Positions 1 to 64,000 of a stretch of 64,000 nucleotides of DNA are shown here, one piece after another. This stretch comes from Obrimoposthia wandeli. Its lineage: Eukaryota. Under the pieces are notes generated by a model, which saw only the letters and a program-made list of their open reading frames with translations, did no database searches and had not been told where the DNA came from. Each line of letters starts with the position of its first letter. Positions within the stretch are counted from its first letter, which is position 1. The position numbers were made by a program, and so were the translations under genes. The stretch lies in contig CDROCS010000953.1 in NCBI GenBank assembly GCA_977020255.1, positions 124,001-188,000 on the forward strand. Reading direction: 5' to 3'.

Positions 1-395
1 TATTTTACTGCTAAACCTGCTCAAATGTAAAAATGTTAGTCGTAAAGAAATTTTTATACTTCGTAAATATTTTTGTCGATACCTGCGAGTCTACACATAT
101 GTTTAATTGTCAGTAGGTACTGAAGTTATATGGTAGCCTTCAGTTGATAGTGAATCGTGCTGAACTATCAGTCGCCACTGATAAATTGGATTCTCGCTTG
201 TAATCGACTTAACTTTTCCTTGTAACTCGTCAAATAAGCCATTACATTCCTATTCATTTTTCAAGTGTTAACTGAACAACTTGAAGGTCGTATATTTTTT
301 GCACTTTAGAAAATTACGATTTGATTCTGTTTTAAATTTATAATAAAAAAAAAAATTTCAGATCAGTTACATATGTTGGGAAAATCTTAAATATA

Positions 396-3392
396 TGTTG
401 GGAAAATATTATAGCTATTTATTTTAAAAAAATAAAAATATAAATATATATATAAAAAATTTAAAAAAATAAAAAGTAAAAAAGAATTAATTAACTAAAG
501 AATTAATTAAGAACTTTCCTTAATTAGGGAAAAGTTCTATTTAGAAAATATGCACTTTGGCATTTTAATCTCAAGATAAATCAATCTCCGACGGGAAAAA
601 AGTCCGTTTCGCCCTGCCAGGCTCATCAGGGAGATGGCTTGTTATCTCTGACTTCGCGGTGGATTCCGCGAAGCCAGAGATAACAATAATAAAAAGCCAG
701 GGAAAAGAGGGAAAGATTCCCCCTTTCATGTGCCGACGAATATCGTCGACATATGATGTAGGTGTGCGCAAGTGCACATTTCAATACACACACTCACACA
801 GCAGACATCACTCAACTCATTCACTCTCACTACTCACTCTTACTACTCACTCAATCGCTCACTAAATCACTTATTCACCCACTCTCCCTACTCACTCACT
901 CCCCTATCCATTGTGCACATGTGTGTGAGTATGGGACAATAATAATTTAATAATTCTCTCTGCCAGATTTCTTACCGTGGTCTGAACAGCTGGTGTGTGT
1001 GCTGTTTTGGACTGGGCAACAGGCAGAGATTCTGCACAGGGGACTAGTCCAGTGTGTGTGTCCCCACAGCCGCAGCTGTCTCCCTCATTGCATATTGCGG
1101 TGTTTGTGTGCGCGGATGTGCCAATCTCGCGGTTCCTGCCGTCTCTCTATCTTATTTGACCGGTCCAACAATGTGACAATCTCTAGCGGTTGCTGTTTTC
1201 TTCTGCCCGCGTTGTATCAGTTGCTACCGACATTTGTGATTGCTATTGTTGGGGTTTCTATATGAAACTCTGTTCTAATATAGATCCTCTTTAGTGGAGG
1301 GCCCCAACGTGAGTTCTATAGAAGCAGGTCTTAGGGATGGTTGTGGCCTACTTAATGTTATGCTTGCCTGTCTCAATTTTTATCTGAAGGTTTTTTGTTG
1401 TGTCTTAATCTGAAGGGTTTAGAACGATGCTTTCTAGTTGTAGGAAATCGTTTATTTATTAACACACTAGACTAACACGAATCAAGTACGTATTTCTAAA
1501 AAGTTACAATAAAATTCCTAAGACTTCTGTAAGTCTCTACACAAGTGGGGATGATCCACGTATCGATTTTAATTTTAGGGTTGAAGGTTTAAAAAGTCTT
1601 TCTAGTATTTGGTGATTGCACAAAATCAAAACTTGCTCTAATTTATGTAAAAAAAAATTTCTAGTAAATTAACGATTACAAACTTGCTCTAAAACTTGCT
1701 CTAATTTATAGAGGCTTTCAATTCAAATTATATGATATCAAATTTTACGATACCAAATTTATATATTTATCAAATTGTACGATATCCAATTTATAAATTA
1801 CGGCTCAAAACTTTCAAAATCGACTTCCAAATTGCTATTTTAATCAAGTTATAAATTCTCCAAAATCGGCTTCACAATTACTTATTTAAAATCACGTTCT
1901 ACTTTTATTTCCGCGCTTGTTCCTTACCTGGCGTCCGGTCTATATTGGCCTCCTCAGATGTCGGTCGAATCCTTTACTCGGTACCCTTGACGTGCTGTGA
2001 TCGCACTGTACGGTTCTCGCTCTGGGTGATTCTGACGGTCTCTCCTCGCTTTTAGTTGTACTTCTTCTTTGTTTTCGCTTTTTGCTTCTCTTGATCTGGT
2101 TGCTCGGAATCTATCGCCGAGTTTTTCTTTAACAAATTGTCGCTCTTGATTGGGGTGCTCGGAATCTATCGCCGAGACTTACTTTAACAAATTGTCGCTC
2201 TTGATTTGGGTACTCGGAATCTATCGCCGAGACTTTCCTTAACAAATTTCCGCTCGGATTTAATCACGAGTCTTTCTGATTCCAACTTTCGGCAAAATAA
2301 TAACTGCTACTGCTAAATTTAATAATAATTTAGACTTATATAGTCTAAATTTCTCGTGGTGTGTCGCTGTCACTCGAATTTCCTTCCTTCTCTTCTTACG
2401 GTCCTGCAAGGCAATGATTAATCGATCTGATTACTAATCGACACTCACCCCACGAAACAGCTGTTGCTTCTATTTTCTTGTGTGTGTCTGCTAAATTCCA
2501 CTCTCGACCGAGATAAGCGACTGTGTGTCCGCGAGCAATAATCCTCTTGTCGGCTGGTGATTCACGATGGGCAGAGATTTCTGACAGTTGACCTTAATTG
2601 TGTGATGAATAATTCAATCAATTTCTAATATCACCTTACTTCCTGGGTGACTCACGATGATTCACTGTTGCTGCTGCGTCGCGAGATTTCTGACGTTTGA
2701 CCTTAATTCTTGTTGAATAATTCAGTCAATTGCTAATATTACCTTAATTCTTGTTCTTCTTCTATTTCTTAATTAATTTTTTGGTCCTTTTTAATTTAAC
2801 TTTAACTTCCTTATATACAACACATTGAACATGACCTTTCAAGGTCCTAAATATTTAATTTGCCTTTTACTCTCATCGATTTATTTTAACAATATAATTT
2901 TTTATTTAATTTATAACCTTACTTTCACGGATTTTATTTTGATATAAATTAGATTAATTATTTAAAATATATCAAATCCTAATCCTAACACTATAAATAG
3001 CAACCATGGAACAAATTATAGACACAAATAAATCAGAAATTGGAATTGTCAAATAAATCAGAAATTGGAATTGTCAAGTAAATCAGAAATTGGAATTGTC
3101 AAATTGAAACTTTATATATTTTGCACAAATATTATTATTGTTAAAGTAAATCAGAAATTGGAATTGTCAAATTGAAACTTTATATATTTTGCACAAATAT
3201 TATTATTGTTAAAGCAAATCAGAAATTGGAATTGTCAAATTGAAACTTTATATATTTTGCACAAATATTATTATTGTTAAAACAGATCAGAAATCAGAAA
3301 TTATCCTGTTGAAACTATAAATATTGAATAACCAAAATGTTTATGATTGAAATCTGAAATAAATATTATTTGTTGCTGTGGTCTTATTAACA
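396..3392 (+). repeat. 5' LTR of family A element (~1.25 kb), interrupted by a solo LTR at 1247..2990
   Basis: 396..1246 plus 2995..3392 aligns with the 3' LTR 15496..16733 and is nearly identical from ~625 onward. Confidence 0.95.
1247..2990. mobile_element. Solo LTR of a second family (B), inserted in the 5' LTR
   Basis: TGTTGGGG...CCTAACA termini, TSD CTAT (1243-1246 and 2991-2994); absent from the 3' LTR; internal ~50-bp tandem repeats. Confidence 0.92.
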
Positions 3393-3393
3393 T

Positions 3394-3407
3394 TGGTAAG
3401 CCCGACC
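3394..3407 (+). promoter_or_regulatory. Primer-binding-site-like sequence TGGTAAGCCCGACC
   Basis: Starts with TGG one base after the 5' LTR end; loosely resembles a tRNA-Trp-type PBS (TGGTGACCCCGAC); cognate tRNA not verified. Confidence 0.7.
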
Positions 3408-3464
3408 AAGGAACACGGTTAGTACTTAATTTTTCTTACTAATTTATTTCATATTTTATCTTAC

Positions 3465-3903
3465 ATAGTATCTTGTATTTTTGGACTATTTTGTCTTATA
3501 ATTAACTAGAATTTATAAACCTTAATTGTATTGTACTATAGTATCTTGTATTTTTGGACTATTTTGTCTTATAATTAACTAGAATTTATAAACCTTAATT
3601 GTATTGTACTATAGTATCTTGTATTTTTGGACTATTTTGTCTTATAATTAACTAGAATTTATAAACCCTAATTGTATTGTACTATAGTATCTTGTATTTT
3701 TGGACTATTTTGTCTTATAATTAACTAGAATTTATAAACCCTAATTGTATTGTACTATAGTATCTTGTATTTTTTGGACTATTTTGTCTTATATTTTAAC
3801 TAGAATTTATAAACCCTAATTGTATTGTACTATAGTATCTTGTACTTTTGGACTATTTTGTCTTATAGAACTTATAATTTACTAGAATTTATAAACCCTA
3901 ATT
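3465..3903 (+). repeat. 73-bp tandem array (~6 copies) in the element's 5' leader
   Basis: Unit ATAGTATCTTGTATTTTTGGAC... recurs at 3465, 3538, 3611, 3684, 3757 and 3832. Confidence 0.95.
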
Positions 3904-5187
3904 TTGTTCCAAAGTAAATATATAGATAATTTGGAGCATAATTTGTATCCTTCGTTTAATTTGATTTTAGTGAATATATTTAAAAAAATATATATATATA
4001 ATAATAGTTTTATTAAACATCTGTTTCATTTTGAGTAGCATTTTAATTTAACTGATAAATTTAGTTTTGAAAGGTTTTTCTTTTGTTTATATAAAACAAA
4101 TTTTGTTTATTTCAGGGGAAGTTATAGTATTTAGCACTTTGTTAATTTTTAAAACAGAAAGTATATTTTCTGTATTATATTTAAAATATATAGTGTTTTC
4201 ATACAATATTATACAATAAGTGTAGAATATAGTATAGGATTGGATATAGAAGACTGATTTTTCTAAGAATATTTAAAATTCTCGAATAAAATACGTTAGA
4301 CTAAATACTTTATTGAGTCCGATAGCAAATAAGTACTGTGAAGGAAAGTTGAAAATAACTTTAAGAAGGAGTTAATTGGTGCGTGAAATAGCTTAGAGGT
4401 AAAATTAACAAATTTTCATAGTTTTTTTTAAAGCAATAGTTTTTGATTCAAAATTATCCTGTGTTTGACTAAAATATATTAAATAATTTACCTTAACATA
4501 ATTTAAATTACTAAATTTACAATATTAGTTTTTTAAAAAAAAAAAATAATAATAATAAAAAAATTGCGATAGCAGATTTGACTTAAGGATATATATTGAT
4601 AGGTTAGAAATTTTTCTATTACTTTGGTTGGAATTACAGCTCAAATCACGGTAATCGATTATCATAAGGCCGAGCTGTATTTTGATCACAGAGCAGAGAT
4701 AATTCCTGACTGTTTTTAAAAATTCATTTATTTAAATAAAAAATTTTATTTAATCGTTTTCAATAAAACTAGACAACAATATATAAACACATAAATTAAT
4801 TTTCGACCCAGTACGCAGGATAATAGTGAACAATACACAAAGATTTCAAAATCTAAACGTAGTGCTAATCTTCACTGGAGACGCATTCAAACTAGATTAG
4901 TAAGAACTAACACAAGTGAAACACTACCACAGAGACCTAAATCCCAGATAAATTTTAGAACAAATAACGAATTTTTCCCTGAAACTCCGTTAGTTCACCA
5001 ACACACGGATCGCTTAATTTCAACCGACTCTGAAAACCAAAACCTAACATCAAATTCGGATACAGAAAGTTTATCCTTACCACAAACATCTGACTCAGAC
5101 AACTCGTCAGAAACATCAGAAACAGTGGCAGAACCAGTACCACCTAACATAGAAATAAATAACGAACAAATAAACGAAGTACCTCAA

Positions 5188-6642
5188 ATGGCAAATCATA
5201 GATTAAACATACCACTAGACGCATTTAATGGCGATAAATCATCTTTACCAGAATTCTTGAATAGATATGATTCTTTTGCTCAAGCATTCGAATGAACAGA
5301 CCTAGAAAAACTTAGAGTTTTTCCAGCATACCTAAAAGGCACTGCCCTAACCATTTATAGAGGACTAACAAATCTGCAAAAAGACACATGGGAACACTTA
5401 GTCCAACATTTCCAAAATATGGTTTTAGGAGCACAGGTCGACCAGAACTACTTAAATCAATTTAGACAACGAGAGCAACATGTAGGAGAACCCACAAATA
5501 TATTCGCAGTCGAATTACGACGACTTGCATTAAAATCTTTTCTCGAAATAGAAGAAGCACAAAGAGAACGATTACTTTTACATCAATTTTTACATGGATT
5601 AAATAACAAAATTAGAGATCACCCTGCATTACTAGAAGTAGAAAACTTTCAACAGGCTATAGGAAAAGCTCAGCTAGTAGAAGCAAGACTGAATATGATA
5701 CAGCAAACCGAAGTTTCAGCATTATCTTTTGAAAAAATAGAACGACCACAAACGCCACCAAACTACAACCAATCTAGGAATTTTAACCAAGATACTCAAT
5801 ATAATTTTCAAAATCCTCAACAATTTAGACCACCAATAAATAATTTTTATAGAAACCAGACAAATAGAAATTTTGCAAACTCACAATTTACACAAAGATC
5901 TTTTCAAAAATGCACAAATTGTGGACTCCAAAATCATACAATAGAAAATTGTCGAAAATTAAGTAACATAAAATTTTGCAGATTTTGCAAAAAAGACAAT
6001 CACACAATTGAAATTTGTAGAAAATTAATAAATAGACAGAGTAATAATACACTACCAAGGAATAATAACTTCAATAAACCAAACAATTTTGACAATAATC
6101 AAAATAGATATTTTAATAACGATACAAAATTTTGTAAGATTTGTAATATGAAAAATCACAACACCGATGACTGTGGAAAATTAAACACAATGATGAATCA
6201 ATTTGGAAACACAACAATAAAACAGCAACCACAAGTTCAAAAAACAGTACAATTCAGTACTCAAGATCGACAATATACCCCAAAAAACCCTATTCACACT
6301 ATAGAAAATACAGAAACAACTCCAAACACAGACGAATTAGCATTGTTAAAATTACGACTTAAAGAAATGGATAATCGCTACAGAGAAATACACCAACAAT
6401 GCCATAACAGTGAACCACAAACAGATAGAACAAACTTACAATCCGAATTTGGAGACATGTTTAGAGATGGTTGTTTGACATTACAAAAAAATAAATATAC
6501 AATCACAAAAACAAACCAAACTACTCAAACACAAGAAAAGAAAGTAAAACACAAGAAAAAACGTAAAACACTAAAAAATCTGAAAACTAAAATTTTTAAA
6601 AATACAAATAATCTTAATAAAATGATGAAAAAATTATGGAAA
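5188..6642 (+). pseudogene. gag: Gag (capsid-like region plus three CX2CX4HX4C zinc knuckles)
   Basis: Frame open from 4795, ATG at 5188; retrotransposon-gag-like helix pattern (EFLNRY...QAFE*TDLEKLRVFPAYLKGTA) with TGA at 5293 where Trp would fit; knuckles at 5911, 5977 and 6133. Confidence 0.88.
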
Positions 6643-8510
6643 ATTATTCATATAATATTAATAATATTTCTAATTATGAACATGATAAAACCAATTAATG
6701 CTTTAGAAGCATATGATTGTTCAAAATATAAAATTCAAAATAAATATTCTTTAATGGATTTACAGCAATGTGCAGACGCTGACCCAAATGAGGTAAAAAC
6801 CCAAAATACTAAGTTGTATCAAGTATATCAGGAAACAGATTTCATATATGAAGAAGTTTTCGAATGTAGATAACATGTAGAGACATTTATAACATATTGT
6901 GGACAACATAGTCACAATTCAATAGTAAAACCAGCATTAGGAAAAACACCAATAATAGTTGACGCTTTAAATTGTAAAGATGCTTTCGCAACAGGAGAAT
7001 TGAGAATAGATAGAGAAATTAAAGTCCGAGCGGCGAAAAATAAAATAATTCAACAAATGATATCAGTTGTAGGTACGAATTAATCTGATGGAGAATGTAC
7101 AACAGGAACTTATGTCGTAATGGGAGTTAAGCAAAGTGGTTTAGTAGTTATTAAAAATTTTGATGTCGAACTAAGAACTTTCAAAGCAACATTCGACCCT
7201 TCCACAAACACAATGGTAACAATGCCATTTTGTGAAGCAAACATAGGTCACTGTAACACAGGTTCTTCAATACTTTACTACAAAATAAAAATGGATCAAT
7301 GTAAATTAATACATTTAAAATCAGAAACTTTTCAAATAATTCAAGGAAAAAGATTTAGAGATGATCCGGAACTAGATCAACAAATTCCAAAGGACATACG
7401 CAAAAAATATAGAACTAGAAAAATACGAAAAACACCAACTCCAACTATATTAATGTCTATTGAACAAGGTTCAGGAATGCGATTTATTAAAAAGAAAGAG
7501 GAATCCCGATGTGGACACTCTGTTTATACAACTAATTATAAAGGAATATATTTAAGTAATGAAAAAATACATAATGCAAAAACGACACCAACTAAATTTG
7601 ATATTAAAAATTATGATTATTTTAACAATAAATTAGATTATTTTTATCACAAAGGACTAATGACAATAGAAGCAATATATAGAGAAACCATAATGAATGA
7701 TTGTAAATTAAATCAGGAAATATTAAAAAAGAAATTGGCAATTATTGCTACTTACCCAGAATTAATAACACCATTATTACCATTAGCTGACGGTACTTTT
7801 GGAAGAGTAATGGGAGAAGTGTTATACACTTATCAATGTAAAAAAGTAATAGTTAACATAAGAAATCACCAAAAATGTACAAAAGAATTACCAATTTCTT
7901 ACAAAAATAATTCATTATTTGTAGAACCAATCACTAGAATCATACTTTTTAACACATTTAGCATTAAAGAAATAAACTGCTCAAACATAATGGCACCTCA
8001 TTATCAAATTTCAAAAGATATTTGGATTTCACTTCCAAGAAGAGATATTGTCGCAGAACCACAAAAATTACAATTAACCACTCTCAGCAACGACATCAAT
8101 ATACAATCAGATAACGAATTAAACACAAAAGGAATTTATATACAGGAAGATATAGATAAGTTAAGAAAATAAATTTTATTTCCACAAATAAGATCCAGAA
8201 TTTTAACACAAATCATAGAAAGATCAGTACCTGACGGAATTAGCCGTCCCGATTACGATTTATTACTTTCTCCAAATCATTTTATAAAAGCCACTAAAAA
8301 CACTATGTCAAAAATATGGGGAAAATTTTTAATTTTTGGACAAGCATTTTCTGGATTAGTTGGAATATATGCTCTATTAATTTGCTTTAAGATTCTTCTA
8401 AGTCAAATTTTATCAACATATTATATTTATAAAGTTGGAGGATTAACATGGAAATTAATCTTAGGATGTTTCCCATTTTTGGCAAAATTCCTTATTTTTA
8501 ATCATCATCA
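6643..8510 (+). pseudogene. Chuvirus-like fusion glycoprotein (env) with internal signal peptide, in frame between Gag and protease
   Basis: Signal-like IIHIILIIFLIMNMIKPINA|LEAYDC; motifs AYDC, YCG-HS, DGEC, YFNNKLDY, DC-L...P, GEV--YQC--V-V-IR, C--ELPI, EP-TRI, GIY--ED---LR--ILFP and W-KF--FG--SG-VG-Y match the chuvirus-type G pattern as I recognise it; TAA stops at 6871, 7081 and 8170 do not change the frame. Confidence 0.8.
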
Positions 8511-8689
8511 AAACATAGTAAACACATTATCAAATGAAATGCGAGAAACAAATATACAAAAAATTACAAGTACCAAAGGAACAGAAAAAACGGAATCTTC
8601 ACAATATCCTGATTTAGAAAAATATATAGATAAAACAACTATACAAAAACCATCTGCACCAACAATATATACAATAAATCAAAAAGATA

Positions 8690-11600
8690 ACGACAAACGA
8701 CCATATGTAAAAGTAGAAATTAACGAATATAAACTTAAAGCTTTAATTGACACAGGATCAAGCGTAACAGTTTTAGACGAATCTTTCTTAAAAACACAAC
8801 AAAAATTACTTCTTCTTAAGGAAAATAGTCAAGTCACAGCAGCAAACGGTCAACCCGTAAATATAATAGGAAAATTAGACTGTCTTTTTAAAATAGGAAA
8901 TAAATTCATAAAAATACCTACAAGAATAATGAAAAATTGTCCTTGCCAAATGATCATAGGAATAGATACATTAAAAAAATTAGGAAATAATTTCCACTTT
9001 GATTTTGAAAAAAATCAAATAAAAGACATTTACAGACCTAACGCCAAAGATGAATACGAGTTAGAAATAAAAGGAGATATCATTCTCCAACCAAGAACAG
9101 AAACAATGTTACAACTAGAAACTAACATAATCACGGAAAAAGATGTATTATTTGAGCCTTATAAATATCAACAAGAAACCTTGAACTACGTTTTGCCAAA
9201 TATAATTTGTAAAATAAAGAACAACACAATACCAATCAGAATCCTAAATGCAGACATTAATGAAATTCATCTCAAGGAAGGAGTACGTCTTGGGAAAATA
9301 AGTGTTATTGAAAATATTGAATTAATAGATAATGAAAAAATAGAAGATAAATCTACGATAAATTTTAACGATATCAAATTAAATGATTATGAAAAATCAA
9401 AACTTAAAACTTTAACAGAAAAATATGATGTAATATTTGCTAAAAATGAATACGATTTAGGTCGAACAAATTTGATAAAACATAATCTTCCGTTAACAAC
9501 AAACACAGCAATAAAACAACGACCCTACCGAATTCCATATGCCTACAGAGATGAGGCTCAAAGACAAATAAAAGGAATGTTAGAAAATGAAATTGTTAGA
9601 AGAAGTTTTTCTGCATGGACATCATCTGTTGTTTTAGTAAAAAAGAAAGATGGTTCTTTGAGATTTTGCGTAGACTACAGAAAACTAAACGAAGTCACTC
9701 ACAAAGATACTTATCCACTGCCAAGAATTGATGAAATATTAGACAAACTAAAAAATGCACAAGTATTTACAACTTTAGATTTACAGAGTGGATACTGGCA
9801 AATAGAAATTGAGGAGTCAGATAAATATAAAACAGCTTTCTCAACAGGAGAAGGATTGTATGAATTCAATGTCTTACCATTTGGATTAACCGGAGCTCCA
9901 GCAACATTTCAGAGATGTATGAGCCATATTTTAATGGATGCAGATCACGTAATGGTATATATCGACGACATTCTTATTTTTTCAAAAAATTTGAAGAACA
10001 TTTAAAAGATTTAGAAAACGTATTCTTAAGATTACAGGTAGCAGGATTAAAACTAAAACCAAAGAAATGTGAATGGATAAAAGATAAAGTAAATTACTTA
10101 GGACATGCTGTATCAGCAAAAGGAATACAACCAGACGAGAGTAATGTAGAAAAGATTAAAAATTTTCCAATCCCAAAAACAGTAAAAAATATACAGGAAT
10201 TTTTAGGGCTTGCAGGATATTATCGTAGATTTATTAGAAATTTCGCACAAATAGCAATACCATTAAATAAACTTATTAAAAAAGATGAAAAATTTGAATG
10301 GGAAAAAGAACAACAAGAATCTTATGAATATTTAAAACAAAAATTAATCGAAAAACCTATACTTAGATATCCTAATTTTAATAACTCATTTTTAGTTATG
10401 ACTGACGCCAGTGGTTATGCGTTAGGAGCAGTTTTAGGACAACAGGAAAATAACGAAAAAGATCATGTGATAGCATATGCGAGCAGAGGTCTTAAAAAAC
10501 ATGAAAAGAATTACTCAACGATAGAAAGAGAATGCCTAGCTATTTGCTTCGCAATGGAACATTTTAAACATTACTTATTAGGTCGAAAGGTTTATGTTTA
10601 CACAGATCAAAGACCATTACAATGGCTTTTAAATCATAAGGATACAACATCTAGATTAATGAGATGGGCATTGATTTTACAAAAATATGATATTGAAATA
10701 AAATATCGAAAAGGAAAATCTAACGCTAATGCAGATTGTCTATCACGAATAAGAGAAGAAATAAACGAAATAACTGCAAACGACATCGAATTAAATCTTT
10801 TTACAATAATTCAAGCTAAATATGATGAAAAAGTAATTACTAAACTTCAAAGCAAAGATAATGAAATTCAGCAAATAACTAAATACATTAGCACAAACGA
10901 AGTACCAACAGATGAAAAATTAAGAAAACATTTAAAAATTCACGAATCACGATACAAATATAGTAATGAAATATTATATTATTTAAATGACAAAAATCTA
11001 TATTCACTAGTTATTCCTAAAGAAATTCAGTGTCAATTACTTCTTCAATATCATAATGGAGCCCTAGGAGGACATTTATCATCAAAAAAGACACATTCAC
11101 GATTAAATTTAAAATACTATTGGATTGACATGAAAGAAGATGTAAAAAATTGGTGTAAAACATGTGAAATATGTCTTAAACGGAAAAATACTTTACGTAC
11201 CACAAAAATACCTTTAAAACCAATACCTTATCCATCAGCCCCCATGGAAACTGTTGCCATGGATGTAATGGGACCATTACCTGAAACACCCCGAGGAAAT
11301 CGATATATAATAGTATTTTCTGATTATTTTACAAGATGGCCAGATACTTTTCCAACACATGATCATAAGGCTGAAACCATCGCAAAGGTTTTAGTCGAAA
11401 AAATTATTTTTACTTTCGGTGCACCCCGAAAATTATTTACCGACAAAGGTCCTGAATTTATAAATAATGTATTAGCGTCAATAGCTGAAATTTTTCACAT
11501 AAAAAAGATCAATACAACACCATATCACCCTCAAACTGACGGGTTAGTAGAAAGATTTAATAGAACCCTCGAAGATATGATGGCATCATACACAAACAAC

Positions 11601-12130
11601 AACCAAACAGATTGGGATTTACACATACCTCCATGCCTTTTTGCATATAGAACATCAGTACATGCATCCACAGGAGAAACACCTTTTTATCTTATGTTCC
11701 TCAGAGATCCTCAAATGCCTAATGACCTAACATTACTACAACCTACTACACAATATTTAGAAATACCTGAATATAAAATAGAAATTAGAGAAAGAATAAA
11801 ACTAGCATTCGAAAAAGCTAAACTATTTGTAAAAAACATACAAGAAAATTACAAAGAATATAATGATAGAAGAACTAAGCCATCAAATATAAAAAGCGGA
11901 AGTAAAGTGATGATTCACAATCCACAAATTAATGTAGGATTGTCTCACAAATTATCAAAACCATACAAAGGACCATATACAGTCATTAGTACCAACGGAA
12001 CCAACATAACAGCTAAACTAGATAATGAACCAAAATCAAAAGAAATAAGAGCACATATAAACAGATGTCGAGAAATACCTGAGGAGAATACAAAAGTAAA
12101 AAGTCACAAATATAACTTAAGATCAACTAA
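8690..12130 (+). pseudogene. pol: Pol: aspartic protease, RT, RNase H, integrase with GPY/F module; 1-nt deletion frameshift near 9990
   Basis: LIDTGS at 8743-8760; YIDD at 9958-9969; TDASGYALGAVL, TDQRPL and NANADCLSR (RNase H); H-H-C-C finger, AMDVMG, TDKGPEF and ERFNRTL (integrase); KPYKGPY; FSKN/FEEHL is broken by one missing T. Confidence 0.95.
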
Positions 12131-12245
12131 TGATAATACAGTTCTACAAATGTTGACAATAAAAAACTCACAAAAACAAAATAAAACTATTTTGAGTCAT
12201 CAAACCAGAAATACAATAAAAATATCAATAAAAGAAATTGGTAAA

Positions 12246-13423
12246 ATAACGATGTTATTGATAATATATTTTATAATAAAATATAACCTACTGAAAGTAA
12301 ACGCAACAAACATAAATGACAATCAATTAATCATACAACAACAAACAAATAAATACGACTCAACAACTCATCTCATAAAAAATTTTGGATTAATAACAAT
12401 AATACCTGAAATCACATCAATAAAGTTAAAAATTTCTCTTCTTACAAACAAAACAGGAAATGTGCAAATCACACAAACAGATAGAAAACAAAATATAATT
12501 ATTTCAGGAATAAAATCACAAAAATATACAATACCATTTTTAAGAACAGAAACACAATATAAAATAAGAATTAAGTCGAAATTAAAAAATATAACACTCT
12601 ATGAAAGAATTATAGAAACTCACATATACCTAGCATCAATATTAAAAACAACAGCAAATATATATCAAAACATAAAATAATAATAAAATGGGAATTTCAA
12701 CTAAAAATAGATGACTTAGATAAAGCCCTCATTAGAATTAGATATAGAAGACATAATGCTAATTTTTGGAAAGACTCAGAAAAACAATTAGAAAATACAC
12801 AAACTAAAACAAATTTAACCATAGAAAATATAAGATATCCAGAGAAAATAATAATGGACAATAGAGAATGCGTAATCACTAATAAACCAATAATGTACAG
12901 ACAATGGAGTCAAAAGTTTGAAAGTTATAAAAATCTAACAAAATTAACAATTTTAGGAAATAAGATATCCAAACTATATCAACCTACAATTTTTTGTGGT
13001 CGTTGGTCAGCAATAAAAATTAAGAAATATGTTAAAGAAATAACCACAAAACAAATGCTACATACCACAACATTTACATCAAAAATTTACAGAGTTACAA
13101 ATCAAGTTGAAATCACGGAGAGAATAAGAATTAAATTAAAATTAAAAACAACAGAAACAATATCCTATAAATCATTTAATGAAAGTTTAAAAATGCACTA
13201 TGGTAAACAAGAACATTCAAGGAATGAAGATAAAAAAGAACTTATAATAATAGTTATAGTAATCGAAATAATTACATTTTTAAATCAAATATCATGGAGA
13301 ATGTTAATTTTGAAACATACAAAAATGATAGAAACAAAACAACGAAAACACTTTTGTGGCCCCCCAGGCCCTTTTACTATTTATATTTTCCCAAGGATGA
13401 GAATTCTTCGGAATTATCCATAA
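12246..13423 (+). pseudogene. Putative type I membrane protein with FN3-like repeats, fused in frame after integrase (frameshift ~12625)
   Basis: Signal-like ITMLLIIYFIIKYNLLKVNA|T; FN3-like motifs KYTIPFLRTETQYKIRIKS and KIIIKWEF...IRIRYRRHNANFWK...TNLTIENI; hydrophobic LIIIVIVIEIITFL at ~13241; removing 2 nt from ATATA (12624-12628) joins the frames. Confidence 0.45.
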
Positions 13424-13660
13424 ATACTGTAATAGAAAATAGGAAAAGAAATATAACACAATAATCAATTTTTTTAAAAAATAAAACCATTTAAGTAACA
13501 AAAAATGTTAGTACTATTAAGTAAATCTAAATTAGTTAGGAAATAGAATAAAAATTTGATATATGTATATTTTAAAGAGGATTTAATGAAAATAATATTA
13601 AAATAAAATAACCAGGAAACGCATCCTGAAATTTAATAATGGTTATTTTTAGATATAAAA

Positions 13661-13957
13661 ATGAACAGATTGGCAAAAGTTTGTAAAAAATGCAAAAAAT
13701 TAGAGAAAAAGATTCGAGATGTTTCCAGACAGCATGACGACTTCTATATAAAGATCACAACTCAAAATAAATCACTGAAACAGTTAATAAAACAAAGTGT
13801 GGAAGAAAAATTGAATAATGATTTAACAATTGACGAACTAGAAGGGAGATTGACACATAGTTTTGGCAGAATAGACTATTTAATACAACAAACTTTAAGT
13901 CAACGATCAACTATAGCCTCATTAAGAAGACAAATGATGACCTTTGTTAAACTATAA
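13661..13957 (+). CDS. Accessory ORF, 98 aa, probably coiled-coil, unknown function
   Basis: Clean ATG-initiated ORF (AAAATG) inside the LTR boundaries, with heptad-like charged/hydrophobic pattern. Confidence 0.45.
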   Translation: MNRLAKVCKKCKKLEKKIRDVSRQHDDFYIKITTQNKSLKQLIKQSVEEKLNNDLTIDELEGRLTHSFGRIDYLIQQTLSQRSTIASLRRQMMTFVKL

Positions 13958-14117
13958 CCATACATCCTTCTTTTGTACAAATTGTCTAACTTTTATTAAT
14001 AGATTTATTTTCATGACAAATCCCACATACTGCATGGATAAGACTGATATTTTTATAACTTTAAGACTGTGAAATAATTATATTATTTTATTCAACTAAC
14101 AAATTGATTAAAGCAGA

Positions 14118-14381
14118 ATGGATAACAATCACCTGGATACGACTCCAGACCAGCTCACTCGGTTAGATCAAACAAAAAGCACAGCAAAAATAGAAAGAGG
14201 AAAAACGGAAAATATGCCAGAAAGGTGGTATTTAGCAAAATTCCTGTATCAAAAGATGCGTCAGTTTAGCATTGCATACTTTAGAAACAACGGAGGAAGA
14301 AAAATGTTTTCAAATCAAACATTTCTTCCTAATAAGTTAAAAATTACCACAGAGGAAAGAACAAGCGCACTTATATTTTAA
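14118..14381 (+). CDS. Accessory ORF, 87 aa, unknown function; possibly a frameshifted N-terminus of the exonuclease
   Basis: ATG-initiated ORF; overlaps the upstream open frame (from 14336) of the exonuclease ORF. Confidence 0.35.
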   Translation: MDNNHLDTTPDQLTRLDQTKSTAKIERGKTENMPERWYLAKFLYQKMRQFSIAYFRNNGGRKMFSNQTFLPNKLKITTEERTSALIF

Positions 14382-14401
14382 ATGAAAAAAGACCAACCCA
14401 T

Positions 14402-15286
14402 ATGGCTCTCAGCGAAATATTCCCCATTAATAATAGTGAAAAAATAGATATTCACGTGGCACTAGGAGTGGCCCATTTAAAAACCAAATCAGATAAGACC
14501 TTAAACTTTCTGATGATAGGAAATCATACCTACACCTTACAAGCAGCACAATTAGAAAATCAATATAGCATAAAAATAGGAAGAGGACCAAATCTATTAT
14601 TTATAGAAAAAATAAGAAAAGCAGAAGAACCTCAACAAATAGCCCTTTTTGAATTAAAAAACGCACAGAAACCAGCAATTTTATTCCTCGATTGCGAAAT
14701 GGTGATATCAGTAGATAAACAGCCAGTTTTAGCAAGTGTTTCTATTATAAATTACATAGGTAACGTAATTATAGATACACTGTGCGTAACTAGAGACAGA
14801 GTAAGAAATTACGTTACTAGAATAACTGGACTGTCAGATAGAAAGTTACAAGGATGTAGAGATGCTGATGAAGTAATTGAGGAAGTAAAAAACATTGTGT
14901 ATGGTAACATCATCGTAGGTGTGGGACTAACAAACGATTTAAAAGCTTTACGCCTACAGAAATGGATGTTATTCAACATTGTTGATTTAGGAATATCTAA
15001 AAGCATAAAATCAGAACTAAATCACAATCACCCAAATATTGGACTTGCCAACATGGTGCGGAAATACTTAAATATAGAAACACAAAAAGGAGTCCACACT
15101 AGCATGGAAGATGCAAATCACACCCGAAAAATTTTCATAATGAAGGAGGAAATGTTGAATAGAGAGTTTGATTTGACCGAGGTGATGAATCCACCATCTA
15201 GCGAGAACAACCCCAGTTCATCGTTCTCACATAAGACCGGAAACTCGGAGTCCGGTACACAAAACTCCCCGATTTTGTTGGATTAA
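14402..15286 (+). CDS. DEDDh 3'-5' exonuclease, REX4/ISG20-like, carried inside the retrotransposon
   Basis: ExoI LDCEMV, LASVSII, RNYVTRITGL, ExoII VG--LTNDLKAL and ExoIII QKGVHTSMEDA; all D-E-D-H-D catalytic positions present; uninterrupted 294-aa ORF. Confidence 0.9.
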   Translation: MALSEIFPINNSEKIDIHVALGVAHLKTKSDKTLNFLMIGNHTYTLQAAQLENQYSIKIGRGPNLLFIEKIRKAEEPQQIALFELKNAQKPAILFLDCEMVISVDKQPVLASVSIINYIGNVIIDTLCVTRDRVRNYVTRITGLSDRKLQGCRDADEVIEEVKNIVYGNIIVGVGLTNDLKALRLQKWMLFNIVDLGISKSIKSELNHNHPNIGLANMVRKYLNIETQKGVHTSMEDANHTRKIFIMKEEMLNREFDLTEVMNPPSSENNPSSSFSHKTGNSESGTQNSPILLD

Positions 15287-15488
15287 GGTAGTATTGTTAT
15301 TATTTTATTCTGTTTTCATTCTTGTCTAAATTTTTAACGATATTTAACCAGACATGATTGTGATTAATAAAACATTAATCAGTTATAACATACAAACAAC
15401 ACTAGGTAACAATAGAAACAAGACAAAATAGTTTTACTAATAATTAAGATAAAAATTATAATTCTGAGGACAGAGACTTTTATGACCC

Positions 15489-15494
15489 GGAGGA
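15489..15494 (+). promoter_or_regulatory. Short polypurine-tract candidate (GGAGGA)
   Basis: Purine run ending 1 nt before the 3' LTR start; short, so only positional support. Confidence 0.4.
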
Positions 15495-15495
15495 T

Positions 15496-16733
15496 TGTTG
15501 GGAAAATATATTAGCTATTTGTTTAAAAAAGAAAAATAAAAATATAAAAATTAAAAAAAAAAAAAATAAAAGGTAAAAAGGAATTAATTAACTGAAAATT
15601 AATTGGGAACTTTCCTTAATTAGGGAAAAGTTCTGATTTTAAAATGTGCACTTTGGCATTTTGTCTAATCAATCTCCGACGGGAAAAAAGCCCGTTTCGC
15701 CCTTCCGGGCTCATCAGGGAGATGGCTTGTTATCTCTGACTTCGCGGTGGATTCCGCGAAGCCAGAGATAACAATAATAAAAAGCCAGGGAAAAGAGGGA
15801 AAGATTCCCCCTTTCATGTGCCGACGAATATCGTCGACATATGATGTAGGTGTGCGCAAGTGCACATTTCAATACACACACTCACACAGCAGACATCACT
15901 CAACTCATTCACTCTCACTACTCACTCTTACTACTCACTCAATCGCTCACTAAATCACTTATTCACCCACTCTCCCTACTCACTCACTCCCCTATCCATT
16001 GTGCACATGTGTGTGAGTATGGGACAATAATAATTTAATAATTCTCTCTGCCCAGATTTCTTACCGTGGTCTGAACAGCTGGTGTGTGTGCTGTTTTGGA
16101 CTGGGCAACAGGCAGAGATTCTGCACAGGGGACTAGTCCAGTGTGTGTGTCCCCACAGCCGCAGCTGTCTCCCTCATTGCATATTGCGGTGTTTGTGTGC
16201 GCGGATGTGCCAATCTCGCGGTCCCTGCCGTCTCTCTATCTTATTTGACCGGTCCAACAATGTGACAATCTCTAGCGGTTGCTGTTTTCTTCTGCCCGCG
16301 TTGTATCAGTTGCTACCGACATTTGTGATTGCTATAAATAGCAACCATGGAACAAATTATAGACACAAATAAATCAGAAATTGGAATTGTCAAATAAATC
16401 AGAAATTGGAATTGTCAAGTAAATCAGAAATTGGAATTGTCAAATTGAAACTTTATATATTTTGCACAAATATTATTATTGTTAAAGTAAATCAGAAATT
16501 GGAATTGTCAAATTGAAACTTTATATATTTTGCACAAATATTATTATTGTTAAAGCAAATCAGAAATTGGAATTGTCAAATTGAAACTTTATATATTTTG
16601 CACAAATATTATTATTGTTAAAACAGATCAGAAATCAGAAATTATCCTGTTGAAACTATAAATATTGAATAACCAAAATGTTTATGATTGAAATCTGAAA
16701 TAAATATTATTTGTTGCTGTGGTCTTATTAACA
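15496..16733 (+). repeat. 3' LTR of family A element
   Basis: Direct repeat of the 5' LTR, TG...CA, followed by the TSD TATA; contains 25-bp x3 and 68-bp x3 tandem units near its 3' end. Confidence 0.95.
16331..16340 (+). promoter_or_regulatory. Putative LTR TATA box (CTATAAATAG); counterpart at 2991..3000
   Basis: TATAAATA consensus followed ~35 nt later by AATAAA-containing repeats, as expected near the U3/R boundary. Confidence 0.5.
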
Positions 16734-16737
16734 TATA

Positions 16738-17668
16738 TATGAAAAAATAAAAGATATAAAATTAAGAAAAAATGGGAATTAATTAATTAATGAATTAATT
16801 AAGAACTTTCCTTAATTAGGGAAAAGTTCTGATTAAATAAAATATGCACTTTGGCTATTTGGTTTGGAGTGCTATTTCGCCCTGCTGGGCTCTTCAGAGA
16901 GATGGCTTGTCTTTGACTTCACTGTGGATTCCGCGAAGCCAGAGATAACAATGATAGACAGTGAAAAGAAGGAAAGATTTCTCCCTTTTAATATGCCGAC
17001 GAATATCGTCGACATGTGATGTTGGTGTGCGCAAGTGCACAATTCAACACACACACACAACAGAAATTGCATACACCTACTCACTCACTAGTACTCAAAT
17101 CTTTCTAACTCACTGCTCATTCACTATGGTTGGAGTATATGTCTGTATGTGTGTGAGATTAATATATTATTTATCTCTGCCCAGATACGCTGCCTCAGTG
17201 TGTTTACGTGCCGGGGATCGACTGGTGCAGAGACTAAATGCATGGATTTCCGGCCTGTTAATTGGCACTGATTTATTATTTTTTCTGTATAAAAACAAAT
17301 CGCCATTACAAAAATTCAGAACCAAAAAAATTATTACTAAATTAATCTGAATCGCAGTTATATTTAGAGACAGTATCGCAAATTATTATTTGAAAGCAGA
17401 ATTTACAATTTAAATTGATATACCAGTTATATTTGGAGACAGAATTTACAAAATTTACAATTTATATTTGAAAGCAAAATTTATAATTTATATTTGAAAG
17501 CAGAATTTACGATATAAATTTGAAAACAGAATTTACATTTATATTTGAAAAAATCGCAAATTATTATTTGAAAGCAGAATTTACAATTTAAATTGATATA
17601 CCAAGAATATATTATTTGTCCACAAAGTTTTTGTTATTGTTTAGGTAGATATACCCTAACTTAATACA
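16738..17668 (+). mobile_element. Older diverged family-A LTR, split by the full-length element (its first 22 nt are at 374..395)
   Basis: 374 TGTTGGGAAAAT start; 16738 onward shares the AGAACTTTCCTTAATTAGGGAAAAGTTCT palindrome and GGATTCCGCGAAGCCAGAGATAACAA; probable end TAATACA at 17668 with flanks CATA/TATA (1 mismatch). Confidence 0.75.
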
Positions 17669-18194
17669 TATATCAAATCAATTAAATTTGTTTATTATTA
17701 TTCTTACTTACGAATTTGTTACCTAACTCAAATATTTTTCTTTTAAGTTTTATTAAGTTATATTTAAGTTGTACTTTTATATTATTTTGTACATGAGGAT
17801 CCCTTAAAACACTTTTGAATATACATAATTTATATAATATTGTTTATTCTACTATTAACTGGGAAAAAAGAATGAGGGAAAGAAATAGAAGAAATCATAA
17901 GAAACTAGACACTTTATATTTATTTAAAAAACCTAAAATTTTTCTTTGGTTTCTGAAGTTTGGTTATAATTTTGTCTACCAACGTTTACAAAGTATATTT
18001 GTTAATTAATTAAGGTAATTCTGATTTTGGCACTTTTTCCACAGTGATATCGTATGTCATAGAAAATAAACCAATACGATCTAAATGTTGGATTTCTTTT
18101 GCAGATCACTGTATATATCGTTTCAAATCCGTAGTGCACAAGTTTGTAGGAACAATAAAATCTGGAATCATTTCGGGATCTTGTTTAAAATAAG

Positions 18195-19590
18195 TGTTAG
18201 TATTATAATTTTAAAATAAAATAAAAATAAAATTAAAAATTTTTAATTATTTCTTAATTAAGAAATAACGGGAGAAAATTTCCTTAATTAGGGAAATGTT
18301 ATTTCGGGTAAGTGAAATGCACTTTGGCATTTTGTAATCTGTTTTATTAGTTCAGTCCCCGACCGGCTTAACCGGTTTTGCCCTGTCGGGCTCGTCAGGG
18401 GAACGGCAGATTTATCTCTGGCTTCGTGGTGGGCAAAAATGCCCGCGAAATAAGAGATAAAAAAGGAGAAAATAAACAAAGGCACTTACCTGCACAAAGT
18501 CATATAAGTTGTGCAGCGCCGCCCTCCACTATCCTGATGTTAGCCACATCTATTTGATGTCATGCATCAATCCACAATGNNNNNNNNNNNNNNNNNNNNN
18601 NNNNNNNNNNNNNNNNNNNNNNNNNNNNNNNNNNNNNNNNNNNNNNNNNNNNNNNNNNNNNNNNNNNNNNNNNNNNNNNNNNNNNNNNNNNNNNNNNNNN
18701 NNNNNNNNNNNNNNNNNNNNNNNNNNNNNNNNNNNNNNNNNNNNNNNNNNNNNNNNNNNNNNNNNNNNNNNNNNNNNNNNNNNNNNNNNNNNNNNNNNNN
18801 NNNNNNNNNNNNNNNNNNNNNNNNNNNNNNNNNNNNNNNNNNNNNNNNNNNNNNNNNNNNNNNNNNNNNNNNNNNNNNNNNNNNNNNNNNNNNNNNNNNN
18901 NNNNNNNNNNNNNNNNNNNNNNNNNNNNNNNNNNNNNNNNNNNNNNNNNNNNNNNNNNNNNNNNNNNNNNNNNNNNNNNNNNNNNNNNNNNNNNNNNNNN
19001 NNNNNNNNNNNNNNNNNNNNNNNNNNNNNNNNNNNNNNNNNNNNNNNNNNNNNNNNNNNNNNNNNNNNNNNNNNNNNNNNNNNNNNNNNNNNNNNNNNNN
19101 NNNNNNNNNNNNNNNNNNNNNNNNNNNNNNNNNNNNNNNNNNNNNNNNNNNNNNNNNNNNNNNNNNNNNNNNNNNNNNNNNNNNNNNNNNNNNNNNNNNN
19201 NNNTTATCGACAAATGTTGTCTCTCTCCCTCTTTGCTACTGCGGCGCATTCAATACACCTGATACTGCATGCCAGGTTTTCGTGAACCAGCTCCTCTGTC
19301 GCCGTGTCGGATCTCCTCTCTTACCTTCAGATGCCACTAGCAGCTGGGACAACTTCATAGCATGACAGCATGTGCAGTCTCTCCAGCTGCAACAACATAT
19401 CTCTCTCAATCTGTGTCTCTATAACCACAGTTTCTGCACATCGCCCTCCAACTGTCCGGATGAAAATTGATTTTTATGTGTTTGTGTCTATCTGTATTTA
19501 TTAGTATATATGCAGAGATGCATATAAAAATAAGGACACAAGAATTATACAGGACAAAAAATATAATAATCTGATCAGAAAAATTGATCT
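18195..19590 (+). mobile_element. Diverged family-A LTR spanning the assembly gap; 3' end uncertain
   Basis: TGTTAG start, TTTCCTTAATTAGGGAAA palindrome, ATGCACTTTGGCATTTT and hairpin variant shared with LTR A. Confidence 0.6.
18580..19203. other. Assembly gap (624 N)
   Basis: Run of N. Confidence 1.
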
Positions 19591-19596
19591 AATATT

Positions 19597-20420
19597 TGTT
19601 GAAAATTATTCAATTATCGAAAAATACAATTTAGTTATTTATTTGTAACTTATCATAAGTATGTTTTTCTGAAATACGAATATACACTCCAATTGAATTT
19701 TCTTTATTCGAATAAATTAATATACAAATTAGAATTATTACCTTGGTATGAAAGTGTTGGAATTTTAAAAATTAAAATTTTAAAATGAATTAAGTCAATT
19801 TAAATTGACATTACTGAAATGCCCACAATCTTGGAGGTATTCTTTTTCAGCCTCCGACGAGGTAAAAACCCCGTTTCGACTTGACAGGCTCATCCGGAAG
19901 GCGGCTTTATAAAAGTGTTAATACAGAGATTTTTCCACCCAGCAACATCAGCCTCTTTCCTCCATCATACATCCAGTGCGGCGAAATCATCATCATCCAT
20001 ACAGCGAAATCATCGTCATCAATTCTATCTCTCGCTCATGGAATCCCATTCAAAAATCTATTACAGCAGCCACCAAATGTCAAAGTCACCAATCCAGGCG
20101 TGTAATCGGGGATTTACTTGGTGCTGTTCTTTAGACGATTTTCGGTGATAGACGATTAATTAAGCCTGATATAAATATAAACCGTTTCGTTTCTGATATT
20201 ATAGAAAAGTTTTACAGTTGATATATACTAGAATATAGAATTTTGAATAGATTTGTATTTGGAATTCCCTTTAATTACAGGTGAACCATTAATTTTTGAG
20301 AATACAAATTATTGTTGGATAATATCAGAAACAATATCATTTAATCCGGAAACTATTAACATTTGAAAAACAAATTATTAATGGATATTATTAGAAACAG
20401 TATTCAGATGTTGTCAACCA
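19597..20420 (+). mobile_element. Further diverged family-A-like solo LTR
   Basis: CTCCGACGAGGTAAAAACCCGTTTCG...GGCTCATC resembles LTR A; TGTTG...CAACCA with candidate TSD TATT on both sides. Confidence 0.5.
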
Positions 20421-20731
20421 TATTTATATAGATAATTCATAATATTATTCACACCCTCAACACATGATTCCGTACCTAAATATGATTATTAAAAATACAA
20501 AAACTGTGTACAATTCCACAGATATTGGATTTTTATAAGTGGTACGCATTTTCTCAATAATGTGTGAATCAGAAAAGAAGCATTCGAAAATATTACCATC
20601 AGATGTAGTAATATTATAATATCTTTTTAAAAAAAATATTTTGAAAAATTTATACTGACAATCGGTTTCGTTATAAGTAAAGTTTTATTATAATCGTCAA
20701 TGAAGAATTGTTTTGACAAATCGAAATCACC

Positions 20732-21438
20732 TTAAATTGCACCTATAACAGTAGTCAGGAATTCTTGAAAAATGTTAGAAAAAGCACTATGCGCTACATT
20801 TTTATGTGTTGGTATTTCATACATAAACGCACAAAAATTTGAAAAGCTAATATTCATATTGGCATGATTATCTGATATGTTCAATAAATGACTATCCAAC
20901 CGATTATTGAAATGCAATTCTTCGAAATTAAAGGCCGTGTGAATGTCAATTAATTTCGAAGTAATAACACAAGTATATCGATTATCCAATTCAATTTTTA
21001 CACACTTGATAATATCAATATACATTTGAAAACTATCATATTCTGACCTATTTTCTTCAATTATATAAAAATTTTGTGTTTCTTCAATAACTGAATACAT
21101 CTCAATTAAATTAGAATTAAATTTTTTATAATGATTTCTTGAAAATGTTTGGAGAAATACTACATTAAAAGATTTGCTATTTCTATATTCTAATAAAGCA
21201 GAATTTGATTCGTATAGAATAGCTGCCTTATTGTGTGCCAATCTATAATTTTCCATGGAACAAAACAGTTCTTCTGTGCCTCCAAAATTAAAAGATATAA
21301 AGGATTGAATATAATAATCAAGATACACAAATTCATAAGAAAATGCCAACTTTTAAGCATATTGTATAACCCTAAATCTTTTTCTTCGATCATTTCCGTT
21401 AAAGCTGATGAGAGAGCATCGAATGATGTATAAGTCAA
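20732..21438 (-). other. Unidentified coding-like region (205-codon ORF plus an overlapping ATG ORF), divergent from MBTPS2
   Basis: A 618-nt stop-free frame in very AT-rich DNA; a 1-nt shift in an A-run near 21352 would join it to the ATG at 21438; no motif recognised. Confidence 0.3.
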
Positions 21439-22078
21439 TTTTTTAACGCTTTTATGACAGAGCCTGTAAATCTTGTTTTACAAATTCTCCCTGTTTCTAA
21501 AGCCTTTAACTCTTAAATGGCAGCTACTGATTTTTATATATCTCTGCCTTTCCCCTACCACAAAAATTATAATACCTCTTACACATTTCCCAAAATCCTT
21601 TGATGAAAGAGCTCTTTGTCCAAAGCTAATGTTGTAAAGCTAAGTCCACAATATCCCACATTTTAACTAAATTCAGATATTTAAAACAATAAAATTTATC
21701 AAAATATTAAGAAAAATCTGAAATTATTTTTAATTATTGGTCAAATTAAGGGTAGAACTGCAGTTGGAATAGAATATCTCGGTAATTTTTGTGAAATATC
21801 AAGTGCAAATAGTTTTATAGGATTGAGCTAGTCGAATATTTAATTATTTATAATATATAATTATAAACATATGATTAATGTAAATTTATTAATTATTTTC
21901 GTTTGACCGATTTGACATAAATTTTGAACAGTGAAAACTCGACTCCTGGTTTTAATATTTAGTTACTCGGCAAAAGTTTAAATTTAATAGTAATATTAAA
22001 AGAATTATAAGTTTGTCTATAATCTACTAATGTATTTCTTTTTAGTAACGAAAGAGCAGTAATATTTCTTACAAAATA

Positions 22079-22414
22079 ATGATGGCCGTTGTTGTATTGA
22101 TTGTGTTTTGGATCGGAGTATATTTATTAGATTTACTATTAAAAGCGAATCAACTGACTCAAGAAAGATATATTGTTTGGAACATTAATTCTGGCATATC
22201 TCTTGGATTGTTAAAAATAAAGTGGTTTACTAAAAGTTTCAACAAATATTTCCTGTGCCTCGGAAATCTAAAATGGTTTCCTTGGACTTTGTGGTTTTCG
22301 TGCGGCGTTGTGCTTTCATTGTCAGCCCTAGTTTTTGGCGTTGCACTATTGATATTACTAGTGTTTAATACAATTAGCCAAAGAGTTGTTGAACATGAAG
22401 TCCTGACCCCAGTA
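22079..22414 (+). CDS. MBTPS2: Membrane-bound transcription factor site-2 protease, exon 1
   Basis: Hydrophobic N-terminus resembling the S2P family (W--VYL-DL-LK); donor GTAAGT at 22415, phase 0. Confidence 0.85.
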
Positions 22415-22620
22415 GTAAGTCCTAGTTATTTTTTATAATATAATCACGTTATTAAAAATTGATTTAAACATGCAATATATTTAAATTTTTTAAAAATTCC
22501 TGCAAATTAAAGTAAAGGATTTGTTATGATATCTCTAATATTCATAATTTATTCTAAAGTAGAAAACTTAAAGTTTCTGGAAGAGTTTACACCTTTTTTG
22601 ATATTGAACCATACACGCAG

Positions 22621-22971
22621 GTACCAGGTATCAACGTACCATTTTCTCACATGGGTTTTCTCATTAGTTCCATTATAATTGCCGGAATTGTGCATGAAAT
22701 GGGCCACGCCATTGCCGCAATCAAAGAAGGAGTTCGAGTTGACGGCTTTGGACTGATTTTCTTTGTTGTCTATCCGGGCGCTTTCACTAACATCAACACT
22801 GGGGATCTGGAGAGTCTGGATCCAACCCGGAAATTGAGGATATTCTCAGCAGGCAACTGGCACAATTTTGTCACCCTCGTTATTGGGTTTGGTCTCCTGA
22901 ATGTGTTGCCTGTTCTGTTACTGCCATTCTACTCTACAGGGAATGGAGTTCTTGTCAACTACCTCAGTCAG
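22621..22971 (+). CDS. MBTPS2: Site-2 protease exon 2 (HEXXH)
   Basis: Acceptor CAG at 22620; VPGINVP, VHEMGH, YPGAF, LRIFSAGNWHNF and LLPFY are S2P motifs; donor GT at 22972. Confidence 0.92.
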
Positions 22972-23986
22972 GTTGTTTGTTGCTGTGATTCACCCATAAC
23001 ACCAATTGAAACTGCAGTTCGCTACAGACATTTCTTTAATCAACTACCTTTAATCTGGACACAAAACCCACACCAAAGAAAAATAAAATCCATAATAATA
23101 ATTAAATATTTACTTTAAGCCATTAAATTATTCATTTAGTGTCGTTCTGCCTAGGCATACAAGTTGTATAGATAATAGAGGATTATTTTCAATGTCACTT
23201 TCTTTATTGCTATCTCACACCAATGTTATTGAGTGTACTTTTAATTATATTTGGATATATTATAAGCAAGGAAGTGATAATCTATTACACTATTACATAG
23301 TGTAGTGAATTGAGCTTTGTTCTTCGTATAATATGATCCGGTTTTACCAAACAGTTTAAATGTTAAACTTAAAGTATTTTGTAGTAATCCAATCAATATT
23401 CATCAAGCTTTTCATATTTGCTGTTACAATGCAATTTAGAGGAAATTCTTTATGCATTGTAACTATTAAAAATACCATTAGTAGATCTAACATTGAACCA
23501 TCAGTACCATCACTACACTAAAATGTTTTCCTTTTTACCAGCTGATGTAGCTTAGATTTTTTTTCACCGACAACATTTATGGGTCAGTTTATTTGTTAAT
23601 TAACTTTGTAAAATATTTTCAGTTAATATTATTTATCCTACGGGTTATGTACAACTTTTGTATTTATATTTCCAGTTTGATGGTAGTTTCTGTCCAACAG
23701 ATGTCTTCGCATAAATAGATGAGATCAACTTGAAATAACTCCAAAATCATCCTGAGCCTTCAAACAGATTCAGAGGGTTAAGAAAATAGAGTACTTTGAG
23801 TAGCAAGAATACTTAAAGTTAAAAAATTCCTAAAATTCTTGTGGCTACATATTTTGTATTTACTCATTTTTCTCAAATGTATAGGTTACTAAATCTACAT
23901 TAAAGTTGATTTTTGAAAAATTAATGCTTTAAATGTGTCAACCGTACTGAGACTTTTCAACAACTTATTATTGGACATGTCTACAG

Positions 23987-24313
23987 AATTCGGTGCTAAC
24001 GGGAAAGCTCGGTCTGTACCACGGTGACGTAATCACGCGCGTGAACAATTGTCCGGTGTTGAGACAAAATGACTGGTACGATTGCATGCGCACCATCCAG
24101 CGACAAAGTGGGAATGTATCCTCCGGCTATTGTCTACCGGCCAGTCGCATCAGGCAGCTCGACATCAGTGCTGGGTTCCGCACTCGCACTGTGTGGGGTA
24201 ACATCGACTGCTGCTCCAATCTGACTCGCTCCCACCTCTGCTTCCGCTACACAGTCACCGGGCCAATGATACAAGCTTCTGGGAGCGGAGCTAATGTTCG
24301 CCTCTCCCCACAG
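23987..24313 (+). CDS. MBTPS2: Site-2 protease exon 3 (PDZ-like/Cys-rich region); 3' boundary uncertain
   Basis: Acceptor CTACAG at 23986; GLYHGDVITRVNNCPV, DWYDC, DCC...CF; phase-0 donor CAG|GT at 24314 is the best fit. Confidence 0.8.
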
Positions 24314-24783
24314 GTGCCAACTTATTGCAAACATTCGTAAAGTCCTCTTTATCAAAATAAAGTATTGTAGGGATTATTTATGAAAGTACAATGGTATCAT
24401 ATTGTTCTAAAGAAATAATTCGTTGTTTCAAATCATTCATGCAATTTTTCTGTTAACTTAGTTGAACTTTTTGACTTTTATTAAAATTTTAAACTTTTTT
24501 TGTCACCGAGAACAAAGTTTTAAATCACAAAATGTAAATAAAATAACATAAACACGGTAATTATTTTTTAAAAATGCATTTTATGCACTCAACATTTTTT
24601 TCTTATGAATTTAAGAAGAAACATTTCAGTTACTGCGAAGAATGTTGTTCATAATATAAAACTTCATTCCACTATGGAAGATGTTGTTTGACATGTCGAA
24701 ACTGTGTAAAATTAGAAGATGCGAATTTTTGACCCAAGGGATCTAACAACATTTACTGACCGTTTGCTCGATTGCGCACGCAG

Positions 24784-25082
24784 CTCGTCTTCACAGGCCC
24801 GCCTCGCTACGCTTGCCTGCCCGTGCGTACAGTTACGGAGCGACCATCGTGTTCCCTCAACGTACACTGTCATCCGCATTCCGCACGGCCTGACCTCACT
24901 TGCCTCAGTCCCAGTCTCGAGAACTCGAGTCGTCTCGTGCGTCTGGTACACTCGCGTGCTGCACCTGTCCTCTTTCTTGGTAATGTCAATGACCTGCTGC
25001 GCACAGTCGCTGTCTCCAATTACATCCCCCGCTGGAACCTGCTGCCATATGGACTGCCCTTCTACCTTGAGACCTTTCTCTC
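24784..25082 (+). CDS. MBTPS2: Site-2 protease exon 4
   Basis: YACLPVR, CLSPSLENSSRLVRLVH, LP--LETFL; branch-like CTGAC and CAG acceptor at 24783; donor GTGAGT at 25083, phase 2. Confidence 0.85.
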
Positions 25083-25315
25083 GTGAGTAATTCCCGTTCT
25101 CAATCACTATGCACCATGGTCTCTCGACTCTTTCCAGAAGAGGTGCCCACACTTTGTAAATGAACGGCCACACAATGTTAACTATCGATAATGCGAACAA
25201 CAAAAAACTGTCGAATTTGTTGCATTGATAGTTGGTTCAAAAAAAAGATTTTAAAGTTTAATTCAAATTTTACTATTTTACACTAATTGCTCAGAGCCTT
25301 TTTATCAATCTAGGC

Positions 25316-25360
25316 CAGGGGTGGGCAAACTTTTCAGTTCAAGGGCCACATTCAGAAATT
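25316..25360. mobile_element. Single hAT (Charlie-like) terminus
   Basis: CAGGGGTGGGCAAAC TIR-type sequence preceded by ATCTAGGC (NTCTAGAN-like target); partner end not found. Confidence 0.55.
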
Positions 25361-28049
25361 CTGGAGAACTCTGCCTAGATTCTAGGCAAAGTTCTCCAGA
25401 CAATTGCACTGGACATTTTATGTTTCTTATTTGATTAACCATTTCCGGTTGAAATATAATCCATGTGTCTATCAGTAATGTCTAAATTGTTGTATAATAC
25501 TGCAGACGGCCAAGGCCAACAACGGGTTTTTACATCATTTGACACCCTTATTTTTCTACGGCGAGGTTCTATGAGCTTAGTTTTTTGCACATTGTACAAT
25601 ATGTTGAATGTAGCCTTTATTTAATTAAAGTCTCCATGCATCAACTGTGGTCAATTCAAGAACAATATTTGGAATGCCCGACCTATTATATTATGTCTTT
25701 CATATCAGCCAGTCATTACGTCTATCATTTATAGTCTTTGTAGTTTCCTTTTAAGCAACGGTCAATTTTTCATATTCTTTATACCATTCGTCGGATTCTA
25801 TCGTATTATTCCCACTTTTTTCACTTGATAGGTTTGTGATTTGTTCCGAAACTTGTTTAGCGACTCTTGTAGATTTTCTATTTCAATATAATGATATATC
25901 TAACTTTAAAAACTATTCAGTGATGTTGATGGTTGATTATTATATATGCGTCAATTGACAAATTCAAGCGTTTCTATTAGGTTTGAATGTTTGAGCTTCT
26001 AGTGTTAATTTATATTTTGCACACACAAAAATCCAGAATTTAATAAAAGTTAACAATAATTTTCAAAAGATAATACTGCTTTTAAATTGTTAGGAGAATT
26101 CTAAACAAAAATTTTGATTTTAAATATATATTTTTAATAAATATCTAACAAGGAAACGTTTCGCACGGTCATAAAAAGAACTCTGTGAGATTTTAGTATA
26201 TGATAAACATAATATATTGCAATATTAAAAATGTAGTTTTAGCTGCTATTTATTTATAATCAAAAATTTATATGTATTAAATTTTTATAAAAGAAATTTT
26301 ATGATTTGGTTTAATTGAAATAATTTAAATTCAAAAATTTAAGCGCACTAGTTGAAATAGTGTTGCGAATTTTAAAATCCAATAGGAATTTGGTAAGGTT
26401 TTATTAAAAACCAATAACAATTTATTTATTCATTAAATTAATTTTTATTTGGTATTTATTCATATAATCACGTTAGTGTTTCTATAATTTAATATATTTA
26501 AACACATTTATAAACACATTTATAAATTTATCACATAAATATTTCTTTCGATAACTTTTTATATACTGAAAACTAGCGATAATGAAATTACTTTTATATG
26601 TAGAATTCATTTCATAATTTTTATATAAATTGCGAACTCCTAATTTTTAATGACACCTAAAGTACGTTTCCTTGTAAGTATAATAAACGATTAATGCATT
26701 AGTTTAAATAATAGTCGTGCATAAATACTGCATTTTTAAAATGTTCACTTATTTTAATTGTTAAGTGATATAGCAGAACGTACGCATACAAATTTTATGT
26801 ACTTATAAAAAAAATGAAAAACACAACTTCATCAATAAAATTAATAAATTTTTTGTTTGTTTTTAATTGGTCAAGTCATCGTTGTATTCAAAGTTTGCAC
26901 TTCATATTGAATTAATTTGGATTTAATTCAAGTCAATTCTAAATGTCAATAATTTTAATCTTCAATAGAAACAACAATCTATCAATTAAATGTTTTGGTA
27001 TAAAATTCGGGTAATTTAAAATTATTTATCATAATATCAAGTACTTACAAGATAAGTAGCAATTTGTTTATGGAACCTTTATTGGTAAAACGAAATATAT
27101 TTATGTTTAAGAAATATTTTCTATGCGTAAGTTCTTCTAGATAATATATTTTTAAAAAGTATATTATAACAATGGGCTGGAGCAATGTTAACATTTTTTG
27201 TGAATAAGTTTAAATTAATAAAATGATATTTTTGTTCAAGATATTTGTTCCTAACTTTTACTAATAACAACATTGACTTTTAACTTACTGCTTATGTTAG
27301 TAAGTGTGATATATTTATGATTACAAATAATTATTTATAATTTTTTTTTTCTTCAAATAAATGTAAGAATAAAGTACATTAAATATTCTTAATTTCACCA
27401 AAATTAGAACTTGAAAATTTATGACACGATCGAGAATTTGGTGAAATTTAGAATGATGAAAAATAAACTGTTCATCTTAAAATCATTTTTAAACATTAAA
27501 TTTTTTATTAATTTGTTTTTTAAAATAATTCTATTGAATATTTACATATAAAATAAGAACTGTAGTTAACATTTTAATAATAATTTGTCTAGGACAGTGA
27601 GGTGAGTAATATGAACAAATAATACAACAAAATCATTATTTTGAAATAAGCAAGATTTAATTTCTTCACTTTATCTAGTTTCTGCCTTTTCCGACAATAT
27701 ACATTAATATACCATAATGTTTCTTGAATTGCAAATCATTTTCATACTCTTCCTGCTGATTTAAAGAATCCCCATTTTCCAGACATCTTCTAAAGCAATC
27801 CTGAGTTACTATTTCTTTTTATATCATCTTACTTAGGTGTAGTATCACTATCTTTCTCAGAATTGTTTTCATTTACTTTTGACATTTTTCATTTCCTCTT
27901 CAGCTTAGACTAATATCGTTTTCCATATCGATAATGTCATTGAACTCTTTTGCAAATTTGTCACAATTTATTACCCCAACAGCTTCTTTATTAGCTGAAT
28001 GTTTGAAACAATTGTATGCAATATCTGAAAATATTGTGGTATCTTTAAT

Positions 28050-28390
28050 CGTTCATTTTTGTATGATAAATAAACATCCTCTTTTTTGCTCTTATCAAGT
28101 AAGAATGAAAGCTTGAGTTTATTGGTTGCAAAGTTCTTGTTGTATGTTTGGTAGAAATACAAATTCTATCATTTTAAACTTCTGTTTTATATCATGAGCG
28201 GGGAAATTATCTAGCTGCAGTGATATTTTCTGTTCTTTCCTTTATTTTTGATTTTCTTTCTAATTCAGTAATTAATTATTAAATATATCAGGAGTCATCC
28301 AAGCCACAGGGTTGGAATTGTAGAAAAATCGAGGTTTGTATGCTTTGGCTATTGAAAGTTGCCTTATTTTGTGTGTGCCAGTATTATGGA
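28050..28390 (-). pseudogene. pogo/Tigger transposase relic
   Basis: Minus-strand TGTHK...KPRFF, YNSNPVAWMTPDIF, LQLDNFPAH and EFVFLP. Confidence 0.75.
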
Positions 28391-29179
28391 TATGTGTCTT
28401 TCAAGTTCTTGTAACTGGGCCTGATAGTTTTATAGTTAAATTTAGATGGTATGATTAGGGAACGCAAATTTACGAGAATTTGAAAAAATCGGTTTTCGGT
28501 AAATTTTCTAATTAAAAGCGGTTTACCTGTAAATTGTAGTAAAGCCTTAATATCCAGTATGAAAGCGAAAAAAAAAATAAGAAAGCAAACCAATGATTCC
28601 AAATTGATTTATTTAAAGGAAAAAACGTATTATACATATTTCATTTTTTTTCTGTCTCTTCAATTTTTAATTACGAAACATTGATAATAAAATTAAACAT
28701 AATACAAACTAAACTTACAATAAAAAATTAACAATACAAAACAAAATCACTATGAAACAATAAAACTTTATTTTTAGTTTATCGATTTAGCTCTTTTACA
28801 TTATTGAAATGAACTCGTAAAAACACATCATATCCCAACTTTGGTCGCTTTATTGCCGCGACGCAGAAAAAGCGTGTTACGACTCAACGCTAGTTGGTTG
28901 ATCAGTTTAATTATAATTAAGGACAACATTTAAATATTTTTTTACTGTATTTAAGAGCTTATTTGATGGTGTAAAATAATAGTTATTTTTAACTTATTAA
29001 AAAGCTCCATAAATAACAAGTAGGAGGAGCTACAATTTTTTAAAAGACAGGTTTAGAATGACAAGATATGACTTTTGAGCGTCTCTTCAACTTCACGAAA
29101 CTTCCATTTTGAAAGATCTTTGGTCGTCAATTCAACAAATTTTGACTGTTCTTTAATTTTGGATGGATATCATTAACCG

Positions 29180-29330
29180 TTCGCCTTCAATGAAGATCAG
29201 CGGCAAATCTCTTAGTCAACAAATCATCACTCGTCTTGGATTAATTTTCTTCAATTCGATGAGTCGGAGTACTTGTTCAAAAGTTAAACGAGTGTAATTT
29301 TGGAAAGCGTTATACTGGATTTTAATGTTT
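29180..29330 (-). pseudogene. Possible PIF/Harbinger nuclease relic
   Basis: FQNYTRLTFEQVLRLIE resembles the Harbinger F-NY-RMS motif; short match only. Confidence 0.3.
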
Positions 29331-30247
29331 CAATGTATAGTAAATAGAAGTAAAAATTGAAATTAAGACCCCCAAATACTTTTCATCGTATAGAGATTGC
29401 GGAATCCGATTTTTTTGCAATTGTATTCTAAATACAAATCGAGATTCATATCGTAGTATCACTAGATGGATGTAGAAGGAATAAAGCCAAGTATTCACTG
29501 ATTGCTGCAATTATAAATTGTTATATTTTCTAGGATATTTGAGTTAATTTTTTTGACACAGAAATTAAAAAGGCGTTAAATATTACATATGATCACAAAA
29601 CTTTCTATTTACTGTCAAAATAACACAAAATGAATGTATTCAAATAGTCAAAATATAGATTTTATTTGCATAAACATTTTGATTGTATCCTTAATAGCGT
29701 TACTATTTCCCGGTAATCTATATGACAATACATGTATGCTTTATAAATTAGAAGCTGCAAATCATGAACTTTTTCTTGATGAAATTTGCATGTGATTAGC
29801 GTGATTGTTCTGAACAAATCATCATTCATTAATTTCATCATTTATGACCCACCTTATCTTTGTCTCACTTCTCAGGAGACCTCCACGACACTAATTTCCC
29901 ACCACTGTGCATGCTCATGACCCTTATCAGCTTGCTGAGTGTTATCCCAGCTGACTTCACTATCAAAATATTGCTTAGTTAAGACTTGATTCGGTCCCAC
30001 GAAAGATAGACTACGCTGAGGAAATATATATACAGGGATTCACTGTCATCATATGGCAACTCACACCTGCAGCTATATTGTATACAGAGGCTACCTCCCT
30101 GATGACAGGGTTACTTACTTTATACTTATATGGGAATATGCTTTAGATATTATGAGATACTCTTATTAGTCAAATAACTATTCCTACAAAATATATGTAT
30201 CTGGAAATATGAAGAATAATATTGGAAATTTGGTATTGATAGAAAGT

Positions 30248-33200
30248 TAGTAGGTAGAAGGATGGAGTCTAGACCACTTAAACTGAATATATGCCAAAAT
30301 AAGTTATGTTTACAAGTCAATTTAATGTACAAAACATTAAACTTATGATTAATAAGTAAACTACTTGAAGTTTTTGTTGAAAATTATATTAAAGTAATAA
30401 CTTACAACATATTAAATTGAAAATATGCAAAAATATATTATGTTTACAAGTCAATGCATTGTACAAAACATTAATATTATGATTATTAAGTAAACTACTT
30501 GAAGTTTTTGTTGAAAATTATATTAAAGTAATAACTTACAACATATTAAATTGAAAATATGCAAAAATATATTATGTTTACAAGTCAATGTATTGTACAA
30601 AACATTAATATTATGATTATTAAGTAAACTACTTGAAGTTTTTGTTGAAAATTATATTAAAGTAATAACTTACAACATATTAAAGTGAATATATGCATAA
30701 ATATATTATGCTTACAAGTAAATTTATTGTACAAAACATTAAACTTATGATTAATAAGTAAACTACTTGAAGTTTTTGTTGTAAATTATATTAAAGTAAT
30801 AACTTACAGCATATTAAAGTGAATATATGCATAAATATATTATGCTTACAAGTAAATTTATTGTACAAAACATTAAACTTATGATTAATAAGTAAACTAC
30901 TTGAAGTTTTTGTTGAAAATTATATTAAAGTAATAACTTACAACATATTAAATTGAAAATATGCAAAAAATATATTATGTTTACAAGTCAATGCATTGTA
31001 CAAAACATTAATATTATGATTATTAAGTAAACTACTTGAAGTTTTTGTTGAAAATTATATTAAAGTAATAACTTACAACATATTAAAGTGAATATATGCA
31101 ACAACAAATAAATATTGTAGTTTACAAGTAAATTACTTGAAGTTTTTGTTGTAAATTATATTAAAGTAATAACTTACAACATATTAAATTGAAAATATGC
31201 ATAAATATATTATGTTTACAAGTAAATTTATAGTAAACGACAGTGAAATATCAATTACTTTTTATGTAATGGAATATTACAGTAATAATTTACAATATAT
31301 TAAACTAAATATATGCAAAATAATATTATGTTTACAAGTCAATTTTCGAATGTCTAGTAAACAAAACTAAATAACACGAAAGAACATTTACTATTTGAAA
31401 GAATACATTTAATAGTACTTTATATTTGAAATTTATATTATATGCAGTCGGTGGGGTACAGCTACTAACTTTATAATTAAAATATTTTTATAGTTTAATG
31501 TTAAAATCACTTGATAAAAACCACAATAATGTGGTAAAGAAATATTATTTAACATATAAAATGAATTTTTGAAGAAATAAATTGAATATTCATATTATAT
31601 TAATAAGACAATGGCAAAAATATCAAGTAATTAAAAAAAAATTGTTTGTTGAGTTAATTTACTAAATTTGTATATATAAATACAGTTTCGAATAGTTAAA
31701 AAGAGAATAATGATAATTTCAATTATATTTCCGAATATAATTGTATAATCAAGTTATTTAAAAATAAAGAATTTAAATTTAACTAATTATTTTAAAATAT
31801 TTCAATTAAGGAATTTTATCAAACGAGATAAGACATTTTAATTATTTAATTGCATGAGTGTATATGAAAGATTAACTTTAACATGGAGGTAAACTATGTG
31901 AAAATATGAAAGTTCACATCTTAATTAATTGATAGTATTAATTTAATAATTAGCTAGTACTCACTTGCAGTTTTAGATTCACTTGCAAAGATTCTTACTT
32001 GTATTTGCATTCATACTTGTATTCACTTGCATGCATACTTGCATTCATTTACATTCATTCTAACTCTCATTTATTCAAATTATAACTCAAATTCATTGAT
32101 ATTTTTATTAATATTCATTCATACTTGACATTCGTACTTGCAATAGTACTCTTTCTTACTTGTACTTGTAGCTGCATTAAATCATACTTGCATTCATTTA
32201 CATTCAATCTAACTGTAATTTATTCAAACTATCATTCAATTACATTCAAATACATTAATATTTGACTAATTTTCATTCATACCTTCAAACTTAGTGTTGT
32301 TTTCTATTAATCTTGCCATAACTTAGTCGTTCTAACTTTTAACATACTTCAGTTTCACTGATTTTTTATAGTTGCTTACTTGTTATTAATCTAACTGTAA
32401 CTTAACATAACTTTATTCATACGAAAACTCTATTTTAATTTACTTATAGTCTAAAAATTCACTCGCATTCAATCAAACTATCGACACTCTTATTTTTTTT
32501 TCAATTACATTCACTTGCTAAGACTCTTGTTGTATTTGCATTCACTTGCATTCATACTTGCTTTCATTTACATTCAATCTAACTATAATTTATTCAACGA
32601 AAACTCTATTTTAATTTACTTATAGTCTAAATTACACTGGAATTCAATCAAACTATCGACACTCTTATTTTTATTTTTTTCAATTACATTCACTTGCTAA
32701 GACTCTTACTTGTATTGACATTCATACTAGCATTCACTTGCATTCATTTACATTCAATCTAACTCTCATTTATTCAAACTATCATTCAAATATTCAAATA
32801 AATTAATATTTTACTAATTTTCATTCATAGCGTTAAAAACTTAGTGTTGTTGTTTTTTTTCCCGCTGTAACTTAGTCGTTAAATCGGAAAGAATGTATAA
32901 AGAATGGATTTTCTTACTTTGTAAATGATATTCACTTAAGTTTGAAGATGATATTATGAAATTACATAATAAATATATTTAATTTTGTATTAGTTTCTGA
33001 CTTCTTTCTTATTTTATTTTTATTTTAATATATAATTTAAGTTATTTAAAGAAATTTTATCATAATTCTTTAGATGTGTAAGCCTAGAAAAAAAAATATT
33101 GATCTAAATTTTCACATAGAATAGTGTGTGTTAAAAACCACATTCCTTAACTGATAAGAGTGAACTTTATACTAAATTTTCACATAGAATAGTGTGTGTG

Positions 33201-34074
33201 TTATTAAAAACCACATTCCTTAACTGATAAGAGTGAACTTTAGACTAAATTTTCACATAGAATAGTGTGTGTGTGATTACGTAATACATTCCTTAACTTT
33301 TAAGAGTGAACTTTCACATAGAATAATTGATTGAATACTATATAATTTCTTAATTTATGCCAAATCTGACCCTTAACTTGTGAACGACCATAAAATTTTT
33401 ACATGATTAAACTCGTAATATGTTGACGAATACAACCATGTACTTAAAACTATGAAATTCCAACTTTTTTTAAAACCCCTCATCTATGGACGACCATACA
33501 TATATAGATGAATTCGTCTTCTAAAGATGATTACAACCATGTATTCAAACCTTGACATTTAAAACTTGATTTGGTCTATAGCTCGACCCTTTGATTTATG
33601 GACAATCATACTTTATGGGTGAATTCACCTTCTAAAGATGATTACAACCATGTACTAAAACCTTGATATTTAAAAAAAAATAAATTTAGCCCGACCCTTT
33701 GACCTATGGACGACCACAACCCTTTAGATGTGATGGCCAACCATAGACGGTCATGACCATACCTTAAAACCTTCAAGTCAAAACTGACCTTGACTCTTTA
33801 AATTATGGACGACCCTTTAGTGGTATATCAAAGAAGGGTGGAGACTAGATCAATTGACCCTTCCCCCTATCATAAACTTTCTGAGCCAGACCCATATGGT
33901 GTGGCAAGACACCCTTATGGTGAGTCAACATATACCTTCATGGTGTGACATTTATATGGTGAGGCAACATATACCCTTATGGTGTGACACCCTTATGTTG
34001 AAAAAAAAATCCTTTAACATTGTGTGCGCACAAGGGGGGGTCAAGTGGTCTAGATTCCATCCTTCTACCTACTA
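30248..34074. mobile_element. 3.8-kb non-autonomous TIR element filled with tandem arrays
   Basis: TIR TAGTAGGTAGAAGGATGGAGTCTAGACCACTT / AAGTGGTCTAGATTCCATCCTTCTACCTACTA (1 mismatch); 4-bp TSD AAGT. Confidence 0.85.
30290..31340. repeat. 134-bp tandem array (~7.5 copies)
   Basis: CTACTTGAAG recurs at 30361, 30495, 30629, 30763, 30897 and 31032. Confidence 0.95.
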
Positions 34075-37000
34075 AAGTTTTTTTTCAAATCGTTACTGCG
34101 TTAAATTGAAAATGCAAAACTAGAAAAACCTTTTTTTTTTTTGTAATTTTTATAATCGAATGTGAAAAATCCTTTTTTTTACGTTTTTTTGGGTTAGACA
34201 ATTTTCTGGCGAATGAATTTTTTTATACTAGAGATTGAATTGATAAGATTCAATTTTGGTATCAGATAAATTTTTTGATGAGCATGTTCTTATAAATTTA
34301 TCAATTTGACAGTTCATTGTGCTATTTTAATTGAGGAGGCAAACAATGTCATTTCGTTATACTTTTTAAATTAATAATATTTTCACGAACATGTATGGGA
34401 CTTATTTTTATTCTTGGATATTAATATAGCCTCTTATGCAAAAATAAGTTATCCTCATGAACCATTGATATTTTTTAAATAATGAATTTTTAATCTGGCA
34501 GTACTGATTTTATGTTTGAATTAAACTATTTATTTTTTGTTTGAATTTTTAACAAATTCATTATAATTTCTTCATCCCAACCGTCATTCATTATTATTAC
34601 AAATTATCATTTCACATTAGTCATTAATTTCGTTCTGCTTCATTCCCTTCTAGTATTTGGAGCGTAATTGTATCTGGTAAAGCGATCGATTATGAATACT
34701 GATGATGATCCTTAACTTATTCTCAAACTTTCAATGGATATGATATGTGGAATTCTGCATTAAACTCGCATGATTTAATACGAATACCCAGTGGACCATT
34801 TTTGGTAAGCAGACCTGGTAATGTGAGAGGAACCTCAATATCGTATTCCCTATCTATGCTACAATACAACTATATACACCTAACCTGTCACCTTCACTCA
34901 TCCCATCCATCCTTCAATATATTCTTTTCACTCTTGAAATGACGATTTAATCTTACATTACATTAAATGTCAATCATTCCATACTTTTCCATAAATTTTG
35001 TTCACTGTGCAAATCAAAAAAGTAAATACACCGAAATTGATTTAAAGTGACCGGACAATTGATCTTGATGATGTCAAAGTAATCTAGCTATATCTGACTA
35101 AATTAGTGGTATAGAAATACAGTGCGAACTAAAGTCCCCCATACACATCCACTAATATACACAGTGTATTTTCATTTGTATTTAACTACCCCTCAGTCAA
35201 TAGTCCATCAGGTCAATCAGGCAACAGCGAATATGCCGCTGCATTGACAGGTTAATTTATCCAACAACAAGTTGCCCTTGTCTGAAGAAGCATTCCCTTT
35301 TCTGAGCCTGCTTCATATCAGCTTCAGTAAAATCGGTACTCTAATTAATTAATCGGCAAATTTCCTGATGCGAAAAATGATTAAAACTGCTAATTGTCGA
35401 ATAGGCGCTCAGATACGCTAGCTGAATTACGGTATTATTTCCACAGAAATCAGCCTCTTAGTGACTGAAGATGGGCATGCTATCTACGACACCGTATAAG
35501 GTTTTATAGATTACATTTGAAAAAAATGCGCCAATTAGACAACACTGCAATTACCGGATCAATTGAAAAATATAATGCAAGCAATTTAAAATTATACATA
35601 AGGAAAATTTAATATTTCTATGTAATTAAGATTCTTCAACCATCTTATTTTAGAGGGATTATTCGAAATTATTTATGAAATGTACCTTTATGACGTGATT
35701 CAGAATTCATCTGGGATTGATAAATTATTGCACTGTGGAGTGAGTTTTGTTTTTGTATGTCATTTTAGCAGTATTTTTGTTTTGTTTGGTGACGTGTAAA
35801 AGTGTTTTATTTAGTTAGTACAGTGAAGAATATATTTTTCAACAATGTTCAATGGCATTTAGTAATCTACCTGCCCGTAAATTCGAGAAGATTTTATGTT
35901 TACCAACAAAGATAATAAGGATAATATATTTTATTGAGCGTTGATATCTAAAAAAAAATGATTTTTTACTGGAAAACACTTCTTGTTTTCTATTATTATT
36001 CGTAATATTTTCTGTATTGTACAGTCTTCAACTCCTTCTAGAATATTTCAATTTTTTACAGTTTCTTATAAGTAGAAAAATGTGAGGGTTCTAGGCCCCT
36101 CCCCACCCTCCCTATATACCATTGTTTGCCAATTATTAAAAACCTTTTGTTAAAACTGCCAAATGTGCAACAAAAACAATGTCTAGTGCTGCTTGTGTTG
36201 CAATATCAGATCCTCATAAATTTATTCCATCACTTAAAGAAAGTGCACTTGAGGAAGCGAAAGCAATGCTCCAGAATTTAGACAATGCTTCGGATAGTTT
36301 GCAGAGTGGTAGAAATCGACTCAAAGTCTAGCGATGTTGCAGAGAAAGTTGATCAGTTAGGTAATGGATTTAGACGTAAACGTCAGCATCATAAAATGAG
36401 TATAAACAAACGCTTCAATAGTTGACTGAAGATTGCTTGTGGAAAATCTAAATTATGTAAATTGTCATACAAAACGAGCTATATGAAGGGTTTTTCCCTG
36501 TAAATTCGATTACTTGTGGAAATTTAGTTGATTTAGAATTCTACATTCCAGGTATGGAAAAGAGTTATCTGGATTTGAATGATACTTAGTTATGATATGT
36601 AAAAGTTAAGACTACTAAATCTAATAGTACTTAGACAAGGCTGCTGATATTCGAGTTAATAATTACATGTTTCACACAATGTTTAAATATGTTTTATTGA
36701 GTTTGAATAATGTAAAAATTGAAGGTTGAAATAATTTTTATTGTCAAAAAGGCTACAAGTTTAAATTTTATCAGATTTACAAAAAAGAAAAATTTGCGTT
36801 GCATTGATTATAATTCAAATATTGATAATCAAAAAACAAGGTTGGAAAATCCAAACCTTAAGAACTATGTGGATCATTGTGATTAGATTTCTTTGATCAA
36901 CCGAAATAAATTATACCTGATGTTATCGTAAATTTGCGATTGTTGAGAAAAGATGCCAGTTATTCATTAGTTACAACTAACGCAAATTTTAAATGCTAGA

Positions 37001-39096
37001 TTGTATGTTCGTCGGGTGAATTTGAAAAGTCGTGTTTGTTAATCATCAGATATGTGTGCAAGATAAAAATGCTATTTATCCAATTAATAAAACATGTCTT
37101 GTCAGTTTTTCTATTACAAAGGGTGCTAAATCAATTTTGAAAGATTTGAAATTAGCGGCAAATATTTGAATTAAAAAAACAAAAATTTCAAATAATTACA
37201 TAAAACATTACGTAATGTTTTCTACTGTCGACCGGTAACTAATCAAGCATAAAAAGATTACATAACATATACATGCATTTCATTGTTACAGTTTAGTATG
37301 TTATGTAATATTGAAATAATATAGTAATCGCTTGTTTTTTAAATTGTCCACTAGGACTAGTCAATCCTTAGATAACACATACATGTGTATTTTTTATCAA
37401 TGTAATGTTTTATGGTTACATGCATAATCATTAATTATGTTATGTAGTGACATGTTAAAAATTAATAAGTCTTACGATTAGTTCTCGCAAATGTGAATCA
37501 ACTTCTAAATCTCACTGATTTTGTTCGATGATACTTGGAGGAGCTGTCTGTAAATTAATGAAGTTTTAATTTTAATGTAAGGAACATTTTTTGATAAAAA
37601 GCCTACATTAAAAGATTGATTGATGTGGTTATTGATGATTGTGTTCTTCACCTGTAATGATTAATACAGACAAATTATAAGACCTCACGTTAACTGTTTT
37701 ATCAATGCGAAGACTGATTGACGTTATTGTTGGAACCATTGTAGAATTAATCTGATATTATATAAATTAATAAAGAAAATAATTTTAATAAATTATTATT
37801 GGAATAAATTTACATTATTTGGTTGAGCAATACGAAAAGTTATTGACGGAGCCATTGTTGAGTCTGTTTATAAGATTAATCTACATATCAGGTTATGATG
37901 GCATTGTTTCAATGATAATACTCAATGTAATATTTTCATCGACGCAACCAATGTTCTTTTATTTTACTTTTTAAATTAATGACATTTTTATTGACATCTG
38001 AAACGTCTATTTCTATAATATTGTCTATATTATTAGATTCAAATAATATAGCCTCGGTTTTATTTTCATTCATTTTAAAATGAAATGAAAATCATTAAAA
38101 TTAAAAACACGAAAAAATTTGCTCGGTAGACTTCGTTGAAAAGGAATTTTAATAAAACTGTAATCATCAATTTTTGAGGTTTGATTTATTGAACAAAACG
38201 GGATTAAGAAATTGGCTTATTTGAGTCGAAGTGCAAAGATATATTTTTCTTGTAAATGGGGCCGATCCGGAGAGCAGCAAACACTCTGAATATTGGTGTG
38301 AATGTGAGGATTGTAGGGAAACTCGAGCAGGAATGAGTAGACTCGGCATAATTGGGTATACTTCAATTACGCTGACTCCCACACAGTTGCTCCATCAATC
38401 TTGGTTGTCAAGGTCCCACCTGATGTGGGTTGAGTGTCAGCTGTGTTGTTACTTGACGAGAATTACGCTTCCCTGGCCCTTTTGTCCAATGCCTGGGTGG
38501 TTAGTTTGGAAACTATCATATAGGATTAGTTCTCGCGTTAAATGTCATTGGATATTTCTGAATCTCTGCATGACCTACACTTTTTTTGATACTTTATCTA
38601 ACACTAATCGTGGAAAATATCAAAATTGTGAAATGGCTAGATAATAAAATAATCACTGAAATTTAAATTATGTATTTACATTTGTTACAATTTTAACTTA
38701 AAGAAACTAATAAATAAACTATTTATTTTATACTACAGGCTGTTCTATTGAATTTGAAATATTTCTCATGTAAATAAAAACACATACAATTTTTATATTT
38801 TATAAAGTAAAGGTTTTTATTTTATTATACAGACAATATATATAATAGGTTATTATAGAAAATATTGATCGGAACATCATAGTTTTATATTATGAAAATA
38901 ACAGGAGTATAATTTCGACTATTACAGCCTACAATAAGAAATATAAATAGAGGCACAATATCTTTGATAAAAATAAAGTTCGAGAATAATAGAGAAGTTT
39001 GAAACGGGAAAATTAAAAATAATTCGAAAAGTTGGAAGTGGTGGAAAAATAATAATTGATGACGATGGTAAAGGATTAGAAGACAGCACAGAAACT

Positions 39097-39342
39097 TTGA
39101 TGAAACGAAGTAATAATGGATTAACAAGCGTAATAAAGATAGATAAAAATGTTGGATGCAGTAAAAGTACCGCACATCGTTGGCTAAAGAAGTTGGCATA
39201 TAGAAGTAATATACCAAGGACAGTTCATCAACTTTTACCTGATGATTATGAAAAACGATTGCTATTCGCACATCCTCATCTTAATTCAATGGATTTTCAA
39301 AGGTCTTGTGGAGCGATGAGCATATTTCCATCTATCTGGTAA
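39097..39342 (+). pseudogene. Tc1/mariner transposase relic (HTH and linker)
   Basis: GCSKSTAHRWLKKL and HQLLPDDYEKRLLF. Confidence 0.6.
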
Positions 39343-40713
39343 AATCTGTTCAAATAGTAAAAGCGTTTGGTTTAAAACTCCATTTGCAGTTTTAGTTGAA
39401 ATAAAACTATTAGATTTCGAAAAAGTGATATAAATGTACCGTTAAGACGTCAAGCAGTTTTTGAACAAAATGGCGGACATATTAAACATTATGATAGATT
39501 TGTATAAATCCCTTTTTGTTTACAATCTATTTATTAGTGTTTTTTATAATATATATATATTATATTGCTTAGTGATTTTAATTTACAATAGTTTGTTTTT
39601 CTGTGGGACATTAAAAGATATTGAATATGGAAGCAAAATGTTTTCTAATCAAGCTGTTCTAAGATTATAAAGTAAATGTAAAATTATTATAAAAAATCTG
39701 TTAATTCCACCATCGATAACTTCCATATTTCCTTCCATACCTTCTTACCTATTTAGATCAATGGTGTCTTTGCAAAGATTTACAATGGAATTCTCCCAAC
39801 CTACTATAATCATTTTAAAATAAAAGTAAATATTTAAAATATATAATTTATACGTACTGGATTTGAAAGAATTAATTTCTTCAAATATCATGTAGATAAG
39901 ATTTGACCAATACATAAGATTTCTTTCCATATGAATAATTTAAAGTCTAAAACTATTTTTTGGTAAATTTTTTCCCAAGTTTAATAAGCATAATTTGTTA
40001 AACCCGTTTATTAGGAACACTTACATTCATAAAATGGAAAAGTAATGATTAATATTTGTTATTTTTGAATTTCTTTCTTCCAAGACAACTTTGTGAATGT
40101 TTTCCTGTTACTGCATCTTCCCTTTCTTTCAAAATTTCGGGCTCATTTTTTCATATTGAATTTTTACAACTGAGCGATACATTCAAATGAGTAACTAAAT
40201 CTCGCTGACTGGTGTTTTGTTTATTTCAAAATTCTAAGATATCCTTCTTTTTAGAGTCCAATCATTTTGTTTTTGAACTCTTACTTTGATGCATTTTCAA
40301 TTTTTTGTGAAAACGTTTCATATTAAAGAGTTTTACATTATTGTGTATACATAAAATAGGTCTAACTATAATTTGAAATATAAGACAAACATTAAAAGAA
40401 GACATTCATTTTTATTACAGACTTTATCTCTTATCTTTCAAAGATGAAGTATAAATTCGTTGTCGATTTAATATTATAGACCTATGAAATTAATATGAAT
40501 AAGATTGAGAGTTCCACGATGTGCTGGAAGTTGTTTTTACCGACGAGGAATCGATCAATTAGCAATAAGATGAGTTTAATGTGTGCAAGAAAATTAAGTT
40601 TTACATTCTGGTGATTCGCCACATTTGTATTTGTTGATTGAATTTATGATAATTTTCTATCTTTGACCCTGGGAAATTATTTTCCACTCAATCACTAACG
40701 CGTTTTCATGCAG

Positions 40714-40951
40714 ATACCTAGTAGCCATATCCGGAGCGCTGATACTCTTCAACAGCGTGCCATGTTATAGTTTGGACGGTCAGTGGATCCTACAGGCCGC
40801 TGTGGATCTTCTTTTGACGGGTTTGCTGCCGAGCCGCGAGCAGCGTCGTCGTCTTTGCCAAGTAGCCACCACCATGGGCTCTCTTCTCATCCTCACCAAC
40901 GTCACCATGAGCATCTACTTCCTTCTGCGACAACACGTTGACCCGTTCTGA
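40714..40951 (+). CDS. MBTPS2: Site-2 protease last exon (LDG motif), stop TGA
   Basis: Acceptor TGCAG at 40713, phase 2 compatible; YLVAISGAL..NSVPCYSLDGQWIL. Confidence 0.92.
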
Positions 40952-43900
40952 CCCTCACATGAAGAATTAGTAACCATCTACCAGGTCGAATTATGACCCA
41001 CATCCAGCTTCATCTGCATTTCCAGCCACATACACACAAAAGCTGCATTTTGTCATTCTTTTGTGCTTTATCTTTGCGCTCCTACTATCAGTATCTTCAG
41101 CTGTCATCTGTGTTCCATTTTTCAGTACAGATTTGTCTTTTTGTCATTTTTATTTTCTTTCTCTTTGTTCTTTTTCACATTAACCAAACTGTCGACGACG
41201 CCCTCTCGTGACATGATGTGATGGGAGTGGGGAAGACTTGTACATATGCATACAGACCGTCATCTTCATGCTGAATTGAAAAAGCCTGTGCATTTATCAT
41301 TTTGGGATTTGGAGAAAAACTGATAATTTTACGAAAAAAAACGACCAAAAATGATTTTTGCATATCTGTGAACTTGTGTCATAGTTCAACAGTTATCCAT
41401 ACCCGATTCCGTATCCCAGACTCAGTGTTTTGTACTTTTTTAGTGTCTGAAAAGGGGAAAATTAGATTAAAACGGACACAACAAATATTGGTATAGGGAA
41501 GATTTTTACAAAATTTCATGGTCTCCAGCTTATCGTAGTGTAAATTTCTGCAGACTTTGCCCCGTTCTTGAAGGGGACAACTCAATAGATCCACCAGTCC
41601 TCATAACTGACGTTCAAATTCAGATATTTATCCTTTTGATAACACGCAAAGCACATGTATATCTAAATGTATTGGTCCACAGACAGCACCAAACATGAGC
41701 TTTGGAACGTATGACGCAAATATCACTTGATATCATTTGTAACTCCGTTTTTTTGAGTCTATTTTCTGATTTTTGTCTTTATACAACATTTATTATACTA
41801 TCTGTAGCTACCGGGACAGTATTTGGGCAACAAACTAAAAAGCTAACTATTTGATTATCTGGTGCTGGCTGTTTTATTTTTAGTAACTGATGTTATATCA
41901 AGATGTATGATTTTTTGAATAGAACCGCTTGTACTCAGAAACTGTTATTAGGGCGGAATTTGATTTGACCTAAAGTAACCAATGAAATGGGGCAAGACAT
42001 TTATACATTTTCATTGCGATGGGACCGTCCTTTTCAATTAAACTGTGATTTACTCCTTTCGATTTGGGTACGTATTCCTTCTAGTTTGCTGGGGGCGTCA
42101 CCGTAATTCAATAAAATGGGGCATTAAAGTAAAATGTATAATTTTCATTAGATTTAACCTGTATACCAACCTAAATTATCTGACAATTTATTAGGAATAA
42201 CAATACATATAAATGTAAATTTCATACCCATTAGCTGCATACATAGTTGTAGAATTAAAATTCGTTAATTGTAAATGTTGGTGACCTCCGTCCAATAGTT
42301 GCTGTATAAGTAATAAAATTTATTTTGGTGAAATGAAAAGGTTCTAAGTCACTAGACTTTAGACATAATTTTATAATGTTAATATGAAGGCCGATTTTGT
42401 TCTAATATTTTGCTCAATTAAAATGAAAAGTGCGGAGTTGCATTTTTAATTTTGAACAAATATTTATGCCAGGTTCCATTCAAAAATCGACTAACAGTAA
42501 AAATATATTTAAGTTTTTTAATCAATACTTTTGCCGACGTCATAAATGTCTTACGTTGTTTTGAAAATAATCAAAAGAACATTTAATTAATATGTCAAAA
42601 TAATCAATCGGTCATTAATTTAAATAACATAAAATGCGACACTCGTAAATCTTTAATTCCTAGTTGAAGTCGCTGATTGCAAGAAAATTTTTCCAAAATC
42701 AAGCTGTTCCAGACACGAAAAAGTAATAACTATATTGCAATATAGTTCAAGACTCGTCGAAATAATTCAATGGCACTTCAATGTTTTTATTATCGACTTT
42801 GTACATTGCAGGGTAAATTTCACCAAAGTTTGAGAAGTTAAAATATAAGTAAGGATTGAAAATTAAACGATTTAATTATTAATGAATTATTTTAAATTAG
42901 AAATCAAATAGAAATTTATTGCAAAGCCATTTATGGGTATTCAGTTTTATATCTGTTATAGGATGTAAGTTTATACATTATTGGGTTTCTGTGCGTTATT
43001 TTCTTACTCCATCAGTTTTGTTTTAGAAAGTGAGAGTTTTGGATTTATTTGGTGTAGCTTAAAATTAAGGCTTTTTAATTTTAATTAATGGATTAAAAGA
43101 ATGAAATTTGATAGATTTAGATATATTTTTACAAATATTACAATTTGTGTTGGAATGCTACAATAATACAAGCAATTGTATGAAGTATATGTACATACAT
43201 TCTAAGAAAAAACTGGCTGTCGCAATATCGAGATTTTGAAATATCTTAAAATCCGGTTTATAAACTCCATTGAAATATAAATCTTTTAGAAACCTTTAAA
43301 TTATAAATAAACCCCATTTAAGACCCCTTAAAACTGAAAATCTCAGAGTGAAGAAGTGTCTGAGGCCATATGCGGGTCAACAAGTTCCCTTCGGACCTGC
43401 GATGGCCCGACGAGCGATATACATACAGGATCATGAAATTTTTTTTTAATCCTTTTTTAAATTGCGTAAAATTCTCGAAGCCATCAAACTTTTCACCAGA
43501 TTTAATGTTGAAGTCTTCAAACAATTCATTAAATATTTTGGAATTTCCGAATCGATTTGAACTTTGGATTCTTTTTCAAGATCAGCTAGCACCTCGTTTG
43601 GAAAATTGAATATTTGCAGATATTCGCGGGTTTAAATCCGTTTGGAATGCAATTTTCGCTTACACCGCGTCAACATCCACCGATCCATTAACAGTAAAAA
43701 AGCAAGATAACAAAATTTTGTTAAACTGTCTAATCAAGGCCTAATTCATAAGGAAGTTTTATGTAGTATAAACCACTGAGTCATCAGTGTTTTGAAATTC
43801 GTATTTTTTACATCCCAGTTAATAACGTTATGAGTCGAATCCATTTAACAGTCAATCTACAAGTGGTGTAGTTAAAAAAATCAATATATTCGGAGAAAAT

Positions 43901-44986
43901 TTAAGTACTCATACTTATTTTAGGGTCATAAATTACACCAAAAACGCTATGGTATTGTTTATAATCGCTAGCTAGCATCCATTCTTGTAGTTATCTCAGA
44001 TGGCTTCCAGTCCTGGTTAACCAACTGGTATCATCTGCCTATCAAGAATGGCCAATTAGGTATTTGTATTAAATCGTGCGACTTCTCCGCTAAATGCTAA
44101 ACATCGTACCCATTTAAAGTTTGAGATTAAGTATTTTTACTCTTTTTATTTTCCAGATACAACTATGCTCTTAATACTAGCTATCATGATGGAAACATCG
44201 GAGCGCACCAGCTACTAAATGATTTGGTTAGTCTTGTGCCAATTAATGTAGATCTGACGATCCACTAGATTCAACCTGCACACAATAAGACCATCATAGA
44301 TTGGGGCTCTCCTTGATATTTGGTCTCACCAATCACATGCTGACTTGTTTCCCAGCTGACACCCAGAATGTTAGCGTTCCCTGGTAATATAACTCTGTCT
44401 ACAAAATAGCTCTATCATCACTGGTCATCTGTTGTTAGAGACTAAACGGCATTCTCCCGACTGCATCTATACCTGGAGTGCTACCGACGGATTGTCAAGA
44501 CTGGTTCAGGTAGAATGAATGATATATCAGATTCTTCAATCTCCCACTTCATTTTTCGATTGAATTCTTTTTAATTTTTCATTTCTTTACTGGAGGTGCA
44601 TTATTGTCACTATGACCGGAAAAATTCAATGCGGGAATCTCCGTCAGCAGCTGTAGTATCACCCATCCTAAGTGGTTGGGGTTAGCTTCATTCTTTCCAA
44701 CGTCTTCTGTGAGTAAACTTAGAATAACGTCAATAGCTTTTGCATCTATATCAAGTTTAGACCATTCCCCATTATCCATTTCATCAAAAATGACAAATAT
44801 ATCCTAGCCGGCTACTGTTACATAAAATTTAAATTATTTGTCTGATTTTCTTTCTAATTTTTTTTTCACATGAAAAGGTACTATGTTGTAACAATGCAAT
44901 ACTAATATTATTAATTTTACTATTTTTTTCTCATAAATATGATTAGTTTACAATTTTTTATGTGACCTAAATATATAACTGCATAT

Positions 44987-46486
44987 CAGTAGGGATATGT
45001 GATGACTTCGACTCAAGGCAATATGTCCCCCCACCCCCTAGCAAAATCTAAAAAAAAAAATTTAAGGTCAATGTCAAATGTAGGTCAAGGTCATTATGTG
45101 GGTCATTAAGTACTATAGTACGTCTATTTTCAGCTAATTTTTGTTTAAATGCATCAATTTTGATTGGCGCATATTCAAATTTCGGTTGATTTAGGGTGTT
45201 GTCATTCTCAATTAAGGTTATAATCAATATTCCCATCAATATACCCTTAACTTTCGGACTTCTTATTAAATATTAATAAATATAAAGGAGAAAATACATA
45301 CCTTTATTTGCTAATTCCATAGAGTCCAAACAGGAGTCACTAATCTACTGGCACCGATCTTGTATATTCCATTGTAATCTTCTTAATCACCTACATATCC
45401 CTAATTATGATGAAGACCCTATGAAGGATTACGATAAAGGATTGTATTGATGAGATGAGTAATTCTAGATAACTAATGAATTGATGTCAGATTCCAGATA
45501 AGCTTGTACTAGTTATTTTTAAATCAGGATGTTGAAGAATATGGAGGATTGTAATAATGCAGATTAGATGCTGGATTATAACGAAGACAACATGGAGCTG
45601 AAGGTTTGCATTGATGAGAAGAAGGATTGTGATAATGAAGATGATGAGGGATTGGGGTCATGAAGATTATAATATTGTGAAGAGATGATGAAGATCGTAT
45701 GATGGTGTATGATAACAATGTAAGATAATGATAGTATATTTAATAAAAATTATTTATTCTTTACTATCTCTCTTTATCTCTCAATACTTGTTTTAATTAA
45801 CTCATAGGTTTAAAAATAAAAAATGTACTTTTGCAAGTTATGTGTAATAAATACCTTGAGATTACAAAAACATTTTCTACTCTCAAATAAAAGTAGATTC
45901 AATTACACAAAATAAGTTTTAAAAAATAATAAAAATAAAAAATTCAGTTTAACAATTTATAATTTTTTTTCTACTCTCAAATAAAAGTAGTTAAAATTTC
46001 TTTAAATTAATTTTACAAAAAGTTTACGGAAAATATGTTTTTGCGCGCAAAGGTTTTGAATTTTGAATTTGCGCGCGTCAAAATTTATGTATCAAAACAA
46101 AATAACTTTTTTAAATAGTATGTCATGACTTTGACTTTAAAGTCATATGCCATTTTAAAAGTTATAACCTTAATTGAGAATGACCTTCAGAAATCGACTA
46201 AAAACATCCTAAAGCAACCGAAATTTGAATACACGTCAATCAAAATTGATGCATTTAAACAAAAATTAGCTGAAAATAGACATACTATAGTACATAATGA
46301 CCTTTAAATAATCTTGACCTTTAAATATCATGTGTACTCGGGAGAAATTTGACCCACATTATGACTTTGACCTTGACCTACATTTGACATTGACCTTAAA
46401 ATTTTTGTTTTGAAATTTGAGCCAATTTTTTTTCGTTAGGGCGAGGACCTATTGCTTTGAGTCGAAGTCATCACATCTCCCTACTC
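44987..46486. mobile_element. 1.5-kb non-autonomous TIR element with long (~260-bp) imperfect TIRs, Sola/Academ-like
   Basis: CAGTAGGGATATGTGATGACTTCGACTCAA / TTGAGTCGAAGTCATCACATCTCCCTACTC; TSD ATAT (44983-44986 and 46487-46490). Confidence 0.85.
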
Positions 46487-46654
46487 ATATTAATAAGATT
46501 ATGTTAACATTTTATTATATTTCAATACGATATAGTTAATCATTACTTTTCTGTTATATGACTGCTACTAAGGTAAATTAAAATGTGACCTCAAAATAAG
46601 TCATTTAAAAAACAAAATACAAGAATCAATACGTATTATTATATAATATAAAAG

Positions 46655-47893
46655 TGTTGAGGCTAGGAAACTAAAAAATAAATAAGTTATTTATAGTGAG
46701 AGTTAACCTTAAAATAATGAAGGTTAATAAAATAAATAAAATAATTAATTGTATAAAATTAGAAGTTAGAAATAAATTAAAAAAAGAGTGAGGTTAGAAT
46801 ATAGTTTAAAATATTTGTATATAAGTTGGATAAAAAGTGTAGAAGGACAAAGAATAAAAATTGTGATAAATAATAATTGCGAAAAAAGAAGATAAGTCCC
46901 GGAGAATCCAAAATTATTATTGGAATTGTTGATATTACGGAAAAAAGATAAAGTTAATTTATCGGTGAGAAGTTACACCTGTTTCCTATTGAGGATCGAT
47001 TGCGTAAGGAAAATCCATTAAGATCGCATTAGAAAAACGAAATCCATTTAGTATTACATTAGGAAAAAACAAAAATCCATTAGGATAGCATCCAGCCCGC
47101 AAAGCACTCAGGGGTTCCTCCCAGCGATCCGTGGTGAGAGGAATTTCATTTATAAGTGAGTGATATTTAAAATATTCACAGAAGAATTGTTTCGACAAGG
47201 AAGTCAGGGATCGACAATCGGATTGGAATCAAAAGGACGAAAAAACAAGAATTGAATTTGACGGTAATCGGGATATTACACGGATCGACACAGGAATCTT
47301 CAACAAGGACATAAATGCAAACAGAGACGGATTGTTGTCAGGGATTCAAATCAAGGCAAGATACCTAAATTGAACTGGTGAGAAAGAGCATAATTGCAGT
47401 AATTATATTTGAAAGTAAATAACCGAATCGAAATTAGGTATATTTGTTAATTTAATTATATCGAATTTAAGTATATTGTCAATTGAATTATCTCGAAATT
47501 AAGAATATTTGTCAAGTAAAAAACACGTTGAATTATTTTTGAGCTCAACGACAAAACGACGTTATTGAATTAGTTGACAATAATAACAGATAGTAAAGAA
47601 TTAAGTATATGTTATTAAGACACAGGGAATCTTGAAGAGTGATAATAGCATGATGCGTATAAAAATATACATCACACTACAATAATTTTGAGCATACTAG
47701 CTATTTTGTGAACACAACTCTTTGAACACACCACAAAACAATAAGACAAAAAATTTTCAAATTGAGACAAAGATTAAGTAGGACACGAAGAGGTAGGCCA
47801 CATCCATCTGTAAGCCCTATCGCTACAGAACTCACGTTGGGGCCTCCATACGAGGATTTAATTAAATAAGAGTTTCAATTAGAAACCCCAACA
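46655..47893. mobile_element. Solo LTR, family B related (opposite orientation to the 1247 copy)
   Basis: TGTTGAGG...AGAAACCCCAACA; TSD AAAG on both sides; conserved AGAACTCACGTTGGGGCCTCC. Confidence 0.88.
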
Positions 47894-48529
47894 AAAGTAT
47901 AAAAAACATGAAATTTCATGCAGGATTAAATCAAAGCAGTTGGCGTTTCTATTCTGTTCGCGTCAGATGAACTTGCAAAAAATAACCGCATAAGAGCTAT
48001 CGATAGATATCATTTTCTATTTTATTTCTACGTTTGGAGTGCAAGCATTTGAGTCGAGATCTTTACAGTAATATGAGTATATTGTCTATTACTAAAAGTT
48101 TTGATACCATTGTAAGCCTTTAAGCAATCTGAAAGTATAATCGAGCCCGGTGCGATTGAACTGCGCATGTATTCGTGTACTGTTTTCTTGGAACTGTAAA
48201 AAGAAAAACCTCACGATTTTAACGGTATATGCCACCAAAAACACGTTGTTCTTCAACCATTCTCTATTGCATTTCCAACGTGTAAGTACAGATTCAACAT
48301 TCTATATGTGCATATTTTAACCTCAAATTATCACGGGATTGTTCAAAATCTTCTCTACACATACCTCACGTAGACAATTGTTCCAATTTACAGTTGTACA
48401 GTAGGGTGCATCAAAAAAATTAAAGTTCTGAAATTGATCTGTCTGGTGATTAATTTTGTTTCACTTGGTGACAGATATTTTGTATTAAAATATTTTCATA
48501 ATTGAAGAATATTTAGAGGTCCCCCCATG

Positions 48530-48950
48530 ATGTTCAATTTTGTTCATATTTTCATAATACAAGCCCTTTTACATTATAATGTAAAACTCCAGGGATCTAA
48601 ATATTCTTCATATGCAGATTCTATATTATTTTTCTATTAATGGTTTTTTTAATTTTTTTATTTCAGAATAATTAATTATTAGAAATCAACATTCATCAGC
48701 AATTCAGCATCCATGGACCATCATGGACAAGAGATCCCCTCACAATGTTCAATTGTGTTCATATTGTTATAACACAAGCCCCTTAAATTATAATGAAATG
48801 CTCCAGGCATCTAAATATTCTTTATATGCAGGTTCTATATTATTCGTCTATTAATGGGTCTTATGAATTTCTTTTCGTTTCAGAATAATTAATTATTAGA
48901 CATCAACATTCATCAGCAATTCAGCATCCATCGACCATCATGGACAAAGT
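48530..48950. repeat. Tandem duplication of a ~210-bp unit
   Basis: ATGTTCAATT...CAGAATAATTAATTATTAGA...CATCATGGACAA occurs twice in tandem. Confidence 0.8.
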
Positions 48951-50804
48951 ACCTTCAACAGAATCAATGTACAGGGGCTCACCTTCTCGAACCAAGTTCC
49001 AATTGGAATTATTATTGTTTTTTGTTGTTGTTGGCATCACCGTTGATTACATCTCCAATGAACGGGATCTTAACTAAGTGTAATTAGATGATTACTGGAA
49101 CATTTTCGTTCTTGCCAGAGCGAACCCCACTGTTACAAAAATTCCACAGTAGCTTCTTTCACAGAAATATATTGCGATAGTTCTAGAAGATTCATTAAAA
49201 CAAAAATTGAATCATTAGATTATATCGGTCATACATTTTTTTGAGTCATACACCAGTTAATGCTATTTAACAAAAATTACATGTCAAACTTACCTGCTTT
49301 GTCGTATTGATATTTCAGTTAAGATATGCCTCTTCACTCTTGTCATTAATTGAAGCTTACCAAGTTAGAACTGTCAATTACATCTCATTCAACAGTTTAT
49401 AGGTTTCATTGACAGTCACTTTAATTATTGAAATAATATTTCGAAAATAATTTACATATTCATAACGTATTCAAGACACAGGGAATATTAAAAATATTTC
49501 TTCAAACATTCATTTAATTAAGCATATTTGGGCCCCTCTCTAATCAGAGCCATACGGTACTACAAATGAAGAAAATATTTTGTTTGGTGATTACATATTT
49601 TTTATTTTAAATTAATGTAATTTTAAAAATATTACTGCTCTATATTTTCATAATACATATTTCCGAATAAAATAATGGAATATTAGGATTATTAGGAGAA
49701 AAGTTTAATAAGAAAATATTGTAATCTAACTAGGAAACAGAATTGAGAATCAAAAAAGAAAACTAAAAAAACATTTTTATAATTGCATTTGAAGAAGAAC
49801 TTCTGATAGGAAACAGAAATTATGTTTATCCACAGATAATAATTTGTAATAAAAGAAGTTGAAAGCTTTTTACTCAGATGTGCTGAAATTAGCAGTCAAA
49901 GTTTTGCACAAATTTCGATGGAATCTTATTACATCAAAGTCGGTTAATCTTTCAATTTCCATAACTTTGAAATTATAATAATAATTTTCTGAAAATAAAT
50001 TCAACCAAATAAATAAAAATATTCATAAGTACAGTAAACATTCTATAATTTGCCATTCCTGGGATTTTCAATTTAATGACGAAATAAAAGATTCGACGCT
50101 ATAGAGAATAGGAAAATTACGGATATTGTGTGATAATGTATAATAAACTGAAATATATAAAACTCAAAACTCAAATTAAAAAAACCTCTAAAATTTCTTT
50201 CTTTGCTTTTTAATATTATATGTGATAATGTATTTCTTAAAATTGAAATTATTTTCATCTCATTCATTTTGTTCATTTAAAAATAGGTTAAATATTGCTA
50301 AAATAGTCTGGAAAACTTTCTCTTCAACTGCACATCTGAAGTTCTTTTCTTCAAAACTTTCAATTTGATCTACTTTTAACCAAATTTTGTCATTTACACT
50401 ATATCCGATATCTCAATATTCTTGATTGGGTCATGAATGCCAGCGTTTATGAAAAAAATATTAAAATCTTTATTTATAGCTCAATCAGTTATAAATTACA
50501 TATCGTGTTCGTTTTCCATATGTTTTAAACAATTCAAAGTTGTATCCTTCTTTGCATCGTTCTGAACCATAAACAATCGCATCTTTTTATGTAAATTTAT
50601 CCGGTGTGTAAACATGGTCTACTTATTCAACTTTGTTTAGTATATATGAGAACTTGTACTTCGTGACAAGTATTTTAAATGTTCTTATTAAAATTCCAGT
50701 AGAGATTTTTGGTAAACACATTAGTTCGATCTTTGTAAATTTGTGTTTAATAGTATAAGTCGGAAAATTGTTTAGCAATAATAACATCTTCACTTTTATG
50801 TCTT

Positions 50805-51320
50805 TGTTGGGGTTTCTATTTGAAACTACTAGATAGATCCTGGGATGGAGGCCCCAACGTGAGTTCTATAGCAATAGGGCTTACTGATGGATGGGGCATA
50901 TTTGGATTTATCCTACTTAAGTTAGTCTCAATTTGAAGGGTTTGTTTTTTAATATGTAGCATGGGAGATGTGTAAGGAGTTATGTGCACAGGGTACTGGA
51001 AAATTTCCCTTATTGTGGTGTAGTGTATGGTGAGTTGGTACTTGTCTGGTTGTAGGGGTTCGTTTAAAACAACACTGGTTAATTGTAGGAAAACTTTATT
51101 CTCTAAACACACTCTAACTATGTTCCTAAAAATTACAATAATTAGTCCTAATTACTGCACTAAACTCCACAGAGTGGGGATATATTGGCGTATCGATTTT
51201 AATCAGGCCTAACAATTTTACAAGTTCTACGTCCGGTGAGATTTTCTCAAATTCAAACTTGATCTAACTCAACGTTAAAATTCAAAATTATTTTACTTTA
51301 ACTTTAATTTGTCTTTTATC
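50805..51320. mobile_element. Truncated family-B LTR fragment; far end uncertain
   Basis: TGTTGGGGTTTCTATTTGAAACT...GGAGGCCCCAACGTGAGTTCTATAG; similarity to the 1247 copy fades after ~450 nt; no TSD found. Confidence 0.7.
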
Positions 51321-52009
51321 AACAATAAAATAATATACGAACAATTCGACTTTACTGAGTCAGTCTGATGAAAACCTTCATTTTTTGACTTGTAATATTC
51401 TCTTAGTCCTTTTGTGGTAGATTGTCTACTAAGTAGGCCTGTGCTTTGGCACCAAGAGTTCTTGAGTTAGTCCAAGTTGATAAGTTTTCAATTTGGTAGC
51501 ATTTTGAAGATAAAGTCTGTCACAGTTTCTGGGTTGGTGCAATCATTCTATTCATTAATTTGACCCTCCAAGATTACGTTCCAAAATACACTGCGCAATG
51601 TGAAACCGCGCAATTCAAACCGTTATTAGGGTGAAATTAGGGTGATTTGTTTCTATGGACAAAACATATATATACATTATGAACAAAAATAATTTTGTTT
51701 CAATCTGCATAAGTGCGTATTTGGCAGAAGAAAATTAATTTTCGCATTCGGGTGCAAATCGGCCAAATACGAAGGATGACTACGAGCGTTGTCCAAAACC
51801 AGCAAAAATTTTAAATGCTATGTTGTTCTTGTAACATTATTTTTTCAACATCCTTGCAAAAACATTTCAAAAACCAATCTTCGAAATTTTGCTTGTCACC
51901 CAAGCTTTTTTGTTTGACCTCCAGTAAACTGGTAAAGACTTTTTATCAATGCCTTAGAATGCTCTGGGATTCTCAGATGTATAAAGAAAGAAGATTTTTC
52001 ATTTCCACA

Positions 52010-52450
52010 TAACAAAAGTGTGAATCTGTCCTTGGATTCTTTGGAACTTTGGGCACAATTTTCTTCTATTGATATGAAGATTATATTTGGTATTCGCTTC
52101 CAGTGTAGGCCAGTATCACCAGCATTGAATATTTGACTCGGTAGATAACATTATTTATTTATTTATTCACACTAATACTAATTTTATTTAGTTTAATGTT
52201 ATAATCTTTGAGCTTTAAAATATTTTTATATATTTAGTACTTATCTATTGTCATTTACAAGTAGTCTCGTGTATTGAACTAATATAAAAGAAAATGTTTA
52301 AAGTTTTAATTCTCTCAAAAAAGTAATGAGAAATTGTTTGTTGTTGTTGATCTTTTAAATCTGCGCTATTCAAATTTTTAGGTTCTAAATACTCAACTGC
52401 GCAATATCGAATCCGCGCAAAACAAACTCACGCTGTTCGAGTGACTACTG
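52010..52450 (-). pseudogene. Tigger/pogo relic with one TIR end
   Basis: YLPSQIFNAGDTGLHWKRIP...SKDRFTLLLCG on the minus strand; end GAGTGACTACTG|TA. Confidence 0.75.
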
Positions 52451-52879
52451 TACTGTAATTGAATTCTAAATATTTACACCAGGAAACCTTAAGATTAACA
52501 GTTTATATTATTTCCAATAATATTATTATTGAGTGTATTTTAATACTGTACTATGAAACGTATTCAGACTCCCTATGGTAAAGAATTTAAATAAAAATGA
52601 TAAGAGAAAATAAAAATAGTATTACTGAAGCCGATGCCTCTAAAATTGCATTTCCTACATGTGTACACTGTACTGTAGGATGTCTCAAGGTATCATAATA
52701 GGTTTGCGTGTGGCATTTACTTTATTATTGATAAGAAATATAATGCACTACTGAAAATTTTAATTAAATCTATAAATGATTAGAGATACAGCAAGCTATA
52801 AATAATTTTAACACTTATTTGTTTATATTAGCTAATAAAAAAAGGAAAACAATTTATATAATCATGGAAAATCAAAGTA

Positions 52880-54720
52880 ATTTTAATAAACTTACTCTTT
52901 GTTATATTTAGGAAAAGGTAATCGACATGAAGATGAAATTGTTGGAAAATTTATGCATTTTGAATTTATTAGTCACAAGCTACCGACTAAAAGAAACGTT
53001 ATATGTAGAATATTAAGATTTAAGAAAGAAAAAGTTAATGTGCCATTCAGAAGTGTCGCAAAAGAATTATTTCATTTATATAAAGCTACCGTATTGAATA
53101 TAATCGTAGAAGCAACTATAGATAAGAAAATTCAGAATATGTGGAAAGAATACAGAACATCTATTGTGACACCAAAAGCCATAAAGCTTCTATATTCATA
53201 AATAAATTAGATGAACTTTTTGATATTGCAAAATCGGATCAAAGGAAAACTTTAGACGAAGATATTGAATTTCTTAATTGTCAAAAGCAAAACGTCGGAT
53301 ATATGACTGGGCAATCAAAAATTATAAATCCATACCAGAAACAATTTGCCAATAAAAGCATCAAAAGTCAATCGCTAACAAAGATAGATAAATTAAAAGA
53401 TAAACAACAAGGATGCTATAGCAAAATAGATTATATTTATGAAACTGATGATGAAATATTTAGTGATGGTTCAATATCTCAGTTATCGGATGTAAGGAAG
53501 ATTTATGATAACAAATCGTATCACTAAGGTAGTATTACTGAAGCCGATGCCTCTAAAATTGCACTTCCTACATGTGTACACTGTACTGTAGGATGTCTCA
53601 AGGTATCATAATAGGTTTGCGTGTGGCATTTACTTTATTCTTGATAAGAAATATAATAACTTCTAACTTCTTAGATATATCACATGAATCATTGCGTCGG
53701 AAAATTATACATATGAGAAAAGATGAATATGACGAATATACGAAACAAATGGCTAAAATGAGTAAAGCAGCAATATATTTTGATAAGAAAAGGATAAATA
53801 ATCAAGAACTAATAGCATAGTAGCAGTAGACTCTTCTACAAAGTTCGAAGCAGTACTTGATTTAAAATTTATCTCAAACGGAACAGGCGTATCAATATCC
53901 AAAGCCATATATCACGCTCTATGTAGATGGAATTTAATTAATAGAGTTATTGGAGTTATATATGATACAACTGCTGCAAATACTGGTAAGAGATGTGGAG
54001 CAGTAAAATTATTAAGAGATAAATTAAATTATTCATATTTAGAAATACCATGTCGAAATCATATAATGGAACTAGTTTTAAAAGTTGTTTTTACATTTTT
54101 ATTTTACAAAGTTTTTCAACCAGATATAGAAGGATACAAATTTATAAAATACGTGAAACTTACATTTTATACAAAAAAGAGCTGTATAATTAGATTCACA
54201 TACCACGATGTATTAATAGTTATTATTTGAATTTAGAAACTACAATAAATAATTAAAAAAAAAATCTAATTTTAGAAGAGATAATTATAAAGAATGTATA
54301 GATTTAATGTTATCAATAGTTACCGGTGAGTCAATAAAGTTGAAAAAGCCTGGATCTATTCGAAAGCTAGATGGATGTATAGAATAATTTATTCGGTCAT
54401 GTCGTACATTATTAATGATTCCATTAATTTTAAACTGGAAACTTTTCTTCTTTTTATTTTCTATGGTTACATAGAATTTTGGATGGAATGTTCTGAAACA
54501 AATAAGGTAAATAAAAATCATTTATGAATGCTTACAAGATGGAACGAATCGACCTCAATAAACAAAACATTTGATGATATTGTCTAAATTGCAATAACTA
54601 AATATGAGAAGAATAATGTTTTTAAAAATACTTTTGATGAATATTCCTTTGGTGAATGATCCAACAGAAAGAACGACAAATTTATATCAATGAGCTTCAC
54701 TCAAAACTAAAGATATCGGA
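52880..54720 (+). pseudogene. Decayed hAT-related (hATm-like) transposase
   Basis: KLPTKRNV, KLDELFDIA, GTG..., YDTTAANTG--CGA, CRNHIMELV, KPGS--KARWM and VNDPTER; multiple stops and frameshifts. Confidence 0.75.
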
Positions 54721-55159
54721 GAAATTAAAAAAATTGTTAGTTTAAAAACGAAATAATTGTAAAATATCTTTTTTATGAATTATGTTTTTTTTTACTAATA
54801 TTAATATTTATTTTTCATATTAAATTTTTGATATATTAAAAAATGTAAGAAATTCTGATAAAAGTATTAGAAGTTTGTTGAAATAAGATAGTATTATTGC
54901 ATTTTGATACAACATATAAATTTCTTCTATTCATAATATTTATTGTAAAAATATTTTTATTTTATAAAAAAATAAGGTTAAAATATTTGTTTTAAATATT
55001 TAAAATTAATTGATATTTATATGCAATCCTGCAATTGATAGAAGCAATTTTTGTACATACTTTTTTCTCAAATGTTGATTATTATATTTTTAAATACATT
55101 ATTTTGCTACTCCCAAAGAAAATATTCTATATTTAATTTTCGTGAGTGTACATCTAAAA

Positions 55160-55420
55160 TAATGATTGGAGACATATTAAGCGAGTATGAATTATGTGGA
55201 AGGACTTCATATTACAAGTTTCTCAATTTCTCTCGTGTTCAATTCGAAACATACCGCCTTGTACTATTGTGAAGTAAAATGAGTCCCTTCCGATTAGCTA
55301 AACTGGTTTGTTTTAACAATAATTTTTGATTACTTATATCCATTTCATTGCATTATGAGTCTGAATTTTTGTTTCACCTGCATTCAGAATGCTGTGGCAT
55401 AATATCCTTCATAAACGACC
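55160..55420 (-). pseudogene. mariner transposase relic
   Basis: LANRKGLILLHN, YEVLPHNSYSLNMSP (YSPDLAP-like). Confidence 0.75.
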
Positions 55421-56949
55421 AAACAGTTTGATGATTTTTTCTCATGAATGCTTCACATTATTGATATGAACGTCTTCTATTGTTGATCTTTATCTACCTT
55501 TCAGCAAAGTTATCAAAAATTCTAAAAAATGCATTCAATTTGTCTAAATAACAGTGACAAAAATAATTGAAAATCTTTTATTTTTTTTTGAATTTTTGAT
55601 AATTTTTAAGGTATTTATTTTCCCAACATCTACATGATGTTCATTGCAAAAACAAGCCTGGAAACATTATTGCGAGTTCTCAACTCGTTCTATAAGCTCC
55701 TTGACCTACTTGATCTTCTAAGTTAGTGATGACTGACCATCTTTGAGTGGTTCTTTCATTAGCAGAAACTTCAACAAACGCTATGTTTATATTTCTAAAT
55801 GCTTTTGCTGCCGGGACATAATTTATATCCATGTCAACATAATTTCCTTTTTATTCATATCCACACAAAATTATCAGTCTTTTATACAAATATAAAGTTT
55901 TTCTACATAGCTTAAATTTAATGAATGCGTAATAAATTAATAATGTGGAACCAAACTTGGATTCATTAAAACTAGCATAAATATGATTTGAAATCCTGAC
56001 ATTGAAAGCCGACATTAAACATGAAACAATACAAACTGAACATCCCATTTTTTTAGTTAATCTCAAATTGGTTTTGTGTCATCATATTCTCTTCAATCAT
56101 AATCTGGAATACCAAAATGTGCCTAGTAAAACATCAGATTCTTTTGGCCTTATAAAAATAAATTTCTTTAAACATTTTCATATGAACGATAAAATATTTT
56201 TTTATAAAACCAATTCAAGAAAATATTTGTAAGTAGTTTTATGAGTAACGATAAATTTCTTTTTAAAAACAATTTTTCGATTAAATATTCATTAGTTTTA
56301 TCGATTTTGTCGCTGAATATTGGAGGGAAATATATTTTTCAAATAACTTTATTATTAAAATTTAAATTGTTTAAAGTGAAAGTTCAGTTCTAACTAATAC
56401 ATTAACTTTTGTCAATTTTACTAAAATTAGGATATTTTATATCTATTTAGAAACAAATATTAAATAAGAACGTTATTTTAATCAATTTTGCAATAAACAA
56501 GGTAAAGGGATGCTTGATTTAAGATAAAAATTGTATTAATTTCTTTTTTGATACATTTCGAAATACTGCAAAAAATCATATCTTTTTAATGTTATTCAAT
56601 ATGCATATGATAGAGTATGGAGCAAAAGTTTTTATCACGTTATTGTTATTTATTAAATAGCATAAATTGTACATTTAGAATAATAATCACAAATAATTAT
56701 ATATTGAGAGTAATTTATACAAAAAGACTCATTAAATAATATAAACAATATTTTTTGATATTTTTATTGAGGCACACATGTTGTTTTATATTCAATTAAT
56801 GTGTATAGGACAAAACTAAGAATTATGAAATGCTTAAGAAAAATTGCTGATGTTTGGCATTACTTGAAGGAATAGAATAAAGATTTCTTGATTGTTGAAT
56901 AGCTAAAAAATCCATTCTTCTTCAACTGCTTGAATCAACTAACTTTTGA

Positions 56950-57110
56950 TTTTTGGTTGACTAGAACGCAGATTTTCCTTCAAAATATACCAGAGATCTC
57001 AATTATATTGAGATCTGGTGATTGGCCAGGCCAGTAAGATATTTACATTTCTACCTTCAAAGACGTTCTTCCAAAAAACTCGACATTGCATATTATTATA
57101 TCATTTATTG
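56950..57110 (-). pseudogene. Tc1 transposase relic
   Basis: YWPGQSPDLNIIE (WP-QSPDLNPIE motif). Confidence 0.7.
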
Positions 57111-59279
57111 AGTGCTCTCAATTATTCCCATGAGTTTCACTTCTTACCGATAGATGGAAATTGATAAACATTCTATTTTCATAACTAAATCAGCCGCAGC
57201 AGTTCCGGTTTTATAGTTCTTAAAACACATTTATTTAATAATCTATTACCACTAACTTTCTTTAAGTACTAAGTTGATTTTGAAATCATTTTAAATAAAT
57301 TCTGATCAACCAAGGCATATTTTGTCAGAATTGTACCGGATTTAAAAACATTTTATAGTACAAAAATACAAATGAGCTAGAAGACTAGCAATTATCCCCA
57401 TCTACCAGGATTTCGAAGGGACCGTCATGAAGACCAGGCACAGCCTTAGAACCAAAAAACAAAACTGTATACATGCAAGATCTTCGGTCTAAATGTGAGA
57501 ACCAAATCTTCCTCATGATCGACTCTTATCAACAGATCCACATCTCAAGAAAGAATGAATGACTTGGTGTAGTTAGTAGTTCCCGTCATAGGCTCTTAAT
57601 TTATTATCTATTAGAATTCGGTAGACTTTATTAGGTGCTCTCACAATTGTTGGTCCTCTAAATATTTAAATGTAATTGTTATTTTTCGTTTTGTCAAAAC
57701 ATGCGAAAATTTCATTAATCAAATAGTTTACTAAGATAAATTTACATAATATATATTTGAAGCCCAACAATTTTAGTGCCTCCATGATTCAGACTCTAAA
57801 TGCGTTTATAACTGGAAGACAAACTTAATTTAAGGGAAAATGATATTTTATTTATTTAAAATATTTACAAATTATAATAGCACAATCTCCATGCAAAAAT
57901 TCTTAGTTAGGTTACTAGGAGGAAATATTTTTTTCAAAATATGTGTAGCCGATTTACATTTGATTCAAAAATTCATTTTCTTCTTTCAGATGTCATCATT
58001 GGCTACAAGATTTAGTCTCTATTTCTATAAGTCAGTTCTTTTATATTTTTTTCCACACAGCAATTAGCCAGGAACAAAATTTTGAACTCATACTTTCCTC
58101 GATGATTAAATTTTTAATAATATATTTTATTTTCACAAAAAGTTTATAATTCTAATATAATTTAATTTAAGTTTTTAAAATATTTGAATAAACTCACTTT
58201 TAAGGGTCAAAAATTTATAAATTGTCAAACTATTATTAAAATGGTTTTTAATTTTTCTATTTAAATTTCTCGCTAAATAATTATTATTGAAATGAATTAT
58301 TTTAAGAAATAATTATATATTTTAATTTCTAACATCTATTCCTAAATGATAATTTTGTTTGCTTGGTTGTTGTATGTAGTATGAATAGAGCCAGGTACCG
58401 ATAGAATTGCAAGTGGTAATAAGTTTAACAAAAATTATACAAAGTGTTAAAATATTTTTCGAACCAATTCAACCCACATTTCCAGTTCTGCTAATCATAG
58501 TATTAAAGTCGTATTAAATTTGTTCAAATATGTTCAAATAAGATTTTTGAAACAACAACAAAGCAAGTCGAGTCAATTACTACAATTTTACAAGCACTCT
58601 TTGAATATTTTACTTCACGAAATCATATTTTATACAGCAGACATTGACAGGGATCAAGTAAAGTAATTTGTTGGAAGTAAAATTTCTTTGCATGAATTTA
58701 CAATGATTTTAAAATTTCCTTATTGTTAATTTAGGAAATTTTATATTTTCTTTAAAATTTATCAATCAGCAATAATCTGCATACAAATTTTCGGAGGCGG
58801 CATCCGGTGATATATTAAAGGATTCTATATCTAAATAAAATTCTTCAGTTAACTTTTTCATTTTTGAAAAATACATGAGAAATTATTCAAAATAATTAAA
58901 TTTTTCGTTTGTCAAGGCCAATTTGGCACTGTTTTTTTTGGCGCTGACAGGGGTCTGATTATGAAATAAAATATATTTATAAAATTTGCGCAAGAATCAT
59001 AAAAGTATTTGTTCCATATTGTAAAATTGTGTTTTAAACATAATTAATATATTAAATATTTAATTTTACCGCTGAAATAATAATGGGAAACTTCTAGATG
59101 ACTTTTAAAACAATATGTAGTTACGATATCATTATATTAAATTCAGAACCGTAAAATCAATATATAGTAAAGCTGTGCATCCATATATACATCCTCTGCT
59201 CCAACTCGGTACGGATATTATACGGAATTTTGCACTGTTTGTTTTAAACTTTCTAATCTGTATTTCAAGGTTATCAAAG

Positions 59280-59860
59280 ATTTTTTCCTCATGGTACTTT
59301 ATACACAAAGCCCGAATATGACGCTTGGATCTTAAAGCCCTGTACAGTAAGCGTAAAGTTAACTGTTGCCGATATGGGTGTAAAAGAAACAACAAACCAT
59401 CACCCGAGACTGTATCCCATGCTATAGTAGGATGCTATAAAATGCATCACTTGAAAGTACAGACGCATATGTTCGAGAAGTATATGCCATTTTTAAACGT
59501 CTTCTAAATGACGGAGAGTCTATTGCCATAGAGGAAACTACTACGGCAATGGAGGACAGTGGCAATATTCAGCGAGCAAGACCAGATATTACGGTTAAAA
59601 GTAGAACATTCATCCACTATTCGGAAATTAAGGTTCCTTTTGAAAGTTATATTTGTTAAAATAATAGTTACAGCAAAGTAAAGTATAAATATCAAAATCT
59701 AGTCGAGACTATGCGGAAAGAAAATAGGAACAAGATGGTAGCACTCTATGTTATTAGAGTGGAGACCTTCGGGTTCTGGAATACTGATAACAACCCCTTT
59801 TCCAGGCTTACAAATATTCAGCAGCAGAAAGAAAGAAGATTAAAATGCGAATCTCAAGTA
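59280..59860 (+). pseudogene. 3' fragment of a non-LTR retrotransposon with restriction-like endonuclease (NeSL/R2-type)
   Basis: FIHKAR, CCHC finger CRYGC...ETVSHAIVGC, RPDITV...EIKVPFE, KYQNL and TFGFW. Confidence 0.8.
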
Positions 59861-60013
59861 AAGTAATAGAACATATTTGTGCCCAGTAGAATTGCTTTAA
59901 ACTACTTGGAATTTCAGAAACTGTGAATACAATACCTGATCGAGTAGATGATATACCTGCCGACAAGTTGGAGAGAATTGAAAAGGGATGAAAAGTAATT
60001 TATTATAAAAATA

Positions 60014-61716
60014 TGTTAGGATTAGGATTTAAAAAATTAATTAAGTATATATATAGGAAAGATATAACCCTGAAAGCAAGGTTAATTAAATAAAATAAAT
60101 AAATAATTTTTTTTATTTAAAATTGAATTTGTTAAGATTAAAATAAGTGTAAGGACCTTGAGAGGTAATGTGTGTTGCGTTATGTGTATAGATAAGTTAA
60201 AAATCTAAAGGGGCCGGTTACGAAAAGTTAAATTAATTATGTAAAACTCAGTTACAAAAAGAAAATCAACAACAGGAAAATTAATTCACTTCAATTAAGA
60301 AGAAATTACAAAAAATCAGCCTCGCTGAGAACAGACTGCTGCCAGCCAGACTTGGTTGAGAGGCGAAGACTCGGGATGCGGAGCAAGCGCGCTGGGAATG
60401 ATGCCAGCCGCCAGAACTTTCCAAGTCAGCAGCCAGCCATCTAGCAGTAAGTCCACTTAGGTTAAGTGCAGTCCATTTATTGTTTTGGATATATCCGTTA
60501 GGGAGCGAGACGGAAGCACTTAGTTTGAGGTGCTGGGAGCTGGGCCAGCCGATTTACAGTTCGGCTCCGATCGTGCTGGGAATGTGGCAGGAGCACTTTA
60601 ATTCGGTAAGTGTATTCGCTGAGTTGAGGATAAATCATCAAATTGCAGCGGCCACTTGTGGAGGCCGAGACTATTAGTAGATTGAGAAATCTTGAAAAAG
60701 AAATCCTATTGGAGGTAATATTTCTTATAAAAGACGGAAACTAGAGTTGAGATTTAGTAGAAATTATTGATCGTTATACAATCATGTAGCACTTCCTGGA
60801 CAAGCAGAGACAGATATAATCGTAGAGCACCTTCTGACAAACAGAGACAGATATAATCGTAGAGCACTTTCTGGACAAGCAGAGACCGATATAATCATAG
60901 AGCACTTTCTGGACAAACAAAGACAGACCTTGGTGAGAACTTTATGTCTAGATAACTTAGAGAAAGTTTAAATTGTGAATTTATCTAAAAGCTGAAATAA
61001 TTGTGAATTTATCTTAAAGTTAGAATAATTGTGAATTTATTTCAAAAGTTGAGATAATTTGTGTAATTAAGAAATTATCTTAAAGTTTGTATAACAGTTT
61101 GTATAATTTTGAAGTTTATTGCAAAAGGGTTATTGTAAAGTGACTTGTTATAAAAAGTTGTTGAACATAATTTTTAAAATCGGTACGGGGAATAACTTTA
61201 AACTGGTAAATTAAGTGAAGTTGGTTCAAAAAAAGTAAAAGTTTTAGAACCTATATGTTGAAGAAACGAAAGTTGGAACTAAAGAACAATTTAAATTAAC
61301 TAGGCAAATTTGGTTAAAGGGCGTCAAATCAATTGAGGGTCATCTCTATTTATAAGTGTATGAAACTGATTGTTGTTAGACAACCTACTTGTCAACTTGT
61401 TAATCTCTTTTAGTTAGTAAAGTAATATAGAATTTTCCTACAGATCGAGTAGAGTTATTTCTGTTAACAGTAACATAGGAATAGACAAACACAAATCCCT
61501 CCACACACCACACTACAATAAGGGAACCCTTTTAGTACCTTGTGCACACAACTCTGTACACATCTCGCACTACATTAATACAAAACCTTCAGACTTGAGA
61601 CTAAGTTAAGTAAGACAAAACCTAAATAGGCCACATCCATATGTAAGCCCTATTGCTTCAGAACTCACGTTGGGGCCCTCCCTAAGAGGAACTACTTTCA
61701 ATTAGAAACCCCAACA
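60014..61716. mobile_element. Solo LTR, family B (opposite orientation to the 1247 copy)
   Basis: TGTTAGGATTAGGATTT is the reverse complement of the 2990 end; ends AGAAACCCCAACA; TSD AATA; internal ~38-bp x4 repeat at 60788-60925. Confidence 0.92.
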
Positions 61717-63513
61717 AATAAAATACACAATTAAAATTTATGTTCAATACTTTTTGGAAGAACTTGAAATACCAGAAAACATAATATTCACCTCTCCAAA
61801 GCTCTGGAAATACTCAGAAAATGCAGTCACAACCTGAAAAACCACAAAGCATGTGTTTACTATTAATATAGTTTTATTGTCTTGTCTTAATATATAATAT
61901 AACACTAGTTTATTAAAGATTGTAAAATTCTCTAATCTCTATAAATTAAGCTTCTTCTTCTCCTAATTGCATGTATCCCAATTTGGTCTAGGATTTATGT
62001 GTGAAATTTATTTCCTGTTTTAATTTTCAGAAATTTACGGATTATAGATTCTCAGTAAATTATTGTGCAGAATATAAACAACAACGTGAGATTCAATATT
62101 GCCTTAAACCCACAAAAGTGAAATATAAATTGGGAAAACTGGAGTGACTGATGGTGTACTGCTTCAGTTAACTATTTCATTGGTTTTTTGTTCAGAAACG
62201 ACTAAAACATAAACAATTATATCAAGTGTGGAATTAGAAAACTATATTTATATTAATCTACATTATTGAAATTTAAAATTTACTATTTCAAAGTTATACT
62301 TAATTGACTAAGTTTAATTGTTAATTTTAGAAAAAAGTGATCAAATCAAAAGATCAATAGAAAGCGAGTGTAAATGCTGGTTTCTGAAGTTTGTATAATA
62401 TTCTACGACATATATTTTCCAACGGTACAACTGAGTGTCGAAAACAATGACTAGCGTATATTTCTACCGATTCTAGATTTAGAAATGAAGTGATGTACGA
62501 AAGAAAAGATTGCAAATTGTGTTGCACCCTATAAGGATTTTGACTTGATATAAAAGTTTTAAAAAATACGGTACAATTTATTGATTACAGAAGAATATAA
62601 TTCCGACTCAACGGTAGAAAGTGGATATGCCTGGTCTAATCCACCCATCATCCCTAGGGAGAAGGGCTGTATGCAAGCATATATCCTTTAAAACCGCGCT
62701 TGTGTCTAGAGTAAACATTTATGTTTGTGTATATGATCCTAAAAGTGATGTTTGTTTAATTTTCTTGATTATATGTAAAATATCTTAGTGTTAATTCAAT
62801 TTCAATCGTTTTTATATGTCAGAAATTTAAAATACAATTATTAAAATGTCACAAATGTTACATATAACACATCATATTAACTTCATCCTTAGTCCAAATA
62901 GGTTATATTCTTTCATAGAGTATCCCATTAATCCGTATTGAAATATTTCATATTTCACCTTCTCTATGTGTACCATACGAATAACCAGAATCGCCTCTAA
63001 AAATAATACTGGGATCTGCTTCAATCTTGAAATAATTTCTTTCTTAAACGTATTTAATTTAATAAAATTCTAAAGTATTTGATTAAATTTAATGATTTTT
63101 TTTATATATTACAAGATTTCTCTTTGGAAAGTCTTTTGGGGTTATAACAAATTCGTATGTTACTGAGAAGAGGATAAATTATAAAAAAACGATTAAAATA
63201 TTTTATAAATGAACATGATTAAACCAATACAAATATTATTAAACAAAATATAAATAAATGTAAAAAATTTAAACTGATTACTATTTATTATTTTATTAAG
63301 GTCAACTAGCAGAAATATACAATTTAAAGAAAACATGGCAAAATTAATTATTAAATAATACAGAAGAAAAATATTAAATAAATAGTCAAAACTTAGGGAT
63401 ATGAGTAAATTTTCTACGTTAAATTTTCTGAATTAGTAAATGTTTTTCAATTTCAGTTTTTTTTGTAAACATAAAGTCAAATTGAATTGTTACAGTCCAT
63501 TGCTTGTTATATT

Positions 63514-64000
63514 TAGTAGATAGATGTGTCCAGTTCCGGCCAACCCCCTAGCGAAAACCGAAAAAAAAATTTCCGCAAATTTCTAAAACATACTATAATA
63601 CTTCTTTTTTCTAAGGTCAATGTGAAAAGTAGGTCAAAAGTTTGTTATAGTACACATGATTTTTGAGGGTTAAATTCATATTTATGTCACTTTATACTAT
63701 AATACGTCTGTTATTAGGTGATTTTACTCTGAATGTATAAGTTTTTGTTTAAACACATCAATTTTTATGCCCACAAATTTAAAACATACTATAACACGTA
63801 TATTTTTTCAAGATAATTATTAATGAAGGTCACATTTTGTTATAGTACACATGATTTTGAGGCTTAAATTCATAAGTAGATCAATATGTGTTGTATTACG
63901 TCTGTTTTACTCTAAATGTATATGTTTTTGTTTAAACACATCAATTTTTATCCACGCAAATTTAAAAACATACTATAAGAAGACTATATTCAAGATCATT
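63514..64000. mobile_element. Left end of a TIR element related to 44987..46486; runs off the window
   Basis: TAGTAGATAGA terminus-like start; CCCCCTAGC, AAGGTCAATGT--AAGTAGGTCAA and TTTTTGTTTAAA---ATCAATTTT shared with the 44987 TIR. Confidence 0.55.

Follow-up and report, generated by a model that had tools for sequence, protein, structure and literature searches.

A Ty3/gypsy retroelement family of Obrimoposthia wandeli with Gag, a fusion glycoprotein, Pol and a second membrane protein in one reading frame

A decayed Ty3/gypsy LTR element occupies positions 396-16733 of the window, the 64,000-nucleotide stretch of Obrimoposthia wandeli DNA analysed here, and measures about 14.6 kb without a secondary insert. 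This copy is dead, and its family is abundant. Its features are as follows.

374..391, + strand: beginning of an older related LTR, the element's insertion target (duplicated TGTTGGGAAAAT start); it resumes past 16737
392..395, + strand: left target-site duplication (TSD) TATA, read from sequence; right copy 16734-16737
396..3392, + strand: 5' LTR (TG...CA), split by the insert; 396-1246 equals 15496-16335 at 95.5% and 2991-3393 equals 16332-16734 at 100%
1247..2990, no strand given: secondary insertion, solo-LTR-like (TG...CA), 4-bp TSD CTAT, from sequence
3394..3406, + strand: primer-binding site (PBS), one mismatch to the family site TGGTGAGCCCG
3407..5187, + strand: long leader with 73-bp tandem repeats; frame open already from 4795, no ATG
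5188..6621, + strand: Gag, with capsid-like region, basic linker and a stop at 5293; BLASTP E 1e-21 to the Gag of P0002
5911-5952, 5977-6018 and 6133-6174, + strand: three CCHC-type Gag knuckles, from sequence
6622..6702, + strand: putative internal signal 1, with basic N-flank, hydrophobic core and INA end at 6702 (hydropathy 2.05; cleavage predicted)
6703..8325, + strand: predicted class III (gB/Monjiviricetes-type) fusion glycoprotein (G) ectodomain, PF24664; stops 6871, 7081, 8170
8326..8502, + strand: G membrane anchor, TM at ~8344-8400 and a second, weaker hydrophobic helix at 8443-8499 (hydropathy; dN/dS 0.01)
8692..8988, + strand: aspartic protease (PR), DTG at 8749; PF00077, PF13975
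9637..10688, + strand: reverse transcriptase (RT) and RNase H (RH), frameshift near 9990; PF00078, PF17917, PF17919
11013..12100, + strand: integrase (IN; H2C2, core, C-terminal region); PF17921, PF00665
12222..12305, + strand: putative internal signal 2, VNA end at 12305 (hydropathy; cleavage predicted)
12306..13234, + strand: ectodomain of a second membrane protein (M2), candidate FN3-type, frameshift near 12640; dN/dS 0.22 and 0.40
13235..13423, + strand: M2 transmembrane helix (13235-13312; hydropathy 2.21) and short tail
13640..13957, + strand: accessory ORF 2, coiled-coil-like; 138 codons in 10/19 copies, shorter in the window
14112..15286, + strand: accessory ORF 3, DEDDh 3'-5' exonuclease (ISG20/REXO type) with N-terminal extension; PF00929
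15496..16733, + strand: 3' LTR (TG...CA), matched to the 5' LTR

The older LTR that served as target is recognizable at 16726-17114, which shares ~76% identity with the first 400 bp of the element LTR, and 4-bp TSDs were found also at other family copies. The PBS is complementary to tRNA-like 3' ends in the genome (48 matches, compared to 0 for the control), and we take the primer to be tRNA-Trp; ARAGORN found no tRNA at four PBS-complementary loci. The polypurine tract described for Metaviridae comprises about ten A/G; here the 3' LTR is preceded by a short purine run only, conserved across copies. The Metaviridae (Ty3/gypsy) features present are the TG...CA LTR pair, the TSD, a tRNA PBS and PR-RT-RH-IN with a Ty3-like RT, the closest solved RT being that of Ty3 (E 1e-42). 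A BEL/Pao assignment was dropped because the RT, RH and IN families are exclusively Ty3-type. We assign the element to the env-bearing Ty3/gypsy LTR retroelements, as a probable member of the flatworm-type GAG-ENV-POL group.

The capsid is under purifying selection (dN/dS 0.06), and the Gag of P0002 has a weak Ty3_capsid match and a zf-CCHC match. Accessory ORF 3, split in the window by a frameshift near 14350, runs unbroken over 391-394 codons in 6 of 19 copies, and in 15 of the 19 each of its three motifs is present; its best matches are ISG20 (E 3e-9) and SDN1 (E 3e-5).

One reading frame and the fusion glycoprotein

The ATGs at 5188, 5419, 7120 and 8305 all lie in one frame, which in the window is broken by four stops (5293, 6871, 7081 and 8170) and two frameshifts, near 9990 within the RT region and near 12640 before the final TM. 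A first-pass annotation of this DNA had proposed that the ORFs at 5419, 7120 and 8305 are colinear, with only isolated stops between them, and that after a lesion at ~9990 the frame resumes through RT-RH-IN into a helix ending in VNA. Both proposals are borne out, and the second frameshift has to be added to its list of breaks. The repaired length that it gave, about 2,740 aa, is close to that of a natural copy: one of 150 scored matches sits within an uninterrupted 2,889-codon frame (2,758 codons counted from the first ATG), in which G, PR, RT, RH and IN were confirmed, in that order. In addition, a natural 2,713-aa protein carries Gag-signal-G-TM-PR.

The frame is open at the six positions in 24/29, 35/35, 31/34, 26/37, 31/38 and 29/36 covering copies, and across 39 sister copies not one of these breaks has become fixed. 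We rejected a programmed break at a junction, whether by stop codon or frameshift, as no position is broken in more than 10 of 37 copies. The frame ends at the equivalent of 13464 in 20 of 33 copies and at 13423, as in the window, in 11 of 33; upstream, the ORF beginning at the equivalent of 4795 is listed in 20 of 39. Three metagenome relatives have the same layout in uninterrupted frames of 3,184, 3,426 and 3,703 codons. At the family level, one frame encodes Gag, the glycoprotein, PR, RT, RH, IN and a second membrane protein, in that order, in an element with LTRs, TSD and PBS, with the same layout in relatives and with purifying selection on both membrane proteins.

The Cys-rich glycoprotein with a C-terminal TM that had been noticed between gag and protease was recovered: three successive stretches of G match PF24664 (E 1e-7, 1e-39 and 2e-16), and after them come the TM at 8344-8400 and the DTG at 8749. 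By this match G is classed as a Monjiviricetes/gB-type fusogen; it is 41% identical to P0002. One concern, raised already in the first-pass annotation, is that G could be a nested insertion, or the continuity of the frame an accident of the window copy. We regard this as extremely improbable. The dS of G (0.75, with dN/dS 0.07) is close to that of neighbouring PR (0.74), and two subfamilies, a second family and the three metagenome relatives all carry G at this position, which together argue that it is not nested; TSDs or terminal repeats were looked for around G and none were found.

Predicted membrane topology and probable polyprotein processing

Topology was read from hydropathy and from an approximate insertion scale. 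The signal-like helices ending in INA and VNA that had been described earlier were found as hydrophobic helices at 6702 and 12305. The 30 residues before signal 1 contain 12 K/R and 0 D/E, and before signal 2 the ratio of K/R to D/E is 5:1, which is positive-inside as before signal 1. On the approximate scale, the four uninterrupted frames carry 2, 2, 2 and 4 TM-like segments before the RT-proximal protease, and a signal and TM downstream of IN in 4 of 4. The additional cassette that one relative carries between two protease domains contains precisely one signal with one TM; one relative has a marginal fifth segment inside the M2 ectodomain. Given this pairing of membrane segments, PR-RT-RH-IN would remain cytosolic, and the arrangement appears to fit processing by signal peptidase. 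Of the flavi- or alphavirus-like processing suggested at first reading, the single polyprotein and the paired segments fit, and cleavage itself is predicted from hydropathy.

This topology depends on the helix at 8443-8499. If it also spanned the membrane, Pol would be luminal; alternatively, the signals could be uncleaved anchors, and in either case the layout would not be alphavirus-like. The helix is strongly conserved, its mean hydrophobicity equals that of the TM (0.61 vs 0.59), and gB-type ectodomains between two TMs are reported for some elements in the sections of PMC13524379 consulted. Against a spanning helix, it contains two Lys and one Pro and scores +3.2 on the approximate insertion scale, compared to ~0 for the TM, and RT and IN could not work in the lumen. 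We consider this alternative quite improbable.

We think it probable that the one-frame product (Gag, class III fusogen, PR-RT-RH-IN and a type I M2) is threaded through the ER membrane and cut by signal peptidase and the element protease. Gag would be synthesised in the cytosol. Signal 1 would carry G into the lumen and be cut after INA, and the TM of G would halt transfer, with the second, weak helix on the membrane surface, leaving PR-RT-RH-IN cytosolic. Signal 2 would then carry M2 into the lumen and be cut after VNA, with the M2 TM as anchor, and PR would separate the signal-1 stub from Gag, the tail of G from Pol and the signal-2 stub from IN. Synthesis at a single membrane would bring capsid and Pol to the place at which G and M2 build up and where particles could then bud. 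For M2 we favour a role in adhesion or attachment in support of the fusogen, with FN3 as the candidate domain type.

Gag is normally needed in large excess over Pol, and Gag, Env and Pol at 1:1:1 would be unusual for Ortervirales, which leaves room for hidden splicing or recoding. Even with a continuous frame, most G and M2 could be made from RNAs that are spliced or started internally, or ribosomes could exit after Gag; stoichiometry would then be conventional and the full polyprotein a minor product. Consistent with this, Met codons lie shortly before both signals, and the leader and 3' accessory ORFs require some non-canonical expression anyway. However, no junction stop or frameshift is fixed in the 39 copies or in the relatives, and membrane segments are strictly paired even in the inserted cassette, an outcome for which read-through of the whole frame would select. 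We judge this explanation unlikely.

The module after integrase

M2, with its signal, ectodomain and TM, is in the same place in all three relatives, whose RT identities are 55-71%, and is under purifying selection in the window family. Its sequence has no detectable similarity between the window family and the relatives; hhalign of the window M2 against the relatives' FN3-like domains gave a non-significant probability of 0.6%. The evidence for a fold comes mainly from the relatives. The domain at the M2 position of one relative was modelled at pLDDT 76.8, and in a Foldseek search FN3 domains filled almost every top row (best E 5e-3, prob 1.0). Profile A2, for a relative's module, matched 44 PDB sequences (best E 1.3e-3), all presumably FN3-containing proteins. 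These results support, at the level of the model, a fibronectin type III-like fold for the post-integrase module of that relative.

For the window family's own M2, an FN3-type domain is a lead only. Atlas gave FN3 leads of 0.90 for the relative's module and 0.87 for the window family's M2, and the sister subfamily M2 has an fn3 match of E 0.07 only. The window family's M2 had no match in Pfam, in the PDB or among 1.84 billion representatives (0 matches), and its single-sequence AF2 model reached pLDDT 30. The relative's M2 module found no homologs among 6,047 candidates (0/6,047), and a search of viral contigs for relatives gave 0 of 38. In the 40 stretches retrieved by a PF24664 search of the genome, the giant family described below was the only one present, with no M2 homologs gained, and a PF00041 search listed host-like FN3 genes.

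One interpretation of M2 is that it is a captured host-receptor mimic or decoy, acting on the producing cell in signalling, localisation or adhesion, like other Burro cargo domains, and is not an entry factor. Its rapid divergence, to the point that no similarity is detectable between the window family and the relatives, agrees with this, as do the regulatory cargo that Burro elements are described as gathering (PMC6431247, in part), the phosphatases and several post-IN membrane segments of a co-resident giant family, and the PDZ-type tails (S/T-x-hydrophobic) of the three relatives. Against it, the tail of the window family lacks a PDZ-type end, and position and signal-ectodomain-TM layout are kept despite the sequence turnover, a pattern that fits a receptor-binding protein too. 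We hold this mimic or decoy role to be possible but doubtful.

A more far-reaching proposal is equally tentative. In it, a captured FN3 receptor-like attachment protein and a class III fusogen would form a two-protein entry apparatus made from one alphavirus-like, signal-peptidase-cut polyprotein, new surface modules could join only in the form of a signal-ectodomain-TM cassette, leaving Gag and Pol in the cytosol, and the ISG20-like exonuclease would counter small-RNA defence.

Related elements and implications

The first-pass annotation had called the architecture possibly undescribed, and this does not stand, because elements with the same order are in print, an outcome that the annotation had itself listed as refuting. 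In planarian Burro/GYPSM1, env lies in frame between gag and pol (PMC6431247, in part), and flatworms, nematodes and bryozoans have published GAG-ENV-POL elements (PMC13524379, in part). According to the portions of PMC6431247 covered, Burro shares with the window family one polyprotein, a Gag with three CCHC knuckles, an in-frame env resembling mononegavirus fusion glycoproteins, and accessory ORFs. Burro differs in exceeding 30 kb and in its 4,873-5,140-aa ORF with BCL2, BIR, ankyrin, MATH, SUMO-like and dUTPase domains, whereas the window family has ~14.6 kb minus the insert, 2,758 codons and no Pfam match to these cargo domains; a membrane protein after integrase, an FN3 domain and an exonuclease are not named for Burro in the same portions. 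The giant family co-resident in this genome is separate and has frames of up to 5,301 codons.

The HSV/gB-type errantiviruses of Platyhelminthes, Nematoda and Bryozoa share with the window element the gene order, a Ty3/gypsy pol and a gB-type env, and by eye 8 of 8 cysteines of G domain I/II fall in the same motifs as in Smed_errantivirus_1-6 (flatworm C1a pattern), for which regions of 14.5-18 kb are listed (PMC13524379, in part). In the parts of that source covered, the text mentions neither a single polyprotein nor an exonuclease, fibronectin is absent from the preprint, and its figures or repository may show a C-terminal module. As cited there, env also precedes pol in the nematode non-canonical ERVs of Sacco et al. 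2022. Strict membership in the ICTV genus Errantivirus does not apply: in the insect sense env lies downstream of integrase (PMC7879559), whereas the window fusogen lies between gag and PR with only M2 after IN. Rotifer Vesta/Juno LTR elements also carry a DEDD exonuclease in a 3' accessory ORF, described as DEDDy/RNase D-like in the portions of PMC5408684 covered, compared to the DEDDh ORF 3 here, nearest to ISG20/ISG20L2/SDN1.

What we could not find in print is the post-integrase module of signal, ectodomain and TM, a membrane protein that the first-pass annotation had noted; a search in the text of openly accessible papers turned up no account of an FN3 protein or a second membrane protein after integrase. 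The nematode ERVs of Sacco and colleagues (2022, J Gen Virol) reportedly have a continuous gag-env-pro-pol ORF and extra ORFs, in nematode hosts, unlike the window element. Alphavirus and flavivirus structural polyproteins alternate internal signals and stop-transfer helices, and signal peptidase cuts on the lumen side. The window element would work like these if its signals and stop-transfer helices alternate, by likeness of operation and not by homology; it differs in being reverse-transcribing and integrating and in having a class III instead of a class II fusogen.

The gag-env-pol single frame has so far only been catalogued, and the window family suggests how it may work, through paired membrane segments. 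A second surface protein has been kept after integrase across distant relatives despite fast sequence turnover. If M2 is an attachment protein, this would be a retroelement in which, as in paramyxoviruses and herpesviruses, one protein binds the receptor and another carries out fusion, and it would provide a handle on whether these very abundant elements pass from cell to cell in animals rich in pluripotent stem cells.

Reading frame of the window copy and its family

The first-pass annotation proposed that this decayed Ty3/gypsy element encodes one polyprotein with a glycoprotein (G) between Gag and protease (PR). In the window copy, we recovered the shared frame from ATG 5188 to ~9990, with four stops (5293, 6871, 7081, 8170), and the proposed colinear order of Gag, a hydrophobic helix ending INA (6702), glycoprotein, transmembrane (TM) segment, DTG protease and most of reverse transcriptase (RT). 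Downstream of the ~9990 frameshift, the remaining RT, RNase H (RH), integrase (IN) and a second helix that terminates in VNA (12305) also follow as described; a second frameshift near 12640, upstream of the last TM, had been missed. In Pfam, the glycoprotein matches PF24664, the Monjiviricetes fusion protein, and the closest solved structure for the RT is that of Ty3.

Features of the element in the window
396-3392, + strand: 5' LTR, containing a 1.74-kb solo-LTR-like insert
From 3394, + strand: PBS, directly 3' of the 5' LTR
From ATG 5188, + strand: Gag, with three CCHC-type knuckles
13235-13312, + strand: final TM, from hydropathy
Between polyprotein and 3' LTR, + strand: coiled-coil-like ORF
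Between polyprotein and 3' LTR, + strand: DEDDh exonuclease ORF, nearest ISG20 and SDN1
15496-16733, + strand: 3' LTR, paired with the 5' LTR

A search of the genome (1.35 Gb) with a 601-bp probe gave 1,449 candidates, of which 40 were scored; the 39 other copies analysed are those nearest to the window at the probe rather than a random sample. None has an uninterrupted frame (longest, 1,642 codons). Breaks, 397 in total, are spread through all domains at densities of 1.2-1.7 per kb, with at most 10/37 copies broken in any 30-nt bin. The six breaks of the window copy are open in 24/29, 35/35, 31/34, 26/37, 31/38 and 29/36 of the copies covering each site, which supports the proposal of one frame. 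In a second search, one of 150 scored matches lay within a 2,889-codon frame, confirmed to carry G, PR, RT, RH and IN in that order.

Computed against 20 sister-subfamily copies, dN/dS was 0.06 for capsid, 0.07 for G, 0.01 for the G anchor, 0.07 for PR, 0.03 for RT and RH, and 0.05 for IN. The ectodomain halves of M2, the second membrane protein that follows integrase, gave 0.22 and 0.40, with few sites aligned for the latter; no value is given for the M2 TM, which failed to align. This pattern, with its low values, rules out that G is a nested insertion or relic.

One break recurs. The stop at 8170-8172, just 5' of the G anchor, is found in 10/37 family and 3/18 sister copies, and every other codon is stopped in at most three copies. 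Selection for a secreted ectodomain could have kept this stop, which would yield Gag plus a secreted G ectodomain. Its carriers are no nearer to the window than the remaining copies, and its state is unlinked (best r2 0.2 versus a median of 0.6), so it has arisen more than once. Because 35/8,142 sites are equally variable, a mutation hot spot explains it most simply, with such selection as the alternative.

Among the small indels of 39 copies (L021-L059), 126/277 occur in homopolymer runs with a length of at least 5, against a background of 12%; slippage or assembly error may therefore account for some of the breaks. The 131 codons 5' of the gag ATG (4795-5187) are open without an ATG in 20/39 copies, and a similar stretch was seen in the sister subfamily; a non-AUG start or spliced leader is possible.

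LTRs and surrounding sequence

A TATA target-site duplication flanks the element, which lies within an older related LTR. Relics of such LTRs surround it (374-391, 16738-17200, 18201-18466, 19874-19909), and its insertion point is 18-22 bp inside one of them; the element may target its own kind. The LTRs are 99-100% identical except in their first part (420-566 versus 15516-15662, only 76%), a mismatch that may reflect a template switch or later recombination. In copies L070-L108, 97-98% identical in the coding region, LTR likeness to the window is limited to the first 450-560 bp (74-88%); beyond that the LTR diverges, as does much of the leader, of which there are three or more types.

Sequences that resemble tRNA 3' ends and can pair with the PBS occur at L109-L112 and 44 further genome places. 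Several continue into CCA and an LTR-like end, and one forms a 207-bp tandem array; these are likely primer read-through products. Elsewhere in the window, an exon-like frame with a HEMGH motif (22558-23118), which we take to resemble site-2 protease, is probably a host gene. Tandem arrays occupy 30278-31345 (units of ~134 bp) and, as shorter tracts, 32-33.7 kb, 48.5 kb and 63.6 kb.

Relatives, membrane topology and the second membrane protein

The gag-G-pol order was also found elsewhere. A metagenome scan reduced 94 candidates to six loci, three of which have uninterrupted frames of 3,184, 3,426 (5' end open) and 3,703 codons in which G precedes PR-RT-RH-IN; of the other three, one is a contig with partial gag-G, one an ORF with G only and one a fragment. 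The RTs of the three relatives are 55-71% identical to that of the window family. All three carry a signal-ectodomain-TM unit beyond integrase, which in two of them is followed by the exonuclease ORF. Their frames (L165, L185, L186) end in TDL, TMV and TFV, presumably PDZ class I-like tails, which the window family lacks. A 2,713-aa database protein reads Gag-BCL2-like-signal-G-TM-PR-PR-ankyrin. A second, giant family in the same genome has the same order in frames of up to 5,301 codons, with several hydrophobic segments after integrase; in three copies (L117, L125, L148), one long frame continues after integrase through a dual-specificity phosphatase, then a second, degenerate copy and several signal-like and TM segments.

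Membrane segments were scored on an approximate insertion scale. Four uninterrupted frames have 2, 2, 2 and 4 segments before the RT-proximal protease, and on this scale all have a signal and TM after integrase. The frame with four is that of a relative that gained one signal, one FN3-like (fibronectin type III) domain and one TM between two protease domains (L185:4742-5300; three DTG-type motifs). Threading of the entire frame through the ER, with enzymes that need to remain in the cytosol, would be expected to produce such pairing. Each of the two window signals has a basic N-flank, and small residues occupy positions -1 and -3. The likely working mode, predicted from sequence, is that the whole polyprotein would be threaded through the ER with its enzymes kept cytosolic, signal peptidase cutting in the lumen and PR in the cytosol. 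Against this topology, a conserved second helix follows the TM of G, its placement left uncertain by hydrophobicity; one uninterrupted frame has a marginal extra segment within its M2 ectodomain. One polyprotein would also supply Gag, Env and Pol in equal amounts, an unusual ratio that counts against this mode of expression.

Five domains from two relatives align mutually. An AlphaFold model of one relative's domain is all-beta (pLDDT 76.8), and its Foldseek rows are nearly all FN3 (best E 5e-3, none at 0.001 or better). A profile including three domains of the window family and sister matched 44 PDB sequences (best E 1.3e-3), all of which we take to be FN3-bearing proteins; without those three domains, the best E was 0.22. 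Atlas, as a lead only, scored FN3 at 0.87 for window family M2 and 0.90 for a relative. Taken by itself, window family M2 had no match in Pfam, PDB or the library and yielded no fold, and profile comparison gave no significant link to the relatives' domains. Together, we consider it fairly probable that window family M2 is FN3, and more tentatively suggest a role in attachment.

Place among published elements

The architecture had been called possibly undescribed; its order is already in print. PMC6431247 describes planarian Burro polyproteins (4,873-5,140 aa), whose env matches mononegavirus fusion glycoproteins, as the first case of in-frame env between gag and pol, and PMC13524379, citing Sacco 2022, describes GAG-ENV-POL gB-type elements in three phyla. 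By eye, G of the window has all 8 cysteine motifs in common with the six Smed elements of the latter. Given this and the gene order, the element is a compact member of the GAG-ENV-POL gB-type group. It differs from Burro in size and cargo, and does not belong to Errantivirus in the ICTV sense (PMC7879559). Judging from these related elements and from base composition, the host is likely a freshwater planarian. DEDD exonucleases are known from rotifer LTR elements, but those are of the DEDDy type (PMC5408684), in contrast to the DEDDh type here. We found no published description of a post-integrase membrane protein or of signal-peptidase processing of such frames; figures, further supplements, RepBase and subscription papers may contain either. 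The original observation is real and was correctly read, and beyond the published order the element is distinguished by a second surface protein, a membrane-segment pairing rule and an exonuclease.

Follow-up and report, generated by a model that had tools for sequence, protein, structure and literature searches.

The planarian Burro elements carry an env gene in frame between gag and pol, the product of which matches mononegaviral glycoproteins, and their gag has three CCHC knuckles (Arkhipova and Yushenova 2019, PMC6431247). A chuvirus-like glycoprotein of mosquito BEL/Pao elements also adjoins gypsy POL in 114 arthropod elements (Chary and Hayashi, eLife 2026, PMC13524379). In the same catalogue, the elements of nematodes, bryozoans and flatworms have the gene order GAG-ENV-POL; nine flatworm elements are listed, and copy numbers reach 45 for Smed_1 and 215 for Smed_2. 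Finally, ORF3 of Vesta and Juno from bdelloid rotifers encodes an accessory exonuclease of the DEDD superfamily at the 3' side of an LTR retrotransposon (Rodriguez et al. 2017, PMC5408684).

The window analysed here, a stretch of 64,000 nucleotides from Obrimoposthia wandeli, contains a relative of these elements. The similarity of its glycoprotein and a low GC content point to a flatworm host, likely a planarian. Positions 6625-8517 are very probably env in a defective member of a high-copy, Burro-like Ty3/gypsy GAG-ENV-POL family, and inheritance within a retroelement lineage explains it better than a fresh capture from a chuvirus. The combination of this fusogen with a gypsy polymerase, seen as new in a preliminary description of the locus, is already in print (PMC6431247; PMC13524379), as is the in-frame layout; only the extra tail genes may be new.

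Like Burro and GYPSM1, as these giant gypsy elements are presented in the Burro section of PMC6431247, the element has a single long ORF, a three-knuckle gag, an in-frame env, accessory ORFs and very many copies. In contrast, it measures about 14.6 kb and encodes about 2,890 amino acids, against more than 30 kb and 4,873 amino acids for Burro. None of the BIR, BCL2, MATH and ankyrin domains of Burro sensu stricto is matched in it, and that section makes no mention of an FN3-like tail or a DEDDh exonuclease, the two candidate additions discussed below. The nearest RT (75% identity) belongs to P0157, an unnamed polyprotein of 4,844 amino acids with ankyrin.

With the flatworm GAG-ENV-POL errantiviruses (configuration C1a, HSV/gB-type ENV, PMC13524379), the element shares a Ty3/gypsy POL, a chuvirus-like env with a predicted gB fold, the gene order and its multi-copy state. 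It differs from each of the six Smed rows compared. By eye, one ungapped stretch of 66 residues of the glycoprotein (hereafter G) has 32 identities to S. mediterranea errantivirus 3, where the six Smed sequences of the supplement share 27-64% among themselves in the same context. Also by eye, eight cysteines of G are colinear with those of S. mediterranea errantivirus 1 in the C1a pattern of domains I-II. The main text of that paper is free of the words 'exonuclease', 'fibronectin', 'accessory' and 'polyprotein'. The mosquito element Anakin (Dezordi et al. 2020, PMC7642597) likewise has a glycoprotein of the same family inside an LTR element, but its polymerase is BEL/Pao, whereas here it is gypsy. 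The Vesta and Juno exonucleases are of the DEDDy type and mostly come without env (PMC5408684); the one found here is DEDDh, ISG20/SDN1-like, and stands beside a full class III env.

The element is complete, with an LTR at each end. Between the LTRs come gag, G, protease, RT, RNase H and integrase, followed by an extension of 400 residues and two separate ORFs. Its features are as follows.

396..3392, plus strand: 5' LTR, TG...CA, about 1.25 kb, split by an insertion at 1247-2990
1247..2990, plus strand: insertion in the 5' LTR, 1.74 kb, TG...CA ends, CTAT duplication
3394..3411, plus strand: primer-binding-site-like sequence, starting TGG one base past the LTR
4795..6624, plus strand: gag portion of the polyprotein frame, with CCHC knuckles at 5911, 5977 and 6133 and one in-frame stop at 5293
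6625..8517, plus strand: chuvirus/HSV-gB-type glycoprotein, 631 codons, in-frame stops at 6871, 7081 and 8170
8692..8985, plus strand: aspartyl protease in frame with G (PF09668 E 7e-9, PF13975 E 8e-9)
9490..10110, plus strand: reverse transcriptase (YIDD) of Ty3/gypsy type (PF00078), frame broken near 9990 in this copy
10377..10688, plus strand: RNase H (PF17917 E 1e-39)
11013..12070, plus strand: integrase with HHCC, core and C-terminal part (PF17921, PF00665)
12252..13423, plus strand: in-frame extension after integrase, with a signal-like segment, a beta-rich, FN3-like region (as a lead) and, near 13241-13312, a transmembrane segment; this copy has a frame break near 12650
13640..13957, plus strand: small ORF of coiled-coil character, with sub-threshold coiled-coil-type Pfam matches only
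14112..15286, plus strand: ORF with a DEDDh 3'-5' exonuclease at its end, the motifs lying at 14687, 14918 and 15095 (PF00929 E 4e-7)
15496..16733, plus strand: 3' LTR, TG...CA ends

The two pieces of the 5' LTR, 396-1246 and 2991-3393, are 95.5% and 100% identical to 15496-16734. The differences amount to 4 of 646 and 0 of 403 positions in the main parts and to 15 of 190 in the first 200 bases; judged by this divergence, the insertion is young. TATA found outside both LTRs is a probable 4-bp target duplication, weak as such in an AT-rich site. No canonical polypurine tract was seen upstream of the 3' LTR. The sequence that splits the 5' LTR is likely a solo LTR from a different family, and pieces 72-80% similar to its start are dispersed at 47669-47904, 50794-51047 and 61483-61718.

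The element inserted into an older LTR, at its 5' end; this LTR is from a related family (window 375-395 and 16734-17200; 76% identity), and a yet more diverged copy lies near 18201-18432. Elsewhere in the genome this older LTR type forms tandem arrays with a spacing of about 4.85 kb (G000:C843:356671-386229, C217:474474-479770). One array unit contains the C-terminal half of the exonuclease without gag, G or pol, and is possibly a non-autonomous derivative that retained the exonuclease. Both LTRs of the element hold a 48-nt near-palindrome (639-686, 15727-15774), retained in the older LTR at 16907-16951. The 5' leader contains 73-nt tandem repeats (3453-3903); a distinct 134-nt tandem array is found downstream, at 30144-31339.

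G is placed between gag and protease and in frame with both, whereas the usual place of env is after pol. The preliminary description had recognised the G motifs and the gypsy RT but had missed this position. In 12 copies, the window copy included, the frame from G to protease is kept in 11 and that from gag to G in seven. We reject a programmed frameshift at the gag-to-G junction, as the frame-changing indels near it in the other five copies are at five different positions. The longest open frame among 150 scored matches, 2,889 amino acids, corresponds to the span from 4795 to about 13460; frames of 2,910 and 2,911 amino acids occur among 56 scored matches. Together with the continuity of the frame in the copies, the 2,889-residue frame indicates that the family encodes one polyprotein of about 2,890 codons. 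Its gag region is homologous to the N-termini of the G polyproteins P0021, P0024 and P0013 (E 1e-16 to 5e-8), while no Pfam gag family matches 4795..6624.

At least 150 near-identical copies, counted as scored matches to part of G with 98-100% identity, are present in the genome. The window copy itself is defective, with four stops (5293, 6871, 7081 and 8170) and at least three frame breaks. Its stops in G are nearly private: a stop at the same codon occurs in 0 of 38, 0 of 40 and 2 of 39 other copies, respectively. Only seven of 38 sampled copies have G free of stops and frameshifts. In the copies, frameshifts are more numerous than stops. Of 160 single-base indels, 96 lie at homopolymer runs, where the background is 10.7%; given this excess, some of the breaks are probably sequencing errors.

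The motif series that first drew attention to G is borne out: of the 12 spellings tested, 11 occur in order within a single frame, AYDC at 6709 being the first and W.KF..FG at 8317 the last. The motif given as GEV--YQC does occur, at 7813, but with three spacer residues instead of two. Read through with X at the stops, G matches the Pfam family PF24664 (Monjiviricetes_fusion) with E 2.1e-87 and no other Pfam family up to E 1; each of the three stop-bounded pieces located 3' of the first stop matches PF24664 separately. The hydropathy profile has a signal-like segment at residues 3-29 and C-terminal hydrophobic segments at 568-625, with the ectodomain in between; three N-glycosylation sequons are present in G.

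A full HMMER search against 1.84 billion representatives returned 1,306 relatives of G at E<=0.001; a word-indexed protein search gave one among 6,427 candidates. The best matches are long unnamed proteins with 30-49% identity. Among the 14 long top matches that were scanned, ten hold G followed by protease and/or RT in the same chain (E<=0.001). Stand-alone G proteins are about 25-30% identical to that of the window. Ten of them were looked up: one is the glycoprotein of Tacheng tick virus 4, two are insect-genome proteins and the others are unnamed or hypothetical. Tacheng tick virus 4, a chuvirus, matches with E 6e-45, and with the PF24664 profile this supports the chuvirus type proposed at the outset. 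By sequence, no relative of G was found among solved structures.

A structure model of G, built from 123 sequences, has a pLDDT of 89.7. Compared with viral models by Foldseek, it retrieves Tacheng tick virus 4 G first (E 1.3e-39); against solved structures, herpes gB chains fill all 35 rows listed, with a best E of 2.4e-13 and TM-scores of 0.2-0.4. The class III fusogen fold, which had been presumed from the motifs, is thus well supported for the predicted model. G shares its sequence family with the chuvirus protein and its predicted class III fold with gB as well, yet is only about 23-30% identical to the former and about 10% to the latter, and differs from both in being embedded in a retroelement polyprotein.

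We compared 40 further copies of the element, of which 32-39 rows per region passed the coverage filter. For G, the count excludes 7600-8169, the stretch by whose similarity the copies were picked; P values are nominal throughout, as sites are linked. Outside that stretch, 24 of 40 variants shared by at least two copies are synonymous, where 10.8 are expected (nominal P 1e-5). Variants found in single copies of G behave neutrally (31 of 142 synonymous, 34.8 expected). Shared variants are similarly biased in PR-RT (22 of 31 against 8.8 expected), RH-INT (18 of 28 against 8.5) and the exonuclease (16 of 19 against 5.3), but not in the post-integrase extension (17 of 61 against 16.1; Fisher p 0.002 versus G). 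As the shared variants are mostly synonymous, the replicating lineages preserved the protein sequence of G, which is under purifying selection among copies; the extension is either relaxed or diversifying. Pairwise dN/dS against a copy diverged by about 5% is 0.51 for G, 0.25 for RH-INT and 0.17 for the exonuclease; for the extension it is 0.48/0.70, not significant, and an off-frame control there is also low (0.19), so this comparison carries little weight.

Purifying selection on G makes infectivity plausible for the family; the copy in the window is broken. The strongest competing account is that the family is an ordinary intracellular retrotransposon, in which G was kept for a non-infectious role such as membrane anchoring of the polyprotein, intracellular assembly or particle-free passage from cell to cell. 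G is fused within an obligatory polyprotein frame, so any stop in it would be disfavoured regardless of its function; G showed no furin site, and we know of no particles for GAG-ENV-POL elements of this kind. However, what is purged across the ectodomain goes beyond stops and includes amino-acid changes; in the alignment, the cysteine set is conserved as far as the viral G proteins, and the model retains the whole class III architecture. On balance we regard such a role as rather unlikely.

The preliminary description had taken the locus for an independent capture of the fusogen. A tree of G was calculated from 62 of 125 domains, namely all long polyproteins and the 48 first-listed others; it results from a quick search without bootstrap, is midpoint-rooted (in effect unrooted) and has biased composition. 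In it, the window G groups with 13 G proteins of retroelement type, namely a second family from the same genome and 12 more rows, of which 11 are long polyproteins. All are on one side of a long branch with SH-aLRT 100, opposite the chuvirus G; the tree gives neither a date nor a direction for the original capture. The RTs of seven G-bearing polyproteins are 52-75% identical to that of the window. RT and G share their closest relatives, which is simply explained by inheritance along a gag-G-pol lineage.

That a gypsy family made its own, lineage-specific capture of a chuvirus G gene appears very improbable in this light. In its favour, the best named viral relative of G, both by sequence and by fold, is the chuvirus protein; moreover, GAG-ENV-POL elements are not monophyletic by POL according to PMC13524379, and a 2023 study reports no clear gypsy capture for arthropods (PMC10084718). 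Nevertheless, retroelement polyproteins are closer to G than stand-alone proteins are, their G domains fall on one side of the long branch, their RTs are also the closest to that of the window, and the second family of the same genome has the identical gag-G-PR order. Independent capture is thus left unsupported.

The second family (L093/L094, G000:C621:188000-207999) is diverged, with 41% identity in G and 50% in RH-INT. It encodes G, protease, BIR (E 2e-14), RING, a second protease, RT, RH and INT, then a long frame in which a dual-specificity phosphatase is matched (E 3e-39) alongside several hydrophobic segments; a RING-like ORF is also present. Cargo varies from family to family. Several relatives (P0003, P0008, P0010, P0018 and P0157) carry at least two aspartyl protease domains behind G, and P0008 and P0157 an additional protease-like stretch after integrase. 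P0011, a G-RT-RH-INT polyprotein of the G clade, is on record as hypothetical and assigned to a Flavobacteriaceae MAG, probably through eukaryotic contamination of the assembly.

The RT motifs LPRIDE, LDLQSGYWQ and YIDD are all present, and the best solved relative out of 195 matches is Ty3 RT (4OL8, E 1.8e-47). PF17917 and PF17919 are matched in the pol region, and the order PR-RT-RH-INT is that of Ty3/gypsy (Metaviridae). By these sequence features the element is Ty3/gypsy, as first described. No Pao-type RT or Peptidase_A17 is matched by Pfam in the element; BEL/Pao RTs from eight loci of the same genome align to the window RT over 61-65 residues only (28-30% identity, 25-29 bits) and are separated from the G-polyprotein RTs by a branch that has a support of 100. 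An alternative would be a chuviral endogenous element that landed by chance in a gypsy copy, conceivable since in arthropods pieces of LTR elements often flank those of chuviral G (PMC10084718), or a BEL/Pao element misread as gypsy. It is refuted by the frame that G shares with gag and protease, by the presence of G in at least 150 copies and by this RT comparison, and we give it practically no credence.

Downstream of integrase, the extension may be a second predicted membrane protein fused to the polyprotein, possibly undescribed. Five diverged relatives run well beyond integrase, and by eye three of them (P0008, P0011 and P0157) share its type of tail, in which the motif L-x-x-x-T-x-Y-x-I comes with a signal-like segment and a membrane anchor. 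Such a tail is absent from P0020 and from the second family of the same genome. For two tails 26% identical, the nearest Atlas clusters are FN3, at 0.89 and 0.91; neither comparison reaches 170 shared features, and the recognition value is low for the second. A local FN3 profile gives 7.2 bits on the extension, equalled by 5 of 1000 and 1 of 500 shuffles. Ranked against 500 shuffles, the tails of the window family and of P0011 score above 499, that of P0008 above 487 and that of P0157 above only 398; tail-to-tail shuffle tests took in the hydrophobic ends. The profile-profile FN3 probability of the extension is 12.6%. Pfam fn3 does not match it up to E 10, nor does it match an alignment of four tails, for which PDB matches stay at chance level. 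The word-indexed search found no relative of the extension among 4,506 longer proteins, and a single-sequence model has a pLDDT of 32.5, too low for use. The FN3-like character is hence a lead only. No FN3 domain in such elements came up in the literature searches.

Of the two separate ORFs, the first is about 108 bases shorter in the window than in other copies. The second occupies two frames here and is a single 389-aa ORF in another copy. The catalytic motifs D-E, D and H-D together with the family match place it in the DEDDh exonucleases (ISG20/REX/SDN), with activity as a prediction; its only solved relatives at E<=0.01 are ISG20, ISG20L2 and SDN1. This ISG20-like ORF, which is under purifying selection, is possibly an undescribed cargo.

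We now propose a pathway for the element. One genomic RNA would be translated to the polyprotein of about 2,890 residues; an internal signal sequence would thread G into the ER, Gag and Pol staying cytosolic, for which one membrane pass after G would be needed. Signal peptidase and the protease of the element would release Gag, G and Pol. Polyproteins of flaviviruses and alphaviruses are the model for these processing steps. On budding particles, trimeric G would fuse them with neighbouring cells or with germ or stem cells, and RT and integrase would make new insertions in the cells so entered. Through the other internal signal sequence, behind integrase, a further type I membrane protein would be made. 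The DEDDh exonuclease, encoded separately, would have RNA as its substrate and most likely counter the RNA surveillance of the host.

By analogy with herpes gB and its partners, one may speculate that the clade carries a two-glycoprotein entry system in one polyprotein: a class III fusogen and, behind integrase, an FN3-like type I membrane protein that changes fast and would serve in attachment or as an immune decoy, with the ISG20/SDN-like exonuclease directed against small-RNA defence. We consider this doubtful at present; if true, these elements would be true retrovirus-like pathogens of flatworm stem cells, accessory genes included.

As a headline, the locus adds one more family to a published class, and its value there is confirmatory. 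Its own contribution is at the population level: across dozens of copies, purifying selection on G is as strong as on RT and integrase. This supports a working role of the gB-type env in recent spread, which catalogues had inferred only from intact frames and copy number. Should the post-integrase membrane protein prove to be a conserved partner of the fusogen, it would provide a concrete handle on the choice of target cells in regenerating animals.

What the first reader, a model, noticed from the sequence alone, without database searches (positions are those of the whole stretch)
14402..15286. Intact ISG20/REX4-like DEDDh exonuclease carried inside an LTR retrotransposon
Seen: an intronless, uninterrupted 294-aa ORF on the sense strand ends 210 nt before the 3' LTR, retains all catalytic residues and has an extra ~110-aa N-terminal region. 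It is undamaged whereas gag, env and pol carry lesions. Known: RTs lack 3'-5' proofreading. Viral DEDDh nucleases proofread (coronavirus nsp14) or destroy immunostimulatory dsRNA (arenavirus NP), and ISG20 is a host antiviral nuclease. Inference: candidate roles are small-RNA or dsRNA counter-defence, primer or cDNA end trimming, or proofreading for a large retro-genome.
Basis: partly seen in the sequence, partly recalled or inferred. Interest (0 to 1): 0.88.

Follow-up and report, generated by a model that had tools for sequence, protein, structure and literature searches.

The report
Retroelement lineage carrying an ISG20-like exonuclease
The ORF is the catalytic part of an RNA-trimming nuclease gene (the REXO4/ISG20 type) that a whole deep lineage of giant, envelope-bearing retrovirus-like elements of invertebrates carries after pol and keeps under selection, although the copy in this window is itself a decayed one.

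Summary
The 294-aa ORF (14402-15286, +) is real. It ends 209 nt before a genuine 3' LTR and keeps the full DEDDh pentad (D97, E99, D179, H232, D237). Sequence and predicted fold place it in the REX4/ISG20 subfamily. It is not a one-off capture: 13 elements with informative context (the window plus 12 environmental contigs) have a homologous gene directly after pol on the same strand. These exonucleases form a clade separate from cellular REXO4 (200/200 bootstraps). They co-diverge with pol (Mantel r=0.86, p=0.004). They keep the pentad in 34 of 36 copies and show dN/dS of 0.08-0.15. The backbone is a giant Ty3/gypsy element with a class III fusion glycoprotein between gag and pol. That layout has been published, but without any mention of an exonuclease. 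The gene therefore carries one frame break, a lesion density like that of gag-env-pol. Function is inferred only. It is most likely an accessory 3'-5' exoribonuclease acting on RNA 3' ends, possibly against host small-RNA defence. I rate it a new variant of a known kind, the precedent being DEDDy exonucleases in rotifer retroelements.

The parts
392..395 (.). Target-site duplication, 5' copy (TATA); 3' copy at 16734-16737
   Evidence: Sequence read directly. It is low-complexity, so weak on its own, but a 4-bp duplication fits the 4-bp duplication of the nested solo LTR.
396..3392 (+). 5' LTR (TG..CA), interrupted by a nested insertion
   Evidence: BLASTN: 396-1246 matches 15496-16335 (32 mismatches in 839 aligned bases), and 2991-3393 matches 16332-16734 (identical).
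1247..2990 (+). Nested solo LTR of another element inside the 5' LTR (not part of the element proper)
   Evidence: TG..CA ends, a 4-bp duplication CTAT, and the empty site preserved in the 3' LTR. Its first ~100 nt recur three times elsewhere in the window.
3394..3407 (+). Primer-binding site (TGGTAAGCCCGACC), one base after the 5' LTR
   Evidence: Sequence read directly. The tRNA was not identified.
3392..3904 (+). 73-bp tandem repeats at the start of the long leader (3393-5205)
   Evidence: the repeat finder family D2.
5206..12680 (+). Broken gag-env-PR-RT-RH-IN polyprotein gene. Outer bounds of the domains: env (class III fusion glycoprotein) ~6700-8610, PR ~8692-8988, RT ~9637-10109, RNase H ~10299-10688, IN ~11013-11588.
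   Evidence: Pfam hits on the ORFs as they stand.
12681..14117 (+). Spacer between pol and the exonuclease gene, with two ORFs (189 and 98 aa) of no recognisable family
   Evidence: No Pfam family above cut-off. No homolog in the sister loci. No match to the exonuclease N-terminal profile.
14118..15286 (+). Exonuclease gene of the element: an N-terminal module plus a REX4/ISG20-type DEDDh domain, broken by one frame change in the non-catalytic N-terminal part. The finding's ORF is the downstream piece.
14678..15187 (+). Catalytic DEDDh domain (ORF residues 93-262; D97, E99, D179, H232, D237)
   Evidence: pLDDT above 90 throughout. Foldseek finds ISG20 with target TM-score 0.85 and rmsd 2.4 A. 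The clade profile hits ISG20L2 at E=4.7e-30.
15489..15494 (+). Short polypurine tract (GGAGGA) next to the 3' LTR; a second purine-rich run lies at 15466-15477
   Evidence: Sequence read directly.
15496..16733 (+). 3' LTR (TG..CA)

Best explanation
The ORF is the catalytic three-quarters of an accessory gene of about 390 codons that belongs to the retroelement lineage itself.

Shown:
- The element is a large Ty3/gypsy-type (Metaviridae) LTR element. A class III, chuvirus/gB-like fusion glycoprotein lies between gag and protease, and the order is PR-RT-RH-IN.
- Its last gene, between pol and the 3' LTR, encodes a soluble protein with a beta-rich N-terminal module of unknown kind and a REX4/ISG20-type DEDDh 3'-5' exonuclease domain.
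- The same gene follows pol in every sister element with informative context.
- These genes form one clade apart from cellular REXO4 and co-diverge with pol. They keep the catalytic pentad and evolve under strong purifying selection.
- The gene was therefore most likely taken once, long ago, from a cellular REXO4/ISG20-like gene and has since served the element.
- The copy in this window is an old, dead insertion: about 2.6% LTR divergence, a nested solo LTR, three to four stops, one frameshift in gag-env-pol and one frame break in the exonuclease gene. It is a fossil of that lineage, not a preserved or domesticated gene.

Inferred:
- The gene is always a separate ORF 33-960 nt or more after pol, in the slot where other errantivirus-like elements carry env. 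It is probably translated from its own, probably spliced, subgenomic mRNA as a free protein.
- Its two-metal DEDDh site removes nucleotides from RNA 3' ends, as ISG20, ISG20L2, REXO4 and SDN1 do.
- The most likely target class is RNA that the host uses against the element: small silencing RNAs, or double-stranded or tagged element RNA. I put about 0.35 on this sub-claim.
- A role in the element's own replication comes next; see the rival explanations.
For: Identity:
- Pfam RNase_T, 31.4 bits against a cut-off of 24.
- PDB phmmer: ISG20 2.4e-9 and ISG20L2 5.3e-9.
- Clade profile: ISG20L2 4.7e-30, ISG20 2.2e-24, SDN1 1.4e-18.
- AlphaFold model with pLDDT above 90 over residues 93-262, and Foldseek target TM-score 0.85 to ISG20.
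- Named sequence neighbours are 'RNA exonuclease 4' of fungi, an alga, tapeworms and krill.

Element: LTRs, PBS, PPT and target duplication and domain content.

Lineage-wide presence: exonuclease after pol on the same strand in L001 (N-terminus only, E=2e-23), L002, L003, L005, L008/L009, L010, L011, L012, L013, L015, L019/L020 and L021. No locus with at least 5 kb of upstream sequence lacks pol.

Tested prediction: three further members of the clade, picked from the tree alone, all proved to lie behind a glycoprotein-PR-RT-RH-IN polyprotein.

Separate clade: a 21-member split, 200/200 NJ bootstraps, excluding all named REXO4.

Co-divergence with pol: Mantel r=0.855, exact p=0.004, 7 elements.

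Selection:
- dN/dS of 0.08-0.15 in six pairs; the best-conditioned pair has dN 0.115, dS 0.747.
- Pentad intact in 34 of 36 distinct copies; the other two are contig-truncated fragments.

Decay of this copy.
Against: - No activity, transcript or substrate has been observed. Every functional statement is inference from family membership.
- Only the window shows the gene between two LTRs. No sister locus reaches both LTRs.
- Four of the six dN/dS pairs have saturated dS (about 2), and all six come from one metagenome.
- The tree is a distance tree on 169 columns and does not resolve the cellular donor.
- Hosts are unidentified.
- The window's sub-lineage (with P0121 and P0123) departs from the clade majority at 6-8 of 27-28 highly conserved columns, so its enzyme may differ in detail.
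- The two frameshifts in the window could be assembly indel errors. The stops could not.
Confidence: 0.8

Rival explanations
1. Replication helper acting on DNA or hybrids. The nuclease trims mis-incorporated or non-templated 3' nucleotides of nascent cDNA (proofreading), or cleans cDNA ends, which lets these unusually large retro-genomes be copied faithfully.
For: - Members of the clade are very large for Ty3/gypsy: polyproteins of 2694 to at least 4057 aa plus further ORFs, and 12.1 kb between the LTRs in the window.
- The DnaQ fold is the fold of proofreading subunits, which also appear among the weaker structural matches.
Against: - The best sequence and structure relatives are RNases (ISG20, ISG20L2, REXO4, SDN1, PAN2), not proofreading subunits.
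- The gene is never fused to RT and lies 33 nt to about 5 kb away from pol.
- From general knowledge, other LTR elements of similar or larger size manage without a nuclease.
Confidence: 0.17
2. Processing of the element's own RNA. The nuclease matures or protects the 3' end of the genomic or subgenomic RNA, or trims the tRNA primer, as was suggested for the DEDDy ORFs of rotifer elements.
For: - REXO4 and ISG20L2 are RNA 3'-end processing enzymes (molecule names).
- The same idea was put forward for DEDDy ORF3 in PMC5408684 and PMC6431247.
Against: - No conserved RNA structure or target was looked for or seen.
- Nearly all LTR elements do without such an enzyme.
Confidence: 0.15
3. One-off transduction. 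A host REXO4-like retrogene was picked up by this single copy and has no role for the element.
For: No second copy exists in the window, and no exact copy of the protein is on record.
Against: - Thirteen elements with pol only 50-79% identical share the gene in the same place.
- The clade is separate from cellular REXO4 in 200/200 bootstraps.
- The gene co-diverges with pol.
- dN/dS is 0.08-0.15.
Confidence: 0.01
4. Host domestication. This particular copy's nuclease ORF is kept open because the host now uses it.
For: The catalytic domain is open and complete while neighbouring genes have stops.
Against: - The gene has a frame break that removes part of a folded N-terminal module.
- Lesion density is the same as in gag-env-pol: 0.86 against 0.67 per kb.
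- With about 1.3% change per LTR, an 885-nt ORF stays open by chance more often than not (my estimate).
Confidence: 0.03

Closest known systems
Cellular REX4/ISG20 subfamily of DEDDh exonucleases (REXO4, ISG20, ISG20L2; more distantly SDN1 and PAN2)
   Same: - Same fold and the same five catalytic residues with H-x4-D.
- Best sequence, profile and structure matches.
- The named neighbours are REXO4.
   Different: - Forms its own clade with 100% bootstrap support.
- Encoded by a retroelement.
- Carries a beta-rich N-terminal module with no counterpart in Pfam or the PDB.
- About 25-35% identity to cellular members.
DEDDy (RNase D-like) ORF3 of bdelloid rotifer Juno and Vesta LTR retrotransposons and of Athena/Terminon elements (Rodriguez, Kenefick and Arkhipova 2017, PMC5408684)
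   Same: - A DnaQ-superfamily 3'-5' exonuclease encoded as a separate ORF after pol in LTR retroelements.
- No transmembrane or coiled-coil region.
- Function unknown, with RNA 3'-end processing proposed.
   Different: - That protein is DEDDy and groups with RNase D, WRN and Rrp6. This one is DEDDh and groups with REXO4/ISG20.
- The retroelement backbone is different: Juno and Vesta there, a GAG-ENV-POL clade here.
- The rotifer paper found no clear departure from neutrality. Here dN/dS is 0.08-0.15.
GAG-ENV-POL Ty3/gypsy 'errantiviruses' with gB-type class III envelope in Nematoda, Bryozoa and Platyhelminthes (eLife 2026, PMC13524379, citing Sacco et al. 2022)
   Same: A Ty3/gypsy pol, a chuvirus/gB-like glycoprotein placed between gag and pol, and invertebrate hosts.
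   Different: - That work took the pol stop codon as the end of the coding region and has no occurrence of the word exonuclease.
Small-RNA nucleases SDN1 (plants) and ERI-1 (nematodes)
   Same: - DEDDh enzymes.
- SDN1 is the third-best solved relative.
- From general knowledge, both act on 3' ends of small silencing RNAs. That makes them the functional model for the counter-defence reading.
   Different: - They are host genes.
- ERI-1 did not come back as a hit.
- The likeness in function is an inference, not a result.
Nidovirus nsp14 ExoN and arenavirus NP exonuclease
   Same: Virus-encoded DEDDh nucleases captured from cells; see bioRxiv 10.1101/2021.02.01.429129.
   Different: - Neither is among the 50 listed viral structure matches.
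- Those are domains of larger replication or nucleocapsid proteins. This one is a stand-alone ORF of a reverse-transcribing element.

Membership tests
DEDDh (DnaQ-H) exonucleases, REX4/ISG20 subfamily | Exo I motif D-x-E | tested here: met
   D97 and E99 align to ISG20 D11 and E13. They are present in every relative whose sequence covers the column: 145 of 147 hits, the other two being gapped there, and 35 of 36 clade copies.
DEDDh (DnaQ-H) exonucleases, REX4/ISG20 subfamily | Exo II acidic residue | tested here: met
   D179. The column reads D in 141 and E in 6 of 147 hits.
DEDDh (DnaQ-H) exonucleases, REX4/ISG20 subfamily | Exo III motif H-x4-D (His, not Tyr) | tested here: met
   H232 and D237. 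Both columns are invariant in all 147 hits.
DEDDh (DnaQ-H) exonucleases, REX4/ISG20 subfamily | Profile match above the curated threshold and the RNase H-like alpha/beta fold | tested here: met
   PF00929 scores 31.4 bits against a cut-off of 24. The Foldseek target TM-score is 0.85 to ISG20 and 0.84 to ISG20L2.
DEDDh (DnaQ-H) exonucleases, REX4/ISG20 subfamily | Closer to REX4/ISG20 than to other DEDDh groups (ERI1, TREX, RNase T, Orn, epsilon) | tested here: met
   The ranking runs ISG20L2 and ISG20, then SDN1, then PAN2, well ahead of epsilon, TREX and RNase T. The named hits are REXO4.
DEDDh (DnaQ-H) exonucleases, REX4/ISG20 subfamily | Orthology with cellular REXO4 (falls inside the cellular group) | tested here: not met
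   The retroelement sequences form a separate 21-member split in 200/200 bootstraps. It is a paralogous, element-borne branch.
DEDDh (DnaQ-H) exonucleases, REX4/ISG20 subfamily | Mg2+-dependent 3'-5' exonuclease activity on RNA | not testable with these tools
   Inferred from the conserved residues only.
Ty3/gypsy (Metaviridae) LTR retroelement, GAG-ENV-POL type | Direct LTRs with TG..CA, target duplication, PBS and PPT | tested here: met
   The TATA duplication is low-complexity.
Ty3/gypsy (Metaviridae) LTR retroelement, GAG-ENV-POL type | pol order PR-RT-RH-IN with gypsy-type RT_RNaseH and Integrase_H2C2 | tested here: met
   Pfam hits. There are 5656 pol relatives at E<=1e-20.
Ty3/gypsy (Metaviridae) LTR retroelement, GAG-ENV-POL type | Class III fusion glycoprotein gene between gag and pol | tested here: met
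   PF24664 scores 1.8e-38 in the window and up to 2.1e-97 in the sister polyproteins.
Ty3/gypsy (Metaviridae) LTR retroelement, GAG-ENV-POL type | Membership of one of the published GAG-ENV-POL clades | not testable with these tools
   The published sequences and supplements are not held.
Rotifer Juno/Vesta/Athena DEDDy ORF3 | DEDDy motif (Tyr in Exo III) and affinity to RNase D, WRN and Rrp6 | tested here: not met
   The window has H-x4-D. The DEDDy-type Pfam model PF01612 scores lower than RNase_T (24.1 against 31.4 bits). No RNase D or WRN structure is among the listed structural matches.
Rotifer Juno/Vesta/Athena DEDDy ORF3 | Separate ORF after pol in an LTR retroelement | tested here: met
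Nidovirus nsp14 / arenavirus NP exonucleases | Detectable structural or sequence kinship, and fusion to a replicase or nucleoprotein | tested here: not met
   Neither is among the 50 listed BFVD matches. The gene is a stand-alone ORF.

The most novel reading that the evidence does not exclude
A deep clade of giant, envelope-bearing metaviruses of invertebrates has turned a cellular REXO4/ISG20-type nuclease, the same family that vertebrates use as an interferon-induced antiviral enzyme, into a conserved viral accessory gene. The enzyme would disarm the host's RNA-based defence by trimming or destroying small silencing RNAs or double-stranded element RNA. That would be the first nuclease-type silencing suppressor known from a reverse-transcribing element. 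The alternative novel reading, that it supplies a proofreading-like function which permits 12-15 kb retro-genomes, is not excluded either.
Probability: 0.3. Interest if true: 0.85.

Novelty: new variant of a known kind. Interest (0 to 1): 0.66.

Why it matters
Reverse-transcribing elements are thought to need only gag, pol and sometimes env. Conserved extra enzymes are rare and each has been informative (dUTPase, chromodomain, the rotifer DEDDy and GDSL ORFs).

This study shows a second, independent recruitment of a DnaQ-fold nuclease. It comes from a different branch (DEDDh, REXO4/ISG20), sits in a different retroelement backbone and carries clear signs of long-term purifying selection. That makes 'a 3'-5' exonuclease helps some retroelements' a recurring theme that can be tested by comparison.

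It also shows that published surveys of GAG-ENV-POL elements, which stop at the pol stop codon, probably miss a conserved gene.

Finally, the kinship to ISG20, a host antiviral nuclease, raises the question of who captured the enzyme from whom, and for which side of the conflict it works.

Tried and rejected
- **Word-indexed protein searches.** The search with the ORF found nothing. With the clade profile it found only four proteins. The exhaustive HMMER search was needed.
- **Exact look-up of the protein.** Not on record.
- **Troyka lineage.** Rejected, because Troyka has CG..CG termini and 3-bp duplications.
- **Other scans.** The IMG/VR viral contigs hold no relative. There are no Rfam families and no tRNA genes in the window.
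- **dN/dS between the window's copy and its nearest relative.** Not attempted, because 37% amino-acid identity is far beyond saturation. I measured it on closer sister pairs instead.
- **Copy-specific decay of the catalytic domain.** Not seen. The window departs from the clade at 8 of 27 conserved columns, and its uninterrupted nearest relatives depart just as much (8 of 28 and 6 of 28).
- **LTR pairs in the sister loci.** None is reached by the fetched DNA.
- **N-terminal module.** No Pfam or PDB counterpart.
- **Sacco et al. 2022.** Not held in the library.
Full report
**1. The observation**

The ORF listing gives an uninterrupted 294-aa ORF at 14402..15286 on the + strand. Pfam places residues 95-245 in RNase_T (PF00929, 31.4 bits, cut-off 24). 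phmmer against the PDB gives ISG20 (2.4e-9), ISG20L2 (5.3e-9) and SDN1 (2.4e-5). The printed alignment puts D97 and E99 on the D-x-E of ISG20, D179 on its Exo II aspartate, and H232 and D237 on its H-x4-D. In an alignment of 147 relatives these columns are D, E, D (E in 6), H and D wherever the sequences cover them.

The LTRs are real:
- 396-1246 matches 15496-16335, and 2991-3393 matches 16332-16734.
- A 1744-bp insertion lies between the two halves of the 5' LTR.
- The ends are TG..CA, and the flanks carry TATA on both sides.
- A TGG-type primer-binding site starts one base after the 5' LTR.
- A short purine run abuts the 3' LTR.

The ORF's stop codon ends 209 nt before the 3' LTR.

**2. The element**

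The ORFs as they stand carry four recognisable units:
- a Monjiviricetes-type (class III) fusion glycoprotein (PF24664, 1.8e-38);
- an aspartic protease;
- RT, gypsy-type RNase H and integrase, in the order PR-RT-RH-IN;
- the glycoprotein placed upstream of the protease, not after pol.

Compared with the uninterrupted polyproteins of sister elements, the window's gag-env-pol stretch (outer bounds 5206-12680) has three to four in-frame stops and one frameshift. One of the stops may be a native gag terminator, because some sister elements also have a separate gag ORF. The two LTRs differ by 32 substitutions in the first 839 aligned bases and by none in the last 403, about 2.6% overall. The insertion in the 5' LTR is a solo LTR of another element, with its own TG..CA ends and a 4-bp duplication. 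This is an old, dead copy.

**3. The nuclease gene in this copy is not intact**

The three nearest relatives (P0121, P0123, P0124) are 358-420 aa long and align to the window's ORF only from about their residue 103-114 onward. Their extra N-terminal stretch contains an invariant motif (alignment A1). That motif and its surroundings are present in the window, but in a short ORF that starts at 14118 and lies in another reading frame:
- BLASTP gives E=3e-7 to P0123 and 4e-5 to P0121.
- A profile of the clade's N-terminal regions gives E=2.5e-6, while the two other ORFs of the spacer do not match.

The gene is therefore 14118-15286 with one frame break in its non-catalytic part.

A model of the intact relative P0121 (pLDDT 81, pTM 0.77) shows a structured N-terminal module from about residue 42 to 186. 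About 60 structured residues of it lie upstream of the point that corresponds to the window ORF's first codon.

One lesion in 1.17 kb (0.86 per kb) is no better than four to five in 7.5 kb (0.67 per kb). With about 1.3% change per LTR, an 885-nt ORF would stay open by chance more often than not (my estimate). Both frameshifts could in principle be assembly indel errors. That cannot be settled from one window.

**4. The gene belongs to the lineage**

The word-indexed search found nothing. The exhaustive HMMER search found 2029 relatives, and the best were unnamed proteins on environmental contigs. Their contexts, and those of the nearest pol relatives (48-54% identity), show the following:
- **L002:** gag, glycoprotein and PR in one ORF of at least 1615 aa, then pol, then a 539-aa ORF with the nuclease domain.
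- **L003:** the end of pol, then the nuclease 33 nt later.
- **L005:** a 4057-aa glycoprotein-PR-RT-RH-IN ORF, then the nuclease.
- **L008 and L009:** a 2871-aa gag-glycoprotein-PR-RT-RH-IN ORF, then the nuclease.

A distance tree of 66 sequences put all eight retroelement-linked nucleases in one 21-member split. It was recovered in 200 of 200 bootstraps and excludes every protein named REXO4. That made a prediction: the other members should also sit behind such polyproteins. The three I could look up did (L010, L011, L012).

A scan of JGI metagenome contigs added 18 loci:
- Every locus with at least 5 kb of upstream sequence has pol upstream on the same strand (L013, L016, L019, L021, L028), and L015 has the end of pol directly upstream.
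- In L019, about 5 kb lies between the recognisable pol domains and the nuclease. It holds an ankyrin-repeat extension and a 486-aa ORF.
- L001 has the closest pol to the window's. Its ORF after pol is cut by the contig end, and that ORF matches the N-terminal regions of clade nucleases at E=2e-23.

In all, 13 elements have the gene after pol, with no exception among the informative loci. The limitation is that no sister locus reaches both LTRs.

**5. History and selection**

Across seven elements, pairwise identity of the nuclease tracks that of pol (Mantel r=0.855, exact permutation p=0.004). Two groups of three elements stand out. The window's element is a third, deep branch, with pol 50-55% and nuclease 29-34% identical to all the others. 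That fits one old acquisition followed by co-divergence, with the nuclease evolving faster than pol.

Among four sister copies from one metagenome, dN/dS over the whole ORF is 0.08-0.15. The best-conditioned pair has dN 0.115 and dS 0.747. The other pairs have saturated dS, so their ratios are approximate.

The pentad is complete in 34 of 36 distinct copies. The two exceptions are fragments cut by contig ends. Six copies have Glu in place of the Exo II Asp.

The window's copy departs from the clade majority at 8 of 27 highly conserved columns. Its uninterrupted nearest relatives depart as often (8 of 28, 6 of 28), so this is a trait of the sub-lineage and not decay.

**6. What kind of nuclease**

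- The AlphaFold model of the window's ORF has pLDDT above 90 over residues 93-262.
- Foldseek finds ISG20 (target TM-score 0.85, rmsd 2.4 A) and ISG20L2 (0.84). PAN2 and SDN1 follow, and the proofreading subunits, TREX and RNase T come well behind.
- The clade profile gives ISG20L2 4.7e-30, ISG20 2.2e-24, SDN1 1.4e-18 and PAN2 about 1e-10.
- The named cellular neighbours are 'RNA exonuclease 4' of Cryptococcus, Pneumocystis, Chloropicon, two tapeworms and krill.
- The viral structure library returns giant-virus and phage DnaQ-type proteins. No coronavirus, arenavirus or retroviral protein is among the 50 listed matches.
- The N-terminal module has no counterpart.

**7. Mechanism**

Shown: a stand-alone, soluble, catalytically complete REX4/ISG20-type gene, kept by selection as the last large ORF of a retroelement lineage.

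Inferred:
- It is always a separate ORF in the slot that env occupies in GAG-POL-ENV elements, so it is probably expressed from its own subgenomic mRNA.
- As in its characterised relatives, it should shorten RNA from the 3' end.
- I rank the targets as follows: host defence RNAs, meaning small silencing RNAs or double-stranded or tagged element RNA (about 0.35); cDNA or hybrid ends, including proofreading (about 0.17); the element's own RNA or primer ends (about 0.15).
- Proofreading ranks low because the relatives are RNases and the gene is never joined to RT. The large size of these elements is its only support.

**8. Comparison with what is known**

The backbone is published. Ty3/gypsy elements with a chuvirus/gB-like class III envelope arranged GAG-ENV-POL are described for Nematoda, Bryozoa and Platyhelminthes. 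That study took the pol stop codon as the end of the coding region and never mentions an exonuclease (PMC13524379).

An exonuclease as an extra ORF of LTR retroelements is also published. However, it is DEDDy, RNase D-like, in the rotifer Juno and Vesta elements and in Athena/Terminon elements, with no clear departure from neutrality (PMC5408684, PMC6431247, PMC6338049).

Searches for DEDDh, DnaQ-like or exonuclease together with retrotransposon found no report of a REXO4/ISG20-type gene in a retroelement. The library lacks most subscription journals, so this absence is not proof. I therefore call it a new variant of a known kind.

**9. Verdict**

The interesting object is not this decayed copy. 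It is the lineage the copy reveals: giant envelope-bearing metaviruses with a conserved ISG20-like nuclease gene. Interest 0.66.

**10. Slips**

In one search a script line joined the two 5' LTR pieces in a variable that was never used, printed or saved. In one search, and in my notes, coordinates were printed that bracket the frame break of the nuclease gene. The consensus lines that the alignment tool printed were not used.

Noticed in passing
L005, L008, L010, L011, L012, L013 (whole loci): Sister elements encode gag (in some), a class III fusion glycoprotein, PR, RT, RNase H and IN as one uninterrupted ORF of 2694 to at least 4057 aa. An envelope glycoprotein is thus embedded inside the polyprotein. 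How it would reach the membrane is unclear.
   Followed up: partly
L019:4095-8743; L001:8281-10035: Ankyrin repeats occur inside the C-terminal extension of pol (L019) and in a protease-containing ORF (L001). An extra 486-aa ORF of no known family lies between pol and the nuclease in L019.
   Followed up: partly
L008:11684-11950, L002:~11007-11219, L011:11430-11699, L012:~11421-11684: A small ORF of about 88 aa just after the nuclease gene is conserved between sister elements (50% and 38% identity). No counterpart exists in the window.
   Followed up: partly
window 1247-2990; also 47793-47894, 50804-50897, 61623-61694: A nested solo LTR (TG..CA, duplication CTAT) interrupts the 5' LTR. It starts with the same heptamer as the host element's LTR, and its first ~100 nt recur three times elsewhere in the window.
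   Followed up: partly
window 396-3392 versus 15496-16733: LTR divergence is very uneven: 32 mismatches in the first 839 aligned bases and none in the last 403. Under a uniform rate this is improbable, about 3e-5 by my estimate. Gene conversion or an assembly effect could explain it.
   Followed up: no
window 371-395 and 16726-17063: Both flanks of the element resemble its own LTR: a 14-mer like the LTR start lies ~23 nt upstream, and ~85% identity to LTR positions 439-801 lies downstream. The element seems to have inserted into an older, diverged LTR of the same family.
   Followed up: partly
window 3392-3904 and 2923-3358 / 16264-16699: 73-bp tandem repeats lie at the start of the 1.8-kb leader, and 68-bp tandem repeats lie inside each LTR.
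   Followed up: no
window 12681-14117: The 1.4-kb spacer between pol and the nuclease gene holds two ORFs (189 aa; 98 aa, weakly coiled-coil-like). They have no homolog in any sister locus and no family assignment. In sister elements the gap is mostly 33-361 nt, 960 nt in L012.
   Followed up: partly
window 22651-23118: An ORF with a Peptidase_M50 (site-2 protease) match (4.2e-14), presumably an exon of a host gene. It could serve to identify the host.
   Followed up: no
L010:13643-21007; L011:13763-14464: The sister element in L010 lies next to a Maverick/Polinton-like unit (DNA_pol_B_2 plus rve). L011 is flanked by ORFs with prolyl-4-hydroxylase alpha N-terminal domains, an animal-type gene.
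   Followed up: no
P0002: A Ty3/gypsy pol 51% identical to the window's is labelled in NCBI as a protein of a 'MAG: Turicibacter sp.'. This is most likely eukaryotic contamination of a bacterial metagenome bin.
   Followed up: no
The ORFs that the ORF listing reports across it are artefacts.
   Followed up: no
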